Shown here in pieces: positions 1 to 64,000 of a stretch of 64,000 nt of DNA. Every line of letters begins with the position of its first letter. Position 1 is the stretch's first letter. Below the pieces are notes generated by a model, which made no database searches, was not told the DNA's origin, and saw only the letters and a list, made by a program, of their open reading frames with translations. Source of the stretch: Geosiphon pyriformis uo1 (lineage: Eukaryota; Fungi; Glomeromycota); NCBI GenBank assembly GCA_016748015.1, contig JAAOMT010000352.1, positions 1 through 64,000 on the forward strand, read 5' to 3'. The position numbers and the translations under genes are program-made.

Positions 1-757
1 CAGACAAGTAGGATTGAAATTAAATGTTAACAAATGTTTCTTTGGCAAAACAGAACTCAAGTTTTTGGGACATGTTGTGAGCAAAGATGATATTAAAACA
101 GATTCAGATAAGATTGAGATTGTTAAAAACTTTCCAGTACCAAATAATCTTACAGAATTAAGAGCATTTTTGAGATTTGCTGGATACTACTGCCACTTTA
201 TCAAAGACTTTTTCAAAATAGCTTAACCACTACACCAGTTCCAAACAAAGAACACCAAATATGAATGGACAGAAACTCAGCAAGAAGCTTTTGATATATT
301 AAGAAGAAAGCTTGTTCAAGCTTCAGTACTGATCTATCTGGATTATAGCAAGCCATTCATAATTATAATTGATACATCTGGTCAAGTATTGGAAATGGTA
401 CTATTGCAAAAAAGACCAGATAAACAAAAACACCCAGTAGCTTATACCAGTAGAAGCTTAAGTCCAACTGAAAAGAACTATGAAACCCCAGCACTAAAGC
501 ACTTAGCTATCTATTAGGCTGTCATCAAATGGAAAGAATACTTAAGTCAAAAGTTTGATGTATATACTGATCACAAAGGACTGACTTCAATCCAGAAGCA
601 AAAATTTGGAGATGATTACTATGCCAAATAGAAAATAGAACTTTTACTATTTAATTATACAGTACATTACAAAAAAGAAAAAAAAACCGGAAATACCAAT
701 GAATTATTATAAATAAGACAAATTTAAAAACATTTCAACCCAAAAATATAACAAAAA

Positions 758-2130
758 ATGAATATACAAAAATACCAACAACTCCAACATTATATAAATA
801 CCCAATTGTTCAAAGAGAAATTATCTCAGAAAAAACAAAACAACATAAAACAACAATCAAAATATTTTATTAATTATCAAAATATACTTTATCAAAAGAA
901 CAAAAAAAATCCAGATTAACCAACCAGAGTAATTACAGAACCAGAAAAGAGACAATATTATTTAACATGCACTCAGACTCAACAACAGAACATTTTCATA
1001 AAGAAGCAATCATGAAAAGAACCAGAAAAAGATACTATTGGCCATCTATATATCAGACATCATCCAATATGTCCAAAATTGTGATGCTTGTTAGAAAAGA
1101 AAAAAAACAAGACCCAGTAAACTGTTAAGACCAATCAAAGTAGAACAACTATTTGATCACATTGAAATTGACTTAGTCAGACCATTAACAATAATCATCA
1201 GAGGCAACAGATATATTGTAGTAGTCATGGACTATTTTACAAAATGGCCAGAAACAAAAGCCATTCAAAGAGTAGATGCAAAATCTGTTGCCAAATTCTT
1301 TTATCAAGATTTGATCTGTCAACACAGATGTCCAAAAGAACTATTATTAGATCAAGAAACTTACTTTGTAAATAGAACATTGGCAGAATTAAGTCAAAGA
1401 TTTGGGATAAAAAGACTATTATTATCATCATATTATCTACAAACAAATGAATTAGTTGAAAAATTCAATAGAACATTGGGTGAAGCAATAGCCAATATCA
1501 GTCAGAAAAACCAAAATAAATAGGATTTGTTCATACCAGCAGTATTATTTGCTTATCAAACAATGAAGCAGAACACTATACAAGCAACATTATTTGAATT
1601 AGTATACAGTAGAACAACAATATTACCAGTTAAGATAGAAGTCAAAACATATCCAACAGAACCAATAACAAAAGAAAATTTTCAAAGAACATTGTTAAGA
1701 AGAACATATGACTTAATGGAAACACTAGAAAACAAATGGCAAAAAACAGCTGATAACATCCAAAAGTCACAAAAGAAACAAAAAAAAAGACATAATCACC
1801 AACTATCAGATAAACCAGTCAAATTCAGAATTGGAAACAAAGTACTTCTACATTGTACCAAAGTGGAAAAACAATGGAGTAGAAAATTTGACCCCAAATG
1901 GGACAGATCATTTCACATAGAAGAAATTCTAAGAAATGGAGCTTATAAATTAAGGTTGAACAACAAAATTTTAACCAAAGCAGCACATAGAGATCAACTG
2001 AAACTCTATTAAAACATAGCATCAGCATCCACCAATAATATTCCACAACTAAGAGCACAGAGAATACTAGTTCAACCAAATGAGATTCTATGAGATCTGA
2101 AACCAATTGTAGTTATTAAACCAAATATGT
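758..2130 (+). pseudogene. Gypsy integrase of Gy-B1 (HHCC remnant, DDE core, GPY/F-like C-terminus), apparently with its own ATG
   Basis: ATG at 758 (MNIQKYQQ); RYYWP and CDAC remnants; DYFTKWPE; KFDPKWDRSF...GAYKL; many in-frame stops. Confidence 0.85.
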
Positions 2131-2195
2131 CAAAATTGAACAACCAAAAGAGTATATAAAAACACAGTATATGTGACAAAAGCAACAAAAAAAAA

Positions 2196-2831
2196 ATGGA
2201 AATACCAGATCATATTCACACATTAGCTCAAAAATTGTTTCAGGCTTTAAGTTAACAGCAAGTAAACATGAAAATTATTATCAACAATCAAACAATTTGT
2301 TATCAAAACACCAAACAAAAAGAGAAAAGTATACCATACCAGCAATCACAGAAACAATCAATAAACTGGTTAGATAAAATAGTAGGGAAAATAAAGAACA
2401 CTTTTGGAAAAATAACCACCATAGTTCCAACAAAAGAACTGGTAAAAGAAAATTGGAACCAATAGATAGACCAGCTTCCAATACCATACTGCTATTATTA
2501 ATTGGGGCGAAAAATAAATATTCAGAAGTTATATCTTAACAAATCCAAGAGAATTTTCAATCAAGAAATAATCAGGAACATTGAAGACATTATTGGAAAG
2601 AAAACAAACTTGACATTACATATTAGAACCATTTATTGATTACACACTATATTTCAAAACTACCCAGAAATATTATTACATTTTAATATGGAAACAATAA
2701 CCATCAACCAATAGGAAAGAATAAACAACTCACAAATTAAAGAAATAAAGAGTAAGGTGGAACAGACACTATTCAAAAAAGAAGTATTTGACATAATTCA
2801 AAATGAGAATTTCAATAGAGCTCAATATTAA
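2196..2831 (+). pseudogene. Gy-B ORF3, orphan ~211 aa protein between integrase and PPT
   Basis: Single frame from ATG 2196 to TAA 2831 with no frameshift; internal stops are all one transition from sense codons; homologs at 58817-59449(-) and ~54040-54668. Confidence 0.7.
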
Positions 2832-2844
2832 AAGGAGGAGATAA

Positions 2845-3615
2845 TGTTACTTATAAAAAAAAACAAATATAAAAAATAGTAGACCAATAAGAGAGTAGTA
2901 GTTAGCACGTGAGCACATTGCTTAGCAATATGGAGCAATGTCAGAAACCACAGCATATTGCTCAGCAATATAAGTATTGCTCAAGAAATCATAGCATATT
3001 ACTTGGGAATGTGAGTGATCTCATAGAACATTAATTATGTATATATAGCAGTAGTATTAGAAGAAGAAAAAACAGACCTCTTAGTTTAGATTTCATCTAA
3101 GCAACCTTTCACATCACAAATATCAATAAATAATTATTTACTATCTCAAATCCACTCCACTATCAACATTTTATGTTAATAGAAGTTGATACTTAATCAC
3201 ACTGGAACAATAGCTCTTAATCATGGCTATTAATAAGATACTAACTTGCAATTGTCTTGGCTTATTTCTTTATTTTCTTTTATTTTTCTTTGTTATTTCT
3301 TTTTGTTTTATTAATTGAAAAAAATTAAAGCACTGAGTTACAGATGTCATAAGGACTGGTAAAAAATCTGTGAAACAAGGGTAGAACACTCATAATTGAG
3401 AATAGCTTACCAAAAGGATTACCAGTCATCATACTGAGAAAGAAATTTGATGGAATTGTAATTCTGAGAGGCTACTAAAACAACAATTGAATCTCTGTCC
3501 ATTATACAAAGAACTCAACAAAAAAAACCTTTAGAAACCAAGATTAATATATCAATTGAGCACCATATTATGGATTTGTTATTTGCTTTGAGACCCCAAA
3601 TAATCATCTGTAACA
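2845..3615 (+). repeat. 3' LTR of Gy-B1 (771 bp); U3 carries TTGCTCAGCAA-type repeats
   Basis: Starts TGTTAC directly after the PPT and ends TGTAACA; TATA-like tatatatagcagtag ~3040; homolog starts at 63631. Confidence 0.9.
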
Positions 3616-4015
3616 TTGTCATTTTGCTAAGAGTCACAAATCTGCCATTTGATTGTCTATAACTAAGTTAAAATTCTATTATGAAAAGCACAACTTCTTG
3701 CCATGTGATGGTTTTTTTTTCCTTCAGTGTTCAGTTTGTTTTTCTTGTGATCTGCTGAGATAATATGGGATTTTGGTTTTAAGCTAAGTATCTATGTGTG
3801 CTTTGGATTGTATTCATGTCTGTTCAAATCAGATTTTGGTTTCTTGAATAAAATTTCTGTAGTGAATAATCTAAGTGTGTAGTACTGTCTTGATTGGTCC
3901 AAGTGACTGGTTATGTGTAAAAAAAGCATAAGCCTTACTTAATTTAGATTTTGTTTTGATTCTATGTATTTAAGTAGTGGTTGAATTGCATTCATAAAAC
4001 TCTGAATAAAAAATA
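3616..4015 (+). mobile_element. 3' end fragment of a LINE
   Basis: 3' UTR motif tgattggtccaagtgactggttatgtgt (3891-3918) matches the LINE 3' UTR at 33993; followed by an A-rich tail. Confidence 0.65.
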
Positions 4016-4029
4016 AAAATAATAAATAC

Positions 4030-4442
4030 TAATTTTAAAAAACCAGTAAACAATTACATAAATTAGGCAATAATTATTAAAGCAATTCTTGTAAAAATAT
4101 TAACAAAGACTGTATAAGCTGCAGTAACTAAATTTGGTTTAATTAAGTCGATCAAAATACAGTTAATAAGACTATAATAAAAGTTATTGTAAAATTAAAT
4201 AGTTAAGTCTAAGTTGATTTTTTAATATTTTAATAGTTTAATTAAAAAAAATACTATTTATATAACTAATACCAATATTAACAAACAATTATAAAATAAA
4301 AAAAATATACATAAAACTTTGCTCTATATTTTTTTATAAATACAAATACACACAATTTGTAGAATTTTGTTTTTTCAAATAATAATAAAACTTGTATTAT
4401 TAATTATAATTTGGCTAATTATTTTTGTGTTAAATATATTAT
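4030..4442 (+). mobile_element. Degenerate LINE ORF1 fragment
   Basis: Translates to KFGLIKSIKIQLI...HKTLLY...KTCII, matching LINE ORF1 at 28200-28500 (KFGKVVSIKMELI...HKTLLY...KTCFI). Confidence 0.65.
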
Positions 4443-5127
4443 TATTATAATTAAAATTTATAATTTTTATTAATTATTATATGTATTAACCATTAATGTT
4501 ATATAATTAGTTATTTTATTTTTAAATAATAATTGTTAACTTAACTGTTGACTTGATTATTAACTTAATTAATAACCTACTTATTAATCTAGTTATTGAT
4601 CTAATTAATAAGTCTCTTAACTATAGAAAAATATATAAGAATATATATAAAAAATTAAAAAAATAAAACAATATTTATCAACTCAATCTTTTTTTTATTG
4701 CTTGTTTTTTATTTTTTATTTTTTATCTTCAAATATCTAAATATTTTAGAATAAAAAATTACTTGTTGGCATTTACCTACTTTTTCTTAATTTGTATAAT
4801 TGTAATATTTGAAAATTATTGAATAAAATATATTTAAAAAATACATTTAATATCTGATATTAAATTCTAAAAGTACTGATATAAAATATAAAATTATATT
4901 AGTATATTATTATTTGTTAACAGTACAGACTATTTCTTTATCTTCAGATTTTTTAGTTTTTTTTTAAAAAAATTAATAACTGAGATATTTTATAAGACTG
5001 ATTTCATATATTGAATCCATATTCATTTAATTTATTTCTTAAAGTTAAATTTTCTTTGATTAATTTTATTATCTTACAATTCTATTTTTTTTTGCTATTT
5101 ATTAATTTATTACTTCAACTTATAACA
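4443..5127 (+). repeat. Gy-A 5' LTR (decayed)
   Basis: Starts tattataatt (=TGTTATGGTT), ends tataaca, followed by taaaag and the PBS; homologous to five other LTR copies. Confidence 0.85.
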
Positions 5128-8100
5128 TAAAAGTAGTGCTTTTTGTAAGATTGTTAAAATTTATTTATTTTTTATTATATGAATAATTATTCATATTTGT
5201 CACAACAATTAGAAAAATATTTTGAAGTACACAACAAAAAGTAATTTAGACTTTATTATACTTAATTCTTTGTTCTCTTGTTTGATTTGCTTCTCTATTA
5301 AAAAACAATTTAGTAGACAATTTTAAGACTTTTGGAACTAATTCTTAAATGAGCATTTAACTAAAACCTATACAGTATATACAACTTATTTCTTTAACTA
5401 AGTTTACTTTAAAAACAATCTTGAAGAAAAAAACAATAACATCAATTAGCTTTTATATTCAACAATCTTTAAACAACAGTTTTTTAACTTTAAATATCTG
5501 AATTATCAAATTCACATCTGAATTGCTGCTTATCAGTTAACTAAAACTTTCTTTGAAACAAAAAAAAAGTTATTAAATTGTTTCTGTTTTTGATTTCTTC
5601 TTAAATAAATCAGATTATTCTACACAAATAGTTACTTTTGAACCAATGACTGCTAATCTCATACAAGCAAATATTCTGGTTATTTTCTAAGATATATATA
5701 CTGCTTTAGGATAAAAAAATAACACCTTACTATTTTTATTTAAAAACAATACACAAAATTCAATTAAATAGTTGGATGATTTTGAAAAAGCAACTACTGC
5801 TAACTAATATGATGCTAAATACAAGTTTCAAATTATTGGTAGCTATTTTTAAAACTTTTTTGCTATTTGGTTTTTACAAAAAACTAATACTAATGCTTAC
5901 CAAAAAATTATCAAATAGACACTAATAAATACCAAAGAAAAAAATATTTTTTTTACTATTTGGTTTAAAAACAAATTCAGAACTCTTATTTTAATTTTTA
6001 AATAGCATATAAAATTAGAAAAAAAAACTCAAGGCTCTGGCAAAGTTGTAACTAAATATGTCAAAGCAATCAAAAAACTTATCAAATAAATAAACTTTAA
6101 AAGAAACTGGACAGAAAAATAAAAAATTTATTTTTTTACAAAAGGATTAAAAACTAATTTATCTTATATTTTTTAATTTTTTTTTGGTTTTAAAAGATAA
6201 TTCAATTATGAATATGATTATTAAATTTGCACAAAAAATTAAAGATAACCAAAAAATACACCTAAAATTTACTTTATTAGTTTTTGTTCTTGCTTTTATT
6301 TTGGCTTTTGCTTCTTAAATAACTGTTATTTTTTTTGCCACCCAAACTCAAAATTTTAATAAACAATTAATAGATAGACTTATAACCAATTTTGTTCAGT
6401 TATTAGAATTCTTAGCTTAAGCATTCAAAAAAACTTAACAACTCTAAAGACCCAAATTTAAATCTTATTTTAATTAGTTTTAGCAGCTTTTTTATCAAAG
6501 ACAGCAAAATTGTGGCCTATTTATGTGCTATTGTTGTGGATTGACTAGATATTTCTTCAAAAATTGCAACAAAATTTTTGCTTAATTATAAATTTTATAA
6601 ACTAATCATTAAATATAGTAAAAAGTTTATTATAATTAAGTATTATCATTAAATAATTTCTCCAATACTTAAACAGAATTAAAAAAACAATTAAATAAAT
6701 CAGATAATAAAAAAAGTAATGAAAAAAAATAAAGAAAAACAAAAAAACATTGCTAAACTTGCTTATATTATTTTTATCAGCAATAATAAGCCACTGGACA
6801 ATATTAAAACTAATAAAAAAATCATTATAAATAGTAAACTAATCTGTTGGTCTTATTATAATATTTTTAGAAGAATATTTAACAGAAAGTTTGGCAAAAA
6901 AACCAAATACAACAACTAGTAGTATAGTCTTTATGCCTAATGTTGGTATAATAAACTATTGTATTTTTTTAATAATAAATATATGTTTTGTCTAATCTAT
7001 TATAAAAATTGGAAATTTATTAACTTAATACCAAAAAAAAAAAAAAAAAAAAAAAAGTGCAAAAGTTTTTTGAGAATAACTACTTAAAATTTAATTATTA
7101 ATTATAAAACAAAAAGAACTTTCTCTTAAAGAAAAAAAAATTAACATTAAAAATTTGTTGGCAAAAAATAGTCCAGTTATCTCAAAAAAATGATGTATTT
7201 ATGTAATACAACACACTATTATCACCAAAAAAACTTGTTTTATTTATTTGAAATCTTATTAGTTTAATTATTGTAATAATAAATTTATCAAAAAAAAAAT
7301 TAGATAAAAAACTTTGAATTCATATAAGAAACCAAAAATAAATAAATTTTTTTAGTTGTAGTAATATTCAAAAAAAATAGAACTTTATGTTTTTGTATTG
7401 ACTATTGTCAATTAAATGTTATTATTAAAAAAGACATATATCTATTTTCCAAAATTAATACAATGCTAAATCAATTCAATAGTGCTGTTTTTTTCTTAAT
7501 TATTAATTTAATTGCTAGATTTTAACAAGTAGAAATAAATCTAAAAAGCAAAAAAAAAACTGCCTTTATTACCAAGTATAGCACCTACAAATTTACAGTT
7601 ATGTTTTTTGGTTTTATTAATATTTTCATCTTTTAATACTTAATAAACAAAATATTTAAATCAGTAAAAAAAACTTTGTTCTAGTTTATTTAAATAACAT
7701 AATAGTATATTCAAAAACTTGAAATAAATATCTTAAACATTTACAAAAAGTTTTTGATTTTTTTAGAAATGTTGATATTAAGATTAATCTAATCAAATCT
7801 TTCTCTAAATAACAATATACCTAGTTTTTTGGTTATTTTATTACAAAAAATAGAATTTTCTTTGATCTAATCAAGATTAAAAAAGTCTAAAACATTAAAC
7901 AACCAATAAATATTTATAAACTACACTTTTTTTTTGATTTAGTCTCTTGTTATTAAAAGTTTGTTAAAGATTTTTTTAAAATTATCTTTCTTTTTAATTA
8001 GCTATTTAAGAAAATTATCAATTATTATTGGGATATATATTAATAAAAAGCCTTTAAAACTTTAAAAAAAAATTAATTACAGAACTTATTTGTATGTAAT

Positions 8101-8867
8101 TTAATCTAAATTAATTTTTTATTTTTTACATTAATGCATCTGGCTTTAGACTTGATATTATTCTTTTCTAGAAAAATAAAGATGACAAAAAACATGTTAT
8201 AGCTTATATTAGCCAATTATTTTCTTCAACAAAACAAAACTATTTAATTATTGAATAAGAATATTTGATAATAGTATAAACTACCAATTACTAAAACAAA
8301 TATTTTTTTGGTGCCAAATTTCTGGTGATAACAGATTATTAAGCTTTGGTTTGACTGTACAAGAAAAAAAAGCTAAAATACAAACAAATAATTTGCTAAA
8401 TACTCTATTTAAATAAATTTGACTATAATATACAATATTATAAAGAAGCAAATTATCAAAATACTGATGTTTTTTCTAAACTTATTATCCAGTAATAGTA
8501 CAATTTTTATAAACCAAACTAACTTAATTATTAATAATTTTTTTTAACTAAACACAATAATAGACTTGAACAACTATTATGCTTTAATAAAATTTTTGAA
8601 TAAAAAACAATATCTACTAAACTATAATCAACAATAAAAAAACATTTGTAAAAACAATCAAATTTTTATTTAATTCATTAAAACCAACTATACAAAAAAA
8701 TAAAAAAGATCTTAATTATTTACAAAAAGTTATTAGATTTGAATAAAAAAAAATTGTGATTTATAATATACATACTAATCTATTAGTTAAATATATTGAA
8801 AAAACAAAAACAAATCAAAAAACACTTGTTTACTATTATTGGCTTATTTTAGGAAAAAACATTGCTG
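4443..8867 (+). mobile_element. Gypsy Gy-A1: 5' LTR, PBS, gag, deletion removing most of PR (~6570), RT, RNase H, 5' integrase; heavily decayed
   Basis: Collinear with 45916-51330; RT motif YLNN at 7687-7698; PBS remnant 5134-5150. Confidence 0.88.
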
Positions 8868-11800
8868 ATATTACTAATAGAATTTTAGTTATTAACTAGT
8901 ATAAAATTACCTTTATGATTTTTATTATTAATTAGTATATATTAATATTATTTCAAATTATTGAATATTACTATTTAATTAATATCTCAATTTATACAAT
9001 AAAAATTAGAATGATCAAATTACAGAAGCAAAAGAGTATATCATAATTGTTGACAATAAGTGACTTAAGAAAGCCAAAGTATTATTTGACTATAAACTTT
9101 GTAAGCTAACTATCAGATGTGGTAAAAAGCTCATTGTGCTTAAGTACTATTATTAGACAACCTCTCTAGTATTCAAGCAAAACCAAGAAAAAAAACAATC
9201 AGATAAATCAAATAATGATAAAAGTGATAAAAAAGAAGATCAAAAAAAACAAGAAGAAACTGCTAAACTCACTTATACTATCTTTACCAGCAATGACAAG
9301 CTACTGGACAATGTTAAAACTGACAAAGAAGAAATTGTGGTAAATGACAAGCTAATTTACTGGTTCTACTATGATATCTTCAGAAGAACCTTTGATAGAA
9401 AACCTGGCAAGAAAGCAAAATACAGTTATTGGTAGCATGGTCTTTGTGCCAGGTGCTAGTGTAATAAACCTTTGTATTCCTCTAGTGATAAATGCAAGTT
9501 CTGTCTGATTTATTACAAAGATTAAAAGCCAATTAGTTTGATATCCAAAGAAAAACTAAAAGAAGTACAGAAGTCCTTTGAGAATAAACCACCTGAAATC
9601 TAATCACTAGTTGTAGAACAAAAAAAATCTTCTCTTGAAAAAAAAAAAGTGGACATTAAAAATTTGTTGGCTAAAAATAGCCCAGTTATCTTAAAAGAAG
9701 GTAATACCCTTGAACAAACTTATGTAATACAATACATTATCACCACAAAAGAAACTTATTTCATCCATTTAAAGTCTTATCAATCTAATCAACACAATAA
9801 TGAGTTCATCAAAAAAGAAATAAACCAGATGAAAAATCTTGGGTTCATACAAGAAGTTAAGAGTAAATGGGCTTTTCCAGTTGTAGTAATATCCAAAAAA
9901 GGTAGAACTCTACACTTCTGTATCAACTACTGCCAATTAAATACCATCACTATAAAAGACATGTATCCACTTTCCAAAATTAATGCAATGCTAAATAAAT
10001 TCAATGATGCTGCTTTCTTCTCAACCATTGACTTAACTGCTGGATTTTGGCAAGTAAAAATAAATCCAGAAAGCAAAAAGAAAATTGCCTTTATTACTAA
10101 GTATGGCACCTATGAATTTACAGTCATGTTTTTTGGTCTCATCAATGCTTTTTTTATCTTTTAATGCCTAATAAACAAAGTATTTAAATCAGTAAAAGAA
10201 AACTTTGTTCTGGTCTACTTAGACAATATAATAGTCTACTCAAAAACCTAAGATAAACATTTTGAACATTTGCAAAAGGTTTTTGACCTGTTCAGAAATG
10301 CTGGTCTTAAGATCAAACTAATCAAATCTTTTTTTGGATACCAATCCACCCAGTTTTTTGGTCATCTTATTACAAAATACAGAATCTTTTCTAACCCAGC
10401 TAAAGTTGAAAAAGTTCAAAACATTAGACAACCAATGAATGTTTCTGAACTATGCTCTTTTCTTAGTTTGGCTTCTTATTATCACAAATTTATCAAGAAT
10501 TTCTCCAAAATCGTCTTTCCTCTCAATTAGCTACTCAGAAAAAATTTTAATTATTACTAGGGCACTTATTAACAAAAAGCTTTTAAAATTCTGAAGGAAA
10601 AACTTTTTACTAAACCAATTCTCAAACAACCTAATCTGGACCAATCTTTTATTTTTTACACTGATGTATATGACTATGAACTTAGTACTGTTTTTTTACA
10701 GAAAGATGAAAATGGCAGAGAATATGCCATAATATATACTAATAGATCTCTTACACCAGCAGAAAAAAACTATTTAGTTACTGAACAAGAATGTTTAGCA
10801 GTAGTTTGGGCTACTAGTTATTGGAATTAATATCTTCTTGGTGTAAAATTTCTAGTAGTAACAGATTATTAAGCCTTGGTTTGACTGCATAATAAAAAGA
10901 AGCTAAAACACAAACAAATAACTCAGTGAATACTCCATTTGGATGAATTTGACTATAATATTCAACACCACAAAAGAGCAAATTATCAAAATGCCAATGT
11001 TTTCTCTAGACTTACCATCCAGTAATAGTACAATCTCTTAACCAAACCAACTTAATTATTAGTAATACTCTCATAAACAAACACAATAATAGACTTGGAC
11101 AACTACTTTGCCTTAATAAAATTTTTGGGTAAAGAACAATACCCACCAGAATACACTTGACAGCAAAAAAAACATTTGTGCAAACAATTAATTTTCTATT
11201 TGATCCATCAGAACCAATTATATAAAAAAAACAGAAAAGATTCTGATTGCCTCCAGAGAGTTATCAGATTTGAAAAAAGAAAAATTGTAATATACAACAT
11301 GTATATTGACCCATTAACTAGACACTTTGAAAAAACAAAAACAATTCAAAAAACTTTAACTCACTATTATTGGTCTACTTTGGGAAAAAACATTGCTAAA
11401 TACATCAAAACCTGTGACATCTGCCAAAGAAAAGGCAAACTGAATTGCAAAGAAAATATCCATCCAATCTCTGTTGGTCAACCATTTGACAGAATTAGTA
11501 TAGATGTTATTGGGCCTTTAACAATAACTTCTGATGGCAACAGATATATTATTACAGCTACTGACTATCTTACAAAGTAGGTAAAAGCAAAAACCACTTT
11601 AGACTAAACAGTAGTCTCAATAGCCAATTTCATTTATGAAGATATTATTTGCTATTATGACTGCTTCAAAAAACTTTTATCTAATAAAGGAAGAGCTTTT
11701 TTCAGTACACTAGTTAAAGAACTTTACAAGAAAATGGAAATACATCACAAACTTTCCTCTTCTTATCACCCCTAAACAAATGACCTAGTAGAATATTTCA

Positions 11801-12397
11801 ATAAAACATTATGTAAAACTCTAGCCAAAACCAGTGAAGAAACAAACTTATGGAACAAAGTACTGTCTTTAGCTTTGTTTGCTTATAGAACTGTAAATTA
11901 TAACATAACAAGTTATGAACCTTTTTATTTGTTCTATGAACATATAATAATACTACTAATAGAAACTAACATTGAGACAATATCTTTTGAAGAAATCACA
12001 ATAGAAAATTACAAAGACATTTTGCAAAGAAAACTTGGTACCATTCTTGATTTCTTGGTAAAAGCACGAATAATTGCTTTTGAAAAGATAAAACAGTTCT
12101 AAAAAAAACTTAAAAAAAAAAAAACCTATAAAACACTTTCTTTAAGTATTGGTAACTGGTATTAGAATACTATTTAAACAGAAACAATATCTATAATAAT
12201 AAATTCTCTAGCCAGTAAAAAGAAACCTTTATAGTTAACAAAGTTTTGAACAATGGTTCTTATATTTTTCAAAATTAATCTGGAACAATCTTCAATGATT
12301 GTTTTGTTCATGGTATATAACTCAAGAAATATTATAAACAATCTAATTGGTTGCCTATTGTAGTAATATCAACCCAAATAATCAGCAAAAATCAAGT

Positions 12398-13099
12398 ATA
12401 AATAAATGTACCATTTCTAAAACAGAGGTATCTTCAATTAACATAAATAATTATTTTCTGGATCAAAACATTCAAAACATCTTCTATATTTTCTATGAGT
12501 ATTGGATCAAAAACTATCCAAATACTACTTTGACCATTGAAAAACAAACCACTATAACTAATAACAATAGAATATATACTATTATTAAACCAAAAAAAAC
12601 CACTACCAGAAGAGAAAAAATTGGTAGCAAAATGGATAAATATCTGTTAGAAAGTATAACATCAGCTATACTCTTACCTTTTAGCACAATTGAAAAAACA
12701 ATCCAAGAAATTTTGCTCATAGACAAAAATTTGTCATATCAAAGGCAATTAGAACTTTATGGTTGCCTTAGAGAAATCATAAAAGATTTAAAACTCATAA
12801 AAAAAATAACTTCAGAGATATAGGCAGAAATTTTGAATATTATATAATTAGACATTTCAAAAGTTTTAACTATTGCTAAAAGAGCCAAAACTCTAATACA
12901 AAGATTTGGTCTCTTAGATACAAAACTTATTTCATTTCAAGTATTATATATCTTATTTATAAAAAACTTCAACAAACTAGTTAGCTTTGAGTTAGATAAA
13001 ATTTTTCAAATAGATTACACTATGAATAGCTTGATTTTGCCAAAGCTTAATTTCTTTGAAGAGAATGATATTATGGTTGAAACTTATATTTCTTATTAA
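12398..13099 (+). pseudogene. Gy-A ORF3, orphan ~220-230 aa protein running through the PPT into the LTR; start codon uncertain
   Basis: One frame throughout (..QRQLELYGCLREII..AKRAKTLIQRFGLLDTKLI..FEENDIMVET); only two internal stops, both CAR>TAR type; homolog ~52329-53030. Confidence 0.65.
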
Positions 13100-13817
13100 T
13101 TATTACATGTATTAGCCACTGATGTCATATAATTAACCACTCTATTTTTAGAAAGTGATCATTGATTTGATTAATGACCTGACTGTTGATCTGATCATTG
13201 ATCTGATCATTGACCTAATCAATAATCTGATCATTAACTTGATCATTAACCTGATCATTGATCTAGTTGTTAACTTGATTATTGACCACTTTTAATAGCT
13301 ATATAAGTGATGAATCTTTTAGCTGTAGAAAAGCATATAAGAATCAAAGAAAGAAAAGAAATAAAATAACAATTTTTATCTCAATCATTCTCTTATTGCT
13401 AATTTTCTTTTCCTTACCTTCAAATATTTAAACATCTTGAAATAAAAGATATTTGTTGGCCTTTACCTACCCTTTTTCTGAAATAAATAATTGTAGCATT
13501 TGAAAATTTTTGAATAAAATATAACTGAAGAATACATCTGATACCTAATATTGAATTCTAAGAGTACTGACATATAGCATAAAATTATATCAGGCATGAT
13601 CATTTGTTGACAATACAAACTATTTTTTTACTTTCAAATTTTCCAGTTATTTTTTGAAAAGTATAGTGACTAAGATATTTTATGAGACTGATTTCACATA
13701 TTGAATCTATATTCATTCAATTCACTCTTTGAAGTTGAATTCCCTTTGATTTTTTTTATCACCTTACAATCCTGTTTTTTCTTGCTATCCATTAGCTTGT
13801 TACTCTAATGCATAACA
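13069..13817 (+). repeat. Gy-A 3' LTR (749 bp) with a 12-bp TGATCATTGACC tandem array at ~13155-13290
   Basis: Follows the PPT, ends cataaca; homologous to the other Gy-A LTRs. Confidence 0.9.
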
Positions 13818-14080
13818 ATATTAAAACTAATTTCTTAAAAATAGCTAAATAACTGGTTAGATTGATTTTTTATAATATTAAATTATTTAATGCAGTTTAA
13901 AAAATGTCAACTTTGAGTAAGTTTACTTTTATTATAGCAATATAACATAATTTAAACTGGTTTAAGTAACTGGTTATATATAAAAAATACATGAATTATA
14001 TTTAATCTTGAAAATCTTAGTTTGTTTTTAATTTCTAAATAGTATTTAAACTGTGCTTATTAAATCTAATAATAAAAAAT
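13818..14080 (+). mobile_element. Decayed LINE 3' end
   Basis: aactggtttaagtaactggttatatat (~13955-13981) matches the LINE 3' UTR motif; A-rich tail. Confidence 0.5.
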
Positions 14081-15255
14081 AATTATATATTAATTAAAAT
14101 TAATTTTGCTATATGTATTATTATTATATTATTTAAATAAAAAAATTATTATTTATAGTCAGATTTAAAATAAATACTATAATTAATACAATTATAACAG
14201 AATTAACATAAATATTAAAGAAATTAAATAAAGTTAATATTTTACTTTTTACAAAAAAATAAACTTTAAAGTAAAAACAATACTTTAAAAAATATTAAAA
14301 AAAATAACTTTTTTTGGTATTTTAAAAGATTTAATTGTTTTGAATTAAAAAGTAAAAAAAATTGTTTTTTTGTTTTTAGAACAAAAAAATCAGAAAAGCA
14401 AATATAAAAAAATGACATAAAAAAAATAACTTTGTTATTGATTTACTATTAAATATTTTTGAATTTTTTATAATAGTAACAATTATATTAAAATTGGTCT
14501 TAATTAATTACTTAAAAAAAACTTTAAATAAAGAAAAACTTTTACTTAAAGCCAAAAATAATGCTTTAATAGTAGCCAAAATTGTTTTTTTTTTATATTA
14601 CTTAAAAAAATATTTTAAAAAAACATTATTTAATTGTTTCTATTTTAAAATTTTTTTTTGAATATTAACAATATCAAAAAATAGAAGCTGTAATTATATT
14701 ACTTTTGTTTTAAGTGTGGTTATAAAAATAAAAAAAAGAAATGTTTGTTTTGTTTTTTATTTTTATTGGTATTAAAAAAAATTTTTTATAAATATATTTA
14801 ATCTTTATTTTATTTTGTTTAATTTAATCGTTATTTATGTAATGTTTTACATTGTAAGATTTAAATTACATTGTTTTAATGATTTATTTTATTGGTTTTT
14901 AACTATTAACTTTATTTTTTAATCATTTGAAAAATTCAATTATTAATAAAATGAGATTACATAAATGCAATTGATTATCTCTATATAATTTAATTTAATT
15001 AAAAGATAAACATGTATTTATAAAATTATATTAAAAAAACTTTTTTAGAAATAAATTGGAGTTTTAAATGGGGTTATTCGATCTGCAAAATGATAATTAA
15101 AAATTCGGGACGAGCTTAAAAAATTATAATGTTGTACACTTGATGCCATAAATTTGGTCAAAGGAGTAATAACTGTCAACAATTCTCGAATCTTTTTTTT
15201 TAGGAAGAATATTTAAATCAAATAATTCCAATATTCTCCCTACATCATCAAAAAA

Positions 15256-16687
15256 ATGTTCATGATTTTGTTTATCATCGCGTTGCTCCCACTTTCTCTT
15301 TATTCACTCAGGTCTCGTTTCTTCGCTCTGTTTATGGCACAGCGTCCTGAAGATGAGACTTCTCCCTTTGAACCCCAAAAGTCATACCAAATTCCCTCGC
15401 CTCCCATTGACCCTTCAGCTAACCCCGGAATCAAAACTGTTGTTGTTCCTCCTCCATATTATGTTAATCAGACGGGCAAGATGATTCTAAGGCCTAATTG
15501 CAGCCTTCGTTTATGGAATTTTACTAGTTGGTGCTGCATAACATCTTGCGTTTTAATCGCCAAATTCTTTCTTCGATTTTGCGCCAAATCTACTGTGTAT
15601 AATAAAGAACCATTTATCAAAGTACTTATGGATCCTCAAAGAACACGTCCGATTCTCACAGGTTGAATTATATTGCTATTGATGTGAGTTTTTGTGTATT
15701 AATCTTTAAAAATTCTCTATAAAATAACATATTCTACATTTGTACAGTTGCCAATCATTTATCAACGTAAGAATTTCATGAAATAAGACCTATGATTTAC
15801 ACGAAATTCAATTATTATGGATGAAATTAATTTCTAAATTTGGTTATTTTTATGAGTCTCGATGATCCATTACTATGGGCCAGTCTTCCTTTAGCGACAA
15901 ACAGATCTCTTAATACCGTGCGCTGGACGCTTGGCGCACAAGAAATTTGCTTTACAAGTTCGTAAGTGATCCGCGCAAATAACTTGAACAATTATTTTAT
16001 TACTCTATGCCATTTTACTTTTGAAATGCTTCAACCAAAAATTTGATAAGTCTTTGAATCTTCTTTAGTCTTTTATCCCATTTTTTCGCTTTTGGTCAAG
16101 TAGTCCCAACTGTTCGAGGTGCAGGCATTTATCAGCCAGCCATGAACTTCGCCCTCGATAGATTGAACGAAGGAAAATGGGTGAATTACTAATACTTGAA
16201 TTAAATGATTGTTTTTCCTGTTCAGATACTTCTTAATTCACACTTGCGATTACAGGTTCACATTTTTCCCGAAGGAAAAATTAATCCGACCCCCTCAATG
16301 ATACCGCTTAGATGGGGGGTCGGCCGTCTAATGATGGAAACTTCAAACCTTCCAATTGTCGTCCCATTATGGCATAAAGGTAATGATAGGTATTCACTGT
16401 TGATTTATTACTTTTCTTCTCAATTAATGTGTTTTGATTCAGGCCTTCAAGAGATTATGCCATTAGAAAGGGAAAGTTCTTATATTCCAATTTTGGGTCA
16501 GAAAGTAGTAATAGCCTTCGGAGAACCCATTGATCTCAAAGATGTCCTCACCAAATTTCATCAGGGGAAAATTGAAGAGAGAGAAACACGCATAAAAATT
16601 ACTGATGTCATTTTTAGTGCGTTGAATGAACTTCAGAAAACAGCTGAAGCTTTAGAAGCAGATAGGGTGAAGGAAAAAACATTATAA
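15256..16687 (+). CDS. TAZ1: Tafazzin (cardiolipin transacylase). Exons 15256-15661, 15748-15766, 15857-15961, 16069-16180, 16256-16379, 16443-16687; 336 aa (alternative start 15334)
   Basis: All introns GT..AG; spliced length 1011 nt, open throughout. Motifs RPILTVANHLSTLDDPLLW (HX4D), RWTLGAQEICF, GQVVPTVRGAGIYQPAM, WVHIFPEGKIN, LRWGVGRL, VVPLWHKGLQEIMP. CpGs intact. Confidence 0.95.
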
Positions 16688-18499
16688 ACTTAAACCAACT
16701 TTACTTTTTTATGTCTTGGGCAGAAAGGCTATCATTTTGCTTTTGAATTTTATTAGATACATCACACTTCATGTACAATATTTCTTTCATCCTATACTGT
16801 AGACTTCATAGAACTAGCTTAATGAATTTTTTTATAAAATTGCATTTAAAATCAGCGGAATTTTCGTGTTTTTGAAAAGATTGACTACTATATTGTTAAA
16901 AAAATAACTTTAAAAGGTTGTAATGTATTGAAATATTAAAGATTTCCGGATTTTTTATGTGGATACTATTTTTAAAAGTGAATAGTAAAAACGGTAAAAA
17001 AATATTTAACTTTATTAGGATTAAGTAACCAATGTTAAATTAAATTAAACAATAATTATTTAGTCTTATTTATATTATAGTAAAGAAAATTATCACTTCA
17101 TAAAGTTTTTAAAGACTTTAAATTAATTTAAGTAATAATTAAATTTACCAAGTAAAAAGAAAAAAAATAGTTAAAAACTGATTAAAATTAATAAGTAAAT
17201 TTATTAAGTATAAAAATAGTAAAACTGATTAAAAACTAATTTAATAACATTATAAATAATCTAAATTTACACAAATAAAATATTTAAAATAAAAATTTCA
17301 CAATATAATTTTTTATGTCAAATTTTTTAAATTAATAAATATAAATTAAATTTGAAATTAACTTATATTACATTATATTTTAATTATTATTATTATTATT
17401 TTTTGTCTAATATTAAATAATTTAAAAGATTATTTTATATTTTAAAAGTATTAAATATTCTTGTAAAATACAATTATTATATATTAAATTATATTAAAAA
17501 CAATATGTAATTAGCCATTTAAATCAATTAAAACTATTTTGAATTAAACAAAAAAACATATTTATTGCATTAAATTTATAATATTTCAAAAAAAATTTTT
17601 TAATAATAATTATAAAAGCAATAAAATATATTATTATTTTACTTTTTGTTTTAATTATAGTTATGATTTTTTAATGTTTTTTAAATCACTATTTTTGTTT
17701 TAAAGTTTGTTTGTTTTTTAAAAACAAGATATTAGTTTTTTTGAAGTTTTTTTTTAATTTTATAATATTAAATCTTATTTTGGTTGTAAACAATATTTTA
17801 TTTTATTTTAAACAATAACAACAACATATTTATCAAAATTAACTATATAATTTAATATAAATAATTTTAATTAATTATTATTAATTATAAAAACAAAAAA
17901 ATTATATTTTAATATATAATTTTATTTAAATATACTAGTATGTTATTTAATTATAAAAATTAAACTAATAAAATAAAATTTTAAACTGGGTTTTTAAAAA
18001 ATATTATTAGTTTTAATAATATATAAAAAAAATTATTAATTATTAAAAATTTTTTAAATAAATAATTTTTAATATTATTTTTAAAATTTAAAATAATTTA
18101 TATTAAAATTGTATTTTAGTTTTGGTATAATTTTATTGATATAAATTAATTATTAAAAACAATATTAACTTTTTTATATATAATTTATATTTATTTTTAA
18201 ATATACTTTTTATGATATATTTTTATAATTACAATTAGAACAAAAAGTAAAAATATTATAAATTTTTTATTATTTAAAACAATTAATAAATATTTTTACT
18301 AATAAAATAATTATAATTGTAAAAACTGTTTGTTAATATTCTATAAAAATACTTTTTTAAAATAAAATAATAATTAATTGGTTTTTTATTAATTTAAGAT
18401 TTTTTTTTATTTTTGGTTAAAAGTTTTTTTTTAAAGTTTTATTAAAGAGATTTATTTAAAGTAGTTTAATATAATTTTTGTTTTTTTAAAAAGTTTTAA

Positions 18500-21400
18500 A
18501 GTTTTTAATAAAAAATTAATAATTAAGTTATTTTTTTCTTCTATTTTTCTTTTTACTATTATTTAAATAACCAAAAAACAACTTTTTTAAAATATTAAAA
18601 TTTTTTTTTCTGTCTTAAAATCAGCTTTTTTTTTATAAAAATAAAGTTTTAATTTTTTTATCTTTTTTGGTTTTTTTATTAATCTTATATTATTAATACT
18701 AATTATAATATTTAGCTTTATTATAATTAAAAATAAAAAAAAATTTTTTGTTTTAAATAATAATAATAAAAACATATTAACTAATCTTGGTTTGAATTAG
18801 TTTTTAATTATATTGTCTAATATATTAATTTTTAATTAATCTTTGTTAATTTTAAAAATAAAATAAGATATGTTTTTATATATGTTTTTAACTAATTAAT
18901 TTATTAAATTATTTAATCTTAAAAATTAAACTGATTAAATAAAAACCAAATTAATTTTTTTTTGTTTTCTGGTATTGTTTTTAATAATACTTAAAAAAAA
19001 TTTATCAGTTATTAAAGATTTGCTAAATAAATAGTTTTTATTTTAATGTTTAATGTTTTTTAAAATTAAATTAGTTTTTATTAAAATTGTATTTTAGTTT
19101 ATATATGGTTTTATTCGTATTAAATTTGTGTTTAAGAACAATATTAAGTTTTTTTACATGAAATTTGCTTTTTAAACTTTTTTAAATACTGTATTTTAAG
19201 TTGAATTTACTGGTATTATTTCTTTTTTTATTTTTAAAATTGTTAAAGTTATAATGATTTTAGAGTTTTTTCTTTTTGCTACTATTATTTTACATAATAT
19301 ACTTAAAAATATATTTGTTAATATTAAAACAGTTTTAATGTTTTTAGTAAAGTTTTTTAATTTTATTAAAGTCTGTTAATATTTAATAATATATTATTAT
19401 TTATTTTAAACTTTTCATATTTTTTTTTTATCATTTTATAGATAAGATCCAAACACTGTCTATAACTATATATCAAAGAAATAATTTAAAATAGGTGTGA
19501 ATCATGTACTTTCTACATGTAGCCAGCCACTCGGGTTGATCAAGACAACATTATATAAACCAAAACTAAGCTACCAATGCCAGAAAAAAATAAGCAAAAT
19601 TTACAAAAATCAAAATACATACCAAAAGTCTTATTAATACTAAGCAGCTTAACCATACCAGCAAAAATTCTTAAAGCCAAACCAGAAACTAATACTAGAG
19701 CCAAACCATTCAGAGAAATTATACCATTTTTTTTTATATAAGCCTGATGTTTAGCATAAACCAACCAGATATCATCCCTAAAAGCAAGACTAAAAGAATA
19801 CACAAACTCAACAACTTTCAAATCAGCAACTTTGGAATCACAAAAGATGGAAACAGTCTTATAAAACCAATTATTAAAAACAAAGTTTTTATAAAAAGCT
19901 GTAAACACAGAAAAACCTAAAACACAGAACAACAACAGCTATAATATACTTGAAAAAGAGTGAGAAAAACCAGAAAGTGCTTTCCAAGAAGCCACATGAG
20001 AATCCAATATGTAACAACAAGCAAAGACATTGACCTCACAAGAAAAAACATAATCCAACACTTTCACATCTCTACAATATAAACACAATACACTAAAATA
20101 ATGTCTGTTATAAAGGCACTTTTGAATAGTAACAGACAGCTGATGATGTAAAGCCTTTATGAAATAAGTACATGTATTAGCTAAGAACCTGCTGATAAAA
20201 CCAGCAGTCATGTGTGAATCAGGATGTCACACCAATAATAAGCTGAACCAATCAATGTTCAAAAGCAAACAGCTTGCCAGAAACTTAGAATTAGACCCAA
20301 TTTCCCAATACATTTGACAAATAAAATAATAAATATTATGAATGAAGTGTCTAGAGTTGTCAGAAACAATATTATCATCAACCACTATAAAGAGCTTATC
20401 TAAGTGAAAAGGAAGGTACCAGTTAAAGAGAGAAATGGCATCAGCGATTACATTAGCATGCTTATTCTCCAAAACACCAGTAATTTTTTACTTTGTGCCA
20501 ACTAACCCTCAAATTCTTATTACAAATAACATTCACAACATGCTGGCACTCAACCCAACACTGATTATGAAAATCAGGACTCACTAGACCCATTTCTAAC
20601 TTACAAGCATCCAGAGCAGATTGACTATCCAAAAATAAGTTAACAGAACTAAACATGAGAACACACTCCAGAGCCAATACAATAGTCTGTATTTCCACCA
20701 AAGTAGATGACATTAAATTCAACATACCAACACCCAAATTTACATTAACATTCTTGAAAAAAACTGCAGCACCAGCCCTTTTGCTAACTATATCCAGACC
20801 TTTCAAAGATTTATTTGTGTAAACAGACAAACTGCCAGAAACAACCTGAGAAAGATGCTCATAAACAGACACAAAATCACAAAAACCAAGAATGCTTGAA
20901 GAACCAATACCATTCAAAGCCACAGGAAGAGAAGGAAAGAAAGTCACATCATTGAGAAACACAACAAAAAGTTTAAACCACTCAAGAATAAGGTTATGGT
21001 GGTTCAATTTTTTCCACTGCTTAAAGGTGTATTAATCAAAGATAGCACTATAATAATTACAAAGCTAATTCACAAAAGCAATGTTATATCTTCAAAGTGA
21101 TGGAAAAAAGTTAGAAAATTTTAACTTACCAAAAACAGCAGACATAAGCACTTTTAATATTATTATATCTGTTTTTGTTTATTAATTAATTTTAATAAAT
21201 AAAAATAGTATTAAAATTTTTTTGTTATTAATTAAAAAAATTATTTTTTATAATATTTTTAAGACTAAGTTAATTAAATTTTTTCTGATTATATAATTTT
21301 TAAAATTAACAATTTGGTTTTTTAGATTGATAATTATATTTGTTTTATTTTTTGTTTTACTAATTTTATTTAACAATTATAATATACTATTATTACTTTT

Positions 21401-23688
21401 GAATTTAAAAAAATTCAAATACAATTATTATTAAACTTAATACTTTAAAAAAATATTATATTTAATAAAAAACTTTTAATTATTAGTACTGTTTTAAGTA
21501 TTAAAATTTAAATTATTTGATTATAAATTGTAAAATATTTTTATGTCTTTTTTTTATGTTTTATTTAAGTTATAAATAGTTTCAAGATTTTTAAACTCTG
21601 TTTTATTAATACTAAATCTTATGCTAAAACTTTTATTCTATTAATTTTTTTTGTTATAATATTTTTGGTTGTTTTTATTATTATTAACATTAATTTTATA
21701 ATTGATTTTTATTTGGTTTTTTTAAAATTTAAGTTAGTTGTATTGACTTTATTAATTAAATTTATTATTAAGCTTATTAATATTTTGGTTATTTTAGTAC
21801 TAAGTTATTAAGAATTTTTTCTGTTTTGTATATTAAATTAAAAAATAATTATATTTTATTAATAAATTGGGCAAATTATATAAAAAAATTAATAAGCTAA
21901 TAATAAAAATATAAATCTTCATAATAATTTAATTATTAATAAAACTTTTAATAAAATAATAATTTTTTAAAAGCTTTTAATTTTTAAAAATAAAAAATAG
22001 TACAGATAATATTGCCAAATAATTAAGTAAAATAGTTTTATAATAATAGTATTTTATTAATATATATACATAAAATATTTTTTTAAAATAAGTTTTCTTT
22101 ATAAAATTAATATAACTTAATCTTAATTAATTTAGATAATTAAATACACATAAAAAATACATAAGTTAAATCTAATTTAAAATATTTAATTATTATATTA
22201 TATTAAATAATAATTAAATTATATTTTATTAAAACATAATAAAAAAATAAAAAACATTATATAAATAAGAAATATTTTTTAAATACAAATAGTTTTCTAA
22301 TTTTTGTTATTTATTCAAATAAATTATATAAATATTTAGATATTTTTTTGTCAGATTTTCTGAATTTAGTTTAAAAAAAATAAACAATAATATTAAATTT
22401 TTTATGTTAATAGTCTTATACAAATTTATTTTAAACAAACAGTTTTTATATTTGGTTTTAATAGTATTTTAGTTCAGTTTTATTAATAGAAATATTTGTA
22501 ATTGATAAAATTATTTAATTAAAAAAACTTAAAATAAAAGACTAATTTGTTCTGTAACTTTCTAAATAAAATTTTGTATTATTTGCTCTTATATAATTTA
22601 AAGTTTTTTGATTAGATTTAAGCAAAAGAAAAAATAATATCAGTTTTAATTTTTGCTAATATTTTTGACATCTTAAGCAGACTTTTTAAACACAAATTTT
22701 TGGATTTTCAAATGTTTGGTTAAAATTTTTTGCATTTTTTAAACAACTTTTTTATTAATATTATTTAACTGTTTTTGTATTATAAAGTTTTTTTTTTGTC
22801 TATATATCTAATATGTTTTATCTTAAATAACATTTTTGTTTTAGATGTTTTGAATTATTTAGAGTATTTTAAGATAATTAAATTTTTTAAACATTTTAAA
22901 ATTGTCTTTATTAATTAATTTTTTAATAATTATGATATGTATTTTACTTGAAAAAATTTCTAATATTAAAAATATTTGAACTTTTATGATTTTGTTTTTT
23001 CATGGTTTTAAAGTTTATTATTATTAATAGTCTTGTTAAAAATAAATTCAAATAAGTTTGCTGCTTTATAATATAATTTAACAAGTACTAATTTGTTAGA
23101 ATTTATTATTTTTATTGATAATTTAGTTAAATATTTTGGCTTATCTTAAGTAAAAAATAATAATATAACTTATTTTACTAATAATAATATAAAAATAAAA
23201 ATTAAAATAGTTTGTTCTTTTTAATTTTAACTAAATTGCAAGCTATACTTTTGGGTTTTAAGTATATTTTGTTATTTGTTTAAAGTAATAATTTGCTTAA
23301 ATAATCAAATTGTTTTTAATACAGTCTAAGTTAAGATGTTTATATTTATGCCAGATTTTTTTAATAAAATTTAAATTAAATATTATTATATTGTTAATAT
23401 TATTTACAATAGAAAAATTTCTGTAAAATAAATAAAATAAAAAAATATTTTAGTGTTTTAAATAATAAATAAGCTAACAAATTGGTAAACAATACTTCTT
23501 TCTCAATTTTTTATTATTAATTAATGTTTAAAATTTTTTTTTAATAATTGGTAACAATATTATTTTTGGCAATATTTACTGTTTTATAAGCTTTTGGATA
23601 ATTTTATTTGTTATGTTTTTTAAAAAATAAGTTTTAGTATTAATATTATTACTTTTTTTTATATTAATAATATTAATTAAATAATCAT
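18500..23688 (+). mobile_element. Ancient, extremely decayed LINE, 5' part (interrupted by 19422-21149, continues at 55448); left edge approximate
   Basis: 23460-23688 translates to NKQANKLV...FLIIGNNIIFGNIYCF, matching the post-RNase H region of LINE ORF2; the reading continues on the far side of Gy-B3. Confidence 0.55.
19422..21149 (-). mobile_element. 5'-truncated LINE (RNase H, Zn-finger, 3' UTR, polyA)
   Basis: VYTNKSL...STLVEIQTI...DSQSALDAC...WHKVK; LCLYC..DYVFSC; T-run at 19420-19429; TSD acttttcatatt (19410-19421) / acttttaatatt (21150-21161). Confidence 0.9.
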
Positions 23689-24489
23689 TATTACTTATAT
23701 AATAATAAAAAATAATAAGTTAAATAATCAATTAGAAATAAGTATAATAAAAAAAGATTTCCAGAATTTTAGTAATACTTTTAATAAAAATTACAGAATT
23801 TTAGAATTCCAAAAATCTTTATAGAAAAAATTCAAAGATTTTAAAAAATTTTATATAATAAAAATTATATATATTTAGCAGTAGAAATAAAAAAAAAACA
23901 GATCAGATTTAAAAACAAAAATTCAAGATTTAATCTTCTCTTCTTTCTATTTACTTTAAAAATTAGTTTGTTATTACTTAAAATAGAATTATCTAATTAT
24001 TAATTACTATATAATTTATGTTATTATTATTATTAAATTAAATTATTTAATATTTTTTGTCATATTAGCAACTTATACTAATAATAACTAATACTTAATT
24101 ATATTAAACAATAGCTTTTGATTATAGTTATTAATAAAATTTTAATTTTTTAATTTTTTTAATTTTTATTTTATTTTGTTTATTGTGTTTATTAATTAAA
24201 AAAAAATTAAATATTGAGTTTTCAACATCAAAAATAGTTTGGTAAAAAACCCATAAAATAAAAATAGAAATTAAAAGAATAACTTATTAGAAAAATATAA
24301 CTGTCAGATTAAACTGGTTATTATGTTGAAAAAAAAATTCACAGAAAACAACATTAATTAAATTTTTGTTTATTATATAAAAAACTTAACCAAAACTTTC
24401 AAATTACAAAAATCTTTAGAATTTATTATTATTAATATTTATTAAGTATCAAATTACAGATTTGTTATTTATTCTAATTATCTATAATA
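23689..24489 (+). repeat. Gy-B3 5' LTR (U3 with 9-mer GAATTCC-type repeats)
   Basis: Collinear with 54681-55447; followed by PBS. Confidence 0.82.
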
Positions 24490-24996
24490 TTTGGTGCTTT
24501 TTGTAAAGTATAATCTAACAAAAAACAAAGCATTAGTATTAATTATTTAGAAAAATAGCAAACCAAAAAATCATAGAAGTAAATTACTTAAAATTTACAA
24601 AATTCAATAATATTAACAGCAATTGGAATTAATCAATAATTATTTTCTAGCAGAATTAGCATTCAACTTCTATGTTAATAAAAAGATTATTTATTTCTTA
24701 AGAAAACAAATAAATATAAAATTATTAAGAGAAAATTTTTATATCAAGTTATTATAATATATTAACTTTTTATAGAATTATAATTTTGCTCTAATTATTA
24801 CAGAAATAAATCAAAAAATCAAAAAATATATTCAATAAAGATTTTCAATTATATTTGCTAACAAAAAGAAAAGTAAATTTCAAATACTAGCAAAAATACT
24901 TAAAATTATATAACTACTAATTTAGAAGAAACCAAAAGTTGTTTTTTTATTATTACATATCAAAAAATATCATCTAAATAACATTAGTCATTATAT

Positions 24997-25830
24997 TATT
25001 ATGAAATGGTTTTCTTGGTATATTTAATTGCCAATATCCTGTTTTAATTGCAATTAGTCTTTTATGAGTTTCTTAATTTTATTTGTATAATAATGTTAAT
25101 ATTTATACTAAAGGCTTTCTCTTGATATTACAATATAAGTTATTTCTCAATTTTTGATTGTTGTGTATGTTTATGTACTTCTTCTCAGAGACTGAACTGA
25201 AATCTACCTGCTGTTTGAAGTCTTTTTTGAGATTATTTTTGCAATTGTCTGATGTGTTTCTCTAATCTAGAAACATAAAATGTTAATAACTTTTAGCACT
25301 TTTTTTAATTCTTATAATAAAGCTTTTATTAATTAGTAACAATATAAATAATTTTGATCAGGAATTATTCTTCCAAAAAATTTAGCTGATGAATAATAAT
25401 TTTATTCAATAAATAATACAAATAAGTTTCTTAATATTTTGGGTTGTAATTATTTAGTTTTTAATATTCTTTTTCATTTCTTTTTAATTAAAAGTTTTTG
25501 TGAATATTTATTTTAAAAGTAAAAACTAGAAGATAATTAAAGTAGAACTGTTGAAAAAATTGTTTAATAACTTGTTTTTATAATTTGTTTTATAACTTGT
25601 TGTTTTTCTTAATATTAAAGCTACTGTATATATATGTTTATAGTTCTATGAAAAAACACATTGTAATACTTTTTTTTTGGTATTTCAATCTGATATTTAC
25701 TACTATTATCAGTTGGTGTTAACTGCTATTATAAGCTAATGCTTGCCACTATTGTAAGATAGTACTTGTCATTATATTAATCATTACTTTTCTAAGATTA
25801 TTACTGTACTATATTATAATTGAATAATTT
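24997..25830 (-). repeat. Probable solo LTR of a third family inserted in Gy-B3 gag; ends uncertain
   Basis: Segment absent from the homologous gag at 57260-57450; contains reverse TATA block ctactgtatatatatg (25621) similar to Gy-B LTRs; no TSD resolved. Confidence 0.45.
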
Positions 25831-27349
25831 ATATTATTTTATAATTCTTTTGCTAAATTCTTGAACTATAACAACATTTACATTAACTGCAAAAACATTA
25901 TTGGCTTAAGCACTATTTTCAAGCAACCAAAAAAAGCAAAGTTATTAAGAATTTATAGTAATTATTTTAAAAGATTTAAATTATGATCTATTATATTATT
26001 AAAAATTCAATTACTGTTACCTTAATTTAATTTCAAATTTACTAATAACTGAGCAGACATTAAATTAGAAGAAAAAAAGACAGTAATTAGAAAAACAACA
26101 ATAATTTGATCTTAAATAATTCAGAAAATCAAATTTCAGAATTTATTTAAACTTTAATTGTTTAGATTCAACAAAATATATCTTTAATAATTCAAATTAA
26201 TTTATTTTTAGTTACACCAATAGCTGTTTTTTATTAATAATAATTATTTGTTAATATATTTTTAAGACCAATAATTTATACACTAATTGCCAAGTTAAAA
26301 AAGTTTATTGACAAAAAAAATTACTCAAATTTGGCTTAATAATATAAAAAAAGCTATTGTAGCTAATAACTGGAATAATATTAAAGTTCTTTAAGCAATT
26401 TTTTATTTTTTATAAGACACTGTTGACTTATAATATTAAAGTCTTACAACAAAATCCAATATTTTTAATATATTTAAAAATACATTTTTATAGTATTTTA
26501 ATAATAACAATAGTATTAATTGTCTATTAACTGAATTTATTATTCTTAAACAAAATAACACAAAAGCCATTATTATCTACTTAGAATGTTTTTACAAAAA
26601 CTTGTATTAAATTCAAGTAATAGATGCCAACTATTTTTCAGAACCACAGATCTAAACCAATTTATTTGTAAATTATACAATAGCTTTTTATAATAAGTAT
26701 GTTTATTATATTCAATTATTCTATAAGATACAGTTACTTATATCAAAAATTTTGAATTGGCCAACTTCAAAGCAAATTATGCTCAAGCTATAAACTTAAT
26801 AATAAACAGATTATTTAAACTTAATATTAAATTAAAACAATTTAATAAATTAATTAATCAAAAACTTAAAAAATACTTAGTTAATAGTTAAATATTCTAT
26901 TAATTTCCACAATATCATAATTAACAAAACTATTGTTAGTTCTAAAATCTATTATATTTATTATTATTAACAAATTAGGTATAATAACCAAAAATCCATA
27001 TTTATTACTATTGTCACAAATAAGAATATTTAAAAGCAAATTATAGAACTAAACTAAGTAACTAATAATTGCTGGTTTCAAACTCTAAATTTTACTTAGC
27101 ATCAAAACCAATATTAATATTAATTATCTTATCTGCAAATAATATAACAATTAATATATATATTTTTAATATATTAAATACTACTGTTTTTAATTGTTTA
27201 TTAGCTTTTAAAAAATAAAAAAAGTCTTTCTCTTGTTAATCTCCAGACCATGATGAGAGCAAAATTTTATCGAAGCCTTAATTAGCTCTTTTCCCTTTTA
27301 CCCTTTATTTTTTCTAATTATTTTTTCCAATTTTCTTCCTTTTGTTGCA

Positions 27350-29307
27350 ATAGATCCAGTAGGCTTCTTTGCTAATGGTTCTGGTTTTGTTTCAGCTGGG
27401 TTGAGAATTCGGTCTAATAATAAAAAGAAAGTGTGCATTGAAAGTGTATACTCTCATAGTCTTTTGTACAAGAAAACTAAAATTCCTTGAAATACTAGTG
27501 GTGTGGTGGATTTGTTGGTGGGTCCTGTTCCTGGCAGCATTTTACAAGCTGGTGATTTAGAATACAAGATGTTTTGGGGTAGCAAAGTGGAGAGTGAGAA
27601 TGCTAATGTTAGTGAGATGTCTGACTTGGAAAACATGGGTAATATAGTGGCAGAAGAAACAAGTTACATAGATTTTAACAATTCAGAAGCTGATGATATG
27701 GTGGATAACATGACTTCAAAAAAGACATAAACGAGGATGTATATTTTGGAACAACTGCCAAAAAAACCTTCTTTTAGTGTTATGGATAATGTCGACAACA
27801 TTTTAGAACTCCTGTCTCCCAAGTTTCATGGTTCCAATCAGCTGCCGAGTGCCAAGTCATGTGTTCTGAAAAAGAGGAGCTTTGAGCCAGTAAAATCATT
27901 TGCTTTAGATATTGAGCTTTCAGCTATTCCAGGAAAAACTGTTAGTGATAAATTGATTTCAATTAAAAAGATTTTTTATTAAGTGGATGGTTTTGGAGAA
28001 GTTTTTACTCCCTCAAAATTCTCAGAGATCATTAGGTCCTCCTTTACTTCTGAGTTAAGTCTTAATAAGACTAAGGAATTGGTGATCTATGAGAAAATTT
28101 TGGTAAATAATAATGTAAGAAAGTTGGGCATTCATTTAAATTAAGAAGTAATTGTCAAGGAAATTCCAGTAGATTTTCCCAGATCAGCAGTTGAATCAGT
28201 TTTTTCTAAGTTCGGTAAGGTTGTGTCAATTAAGATGGAATTGATTGGTTTGTGGCAGAAAGCTTTGGTTGAGTTTGAGTTATTGAAAGTGGCAAGTTTG
28301 GTTGCCTCTAAATAGTCTGTTCTTATGGGAAAGAATTCTGTGTGGGTGGCATTCGCTGTTGAGAATAAACAATCTTGGGTGTTCAGAAATCAACATAAGA
28401 CCTTGCTTTATACTTTACCAGTTGGCACTACTGCTTATGATTTGTTTGATTTGCTTGATTTATATGGTGGGAAGACCTGTTTTATTGGTCACAATTCTAA
28501 TTTTTATGTCTGTAACAGATGTGTTGTGATTTGTTTTGCTGATAAAACATCCAAGCTGGCTGCAATTAGATCTGTTCCAGTTTTTAAGAGTACAAGTTTG
28601 CAATGGGCTGGTCTTTCTTTGGCCTGTTGTGCCAAATGTAAACAATTTGGTCACATCTCTGATATATGTTTGGCTAGTAGGAGTTCTGAAATTCATGGGA
28701 AGTAAGTGGTTACTGATCAAAATCAGGTCTGTCTAGCTGGTATTTATAAGAAAAAGCAAGTTCCTATTGCACATCCAGTTTCTTTTGGTGATAAAACTTG
28801 GGCTCAGGTAGCTGGTGGTTTATTTTTTCGTGTGGCTCCCTTGGTTCCTTTTGGTGTCATCCCATCCCTTGTTGCTGAGACCTTTTTATTTGCCTCTGGT
28901 CCACCTGGTACTCATGATTTGTATGATTGTTTGGCTTCTCTGGATGCTCTCTAGAACTTTTGGCTGACCAGGTTTCTGGTATTTTGGAGCAATTGGGTTC
29001 CATGAAATTGATGCCCTTGGTGGCTGCATCTGATGTTTCTCTTTTGAAGATTCCTATAACTGTGGTTTCTGGTTTGGTTTCAGATATGGTTTTGGGTAAT
29101 GCATCAGCAATCTCCACTCCTTCTTTTTTAGTCATCAATGAAATGACTGCTGTCATAAGTCCAAGTAGTTCTAAAGTTTTAACTACCAAAGTCGGTGGTT
29201 TAGAATCCAAAATAGTGGCTTTGGAAGTTTTGGTTGAATCTGTTTTAAAAAAATTGGACCATTTGTGCTCAGGTTTGGGTTCATTGGCTGTTTTTGTTTC
29301 TCAATAA
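27350..29307 (+). pseudogene. LINE ORF1 (RRM-like region, CCHC knuckle, C-terminal coiled coil)
   Basis: VIVKEIPVDF..VESVFSKFGKVVSIK; CAKCKQFGHISDIC; KVGGLESKIVALEVLVESVLKKLDHL; start ATG mutated to ATA, stops and a frameshift near 28940. Confidence 0.85.
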
Positions 29308-32300
29308 GTGTTTTAGTTTGAAAAATTGTCATGTACAATATAAGGAGCATGAACAACTCTGCAAAACAGAATGATATAATTTGTTGGCATAAAGAGTTGA
29401 ACAATTTGATTTCTATTATTACTGAGACCAAGTTAAAGGGTAATATTTGCTCATGGATTATGAATAAGTTTGATGGTGTCTGGGTTTTCATCTCTAAGTT
29501 GAATTCTGATTATATGGGCTCTGGCATTGCAATTATTATGAACATTTCTTTAGTGAGACATGTGTGCAAAGTTTTTGAGGTGTCTGGTTGGCTCCTGTCT
29601 ATTAAGCTACTTTTCAAGAATAAACTCTCTGTTTCAATTTTGGGGCTCTATGCTGATGCTTTTTTGTCAGTTTGGTCCTCCCAAGCTGGTGAGATCAACT
29701 CTATAATTGCTAAAGCTGTGAATGAATCTTTTTTTGTTGTTCTGGGTAGCGACTTCAATGAAGATAGTTCTTATAAGTGTGCCAGTTTCAAAAAATGTCT
29801 TGATCTTGGTTTGGTTAATTCTTTTGGTGAAAGCTTCATTGCTAGGACCCTATTTGGGCCAACTCTCATGGTGTGGCTAAAACAATCGACTTTTTGTTTG
29901 TCTCTTCAAACCTGATCAATGCTGTGGTAGATCACAATGTGTGTGGTGTTGAAGAATTTTTTGATACTGATCATTGGATTGTTTCTGTGTTTGTGGGTTT
30001 GAGTGGACTTTTGGATATACAGTTAATCTCTATTTACAAGTGGGCAAATAGGGATCAATGGAAGTTTGATTTCAAGGGTGCTGATGTCAATAAGTGAAAA
30101 AATTTTAAAAATGCCACGTCGGCCAATGCTGGGTTGTTCTCTGATAAATTTGCTACTGCTATTAGACTCTCAGACCTGGATGCCATGTAAGATGTCTTAT
30201 GCAAGATAATGACACTTTCAGCAAATGAAATATTTAGGAAGAAGTGGTTCAAAGATTTTGACAGTGTGTTCACCAAAGTTTTTTCAAAGTTTCACAGATT
30301 GGAACTTTTGGTTTCAAAAATTATCAAGGCCTCTCATAAGAGAGGTGGTGTCAATTTTATCTTTTTTATAAAGTGCTGAGACTCTTTGGATGGTATCAAT
30401 GCCTCAGTTGTTCAAGATTTCTTTGACTCTGGTGCAGACTTTCATCATGTTCATTCAGTTCTCTCTGGTATTAGGAAGTCATATTATGCATCCAAGCTTG
30501 CTGAATCTCTAACAGCTAAGGAAGTGAACATTAGATCTGCTATAGATAAGAGGATGGAAAGCTTTGAAACAAATAAGGGTCATACTATCAGGAGTGTTCT
30601 GGTGCATCCTTTTCACAAAGTGGTTCTATCTGATTGTTAATAATGAGCTTATTTTGGAGCCCGATTCAGTTAAATCTAAGGTGAATATTATTATGGAAGG
30701 ATGGATTAGGAAGTGTGATGTGGTTGCTGATGTTTCTAATGTCTGGTCTTGTCAATATCAACTATTGGATTATGTTTTTGATGAGGCCTTTTCTGGTGTA
30801 ATGCATTCAGTTAAGTTTAGTAAACTGTTTGATGTGGTTTCCGATCTGCCTGATGGCAAAACTGCTGGTCTTTCAGGTATCACAAATAAGTTTTGGAAAC
30901 ATTGTGACAGATCAATTTTGGATATGCTTTTGGTACTTTTGAACTTGTGTCTTTCTCATGAATCAGTGCCCAAATCTTGGAAGGAGGCTTGGATCTCAAT
31001 AATTCCTAAACCATATAAATGGAAAAGTGTTCTCACGAATATTCACCCTATTGCTTTGATCAAGACAGCTTATAAGATTCTTTCTAAGATACTCTCTGAT
31101 AGAATTTCTTTGGCATGCAGCACTTTTGGCATTCTTTGTGGTGACAATTTTTCAGTTTTAAAAAGCACAACAACTTAGTCTCCTATTTTTGTGGTTGGAT
31201 CAATGGTTGAAGATATATTGGAAAAAAATCAAGAACTCTGGCTGGTTTTGTAAAATATGTGGAAAGCATACAATTCAGTTGGCTGGAAACATCTCAAGAA
31301 AAGTTTGGTCAGGATCAAGATGTGTGACAGGTTTATTCGGTTTTTTGGTGGTATTCATAGGGGTTGTACCAACAGGATGATGACAAATTTTGGGTTGACG
31401 GACAGTTATCATATACATAATGGTTTGGACCAAAGGGAGGTTTTTTTCCCTCTTCTGTGGTATATATTTTATGATCCTCTGTTATGTGAAGTCAAAAGAC
31501 AGGAAAACATGTGCAGTTATAGGTTGAGTTCTTATTTTATTTCCAGAAATGGTCATGCTAAGTCCTAGGCTGGGCTCTCTTCTTTTTTTGCTGCTGGAGC
31601 TTTCATTAATGACAAAATTTGAGTAGACAATAGTTAGGTAGCTACTCAACATATTCTTAATATTGCAAGTGAATTTTTCCAGATAAATAACATTTCTATC
31701 AATAATAACAAAACAGTGGTCATTTCCATTAATAGCAGGACCAGCATTCTTTTTCTTTTTATCAGTGACTTACCAATCTCCATTGCCAAAAAAAGTGAAT
31801 TTCATTGATACTTGGGTATTTTTCTCTCAACTAAAGGTCTCTCAAAGCCTAGTTTGGCAAAGACAAATTTGGACATTCGTTTTTTTACCAATCTGGTCTT
31901 GAAAAAAGCTGTCTCAGATAAGCAATTCTTATATTTGGTATTGGCAGTTCTTTTTCCTATAGTTAATTACAAAATACAGTTCAGCTTTGTTCCTATTAGT
32001 ACATGTAACAAGTGGAATGCTTTAATTCATAAGGGCTTGAAGTTCAAATTCAGCCTATCTCTTAATTTTCTTAGTGATACAATCCATCACCCTTTATTTT
32101 ATGGTTTGAAGTCTTTTGTTCAGGTTCAGTTTGAAAGCAAAGTGGTCTTCCTCATTAGTTTTGCAAACTCTAGTAACATCTTGAATTGTTTGTTCTCTCA
32201 CAGATCCTATGACTTGCAAGTTCTGTGCTGGCACCCTGTTTATCCTTTGAGCTTTTTTGTGTGTATTCGTGTTAGTGCTTCTAATAACTTTTTGGTGGAC

Positions 32301-33984
32301 ATAGTTCACATTCTTCTTGATTGCAACTTGTTCTTGGGTGGCTTTTTGGCTGATTTTTTTCTGTTTTGTAATGAGGTCCCTATGTCTGTTGTTCTGGGCA
32401 AATCACAATTTTTTAGGTTTTTTTCTTCTCTCTGATGGTATGGTATTGCTTTTGTGGATCAACTTTGTGATCATCATGGTTTTATCTTTGATTGATACAC
32501 TTTTAAGTGTTGGAAGAGATTAGACCTCTGTGGCTGTGTTCCTAATTGGTTTGAGCTTTCTGTTGCATTTCTAAATAGTAAAAGCCTATCTCTCACTTGC
32601 CCCTCAGTTTAAATAGTGTTGGTTTTTTAAATATTCTTAACTCTTATGGTTTTGTCTCTGTTTGTGATCATCTCTTGCAGGTTGATGCTAACAGTTTGTT
32701 AGTATATACAAATGGGTCTCTTAGTAATCTGGGCTCAGTTGGCTATAGAGCTGGTGCTATCACCTTTTTTGAGGACATTAATTTAGGTTTGGGTGTTGAT
32801 ATGTCAGACTTGATATCATCTACTTTGGCAGAGTTGCAGGCTATAACATTGGCTCTAGAGTGTGTTCCCTCTCTGTGCTCTGTTAATTTGTTTTCAGATA
32901 GTCAATCTACTTTGGATGCTTGTAAGTCTGAATTGGATTTGGTGTGCCCAACTTTCATAATTAGTGTTGGGTCAAACGTCATCATATTACTAATGTTATT
33001 TACAGTAAGAATTTAAAAGTCAGCTGGCATAAGGTTAAAGACCACTCTAGTGTTTTAGGGAATGAGCATGCTGACATGATTGCTGGTGACATCTTTCTCT
33101 CTAATTGGTATCTTCCTCTTTGCTTGAGTAAACACTTCATAATGGCTGATGGTAGTGTGATTTTTGGCAATTCCAGACATTTTGTCTGTGATATTTATCA
33201 TTCAGTTTGTCATGCACACTGGGAGGTTGGCTCAGGTTCCAGAATTTTGGCAAGTGGTTTGCTTTCTGAAGTTAACTGGCTCTGTTTATCTTTGGTGTAG
33301 CACCCTGATTTGCACATGGGTACTGGTTTTACCAGCAGATTCTCGGCTAATACACATACTTATTTCATGAAGGCTTTGTATCACTGGCTGCCAGTTGCTG
33401 TGTGAAAATGCCTTTATAATAGATTATATCCTAGTGTGTTGTGCTTATATTGTGGTGATTTGGAAGCTTTGGATCATGTGTTCTTATGTAAGATTGATGA
33501 TTCTATTCAACATTAGTTGTTGAAATCCCATGTGAATTCATGGAGGGCAGTTTCTGGTTTTTTTTATTCTTCTTTGGGCATACTACAACTGTTGTCTTTG
33601 TGTGGTTCTGACTCCTTTTTGTCCATGGCACTCTATAAAGGTTTTGTTTTTAAGGATTGGTTTCATAAGATGGTTACCATTTTTTATAACCCCAAAATTG
33701 CTGGTTTGGAGATTGTCAAATTTGTGTGCTCTCTTAGTCTTGCTTTTAGAAGTAATATCTGGTCAGTTCATGCTAAACATCATGCTTATATGGAAAAACA
33801 TGGATTGATTCCTCTTGATAGTTCAGTTCTTGTCTCAGTTTCTGGTTTGGCTTCAAGGTTGTCAGCTGGGGTGGTCAAATTGCTTGGCATTGCCAATGCT
33901 TTTGGTGTTTAATTTGGCTTTTGCAAATCTTGTTTATTTTTTCCAGATGTAAATAACTCAGTTTCAGTTCATATAGCTGCATAG
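29304..33984 (+). pseudogene. LINE ORF2: AP endonuclease, reverse transcriptase, RNase H, C-terminal Zn-finger
   Basis: APE: NIRSMN, ITETK, GSDFN, IDFLF, TDH. RT: IPKP, PIALI, KAYNSV, GLDQ, AFIND (decayed FxDD), YLGI. RNase H: VYTNGS, AELQAI, SDSQ, GNEHAD. Zn: CLYC..DHVFLC. Confidence 0.92.
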
Positions 33985-35236
33985 TATTGTTCTGATTGGT
34001 TTAAGTGGCTGGTTATGTGTGGAAAATACATGATTCATGTCTAGTTTAGATCATTTCTTTGATGTATAGCACTAAATAGTGTTTGGATCTTACTTATAAA
34101 GCAATAAAAAAAAATTAGCTTTTATCTTAAACATTACTCTAATAATCATAGTTGTAATTCCAAATTTTAACACCAACTAAAATTCAAAGACTGCAAATAA
34201 TATGTCTATCACAAAATTAGAAATTGACTATAATAATATATTAACTAATCTTCAATAATTAAAGCCAATCATTAGAATTATGCTCAAAAAACTCAAAAAA
34301 TAAGTATATTTAAAACCTGAATTTTCAGAACTATTTAAGTCTTTTTATTATAACTAAAACTAATATATTTAACAATAATATTTAAAATTATAACACAATT
34401 TTACTTATAGTTATTTCTAAAAATAACACACTTATTGTTATTTTTCTATTTAGAAAAAAAAAGTTATTATTTAGTAAAACAGTTTTAAACTTAACTCAAT
34501 TTATTATTACTATATATATTAATGTCAAAATAAATAGCCAATCTATTAAACTTATTCTTAATAATAGTTTAGCAAACAATATTATTGTCTAATAACTTAT
34601 AAATTAATTAGGTTACCAAGTTAATTAAATTGTTAACACATAAATTATCATAGTTAATAAAGCTACAAAAACTTTAATCAGCAAAATTAATAACTTTTTA
34701 TTTGATATCAATAATATTATAGCACCAATTAAGATTTTTATTATAAAAGTTATGTAATATTAAGTTTTTATTAGTAATAATTAATTGTTTAAAATCAATA
34801 TTATGTTTGATTAAAACATTTAAAAGCTTTAATTAAGCTATTAAAAACACTATACAAAAACATTACTAATATGTAAATATTTTAAAACAATTATTAAAAC
34901 ACTATTAATTGAATTAAAAAAAAAATCTATTTGAAAAGCTTATTAAGTCTTATAAGCTAAAAAAAATTACAATAAACTGCTATTAGTATCTATCTAAAAA
35001 AAAAAGCCATAAATATTAACTTTTATTTATGTTTTACCAAATTAATAAAATTAACTCTATTAACTACTTAAATTAATTTGTATTGATTGTGATAAAAAAT
35101 TATTATTAATGAATGTTTGTGTAAAAAATAACAAAATATGGCCAACTGTTATAAAATATTATTGCTGCCTATATGTATTAAAACAATTTAAATACTTAAA
35201 ACAACAAAGCAAATAAAATAATACATTATGTTTTAT

Positions 35237-36891
35237 TTTATTTTTTATTACGTTTAACAAGTAAGATCCAAACACCACCTAGAACTATACATCAATGAAA
35301 TGATCTAAACTAGGCATGAATTATGTATTTTACCACATGTGACCAGCCACTCAAGCCAGTCAGAACAATACTATACAACTATATTAACAGATACCAGATC
35401 TCCAATGCCTGAAAAAAACAAACAAGACTTGTGAAAGCCAAAAAGAATGCCAAAGGCTTCAGTAACACCAAGCAATTTAACCACACCAGCTGAAAACTTT
35501 GAAACCAAACCAGAAACTGGGATGACAAACAACCCATCCACTGAAATCAGGCCATTTTTTTCCATAAAAGCACGATACTTGGCACAGACCAACCAAATAT
35601 TATTCCTAAAAGTGGAACATATAGAGTGCACAAAATCAGTAATTTTAACACCAGCAATCTTGGGGTCATGGAAGACAATAACAGTCTCCTAAAGCCAACC
35701 ATTGAAAACAAAACCTTTGTAAAGAGCCAAGGAAACCAGTAAATCCAAAACACAGGTCGACATTAACTGCAACACAACTGAAAAGGGAAGAGAGAGCCCA
35801 GAAAGCAACCTCCAAGAAGACATGCAGAATTCCAGAACCTGATGATGAGCTAAATCATCAACCACACAAAAAACACATGATCAGAAACCTCTACCTTACC
35901 ACAATACAGACACAGAACATTAGAGTAACATTTATTGTAAATGCGCCTCTGAACAGCCACAGGAAGCTGACAGTGTAAAGTCTTTATAAGATAAGTATGA
36001 GTATTAGCTGTGAGCCTACTAGTGAAACCAGTGGCCATATGCAAATCAGGATGCCAAACCTTAGAAGAGCTGAGCCAGTCAACATCTGAATGCAAACTAC
36101 TAACCAGAAATCCAGAACCAGAACCGACCTCCCAGTGCACATGACAAACTATATGACAAACATCTCAAACAAAGTGTCTAGAATTACCAGAAACAACACC
36201 ACCATTCACCAACAAAAAGTGTCCATCCATGCAGGGAGAGAGATACCAACCAGATAGAGAAGCAGCATCAGCAATGCTATCAACATGATCATTCCCTGAA
36301 ATGCTGGAGTGGCTCTTGACTTTGTGCCAGCTAACTCTTAAATTCTTACTGTAAATAATATTCTGAATATGCCAATGCTTGACCCAACATCAATTGCAAA
36401 AGTCAGGGCATACCAGACTTAATTCAGACTTACAAGCATCTAAAGCTGCTTGACTATCTGAAAACAAATTAACAGAATGAGCCACAGGCATGCACTCCAA
36501 AGCCAATGCTATAGCCTGTAACTCCACCAAAGTAGATGACACTAAATTTTGAACACCAACACTTACACCCAAATTAATGTTCTCAAAAAAAACAGCTGCC
36601 CCAGCTTTGCAATCAACTGTGCCCAAATTCCTTAAAGAACCATCTGTATATACTGACAAACTATCAACGTTAACCTGGAAAAGACAATCATGGGTGGACA
36701 CAAAATCATTAGACTCACAAAAGTTAAGAGGACCAGCACCAACTGAGGCTGTGGAAGAGGAATGAGAAGCCGCAAGAAACACAACAGAAGGTCCAAACCA
36801 ATCAGGAACTGGGCCATAAGAGTCCAGCCTCTTCTACTGCTTGAAGATGCATCAGCTAAAAACAACACCATGTTGATTATAAAGCTGATTC
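35237..36891 (-). mobile_element. 5'-truncated LINE (RNase H, Zn-finger, 3' UTR, polyA) inserted in Gy-B3 pol
   Basis: VYTDGSL...VELQAIALAL...SDSQAALDAC; TSD acattatgttttat (35223-35236) / atattatgttttat (36892-36905). Confidence 0.92.
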
Positions 36892-37589
36892 ATATTATGT
36901 TTTATAAGTAAAAAAATTTTATTTAATAAAAAATTATGAAATAATATTTTTAATAGAAAAAAAACCTGTAATGACTTATGTTAATATACTATTTTAATTA
37001 ATAATTAGGCATACAAAAAAATCTTATTTACTACTGTTTATAGTCAAACAATTAATTAATTAAACTTATATTTTTATAATAAAAATAAAATCTGAAAAAT
37101 AGCTATAATAAAATAAAAGATACAACTGTTAAAAAAATACATACTATTAAAAATACTTTTGTAATAATTGAAAAAATAGATAGTTTTTTTACTGACAATT
37201 CAAAAGTATTTTAAGAATATTATTAAGAGTTTGTTCTTATAAAAAAACAAAAATAAAGACTGACTAATTTCAACACTAAATTATGTGACTATTATTTAAT
37301 TCTAATATTGTAATAATTGTAATGTTGTTTATAATTCATTGTTTTGTATAATTTATTTAATATTTAAAGAAAAAAACCAATTAGCATATGTACATAAAAA
37401 TTAATATTAAAAATTAATCTCAATTTAAACTCTGATAATAATAACAACAATAATTTTAATATTATACACAATAATAATAGCAACAATAATTCTAACTTTA
37501 ATTTAAACTCAGAATAATATATTATACTTCTAGATCTTTTAATAAAATAAAAACTTAAATAGTTTAATAACAATAATAAAAATATTATG

Positions 37590-37975
37590 TTAAAATACAC
37601 ACATAATACTAATACAGAATTTGATCTAAAATATCTAGAAAAAAATACTATTATATTAAAACCCAATACATTTGCATAAATTTAAAAATAATATTGAAAT
37701 TTTAGCAATGATAATAGTTTAATTAGCTTTTAGATCTAATTTAATAAAAAAAAATCAATATAAAAAAAGAAATAATTAATCTAAAATACATAAAAAATAT
37801 TAATACAATATTACAAAATAAATCAAAAAAAAACATAGATAATTAAACTAAATAAAAAGATAGCACAAGCAATATTTTTACTTTTGGTTAAAGTAATTCA
37901 GTTAATATTAATAAAAATAAAAGAAAAATTAAATATAAAAATAAAAAAAATTAATAGATTCAGATTAACTAAAAA
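37590..37975 (+). pseudogene. dUTPase domain of Gy-B3 pol (decayed)
   Basis: NTNTEFDLKY...LAFRSNL...IAQAIFL; collinear with 62740-63125(-). Confidence 0.7.
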
Positions 37976-40882
37976 AAGTAATATATTAGTAAATATAAAA
38001 AAAAAACAATTAACCAAAAAAAATTAATTTTAATAGTCAGCCAATTTTTATTTTATTATATAATCAGTATATAGTAAAATAACCAGAAAAATTAAGAATT
38101 AATCTTAAATTTTTAAAGTAGAACCAACTATTTATAAATCAAAAAAAATTGCCATTACTAATTTTTATTTATTAATAAAAAATTATAAACATATTAGAAT
38201 TTTAATTCACAATACAACAAAAGATTCAATAAAATTATTAATAAAAACTATTATTGAATACTTAAATATAGAAATTGAAAATCAACTACTAATTACTGTT
38301 TTAGACTTTTTACAACTGTATAAATATATGAATATTATATTACAAATTAGTTACAAAAAACAAAAATATTATTTGTTATAACCAAAACAATTAGAACAAA
38401 TAAACTTAAAAAATCTAAATCTATTCTAACAAATGCAAATTAAACTGTTATTTAACAACTTTGCAAATATCTTTACAAGTAAGAATTAATTTAAAAAAAC
38501 TGAAATTATTCAGCATTAAATAAAAACTAGAGATATAATGCTAATTAAACAGAAAACATATAAAATATTATCTGTTAACTATGAAATTATTTAACAGAAA
38601 ATCAATTAAATATAAAACAATAAGTTAATTTAACTATTTATAAGTCTATATTTATTACCAATTGTTTTAGTAAGAAAAAAAATGGAAAAATTTGCTTTTG
38701 TGTAGATTACTAAAAACTTAATAATATTATTTAAAATAACAATTATCCAATTTTACATATTTAAGAATTGTATAATGCTTTTAGTAGAAAGAAATAATTC
38801 TTAATATTAAACTTAAATAGTAGTTATTAACAAGTAGTCATAAATTCAAATAAAAAAAAATGGCATTTATCATAAAAGAAAAAAATTTTAAATTTGATGT
38901 TATGTTTTTTGGCTTAATTAATATACCAGCTATTTTTTAATAGTTAATAGAAATTATTTATATAAAAATATTGTAAAAATTAATAGTTATATACTTAAAT
39001 AACACAAATATATTTTCCAAACTATTTGATAATTATTTCTATTATCTTTAATAAGTATTTAAAAAATTAAAAAGCCAAATTAAAGTTAAATACAGCCAAA
39101 TGCTTTTTGAAAAGACAGAGCTTAAGTTTTTAAAATATGTTATTAGTAAAAACAACATTAAAACAGATTCAAAAAAAATTGAAAAAGTTAAAAACTTTTT
39201 AGTATCAACAAATTTTACAAAACTAAAAACATTTTTAAAATTTACTGAATATTATTGCCACTTTATTTACAACTTTTCTAAACTGGCTTAATTATTGTAT
39301 TAGCTTTAAACAAAGAACACAAAATATAAATAAACTAAACAACAATGAAAAGTTTTTAATACATTAAGAAAAAAACTTGTTCAAGCTTTAGTATTAATCT
39401 ATTTAGATTATAATAATTATTTATTATTACAACAAATACATCAAACCAAGCATTGAAAACAATTTTATTTTAATAAAAATCTAATAAATAAGAACATCTA
39501 GTAATATATATTAGCCAAAGCTTAAGTTTAACTAAAAAAAATTATAATACTCTAATATTAGAATATTTAATTATTTACTAAACTGTAATAAAATAAAATA
39601 AATACTTAAATCAAAAATTTGACATATATATAAACCACAAAAAATTGTTATTAATTTAAAAACAAAAATTTAGAGATAATTATTACTATTTAATTATACA
39701 GTACATTATAAAAAAGAAAAAAAAATGAAAATACTAATGGTTTATTTAGAATAAAACAAATTTAAAGATATTTTAATATTAAAAAATAAGTTAAAAAATA
39801 AATATATAAAAATACTAATAACTCTAATATTATACCAATACTTAATAGTTTAAAGAAAAATTATTTCAGAATAAACAAAACAATATAAAACAACAATCAA
39901 AATATTTTATTACTTACCAAAATATATTATATTGAAAAAATAAAAAAAGTTAAACCAACTACTTAAAGTAGTTACAGAACCAAAAAAAAAGACAATACTA
40001 TTTAACATATATTTAGAATCAACAATAAAATATTTTTATAAAGAATTTATTAAAAAAACCAAAAAATAATAATATTGGCCATTAATGTATTCAAATATTA
40101 TTTAATATGTTCAAAATTGTAATGTTTGTTAAAGAAAAAAGAAATAAAACTTGGTAAACTATTAAAATCAATTAAGATAAAACAACTATTTAATTGAATT
40201 AGAATCAACTTAGTAAAATTATTAACAATTATTAGTAGAGGCAACAGATATATAATAGTAATAATAAATTATTTTATTAAATAGCCAGAAGCTAAAGCTA
40301 TTTAAAAAGCCAATACAAAAACAGTAATAAAATTTGTGTACCAAATACTAATTTGTTATTATAAATATCCAAAAAATTTATTATTAGATCAGAGAACTTA
40401 CTTTTTAAACCAAATTTTATCAGAATTAAATCAAAGATTTGGAATAAAAAGACTACTATTATTATTATATTATTTATAAACAAATAGCTTAATTAAAAAA
40501 TTTAACAAAATATTATATAAAACAATAGTCAAAATGAGCCAAAAAAATCAAAATAAATAAAACTTGTTTATATTATAAATATTATTTGCTTATTAAACAA
40601 CAAAGCAAAATACAATTTAAGTAATACTATTTAAATTAGTTTATAATAAAACAGCAATACTACTAGTTGAGATAGATATTCAAATATATTTAGCCAAACC
40701 AATAACAGAAGCTAATTTTTAAGCAATATTATTATAAAAAACATATAACTTAATGAAAAGACTAAAAAATAAATAAAAAAATACAGCTAATAATATTTAA
40801 AAATTACAAAAAAACAAAAAAAAATAACATAATAACTAGTTATCAAATAAACTAATTGAATTCAAAATTGAAAACAAAGTAT

Positions 40883-41574
40883 TATTACAGTTGAAACCCA
40901 TACTTTTTATTATTTATTACATATATTAGCCATTAATGTCATATAATTACCCACCCTATTTTTAGATAGTAATCATTGACCTAATCAATAATCTGACCAT
41001 TGACTTAATTATTGATCTGATTATTGACCTAATTATTGACCACTTTTGATAGCTATATAAGTAATAAATCTCTTAACTATAGAAATACATGTCAAAAATC
41101 AAAAAAATTAAATAAATAAAATAACAACTTTCATCTTAATCCTTCTTTTATCACTAATTTCTTTTTTCCTACTTTCAAGTATCTGAACATCTTAAGATAA
41201 AAGATTACTTATTGGTTATTCTCTATCTTTTTTCTGAAACATGTAATTATAGCATTTAAAGATTATTAAATAAAATATGACTAAAGAGTATATCTGATAC
41301 CTAATATTAAATTCTAAAAGCACTAACATAAGACATAAAATTATACCAGTATGTGATCATTTGTTAACAGTACAGACTATTCTTCTACCTTTAGATTCTT
41401 CAGTTATCTTTTGAAAAGTATAGCAACTGAGATATTTTATGAAACTGATTTTATATATTGAATCCATACTTATTTAATTTGCTCTTTAAAGTTGAATTCC
41501 CTTTAATTCTTTTTATTACTTTACAATTCTGTTCTTCCTTGCTATCTGTTAACTTGTTACTCCAACTTGTAACA
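40883..41574 (+). repeat. Gy-A LTR (692 bp)
   Basis: tattacagttgaaac...tgtaaca, followed by PBS. Confidence 0.9.
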
Positions 41575-41648
41575 TAAAAGTGATGCTCTTTGTAAGGTTG
41601 TCAAAATCCACTTTGTTTTCTATTATATGGATGATTATTTATATCTGC

Positions 41649-42509
41649 TGTTACAGATGTTTATTTGGGGTCTTAAATCAAATAACAAACCCATAACTTA
41701 GTGCTAATTTGCTTGATGATATTGATAATACTGGGAGATTGTTTGTATTTGAAGGTTTTGGTAATCTGAAGATTTTGTGGTTGAGTTTTTTGTATAATAG
41801 ACAGAGATTCAGTTGTGTTTTTAGTAGCTTCCCAGAATCGTAATTCCATTTAATTTCTTTCTTAGCTTGGCATATCCTTCTGGTAAGCTATCTATTAATA
41901 TATATATAATGTTATCTTTATTTCTGAGTCTTTTACCAGACTATTCGTGATGTTAATAACTCAGCACTTAATTCTTAATTAATTAGTAATAACAAGAAAA
42001 TAACAAAAGAAAAGAAATAAAACAAAGAAATAAAGAAATAAGCCAAGACAATAAGTGTTAGTATTCTGTTAATAGTCGTGATTAAGAGCTATTGTTCCAG
42101 TGTAGTTAAGTATTAGTTACTATCAACATGAAGTGTTGATAGTGGAAAATGGATTGAGATAGCAAATAATTATTTATTAATATTTGTGGATGAAAAGGTT
42201 GTTTAGATTAAATCTAAACTGAGAGATCTGTTTTTTCTACTTCTAATACTACCACTATATATATATAATTGAGATTTTTCAATTTTTCAATTTTTCACAC
42301 CAGGAATCCTAGAATTCCTGGAATCCTGCAATTTCTTTGAGAGAAATTCTGGAATTCTGGAATTCTGTGATTCTTTGTACAAGAATCCTGTAATTTCTAG
42401 AATCTTGTAATTTCTCTAAGAAGAATCCTGAAATTTCACATTTACTATATTTACCTCTGATTAACTAATTTAGATATACTAATATTTTTCCTATATTCTA
42501 TGAATAACA
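41649..42509 (-). repeat. Gy-B solo LTR (861 bp) inserted a few codons into Gy-A gag
   Basis: TGTTACA...TAACA termini; exact TSD ctgc (41645-41648 / 42510-42513); empty sites visible at ~5195 and ~46775; 9-mer repeats 42300-42435. Confidence 0.93.
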
Positions 42510-45500
42510 CTGCCACAACAATTAGAAGAATACTTTGAAGCACACAACAAAAACAATCTAGACTTTATTGAAATTAATTCTTTGTTTTCCTGCTTGATCT
42601 GCTTTTTTATTAAAGAACAATCTAGTAGACAATTCCAAAATTTTTAGAACTGGTTTCTGAATAAGTATTTAACTGAAACCTACACAGCTTATACAACTTA
42701 TTACTTTGATCAAACTTATTTTGAAGACAACTTTAAAAAAAAAAACAACAGTATTAATCAGCTTTTATATTCTACAACTTTTGAACAACAGCTCTCTAAT
42801 TTTGAATACTTAAATCACCAAATTCATATTTGAATTGCTGCCTATTAACTAGCTAAAACACTCTTTGAAACAGAAGAAGAAAGCTATCAAACTGCCCTTG
42901 TTTTTGATCTTTTCTTAAGTGAATCAGAACATTTTACACAAACAATTACTTCTAAACCAATGGCTAATAACTCTATGCAACAAAACATTCTGATTGCCCT
43001 TCAAGACATACAAACTGTTTTAGAGTAAAGAAACAATACCCCATTATCATTATTTAGAAGTAATGCACAAAATCCAATTGAATAGTTAGATGACTTTAAA
43101 AAAGCTGTTATAGTTAACCAATATGATAATGAATACAAATTTCAAATCATTGGTGGCTATCTTTAAGACTCTCTTGCTACTTGGTTCTTACAAAAAACCA
43201 ATGCCAATGCTTAGCAAAGAATCATTAGATGGATACCAGCAAATGCTGGAGAAAACAACACTTCTTTTACTATTTAGTTTGAAATAAAATTTAGAACTTC
43301 TATTTTGATATCCAAATGGTACATAAAATTAGAAAAAAAAACCCAAGGTGCTGGTAAAGTTGTAACTAAATATGCCAAAGCAATCAGAAAGTTAATTAAG
43401 CAAGTAAACTCTGTAAAAAACTGGACAGAAAAACAGAAAATTTATTTTTTTACAAAAGAATTAAGAACTTATTTTTTATATGTTTTTTGGCCCTTTCTGG
43501 TCCTGAAAAATAATTCTACAATAGATATGACTATTAAACTTGCCCAGAAAATAGAAAACAATCAAAGAATGCACCTAGAATCCACACTTCCAGTTTTTGT
43601 TTCTGCTCTTATTATGACTTCTGTTCTTTACATGGCTATTACCTTTTTTGCTATCCAAACTCAAGACCCAAATAAACAATTAATAGATAGACTTACAGCC
43701 AATTTTGCCCAGTTACTGGAATCTTTAGCTCAAGCAGTCAGAGATAATTAGCAATTATAAAGACCCAAATTTGAATCCTGTTTTAATTAATCTTAGCAAT
43801 CTTCTTATTAAAGACAACAAAATCATGGCTCATCTGTATGTTATCACTATAAATTAATTGAACATTTCTTTAGAAATTGCAACAATTTTCTTCTGCCTCT
43901 TCCAGCTCCTAGAAATAATGATAATCAAAACAACAGAATCAACAACAACAGTATCCCCAATCATGCCAACATCAATTTTTTTGGAAAAAATTCTCTAGTT
44001 AAAGCCAATATTTATTAGCCTTTAAACTGATAAGTGTACCTCCAAAAAGTAAAAGTACAAGCTAACCAGAAGAAAATCTCTTTTTTGCTTTTAACCTAAC
44101 TGATGATAACTATGACATAGATGAACTAGCAATCAATACCTCTGAATTAACAAAAAAGAAAAAAAAAGCCAAGGTTGATTTCATTCTGAATCCAAACAAA
44201 ACATCCACATTAACTGTTGATAACAATAAGCCATCAAAGACTAAAGTTTTTAAAAATCTTTCAAAGTTAAAATCTTCAGAAATTATACAAAAATTTGGTT
44301 CTTATTCCATTGTTAAAAATTTTATGGAAATCTCAGCTCACATTACTTTTGGCCAGTTAATAACCCATTCACAATTCAGAAAAGATTTTTGCAAATCTTT
44401 GATTCTAAAGAAAAAGACATCAAAAACCAATAAACACTTTTAACAAGCTGAATTTACTAACAATAATAATGTTACTTCTCTAATTTGGAAAGCCCAAGTG
44501 GCTGGTTATTTTATTAACTTGATCTTAAACAGTAGATTATCTGTAAGTGTAATTGCTAAATACTTTCTGGAAGCCATTGGTAAAAAAATTAATAAACTCT
44601 CAATCAGACCAATAACCAATATGCATGATAACAAAAAAAAAGAGCTTGGTATAGCCAAAGCTGTTCCTGTCTACATCAATGGCATCAGCATTAAGACTAA
44701 CATAAAAGTATCTAAAACAAAAGAATACACTATTATTGTTAATAATGAATGGCTTAAAAAGACAAAAGTTTTGCTTAATTATAAACTTTGTGAGCTAACC
44801 ATTAGATGTAATGAAAAACTTATTGTGGTTAAATGTCATCATTGGACAACTTCTTTAGTACCCAAGCAGAATCAAAAAAATGAGCAATCAGATAAATCAG
44901 ATAATAAAGAAAACAATGAAAAAGATCAAAAAGAGCAAAAAAAAACTGCTAAATTCACTTATACTATCTTTACCAGCAATAGCAAGCCACTAGATAATGT
45001 TAAAGCTAACAGAAAAAAAATTATGGTAAATGGCAAGCTGATCTGCTGGTTTTACTATAACATATTCAGAAAAACCTTTGACAGAAAACCTAATAAGAAA
45101 GCCAAATACAACTATTGGTGGCATGGTCTTTGTGTCAGATGCTAGTGCAATAAACCTTTATATTCTTTTAATAATGAATATAAGTCTTGTCTAATTTATT
45201 ACAAAGACTGAGAGCCAATTAATTTGATACTCAAAAAAAAACTAAGAGAAGTACAAAAATCCTTTAAGAATAAACCACTTGAAATCCAATTACTTGTAAT
45301 AGAACAAAAAAAACTCTCCCCTAAAGAAAAAAAAGTAGACATTGAAAATCTGTTGGCTAGAAATAGCCCAGTTATTTTAAAAGAAAGTAACACCTTTGGA
45401 CAAATCCATGTAATACAACACACTATTATCATCAGAGAAACTTGTCTTATCTATTTAAAGTCTTATTAATCCAATTGGCACAATGATAAGTTTATTAAAA

Positions 45501-45915
45501 AAGAAATAATCCAAATGAAAAATTTTGGATTTATACAAAAAACCAAAAATAAATGGGCTTTCCCAGTTGTAATGGTATTCAAAAAAGGTAGAATTCTACA
45601 CTTTTGTGTTGATTACTGCCAATTAAATATTATTACTATAAGAGATATATACTTATTCTCCAAAATTAATACAATACTAAACAAATTCAATAGCACTGCT
45701 TTTTTTTTAATTATTGACTTAACTGCTGAATTTTGGCAAGTAGAGATAAATTCAAAAAGTAAAAAGAAAACTGCTTTTATTACCAAGTATAACATCTACG
45801 AATTTACAATTATGTCTTTTAGTCTTACCAATGCTTTTTCTATTTTTTAACACCTAATGACCAAAGTATTTGAATCAGTAAAAGAAAACTTTGTTCTGGT
45901 CTACTTGAATAATAT

Positions 45916-46707
45916 TATTATAATTGAAATTCATACTTTTTATTAATTATTACATGTATTAGCCACTGATATCATATAATTAGCCATCTTATTTTTAGAT
46001 AGTGATTATTGACTTAATCAATGACCTAACTGTTGATCTGATTATTGACCTAATTATTAATCTGATCAATGACTTGATCATTGACTTGATTATTGACCTG
46101 ATCATTGACCTAGTCATTAATCTGATCATTGATTTAGTCATTAATTTGATTATTGATTACTTTTGATAGCTATATAAACAATGAATTTTTTAGCTGTAGA
46201 AAAGCATGTCAAAAATACAAGGCATATCAGAAATCAAGAAAATTAAATAAATAAAATGACAACTTTTATCTCAATTCTTTTCTTATTGCTAATTTTTTTT
46301 CCTTATCTTTAAGTATCCAAATATTTTGGGATAAAAGATCACTTGTTGGTTATTCTTTACCCTTTTTCTGAAAACATGTAATTGTAGCATTTGAAAATTA
46401 TTGAATAGAACATGACTGAAGAGTACATCTGATATCTGATATTGAAAATTAAGAGTGCTAATATGAGACATAGAATTATAATAGGTGTGATCATATGTTG
46501 ACAGTACAGACTATCCTTCTATTTTCAGATTCTCAGTTATTTTTTAAAAAGTATAATAACTGAGATATTTTATGAAACTAATCTTGCATATTAAATCTAT
46601 ACTCATTTAATTCGCTTTTTGAAGTTGAATTCTCTTTGATTTCTTTTATTACCCTACAATCCTGTTTTTCTTTGCTATCCATTAGCTTGTTACTTTAACT
46701 CATAACA
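45916..46707 (+). repeat. Gy-A LTR (792 bp, longer 12-mer array)
   Basis: Interrupts the upstream RT right after YLNN; followed by taaaag + PBS tggtgttttttgtaaag. Confidence 0.9.
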
Positions 46708-46757
46708 TAAAAGTGGTGTTTTTTGTAAAGTTGTCAAAATCCACTTTGTTTTTTATT

Positions 46758-48274
46758 ATATAAGTGATTATTCATACTTGTTACAACAATCAGAAGAACA
46801 CTTTGAAGCACACAATAAAAATGATCTAGACTTTATTAAACTCAATCCTTTGCCTTTCTGCTTTGATTTGCTTCTCCATTGAAAAACAATCTAGTAGACA
46901 ATTTCAAGACTTTTAGAACTGGTTTTTAAATAAGCATTTAACTAAAACCTATACAGTCTATACAATTTATTACTTTGATTAAGCTTATCTTGAAGACAAC
47001 TTTGAAGAAAGAAACAACAGTATCAATCAACTTTTATATTCCACAATTTTTAAACAACAGTCTCTTAATTCTGAATACCTAAATTACCAAATTCACATTT
47101 GAATTGCTGTCTATCAGCTAGCTAAAACATCTTTTGAAACAGAAGAAGAAAGCTATTAAACTGCTTCTGTTTTTGATCTCTTTTTAAGTAAATTAGAATA
47201 TTTCACACAAACAGTTACTTCTGAACCAATGGCTAATGACAAACTGCTTTAGGGCAAAGAAATAATACCCCATTACTATTATTCAGAGATAATACACAAA
47301 ATCCAATTGAATAGTTGGATAACTTTGAAAGAGCTGTCACAGCCAACCAATATAATAATGAATACAAATTTCAAATTATTGGTGGCTATCTTCAAGGCTT
47401 TTTTGCTATTTGGTTCTCATAAAAAACCAATGCCAATGCTCAGCAAAGAATTATTAGATGGACATTAGCAAATACTGGAGAAAATAACACCTCTTTTACT
47501 ATTTGGTTTGAAATAAAATTTAGAACTATTATCTTAATATCTAAATGACACATGGAATTAGAAAAAAAAACTCAAGACTCTGGTAAAGTTGTAACTGAAT
47601 ATGCCAAAGCAATCAGAAAGTTAATTAAGCAGGTAGACTCTAAAAAAAACTGGACAAAAAAGCAGAAAACTTATTTCTTTACAAAAAAATTGAGAATTGA
47701 TCTCTCATATGTTCTTTAATCCCTTCTGGCTTTGAAAGACAATTTCATAATAGATATGGTCATTGAATTAGCCCAATAAATTGAAGACAAGCAAAGAATA
47801 CACTTGGAATGCACACTTCCAGTTTTTATTTCTGCTCCTGTCATGACTCTTGTTTTTCATATGGCCACTATTTTTTTTGCTGTCTAAACTCCAAATTTCA
47901 ATGAACAATTGATAGATAAACTCACAGTCAATCTTGTCTGGCTATTAGAACCATTAGCCCAAGCAGTCAGAAATAATCTACAATTCCAAAGACCCAGATA
48001 TGAACTCTGTTTTAATTAATTTCAGCAATCCCCTTATCAAAGACAACAAAATCATGGCCCACTTGTGTGTTATTACTGTGGATTAACTGAACATTTCTCC
48101 AAAGATTACAACAATCCTCTTTTACCTCTTCCAGCTCCTAGAAACAATGACAATTAAAACAACAAAACTATCAACAATAATGTACTCAATCAAAAATCCA
48201 ATCATGTCAACATTAATTTCTTTGGAGAAGATTTCTTAGTTGAAATTATTGTTTATCAGCCTTTAAACTGATAG
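46758..48274 (+). pseudogene. Gy-A gag (capsid plus CCHC knuckle)
   Basis: LFRDNTQNPIE*LDNFERAVTANQY; VTEYAKAIRKLIKQV; VCYYCGLTEHFSKDY; ends UUUAAAC-UGA-UAG. Confidence 0.85.
48262..48268 (+). promoter_or_regulatory. -1 ribosomal frameshift heptamer U UUA AAC at the gag/pol junction (second copy 44021-44027)
   Basis: Correct X XXY YYZ phase in the gag frame, immediately followed by stops; the -1 frame is open into the protease ORF 48358-49056. Confidence 0.8.
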
Positions 48275-50959
48275 GCACACCTCAGAAAAGTAAAAGTGCA
48301 AGCCAACCAGAAAAAAACCTCTTTTATGCTTTTAATTTAACTAATAATGACCATAACATGAATGAACTAGCAATCAACACTTCTGAATCAACAAGAAAAA
48401 AAAAGAAAGCCAAGGTTGATTTTGTTCTGGACTTAAACAAAGCATCCACATCAACTGCTAATAACAATAAGCCACTAAAGGCTAAAGTTTTTAAAAATTT
48501 TTCAAAGCTGGAACCTCCAGAAATTATACAAAAATCTGGTCCTTATTTTATTGTTAAAGATCTTATAGAAACCCCAGCTTACATCATCTTTGACCAGTTA
48601 ATGACCCATTTACAATTCAGAAAAAACTTTTACAAATCCTTGATCCCAAAGAAAAAGACATTAAAAACCAACAAGTGTCCTTGCCAAGCTGAACTTACTG
48701 ACAACAGTAATATTATTCCTCTGATTTGCAAAGTCCAAGTGGCTGACTACTTTATTGATTTAATTCTAGACAGTAGATCATCTGTTAGTGTAATTGTCAA
48801 ACACTTTTTAAAAGCTATTGGAAAAAAGATTGATGAACTTTCAACCAGACCAATAACCAATGTGCATGATAATAAAAAGAAAGGGCTTGGTATAGCCAAA
48901 GCTGTTTCTGTTTGTATTAATAACATTAGCATTGAAACTGACATGGAAATATCTGAAGCAAAAGAATACACCATAATTGTTGGCAATAAGTGGTTTAAAA
49001 AAGCCAAAGCACTACTTGACTATAAATCTTGTGAACTAATTATCAGATATAGTTAGAAACCTATTGTGGTTAAGTGCTATGATTGGACAACTCCTCCAGT
49101 AACTAAGCAAAACCAAGAAGAAAAACAATTAAATAAATCAAATAATGATGAGAGTAATAAAGAAGAAGATTAAAAAAAACAAAAAGAAACTGCTGAACTT
49201 ACTTATACTATCTTCACCAGCAATGGCAAGCCACTAGACAATATTAAAGCTGACAAAAAAAGAATTATGGTAAATGACAAGCTAATCTGATGGCCTTACT
49301 ATGATATCCTCAAAGGAACCTTTGATAGAAAACCTGGCAAAAAAACCAAATACAGCTATTAATAGCATAGTCCTTGTGTCAGGTGCTGGTGTAATAAATC
49401 TTTGTATTTTTCTAGTAATAAATACAAGTTCTGTCTGATCTATTACAAAGATTGAGAGCCAATTAGTTTGATACTCAGAGAAGAACTAAAAGAAGTACAG
49501 AAGTCTTTTAAGAATAAACCACCTGAAATCCAATCATTAGTTGTAAAACAAAAAGAACTTTCTCTTGAAGAAAAAAAAATAGATATTGAAAATCTGTTGG
49601 CTAGAAATAGCCCAATTATCTCAAAAGAAGGTAATACTCCTAGATAAACCCATATAATACAACACACTATTACCACCAAAGAAACTCATCCAATCTATTT
49701 GAAATCTTATCAATCCAATCAATACAATGATAAATTCATCAAAAAAGAGATAACCCGAATGAAAAATCTTGAATTCATACAAAAAACCAAAAGTGAATGG
49801 GCTTTTCTAGTTGTAGTAATATCCAAAAAAAATGGAATCCTACATTTTTGTGTTGACTACTGCCAATTAAATGTCATCACTATAAGAAACATGTACTCAC
49901 TCCTCAAAATTGATGCAATATTAGATAAATTCAATGATGCTGCTTTCTTCTTAACCATTAACTTAACTGCTGGATTTTGGCAAGTAGAGATAGATCCAGA
50001 AAGTAGAAAGAAAACTGCTTTTATTATCAAGTATGGCACTTATGAATTCACAGTCATGCTTTTTGGTCTCATCAATACTCCTCCTATCTTTCAATGCCTA
50101 ATGAACAAAGTGTTTGAATTAGTAAAAGAAAACTTTGTTTTGGTCTATTTAAATAACATAATGGTATACTCAAAAATCTGGGATGAATATTTTGAACACT
50201 TGCAAAAGGTTTTTAATCTTCTTAGAAATGCTAGTCTTAAAATAAATTCAATTAAATCTTTTTTTGGATGACAATCCACCCAATTTTTTGGTCATTTTAT
50301 TACAAAAGATGGAATCTTCCTTGATCCAGCCAAAGTTGCAAAAAGTTTAAAACATCAGACAACCAATAAATGTTTCTAAACTATACTTTTTCCTTGGTTT
50401 GGCTTCTTATTATTACAAATTTATCAAGAATTTTTCCAAAATCACCTTCCCTTTCAATCAACTACTCAGGAAAAATGTTAATTATTACTAAGGCACATAT
50501 CAGCAAAAAGCTTTTGAAATTCTGAAGGAAAAACTTGTTACTAAACCAATTCTTAAACAACTTGATTTGAACCAATCTTTTATTCTGTACACTAATACAT
50601 CTGGCTATGGACTTGGTGCTGTTTTTTCACAAAAAAATGAAAATAGCAGAGAACATATTATAACATATGTCAATAAAACTCACACATCAGCAGAAAAGAA
50701 CTATTCAATTACTGAACAAGAATGCTTAGCAGTAGTATAAACTACTAGTTACTAAGATCAATATCTTCTTAGTGTAAAATTTTTAGTGATAACAGATCAT
50801 TAAGCCTTGGTTTGGCTATGTAACAAAAAAAAGCTGGAACATAAACAGATAACTTGCTGAATATTCTATTTGGATGAATTTGACTATAACATTCAATATT
50901 ACAAAGAAGCAAATCATCAAAATACCAATGCTTTCTTTAGACTTATCATCCAGTAATAG
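48269..50959 (+). pseudogene. Gy-A pol: aspartic protease, acidic/Cys-rich insert, RT, RNase H; ends at TAATAG
   Basis: LILDSRSSVSVI (DSG motif); CVDYCQLN, YEFTVMLFGLINTP, VYLNN; YTNTSGYGLGAV, EQECLAVV, ITDH, NTNAFFR. Confidence 0.9.
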
Positions 50960-51019
50960 TATAAATTTCCAACCAAACCAACTTAATTATTAGTAACTTT
51001 CTTACAAACAAAAATGATA

Positions 51020-52333
51020 ATGAACTTGAACAACTATTTTGTTTTAATAGAATTTTTGAATAAAGAACAATACCTACCAAAATACATTTGATAGCAAAAA
51101 GAACATTTGTGTAAACAATCTAATTTCTATTTGATTTGCCAGAACCAACTATATATAAAAAATAGAAAAAATTCTAACTACTCCCAGAAAGTTATTAGAT
51201 TTGAAGAAAAAAAAATTGTGATCTACAACATGTATATTGATTTATTAACTAGACACTTTGGAAAAACAAAAACAATTCAGAAAATTTTAGCTTGCTATTA
51301 TTAGCCTATTTTAGAAAAAAACATTGCTGAATACATCAAAACCTTTAACACCTGCCAAAAAAAAGACAAACCCAACCAAAAAAAAGATATCTATCCAATC
51401 TCTGTTGGCCAACCATTTAACAGAATTGGTATAGATGTTGTTAAACTCTTAACAATAATTCTTGATGGCAATAAATACATTATTACAGCTACTGATTATC
51501 TTACAAAGTGAGTAGAAACAAGAGCCACTCCAGACCAAATAGCAGTCTCAATAGCCAATTTCATTTATAAAGACATCATCTGCTATTATGACTGCTCCAA
51601 AGAACTTTTATCTAATAGAGAAAGAGCTTTTTTCAGTATACTGGTTGAAGAACTTTGTAGAAAAATGAGAATATATAATAAACTTTCTTTTTCTTATCAC
51701 CTTTAAACAAATGACCTAGTAGAATGTTTTAATAGAACACTATATGAAACCTTAGCCAAAACCAGTGAAAAAACAAACTTATGAGACAAAGTACTGTTTT
51801 TAGCTTTGTTTGTTTATAAAACTGTGAATTATGACATAACAAGTTATGAATCTTTTTATCTGTTCTATGGATACATGACAACACTACCAATAGAAATTGA
51901 CATTAAAACAATACCCTTTGAAGAAATCACAATAAGAAATTATAAAAACATTTTGTAAAAAAAACTTGATACTATTCTTGACTTCTTAGTAAAAGCACAA
52001 ATAATTGCTTTTAAAAAAATAAAACAGTTCCAAAAAAAGCTTAAGAAAAAGAAAACTTATAAAACACTTTCCTTAAGTGTTGGTAACTTAGTATTGGAAT
52101 ATTGTTTAAACAGAGACAATGTCTATGATAATAAATTTTCTAACTAGTAAAAAGAACTCTTTATAATCAACAAAGTTTTAAACAATGGTTCTTATATTCT
52201 TTAAGATCAATCTGGAACAATCTTTAATAATTATTCTGTTTATGATATACAGCTTAAGAAATATTATAAACGACCTGATTGGTTGTTTGTTGTGATAATA
52301 CTGACTCAAATAATTAGCAAAAATCAATTATAA
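51020..52333 (+). pseudogene. Gy-A integrase, separate ORF
   Basis: ATG 51020; RHFGKTKT, CQ, RIGIDVV, TDYLTK, LVECFNRTL, NGSYIL. Confidence 0.85.
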
Positions 52334-52999
52334 ATAAATGTATTATTCCCAAAACAGAAGTATCTTTAATTAACATAAATAATTATTTCCTGGATTAAAA
52401 CATTCAAAATGTCTTCTATACTCTTTATGTATATTGGATCAAAAACTATTTAAATGCTACTCTGATCATTGGAAAACAAACCACTATAACTGATAACAAT
52501 AGAACACATATTGTTATTAAACCAAAAAAAACCACTACCAGAAGAAAAAAAATTGGTAACAAAATAGATAAATATCTGCTAAAAAGTATAACAGTAGCAA
52601 TACTTTCATCTTTTAACACAATTGGAAAAACAATTCAAGAAATTTTGTCCATAGACAAAAACTTGTTATATAAAAGGCAACTAAAACTTTATGGTCACCT
52701 TGGTGAAATCATAGAGGACATAAAACTAATGAAGAAAACAACTTTAGAGATACAGACAAAAATTTTGGACATTATATAATTAGATGTTCTAAAAGTTTTA
52801 ATTGTTGCTAAAAGAGCCAAAACTCTTATACAAAAATTTGGTTTCTTGGATACAAAACTTATTTTGCCTTAAATATTATATACCTTATTCATAAAAAATT
52901 TAACAAACTAGTTAGCTTTAAGTTAAACAAAACTTTTCAAATAGATTCCATCATAAATAGCTTGATTTCATTGAAGCTCAATCTCTTTGAAGAGGATGA

Positions 53000-53691
53000 T
53001 GTTATAATTGAAACTCATCCTTTTTATTAATTATTACATGTATTAATTACTAATATTATATAATTAACCACTTTATTTTTAGATAATAATTATTGATCTG
53101 ATCAATAATCTGACTGTTGATCTGATTATTGACCTAGTCATTGACCTGATCATTAATCACTTTTGATAGCTATATAAGCAATGAATCACTTAGTTGTAGA
53201 AATACATATCAGAAATCAAGAAAATAAAATAAATAAAATAACAACTTTTATCTTAATTTTTTTTTTATTGCTAATTTCTTTTTTTCTATCTTCAAGTATT
53301 TGAACATCTTGGAATAAAAAATTACTTGTTGGTTATTCTTTACTTTTTTTCTGAAACATGTAATTGTAGCATTTAAAGATTATTAAATAAAATGTGACTG
53401 AAAAGTACATCTAATACCTAATATTAAATTATAAGAGTACTGACATGAGACATAGAATTATACCAGTATGTGATTATTTGTTAACAGTACAGACTATTCC
53501 TTTACCTTCAAATTCTCTAGTTATCTTTTAAAAAGTATAGCAATTGAGATATTTTATAAGACTGATTTTGCACATTAAATCTATACTCATTCAATTCACT
53601 TTTTGAAGTTGAATTCCCTTTGATTCTTTTCATCACCCTACAATTTTGTTGTCCCTTGCTATTTGTTAGCTTGTAACTTCAATTCATAACA
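53000..53691 (+). repeat. Gy-A 3' LTR (692 bp)
   Basis: TGTTATAATTG...cataaca directly after the PPT. Confidence 0.92.
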
Positions 53692-54680
53692 GTATTTTTA
53701 TATTGTATTAAAATAAAAAAACAATAGAATAAAAAGTTTGATTTCAAATAGAACAATCTATTTTACATTAAAAAAATTCTAAAAAACAGAGCACACAAAT
53801 TAAGATAAAACAATAAAATTTTGGTCAAAACAGTATATAATAATTGATTTAACCCATATTACAACAAAATATTATTAGTTATTAATAATATTTTACAATT
53901 AAAAGTACAAAAAATACTAGTTAAACCAAATAAAATTTTATAAAACTTAGAATTAATTATAATTATTAAAGCAAATACATAAATTAGATTTGTTAAAGCT
54001 ATATAAAGATCTAATACACAACAAAAAAAAAAACTAAAAAATAAAAATTATAAACAATATTTACTTAATAATACAATAATTATTTTAAATTATAAAACAA
54101 AGAGTTGAATATAAAAATCATAATTAATAAACAAATTATTTAATATAAAAACACAGAAAAAAAACAAAAACTCTAAAATAATCTATAATATTAAGTATAT
54201 TTATCATCAAAAAATATAGTAAATAAAATAATAGAAAAAGTAAAAACAATATTAAAAAATTCAATAATAACTACAACATATTAGGAAATAACCAAAAAAA
54301 ACTAGAATTAATAAACACAACAATTTTCTAAGAACTTTTGCTATTATTACTTAAAAAAACAGCTAAATATTCAGAACTTATATATAAATAAAACCAAATA
54401 AATGTTTAATTCAATTATATTATAGCAGATAAAATGGCTTAATCATATATACAAAAGCAATCTATCAATTACAAACAGGATTTTAAGATTGTCTAAAATT
54501 ATTATTATATTTAATAATAAATATAATAATAATTAACCAATAAAAAAAAATCACCAATTTTTAGTTTAAAAAATTATGGACCAGAATTATCAATACAATT
54601 CTAAAAAAAAAAGTAATAAAGTTAATTCAAAAAGAAGACTTAGAAGATTTTAATAAAGCTTAATATTAAAAAAAATATAT

Positions 54681-55447
54681 TATTACTTATATAATAATAA
54701 AAAATAATAAGTTAAATAAATAGTCAATTAAAATAAGTGTAATAAAAAAAAATTTCAGAATTTCTCTCAACTAGAATTTTAGGATTTTAAAATTCCAATA
54801 ATATTCTTACCAAAAATTACAAAATTCCAAAATTTCAAAAATCTTTATAGAAAAAATTCAAAAAATTCAAAAAATTTCATATAATAAAGATTATATATAT
54901 AATAGTAAAAATAAAAAAAACAAACAAACCAGAATTAAAGACAAAAATTTAAAACTTAGTCTTTTTTTCTTTTTATTTATTTCAAAAATTAGTTTGTTAT
55001 TATTTAATATTTATCATATTAGCAATTTATACCAATAATAACTAATATTTAACCACATTAAAACAATAACTTTTGATCATAACTATTAACAAAATACTAA
55101 TTTTTTAATTTTTTTTTATTTTGTTTATTGTGTTTACTAATTAAAAAAAAATTTGAGTATTGAACTTTTAATATCAAAAATAGGTTGATAAAAAACCTGT
55201 AAAACAAAAATAAAAATTAAAAAGATAGCTTATCAAAAAAGTATAACTGTCAGATTAAATTAATTATTATACTAAAGAAAAAAATTTACAAAAGACAACA
55301 TCAATTAAATTTTTGTTTATTATACAAAAAACTTAGCCAAAATCTTCAGATTACAAAAACTTTCAAAATTTATTATTATCAATATCTATTGAACATTAAA
55401 TTATAGATTTGTTATTTATTTCAACCACCAAATAATTATCTATAATA
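54681..55447 (+). repeat. Gy-B3 3' LTR
   Basis: Follows decayed ORF3 and PPT; partner of 23689-24489. Confidence 0.82.
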
Positions 55448-56220
55448 TTATCTTTTTAGTATAATATTTTGATTTATATATAACAGCTAATTATACTAGC
55501 AAAGTTTTAACAGACTTGTATATTTATATAATAAAGACTATATACAAATACTTTTTTATTGTTATTAAAATAATAAATACTATTTTACTATTTTATGTAT
55601 AGATTACAACAAAGTTGAGTTTTTAGATTATAGCTTTGTCTATGACTCTAACTCTTTTGTTTGCAAAATTTACTGGCTAATTAAGTAATACTTTAAAGAT
55701 TTTTAACTAATACCAATTTATTATTAATGTTTGTTCTTTAAATATTGTATCTTAGTGATAATAATATTGGTTTGTATTTAATTTTGTGTAAAAATTTTGT
55801 GTTTGAGTTTTGGTTAGTTAAGACTAAGTTTGTTTTTGCTAATATTAAGTTGACTATTTTATATCTAATTAAGTTTGTTTAAAATTTTATTATTAATTAT
55901 AACAAAAATATGGTTGTTTAATTCAAAGCTTTATATTATAATAAAAACCAATAGTATTCTGCCTAGTGTTAAGTCTAAAACACTATTTAAAGTTTTTCAG
56001 CTTTTTTTTCCAAAGAAGTAATACTTTTGTTGAATATAATTAAAAATTAAACTGTTAATTTTGGTTTTAAGACTAGACAATTGTTTTTTATTTATATTAA
56101 TTATAATATTTTTGTTAATATAATGTATAATATAGTCTTAACCAATTAAATAGCTAGTTATATATAAAAAAATATGTAATTCTTATTTAATTTAAAATTT
56201 TAAACAATTGTATTATATTA
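55448..56220 (+). mobile_element. 3' part of the ancient LINE that hosts Gy-B3
   Basis: SFLV*YFDLYITANYTS...IYIIKTIY...LCIDYNKVEFLDYSFV corresponds to LINE VWHPDLHM..GFTS..TYFMKALH..LCLYCG.VE..DHVF; 3' UTR remnant ~56138-56165. Confidence 0.65.
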
Positions 56221-56349
56221 GATAATAATCAAATTATATTATAATAATAATAATAATAATAAAATATAACCAAAATAATTAATAATTTGCAGAAATAACT
56301 TGTAGTTTGATAAAATATTAAAAAAAAGTATTAAATTATAAAATAGTAC

Positions 56350-57048
56350 TATTATAATTGAAATTCATAGTTTTTATTAGTTATTACATATATTAACTAC
56401 TAATATTATATAATTAGTTATTTTATTTTTAGATAGTAATCATTGATCTAATCAATAACCTAATTATTGATCTAGTTATTAACTTGATCATTGATCTAAT
56501 TATTAACTTAATTATTAACTACTTTTAATAGTTATATAAATAATAAGTTTTTTAAATGTAGTAAAATATGTAGTAATTAATTAAGAATAAATAAAATAAC
56601 AACTATTATCTCAATTTTTTTTCTATTATTTATTCTCTTTTTTTTATCTTCAAGTATTTGAACATCTTAGAATAAAAAATTATTTGTTGATATTTACTTA
56701 CTTTTTTTTAATTTGTATAATTGTAGTATTTAAAAATTATTGAATAAAATATGACTGAAGAATATATCTAATACTTAATATCAAATTCTAAGAATGCTGA
56801 TATAAGGCATAGAATTATACCAGTGTATTATTATTTGTTGACAGTACAGACTATTTCTTTACCTTCAGATTTCTCAGTTATTTTTTGAAAAGAATAACAA
56901 CTGAGATATTTTATAATACTGATCTTTCATATTAAATTTATACTCATTTAATTTGCTCTTTAAAGTTGAATTTTCTTTGATTAATTTTATTATTCTATAA
57001 TTCTGTTTTCTCTTGCTATCTATTAGCTTGTTACTTCAATCCATTACA
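56350..57048 (+). repeat. Isolated Gy-A LTR; flanks do not match (gtac / agaa), no PBS or PPT
   Basis: Full-length homology to the other Gy-A LTRs. Confidence 0.85.
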
Positions 57049-57858
57049 AGAAGCAGAATTTACTAATTTTTATAGTGAATTACTTTAGAGCATTATACTT
57101 CTATAAAATTATTTGTTCACACCAATAATTACAAAAATCAATAAAAAAATTAAAAAACACACCAAACAGAAATTTTTTATTATCTTTGTAGACAACAACA
57201 AAGGAAAATTACAAACACCAATAAAAACACCAAGAAATATACAACCATTTACTTAAAAGAAACCAAAAGTAATTTCATTTATACACTTATCTTATCACCA
57301 TATGCCTAGAAGTACTATTAATATACTATTAGAAAATATATTATCATTAGTAAAAACACTATCAACAAGAATAACATTCCAAAGCAAACAAAAAAAAGTC
57401 AATTTATTGGGAACTTATAGCAATTACTTTGAAAGATTCAAATTGTGATTACCAATACCATCAGAATTTCAATCATCATTATCTCAATCCAATTTTGGAG
57501 CTACCAGCTCTTGAAAAATAACTGACTCAAAAAAAGAGAAAAACGAATATCAGAAATTTAATTATCAAAACCCAATCTTAGAAAACCCAAAAATCCAAAC
57601 TCTGATTATTTAGGTCCAACAAAACTTGAATAATTCAAATCCAGCTTCTATTGTTTCTCAAAACTTACCTTCAGTAATTATAATTGATCTACTACTAGTT
57701 GTATTAATCACAAAATCACCACAATAGTCACAACTACTATCCCAATAACAACAACAATTTTAACAACTACAACTGTTACCAATGGCATACACTTCTATTG
57801 TCAAGTTAGAAAAGTTTACCAGCAAAGAAGACAATATCCAAGTTTGGCTTAATAACAT
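57049..57858 (+). mobile_element. Gy-B-type gag fragment
   Basis: Collinear with 24720-26350; MAYTSIVKLEKFTSKEDNIQVWLNNI capsid start. Confidence 0.75.
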
Positions 57859-58816
57859 TGTTACAAGTGATAATTTAGAATCTAGAAGCAAATAACAAAC
57901 TCATAACTTGGTGCTCAATAACTGATATAGTTGGTAATATTTGAAGGTTTTAGTAATCTGAAGGTTTTAGTTAAGTCTTTTGTATAATAAACAGAAATTC
58001 AATATTGATATCTTGGTGTAATGTTTTTAGTTTTCTCAACTCTTGAGTTAATGTAATTTGTTGTCTATTGTTTCCCAAAATATCTATATTTTATCAATTT
58101 CTTTTTTAGTTTGGTGGTCAGTATCTTTTGATAAGCTATCTTTAATCTTAAATGTCTACTTTTATTCCTGGGTTTTTTACTAGTGCTATATCCTGATATT
58201 AGTACTCTGTGCATTAATTTTTTAATCAATTAGTAAATTTACAATAAACAAAGAAAATAAAAAAAATAATAAAAATAATAAAAAGAGAATAAAAAAATAA
58301 GCCAAGTCAAGAAAAAGTTAGTATTCCATAAATAATCATGATCAAGAGCTATTGGTTTAGTATATTTAAGTATTAACAACTATCAACATGAGTTGTTGAT
58401 AGTAAAAAGATAGATTGTGATGTTTAATAAATATTTTATTGATATTTGATGTTTCCACTTTAAGTCATAGAATACTATCATATAAAAAAATGGATGAGAA
58501 ATTAGAACTGGAGATTCTAACTAAAGATTCTGTCTTTTTTTGCTTCTAATGTTATTACTATATATACATAAATTTCATTGTATAAGATTCTTTGAATTTC
58601 TCAATTCTCTAGCCAGAAATTCTGGGATTTCTTAAGAGGAATTCTGGAATTCTGGAATCCTGTAATTCCTTATATGAGAATTCTGTAATTCTGAAATCCT
58701 GCAATTCCTTTAAGAAGAATTCTGGAATTTTATTTTTACTATGTTTTATTCTAATTGGCTAATTAATGTACTAATATATAATTCTTATATTCTATAAATA
58801 ACATTATTTCCTCTTT

Positions 58817-59449
58817 TTAATATTGAGCTTTGTCAAAATCTTCTATATCTTCTAATTTTTTATCTTTAATTAACTCTTAAACTTCTTTTTTGAGAATTAC
58901 TTAGGTTATTTTTATCTGTAATTTTTCAAATTAGGCATTGGTCATTTTACCCAATTAGTTAATAGTAATTGTATTCATTGTTGAATTAAGTAGTATTACT
59001 GATCAATTTTGAAATCCTATATGTAGCCAATATATGGCTCTGGCTTGTATGAACAGATTGCTTTTTTCCACAAATTGTTTAAGTTGCTGTAATATTGTTG
59101 TATTGAATAACTATTTTGTTTTGTTAGTGTACAAGTTTTAAATATTCAGGTTTTATCTCAAATAATAATAACAAAAATTTCTTGGAAATTGTTGTATTCA
59201 CCAATTCCAAGTTTTTTTCATCAATTTTTGGTATGATACAGCTGTTTCTGGTATTTCCATTAACAGCTTTACTTTTATTATTATCTTGTCTATAGTGTTT
59301 TCTGGTTTTCTGTATGCCTTGTATTGAGTTTTTTTTTTATTCTCTTTGTATTGAATGGTTTGTTAGTTGATTGTGATTTCCATGTTTTGTTGTTGAATTA
59401 GTTAAAATAGTTATTGTATGAGTGAGTGAATATTGTTGGTAATTTTCAT
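58817..59449 (-). pseudogene. Gy-B ORF3 homolog
   Basis: MKITNNIHSLIQ*LF...MEITIN*QTIQY...DFDKAQY*; nearly the same span (633 vs 636 nt) and same ends as 2196-2831. Confidence 0.65.
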
Positions 59450-62400
59450 CTTTATTGTTGCTTTTGTTGCATATATCATGTCTTTATATATTATTCTGTT
59501 TAATCAACTTAATGTGTTTGTATTAATGATTATGATTGGTTTTAGATCTTATGGAATCTTATCTGGTTGGATTAGTATTTATTATACTTCCAGTTATAAA
59601 ATATTACTGGTAAATAATAATACTGTATTATAATATAGTTTCAGTCAATTTCTATGTATTGCTTTAGCTAAAATTTTGTTATTTTATCTTAACTTATAAG
59701 TTTTATTTCCTAGAATTTTTTCTATGTGAAATGGTCTGTTCTATTTGGGATCAAATTTTCTACTCCATTGTTTTTTTACTTTAGTATAATATAAAAGTAC
59801 TTTGTCTTCAATCCTGAATTCAACTGGTTTATTTAGTAACTGGTTATTGTGTTATTTTTTTTGTTTTTCTTGTGACTTTTAAATGTTATTAGCTGCTCTT
59901 CATTTTTTGTTTTCTAAAGTTTTCATTAAATCATATGTTTTTTTTAGCAATATTTCTTGAAAGTTGTTTTCTATTATTGGTTTAGTTGGATACATATTGA
60001 CTTTTATTTTAACTGGTAATATTGTTGTTCTATCATAAACAAGTTCAAATGGTGTTGCTTATATGATATCTTGTTTCATTGTCTGATAAGCAAATAGTAC
60101 TGATGGTATAAATAAATCCCATTTGTTCTGGTTTTTTTAACTGATTTTGGTAATTGCTTCACACAATATTCTGTTGAACTTTTCAATTAAACTATTTGTT
60201 TGTAAATGATATAATGATGATAATGGTCTTTTAATTCCAAATTTTTGGCTTAATTCTGTTAATGTTCTGTTTACAAAGTGGGTTCTTTGATCTGATAACA
60301 ATTTTTTTAGACATCCATGTCAGCAAATCAAATCTTGATAAACAAATTTGGCTATGGATTTTGCATTTGTTCTTTGAATTGCTTTTGCCTTTGGCTATTT
60401 TGTAAGATAGTCTATGACTACTGCTATATAACAATTGTTTCTGCTGATTATTGTTAATGGTTTAACTAAGTTAATTCCAATTCTATCAAATAGTTGTTCC
60501 ACTTTAATTGGTCTTAGTGGTTTACTGGATTTTGTTCCTTCTCTTTTTTGACAAATATTATAATTTTAAACATATTAAATAATATTTAAATATATTGATA
60601 ACCAATAATATTTTTTTTGGTTCTTTCTATAGTTGCTTCTTTATAAAAATATTCTGCTGTTGAATCTAAGTACATATTGTATAATATTGTTTCTTTTTCT
60701 GGTTTTGTGATTACTTTAAGTGGCTGATATAGATCTTTTCTGTTTTTTTAATATAGTATATTTTGGTAAGTAATAAAATATTTTGATTGTTGTTTTATGC
60801 TGTTTTGTTTTTTTTGAGATAATTTTTCCTTGAACTGTTGGATATTAATATAGTATTAGAATTGTTAATATTTTTGTATATTCATTTTTTGTTATATTTT
60901 TGAGTTGAAATGTTCTTGATTTGTTTTATTTATGACAAACTGTCAGCATTTTTATTTTTATAATGTACTGTATATTTGAATAGTGAGAGTTCTATTTTCT
61001 ATTTGACATGATAGTTATTTCCAAATTTTTGCTTCTGAATTGATGTTAATTCTTTGTGATTAATATATACTTCAAATTTCTGGCTTAAATACTTTTTTCA
61101 TTTAATGACTGCCCAATAGATAGCTAAGTATTCTAGTGCTGGTGTTCTATAGTTTTTTTTAGCTGGACTCAAACTTTGGCTGGCATATATTACTAGATGT
61201 TCTTATTTATTTGGTCCTTTTTGAAATAGTACTGCTTCTAATACTTGACCAGATATATTAATAGTAATAATAAATAACTTGCTGTAATCTAAATATATTA
61301 GTACTGAAGCTTGAATCAGCTTTCTTCTTAATATATTAAAAGCTTTTTGTTAGGTTTCTGTCCATTCATATTTCATATTTTTGATTTAAAGCTGATAAAA
61401 TGGCTAAGCTAATTTGGAGAAGTTCTAAATAAAACAGCAATAATATCTAGCAAATCCCAAAAATCCTCTTAATTCTGTGAAATTTGTTGGTATTAAAAAG
61501 TTTTTGACTATATTAATCTTATTCAGATTTGTTTTAATATTATCTTTATTTATAACATGTCCCAAAAAATTCAATTTTGTTTTGCCAAAAAAGCATTTAG
61601 TGGTATTTAACTTTAGTTCTGTTTATCTCAATCTTTTGAACACTTGCTGTAGATAATAAAGATGATTATTAAATGTCTTTGAAAATATGTTGGTGTCATC
61701 TAGATAAATGACTACTGATTTCCATAGTAGTCTGATATAAACAATTTCTATAAGCTGTTGGAAAGTGGCTGGTACATTGGTTAAACCAAATGGCATAACA
61801 TTAAACTTGAGATTTTCTTCTCTGGTTATAAAAGCAGTCTTTTTTTTATTTTCTAGTTTTATGGCTACTTGTCAATAACCACTATCTAAATCCAGTGTTG
61901 AGAACTATTTTTTCTTTCCAAAAGCATCAAATAATTTCTGAATCCATGAGATTGGATAATTGTCTTTACAAGTAACACTATTAAGTTTTCTATAATCCAC
62001 ATAAAAGCAAATCTTTTCATTCTTCTTGTAGACTAGTACCACTGGTGATGACTATGGACTCATTGATGATTAAATTAATTTATTGTCTAACATCTGATTG
62101 ATTTTCTGTTAGATGATTTTATGGCTTGCTAGTAGTATTTTGTATGCTCATTGTTTGATTAACATTGCATTTCCAGTTTTGATCTAATGCTGAATGATAT
62201 CAGTTCTACCAAATTCATTTTCACTGGCAAAAATATCAGTAAAATTGTTAAGTAGTATCTTAAGTTACATCTGTTGCAATAAGTCTAAGTTTCTCAAGTT
62301 CATTTGTTCTAATTGTTTAGATTAAAACAAATAACATTTTTCTTATCTATATATTGCATGTGATATAATATTTACATATTTGCACAGTTGTAAAAAATCT

Positions 62401-62739
62401 GGAATAGTATTTGGTAATTGGTCTTTAATTTTAGTGCTTAAATATCCAATGGTTGTTCCTTTTGGTATTTTAATAAGGTCTCCAGTTATGTTATAGATAG
62501 AAATTTTAATGTGTTTATGGTTTTTGGCTGGTATATAGAAATTGGTAATTCCAATCTCTTCTAATTCACAAATAGTTGGTTCTGCTTCAAAAATCTGGAG
62601 CTGATCTCTTATTTTTTTTTCTATTACTAATATGTACTAGTCATATGGTGGAATTGAAACTGATTGATGAATGAAGATAATTTCTCTCTTGTTAATAACT
62701 TTTTTTTCTGTCATATTAACTAGTATATCTATCCTATTC

Positions 62740-63125
62740 ATGAATTCAAATTCATTTATTCCTCTTGCTGCCATCTCTAACTTTTTTTTTTTTCTATTGA
62801 CACTAATTAAGCTATTTTAATTAGAGACAGAAATATTGCCTATGCTATCTTTTTATTTGGCTTGATAGTATAAGCTTTTCCAGAATTATTTTGTAGTATT
62901 ACAATAATATTTTTTACATATCCTGTGTCAATTATTTTTTCTTTTATATTAATCCCTTTTTTCACTAAACTATTTCTAAATACTAGCTGAATTATGATTG
63001 TTGTTAGAATTTCCAGTGCTATTTTTAGATCAATGCAAATGCACAAATGTGATTTCAATTTGATGGCATTTTTTTCTGGATATTGCAGATCAAATTCTGC
63101 ATCAGTATTATACATGCATTCTGGC
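62740..63125 (-). pseudogene. Trimeric dUTPase domain inside Gy-B4 pol, upstream of RT
   Basis: Five motifs in order, decayed: TDAEFDL, FRNSL, IIDTGYVK, KIA*, ARGINEFEF (from DAGFDL, RSS, IDAGY.G, IAQ, RG..GFGS). Confidence 0.88.
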
Positions 63126-63630
63126 ATAATACTTTTATTATTATCACTGAACCATTTGAGTTCCTGCTTCTTGGAAAGATCAGGAAGTGCAATATATTGT
63201 TTTGAGCTTAAATCAGAGTTTGAATTGTCTTTGTTGTTGTTGTCATTTTGAACTAAACTGGAACTATTGTTATTATTGTTATTATCAGAGTTTGAATTGG
63301 AATTCGATTCCAATTCTGCAGTGCACTTGCTGATTGGTTTTTTTTCTTCTGGAATTATATAAATTATGTGTGGTGGTGGATTGTAAATAAAGTCACAATT
63401 ATTACAATATTGAAAGTTACAGAGAATTAAACAGTGGTTACATAAACAGGTATTAAACTGTTCTAAACATTGCTCTTGCTCTTTTCTAATGAGTGCTAAT
63501 TCTTGGTAGTGTTTGTGAAATTGTTTGGAATCTATCATGTTGAAAATAATATTAAAGTTTGGGATCCAAATACTTTCTTTGGGTTTTGGCAGATTATTTT
63601 TGATTTTTTTGATTTTTTTGGAGATTATGC

Positions 63631-64000
63631 TATTACTCATAAAAAAAAACAGATATAGAAAATAGTAGACCAATAAGAGAGTAATAGTTAGCATATGAAC
63701 ATATTGCTCAGCAATATGGAGCAATGTCAGAAATTACAGTATACTGCTCAGCAATATGGAGCAATGTCAGAAGTTACAGCACATTGCTCAGCAATGTGGA
63801 GCAATATTAGAAAATTAGAGCATATTGCTTAGCAATGTGAGCATTGTTTAAGAAATCATAATACATTGCTCGGGAATGTGAGTGATTTTGTAGAACATTA
63901 ATTATGTATATATAGCAGTAGCATTAGAAAAAGAAAAGACAGACATTTAGTTTAGATTTGATCTAAGCAACCTTCCATATTATAAATATCAATAAATAAT
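63631..64000 (+). repeat. Gy-B1-type LTR inserted in Gy-B4 pol, cut off by the window end; ~40-bp tandem units at 63700-63870
   Basis: Collinear with 2845-3133, with extra repeat units. Confidence 0.88.

What the first reader, a model, noticed from the sequence alone, without database searches (positions are those of the whole stretch)
2196..2831. Orphan ORF3 shared by two divergent Gypsy families, at the env position but not Env-like
Seen: every element with an intact 3' end has a ~210-230 codon sense ORF between IN and the PPT (Gy-B 2196-2831, 58817-59449, ~54040-54668; Gy-A 12398-13099, ~52329-53030). The two families share a loose pattern: CYY(Q)LG / LYG(H)LG; then ~35-45 aa later RTIY(R)LHTIF / KRAKTLIQRF; then ITINQ / IS(P)QVL; then an acidic tail at the PPT. 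I see no signal peptide, TM helix, furin site or chromodomain. Inference: an undescribed accessory protein family, for example a transactivator, a reinitiation factor for the separate IN ORF, or an anti-silencing factor.
Basis: partly seen in the sequence, partly recalled or inferred. Interest (0 to 1): 0.8.

Follow-up and report, generated by a model that had tools for sequence, protein, structure and literature searches.

The report
Orphan third gene of fungal retrotransposons
Two families of decayed jumping genes in a mycorrhizal-type fungus each carry a real extra gene where retroviruses keep their envelope gene, but it encodes a small non-membrane protein with no match to known families, which likely works in the nucleus to keep the element active; whether the two families' genes share one ancestor is unproven.

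Summary
The ORFs are real. All 5 of 5 elements with a 3' end in the window carry a 210-218-codon sense ORF between integrase (IN) and the polypurine tract (PPT). Relatives are Geosiphon pyriformis gene models (127 hits for A, 78 representatives for B). B also reaches metagenomic elements; one complete one has the same layout: stop after RNase H, stand-alone IN, ORF3, PPT. Selection shows in B codon positions (p=8e-5) and, more weakly, in A lineage variants (p=0.007). It is not Env: no signal peptide, membrane helix or furin site. No Pfam or PDB match; the B-side model is confident (pLDDT 77) yet matches no solved fold (best Z 4.2). That A and B are one family is not shown: all profile tests failed, and only 1 of 4 bridge proteins aligned (about 55% likely). 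The 'acidic tail' is a by-product of the PPT. Best reading (35%): a nuclear, nucleic-acid-binding regulator or anti-silencing factor, inferred from a conserved basic PY-type motif and evolution 2.5-3 times faster than IN. Earlier scan notes report the split IN in this genome and similar third ORFs in other fungal genomes.

The parts
2196..2831 (+). Gy-B copy B1 ORF3, 211 codons, 5 premature stops, stop codon directly before the PPT
   Evidence: 62% identical over full length to intact P0006
2817..2826 (+). Conserved DNA motif (GAGCTCAA core) just 5' of the PPT, present in decayed form in all five copies and intact in L001; read in different frames by A and B
2830..2844 (+). Polypurine tract of B1
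   Evidence: sequence
2845..3615 (+). 3' LTR of B1 (TG...CA ends)
   Evidence: self-matches
758..2159 (+). Decayed stand-alone integrase of B1 with its own ATG; 36-nt spacer to ORF3
   Evidence: Pfam rve; tblastn with L001 IN 38-51% and junction view
2..721 (+). 3' part of RT-RNase H of B1, ending before the integrase ORF
   Evidence: tblastn with L001 RT-RH, 45%
12443..13099 (+). Gy-A copy A1 ORF3, 218 codons, start codon decayed, 2 premature stops, runs through the PPT into the 3' LTR
   Evidence: (74% to intact P0015)
11086..12401 (+). Decayed stand-alone integrase of A1; 41-nt spacer to ORF3
   Evidence: Pfam Integrase_H2C2
13069..13817 (+). 3' LTR of A1; its first ~30 bases hold the end of ORF3
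52375..53030 (+). Gy-A copy A2 ORF3, one frameshift near 52895
45910..53691 (+). Full-length decayed Gy-A element A2: LTR, gag with CCHC knuckle, protease, RT-RH, separate IN, ORF3, PPT, LTR
58817..59449 (-). Gy-B copy B2 ORF3 (second subfamily, 44% identical to B1), 12 premature stops
54041..54669 (+). Gy-B copy B3 ORF3 remnant, heavily decayed; probably the 3' part of the element that begins at 37304

Best explanation
ORF3 is a selected third gene of a Ty3/Gypsy lineage with a stand-alone integrase, and it encodes a soluble, mostly helical 210-234-aa protein that likely enters the nucleus and likely binds the element's own DNA or RNA to keep it expressed against host silencing. Shown: the gene, its position, selection on the protein, the lack of Env features, and evolution 2.5-3 times faster than integrase. 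Predicted: an N-terminal helix plus beta-hairpin, a flexible basic linker, then a helical core. Inferred: translation from its own ATG (by ribosome restart across a 36-41-nt spacer, or from a subgenomic RNA where the spacer is longer); nuclear import through the basic linker, which carries an R/H/K-x(2-5)-PY motif in 5 of 6 B-side subfamilies and a lysine/arginine cluster in A; and action on the element as a transactivator or anti-silencing factor, like the 3' accessory genes of complex retroviruses. A and B are more likely than not (about 55%) one anciently diverged family.
For: Gene and selection: stops depleted; B1-B2 differences by codon position 88/50/84 of 197, p=8e-5, like integrase (67/40/65 of 295) and unlike LTR controls (22/33/24 of 102; 31/34/32 of 172); in A, 25 lineage-linked variants are more conservative than 146 singletons (mean BLOSUM +0.56 against -0.27, p=0.007). 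Intact 230- and 234-aa relatives at 21-25% identity to B; L001 shows the same layout and L002 has an IN-like tail upstream of the gene. Soluble: highest 19-residue hydropathy 0.44-1.37. Model pLDDT 76.7, linker 46-53 below 50. PY motif counts (chance 7% per 75 aa); consensus from the abstract of PMC2408616. Rate: ORF3 distance 0.98 against IN 0.33, and about 2.0-2.4 against 0.79. Host pressure: CpG ratio 0.02-0.04 in the elements against 0.84 in the neighbouring gene; methylation and small RNAs at Gypsy loci in a related fungus (bioRxiv 2021.03.30.436303, passages). Precedent for a nuclear extra-ORF protein: maize Grande (PMC7264820).
Against: No binding, location or expression data. No known nucleic-acid-binding fold was matched: Foldseek 0 hits at E<=0.001, VIA best Z 4.2, below the tool's stated noise level; a DUF1016_N profile test failed. 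The PY motif is absent from 20 of 20 full-length A proteins and 18 of 18 B2-subfamily proteins, and present in only 1 of 6 B1-subfamily gene models, several of them gapped or truncated. The two metagenomic proteins are acidic overall (pI 5.4-5.9). An NLS fits the escort rival equally well. Fast evolution can also mean weak constraint. The A variant test counts several variants per site, so p is optimistic. A1-A2 codon positions are flat (38/28/28 of 207, p=0.29), as is their integrase.
Confidence: 0.35

Rival explanations
1. ORF3 is an escort or adaptor for the stand-alone integrase: because IN is not part of Gag-Pol, ORF3 would bring it into the particle or carry the integration complex into one of the many nuclei.
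For: ORF3 lies directly behind a separate IN in the four window copies whose RH-IN junction is contiguous and readable (A1, A2, B1, B2) and in L001. The NLS-like linker suits an import role. PMC7264820 raises import of the integration complex as a role for extra ORFs.
Against: ORF3 evolves 2.5-3 times faster than IN, which is unexpected for an obligate partner. No element with split IN and no ORF3, or the reverse, could be sampled, so the linkage may be shared ancestry only.
Confidence: 0.2
2. ORF3 is a cytoplasmic suppressor of RNA silencing or an RNA-binding translation helper (for example for restart at the IN ATG).
For: Small RNAs target Gypsy loci in a related fungus. Both A and B list RNA-binding viral families among weak ESM look-alikes (Translat_reg, Closter_coat). 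Fast evolution.
Against: ESM recognition values are below the tool's 2300 mark, so those hits are weak, and one source of evidence. No structural match to such proteins. A PY motif points to the nucleus.
Confidence: 0.15
3. A and B ORF3 are unrelated genes captured separately into the same slot; the resemblance is generic helix patterning plus a DNA-constrained tail. This concerns ancestry and is compatible with any function above.
For: blastp, three hhalign runs, HMM searches and two own profile tests are all non-significant. 3 of 4 bridge proteins score at shuffle level. Unrelated ORF3s fill this slot repeatedly in rotifer elements (PMC5408684, passages).
Against: P0186 aligns collinearly with A: mean local score 59.4 over 20 A copies with tails removed, against 35.0+-4.2 for 100 shuffles (maximum 49.9) and a maximum of 41.9 for 116 natural decoys (shuffles of two other bridges reached 58 and 62). 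P0186 comes from L001, whose integrase is the B-side one nearest to A (42-48% against 36-43%). The N-terminal B block lands at residue 4 of A in 19 of 20 copies (score p=0.18). Models share the order helix-strand-strand-helices. The rate ratio predicts A-B identity near the 22% shuffle baseline even if they are homologous.
Confidence: 0.45
4. ORF3 is an Env-like or other membrane protein for spread between cells.
For: Position only: sense ORF between pol and the 3' LTR.
Against: No signal peptide, membrane helix or furin site, and 0-2 cysteines, in 7 of 7 proteins; no viral fold match.
Confidence: 0.03

Closest known systems
Sense additional ORFs between pol and the 3' LTR (aORF-3S) of LTR retrotransposons; review PMC7264820 (parts 1-2 of 3 read)
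   Same: Sense ORF in the env slot, present in most copies, function unknown.
   Different: Those described are often Env-like with membrane helices and are from plants and insects; this one is soluble, fungal, overlaps the PPT and LTR in some lineages, and follows a stand-alone integrase.
Non-Env ORF3s of bdelloid rotifer LTR elements (PMC5408684, passages)
   Same: Gypsy-like elements, some with dUTPase in pol, with family-specific third ORFs, some 210-230 aa.
   Different: Rotifer ORF3s are GDSL esterases, DEDDy nucleases, coiled-coil or membrane proteins; no such Pfam family or membrane helix is found here.
Fungal Gypsy elements with an 'add. ORF' of unknown function or dUTPase between protease and RT, e.g. 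PosPlaTy3-5 (PMC2864245, passages)
   Same: Fungal Gypsy, extra ORF, dUTPase in the same pol position as Gy-B.
   Different: That survey concerns chromodomain elements; its supplementary table was not read, so sequence kinship was not checked.
Maize Grande GENE23 (via PMC7264820) and the 3' accessory genes of complex retroviruses such as foamy-virus Tas/Bet and HIV Nef (recalled, no call)
   Same: Works-like comparison only: a separately expressed accessory protein near or across the PPT and U3, nuclear in the case of GENE23.
   Different: GENE23 is antisense; no sequence or fold similarity was found to any viral protein.

Membership tests
Retroviral/errantiviral Env or Env-like ORF | Sense ORF between pol and the 3' LTR | tested here: met
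Retroviral/errantiviral Env or Env-like ORF | N-terminal signal peptide | tested here: not met
   N-terminal 11-residue hydropathy at most 1.07 in 7 of 7 proteins (a hydropathy scan, not SignalP)
Retroviral/errantiviral Env or Env-like ORF | Transmembrane anchor | tested here: not met
   highest 19-residue hydropathy 0.44-1.37 in 7 of 7
Retroviral/errantiviral Env or Env-like ORF | Furin site RX[KR]R | tested here: not met
   0 of 7
Ty3/Gypsy (host elements) | LTRs, PPT and order gag-PR-RT-RH-IN | tested here: met
Ty3/Gypsy (host elements) | Integrase made as part of the Pol polyprotein | tested here: not met
   stop after RNase H and a new start in the window copies and in L001
Chromodomain protein | Chromodomain in ORF3 | tested here: not met
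   no Pfam chromodomain in any ORF3 scanned
aORF-3S (sense extra ORF, a positional class) | Present in all or most copies and conserved as protein | tested here: met
   5 of 5 copies; codon-position and variant tests
GDSL / DEDDy ORF3s of rotifers | Catalytic domain detectable by profile | tested here: not met
DUF1016_N (YhcG N-terminal domain; resemblance recalled) | Profile similarity over the domain | tested here: not met
   hhalign E 0.11-0.17 over 11-17 columns; 55 YhcG-N sequences score 18.6 against 17.1 reversed
ParB/Spo0J-like helix-turn-helix fold | Structural superposition of the helical core | tested here: inconclusive
   Spo0J Z 3.7, rmsd 5.5, 95 aligned; ParB Z 3.6, rmsd 2.9, 59 aligned; tied with unrelated rows
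One ORF3 family joining A and B | Significant profile or structural similarity | tested here: inconclusive
   profiles negative; 1 of 4 bridges positive; A model too poor to compare (pLDDT 37.6)
Basic PY-NLS cargo | R/H/K-x(2-5)-PY in a flexible basic stretch | tested here: inconclusive
   present in 5 of 6 B-side subfamilies, 0 of 20 A proteins
Basic PY-NLS cargo | Import by Kap104/transportin | not testable with these tools
   needs a cell assay

The most novel reading that the evidence does not exclude
A and B are one ancient accessory family with an unsolved fold, carried throughout the split-integrase Gypsy lineage of mycorrhizal-type fungi, and it is an element-specific nuclear factor that defeats methylation or small-RNA silencing (or escorts the free integrase). 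It would then be a fungal counterpart of retroviral accessory genes and help explain how LTR elements came to fill about 41% of the Geosiphon genome.
Probability: 0.2. Interest if true: 0.8.

Novelty: new variant of a known kind. Interest (0 to 1): 0.5.

Why it matters
Extra ORFs in the env slot are a known class, but few have a function, and I found none described for mycorrhizal-type fungi in nine literature searches. This one comes with intact natural proteins and a confident model that matches no solved fold, so it can be expressed and tested. It belongs to elements that also break the rule that integrase is part of Pol. LTR elements cover 41.2% of the G. pyriformis genome (PMC11952901, passage), so a counter-silencing or escort factor would bear on that expansion. 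A practical point holds regardless of function: well over a hundred Geosiphon 'hypothetical proteins' are transposon ORF3 copies, not host orphan genes.

Tried and rejected
No whole genome is held for the window, so genome-wide copy counts and dN/dS between subfamilies were not possible. Classical pN/pS was rejected as evidence: the non-coding LTR control gives 0.40-0.71, as low as ORF3. Direct A-B comparisons led nowhere: blastp, MAFFT (24), hhalign, HMM both ways (best E 0.034 among 7), gapped profile (254 of 600 shuffles as high), collinear blocks (103 of 500). Pfam, PHROGs and PDB-sequence scans gave nothing above cut-off (best PHROG E 0.0012, one protein only). Foldseek on PDB and viral models: 0 at E<=0.001. 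VIA: best Z 4.2 and 4.1 for the B-side model and 6.4 for a short helical piece of the poor A model; a missing match does not show that the fold is new, and the N-terminal part was barely tested. The recalled DUF1016_N resemblance failed. Troyka was checked and is unrelated (animal only, single Gag-Pol; PMC12440569 parts 1-3 of 5). Viral contigs and phages held no ORF3 relative or PPT motif. No RNA holder was listed. The ORF3-integrase complex prediction did not run because the queue was full.

Full report
Setting. The window is AT-rich and full of nested, decayed transposons. Relatives of both ORFs carry source names of Geosiphon pyriformis: 2 of 2 hits for B and 120 of 120 listed hits, of 127, for A. 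The host is therefore this fungus or a close relative. CpG is almost gone from the elements (ratio 0.02-0.04) but not from the neighbouring host gene (0.84). The common unlinked amino-acid changes among A copies are nearly all of the C-to-T or G-to-A kind. No whole genome was available.

The observation. Five elements have their 3' end in the window, and tblastn with intact relatives finds ORF3 in all five. B1 (2196-2831) has 5 in-frame stops against 20 and 10 in the other sense frames; A1 has 2 against 23 and 24. Composition predicts about 18-20. The five B1 stops fall where intact relatives have Q, W or R. Intact versions exist: P0006 (211 aa) for B and 20 proteins of exactly 218 aa for A. 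The A start is at 12443. B3 is only a remnant. The 'acidic tail' is explained by DNA: A reads through the PPT and ends about 9 codons inside the LTR; B1 and B2 stop before the PPT; a short DNA motif upstream of the PPT is shared but read in different frames.

Selection. Classical pN/pS is not usable here, because the non-coding LTR gives equally low ratios (0.40-0.71). Codon position is: B1 against B2 differs at 88, 50 and 84 of 197 positions (p=8e-5), like integrase and unlike two LTR controls. A1 against A2 is flat, as is their integrase, so that pair says nothing. Among 118 of 120 A gene models, 25 variants linked to other variants are more conservative than 146 singletons and 118 unlinked common variants (p=0.007 and 0.009; sites are not independent).

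Reach. A profile of B found 78 representatives among 1.84 billion proteins. Of 10 looked up, 8 were Geosiphon and 2 were unnamed metagenomic proteins, P0171 (234 aa) and P0186 (230 aa), 21-25% identical to P0006 in the multiple alignment. A second search gave 19 hits, 18 of them Geosiphon. The metagenome scan returned 2 loci from 592 pattern matches. L001 reads RT-RNase H, stop, integrase with its own ATG (one internal stop), a 316-base spacer, ORF3, PPT. L002 shows an integrase-like tail, an extra ~128-aa ORF, then ORF3. ESM features put two Mucoromycota clusters at ranks 1 and 3 for P0006 (0.94, 0.93), a weak lead. No A relative outside Geosiphon was found.

Are A and B one family? Not shown. 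Direct and profile tests failed. One bridge works: P0186 against 20 A copies scores 59.4 with tails removed, against 35.0+-4.2 for its shuffles and at most 41.9 for 116 natural decoys; the other three bridges score 34-38, and their shuffles reached 58-62 on occasion. L001's integrase is the B-side one nearest to A (six rows, no outgroup). Both models give helix, strand, strand, then helices, but the A model is poor (pLDDT 37.6). ORF3 evolves 2.5-3 times faster than integrase, so at the A-B integrase distance (1.0-1.26) identity would sit near the 22% shuffle baseline. I put common ancestry at about 55%.

What the protein is. It is not Env: 7 of 7 proteins lack a signal peptide, membrane helix and furin site by hydropathy and pattern scan. 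No Pfam family passes its cut-off and no PDB sequence matches. The P0171 model has pLDDT 76.7, with a helical core at 83-95. Foldseek finds nothing at E<=0.001; VIA's best is Z 4.2, rmsd 2.9, 66 aligned, with ParB/Spo0J domains at Z 3.6-3.7 among unrelated rows. A recalled likeness to DUF1016_N failed when tested. The one functional clue is the flexible basic linker after the hairpin. It holds R/H/K-x(2-5)-PY in 5 of 6 B-side subfamilies, absent from B2 and from 20 of 20 A proteins, which have a lysine/arginine cluster there. That is the C-terminal motif of PY nuclear signals (PMC2408616, abstract).

Mechanism. Shown: a selected, soluble third gene behind a stand-alone integrase. Inferred: expression from its own ATG; nuclear import; binding to the element's DNA or RNA; activation or protection from silencing. 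Fast evolution and heavy CpG loss fit a conflict with host defence, and a related fungus methylates and makes small RNAs from Gypsy loci (bioRxiv 2021.03.30.436303, passages). I give this 35%, an integrase escort 20%, a cytoplasmic RNA-level role 15% and Env 3%. The complex prediction that could have tested the escort idea did not run, and no RNA holder was listed, so expression is untested.

Known and new. Extra ORFs in this slot are a known class (PMC7264820, parts 1-2 of 3; PMC5408684 and PMC2864245, passages). Nine searches and passages of PMC3248453 and PMC11952901 showed no description of this ORF3. I did not see Repbase, the Geosiphon genome paper or any supplement; the table in Additional file 1 of PMC2864245 could bear on novelty. 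Earlier scan notes report the split integrase in this genome and third ORFs in other fungal Gypsy elements; look-ups by sequence found nothing, so kinship with those is unknown. Verdict: a real, apparently undescribed orphan accessory gene family (or two), a new variant of a known kind, interest 0.5.

Noticed in passing
window 62840-63733 (-): Gy-B pol carries a dUTPase domain upstream of RT (Pfam E 1.7e-7); the same position is described for a Postia Gypsy family (PMC2864245).
   Followed up: partly
window 700-760, 11020-11090, 50950-51020, 60860-60930; L001 772-801: RNase H ends at a stop and integrase begins at its own start in both families and in the metagenomic element.
   Followed up: partly
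L002 398-811: A further ORF (about 128 aa from its first ATG) lies between the integrase tail and ORF3; no Pfam hit, no match in the window.
   Followed up: partly
window 2817, 13042, 52973, 54655, 58831 (-); L001 about 3089: A conserved DNA motif with a GAGCTC core about 10 bases upstream of the PPT in both families; probably a cis signal, function untested.
   Followed up: partly
window 37304-40887 and 53691-55449: These look like the two halves of one Gy-B element split by a 13-kb nest of Gy-A elements and a Gy-B LTR.
   Followed up: no
window 15226-16687 (+): Host acyltransferase gene with normal CpG content (Pfam E 3.9e-5); looks tafazzin-like (name recalled).
   Followed up: no
window 28300-34100, with related pieces at 19418-21146 and 35234-36892: Decayed element that by eye looks like a non-LTR retrotransposon (endonuclease, RT and RNase H-like frames); not scanned against families.
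   Followed up: no
window 13150-13290, 45980-46110, 58600-58740: Short tandem repeats of variable copy number near the start of the A and B2 LTRs.
   Followed up: no
proteins P0008-P0127 and many of P0128-P0219: Many Geosiphon 'hypothetical protein' gene models are ORF3 copies, often spliced by the gene finder to other transposon pieces.
   Followed up: partly
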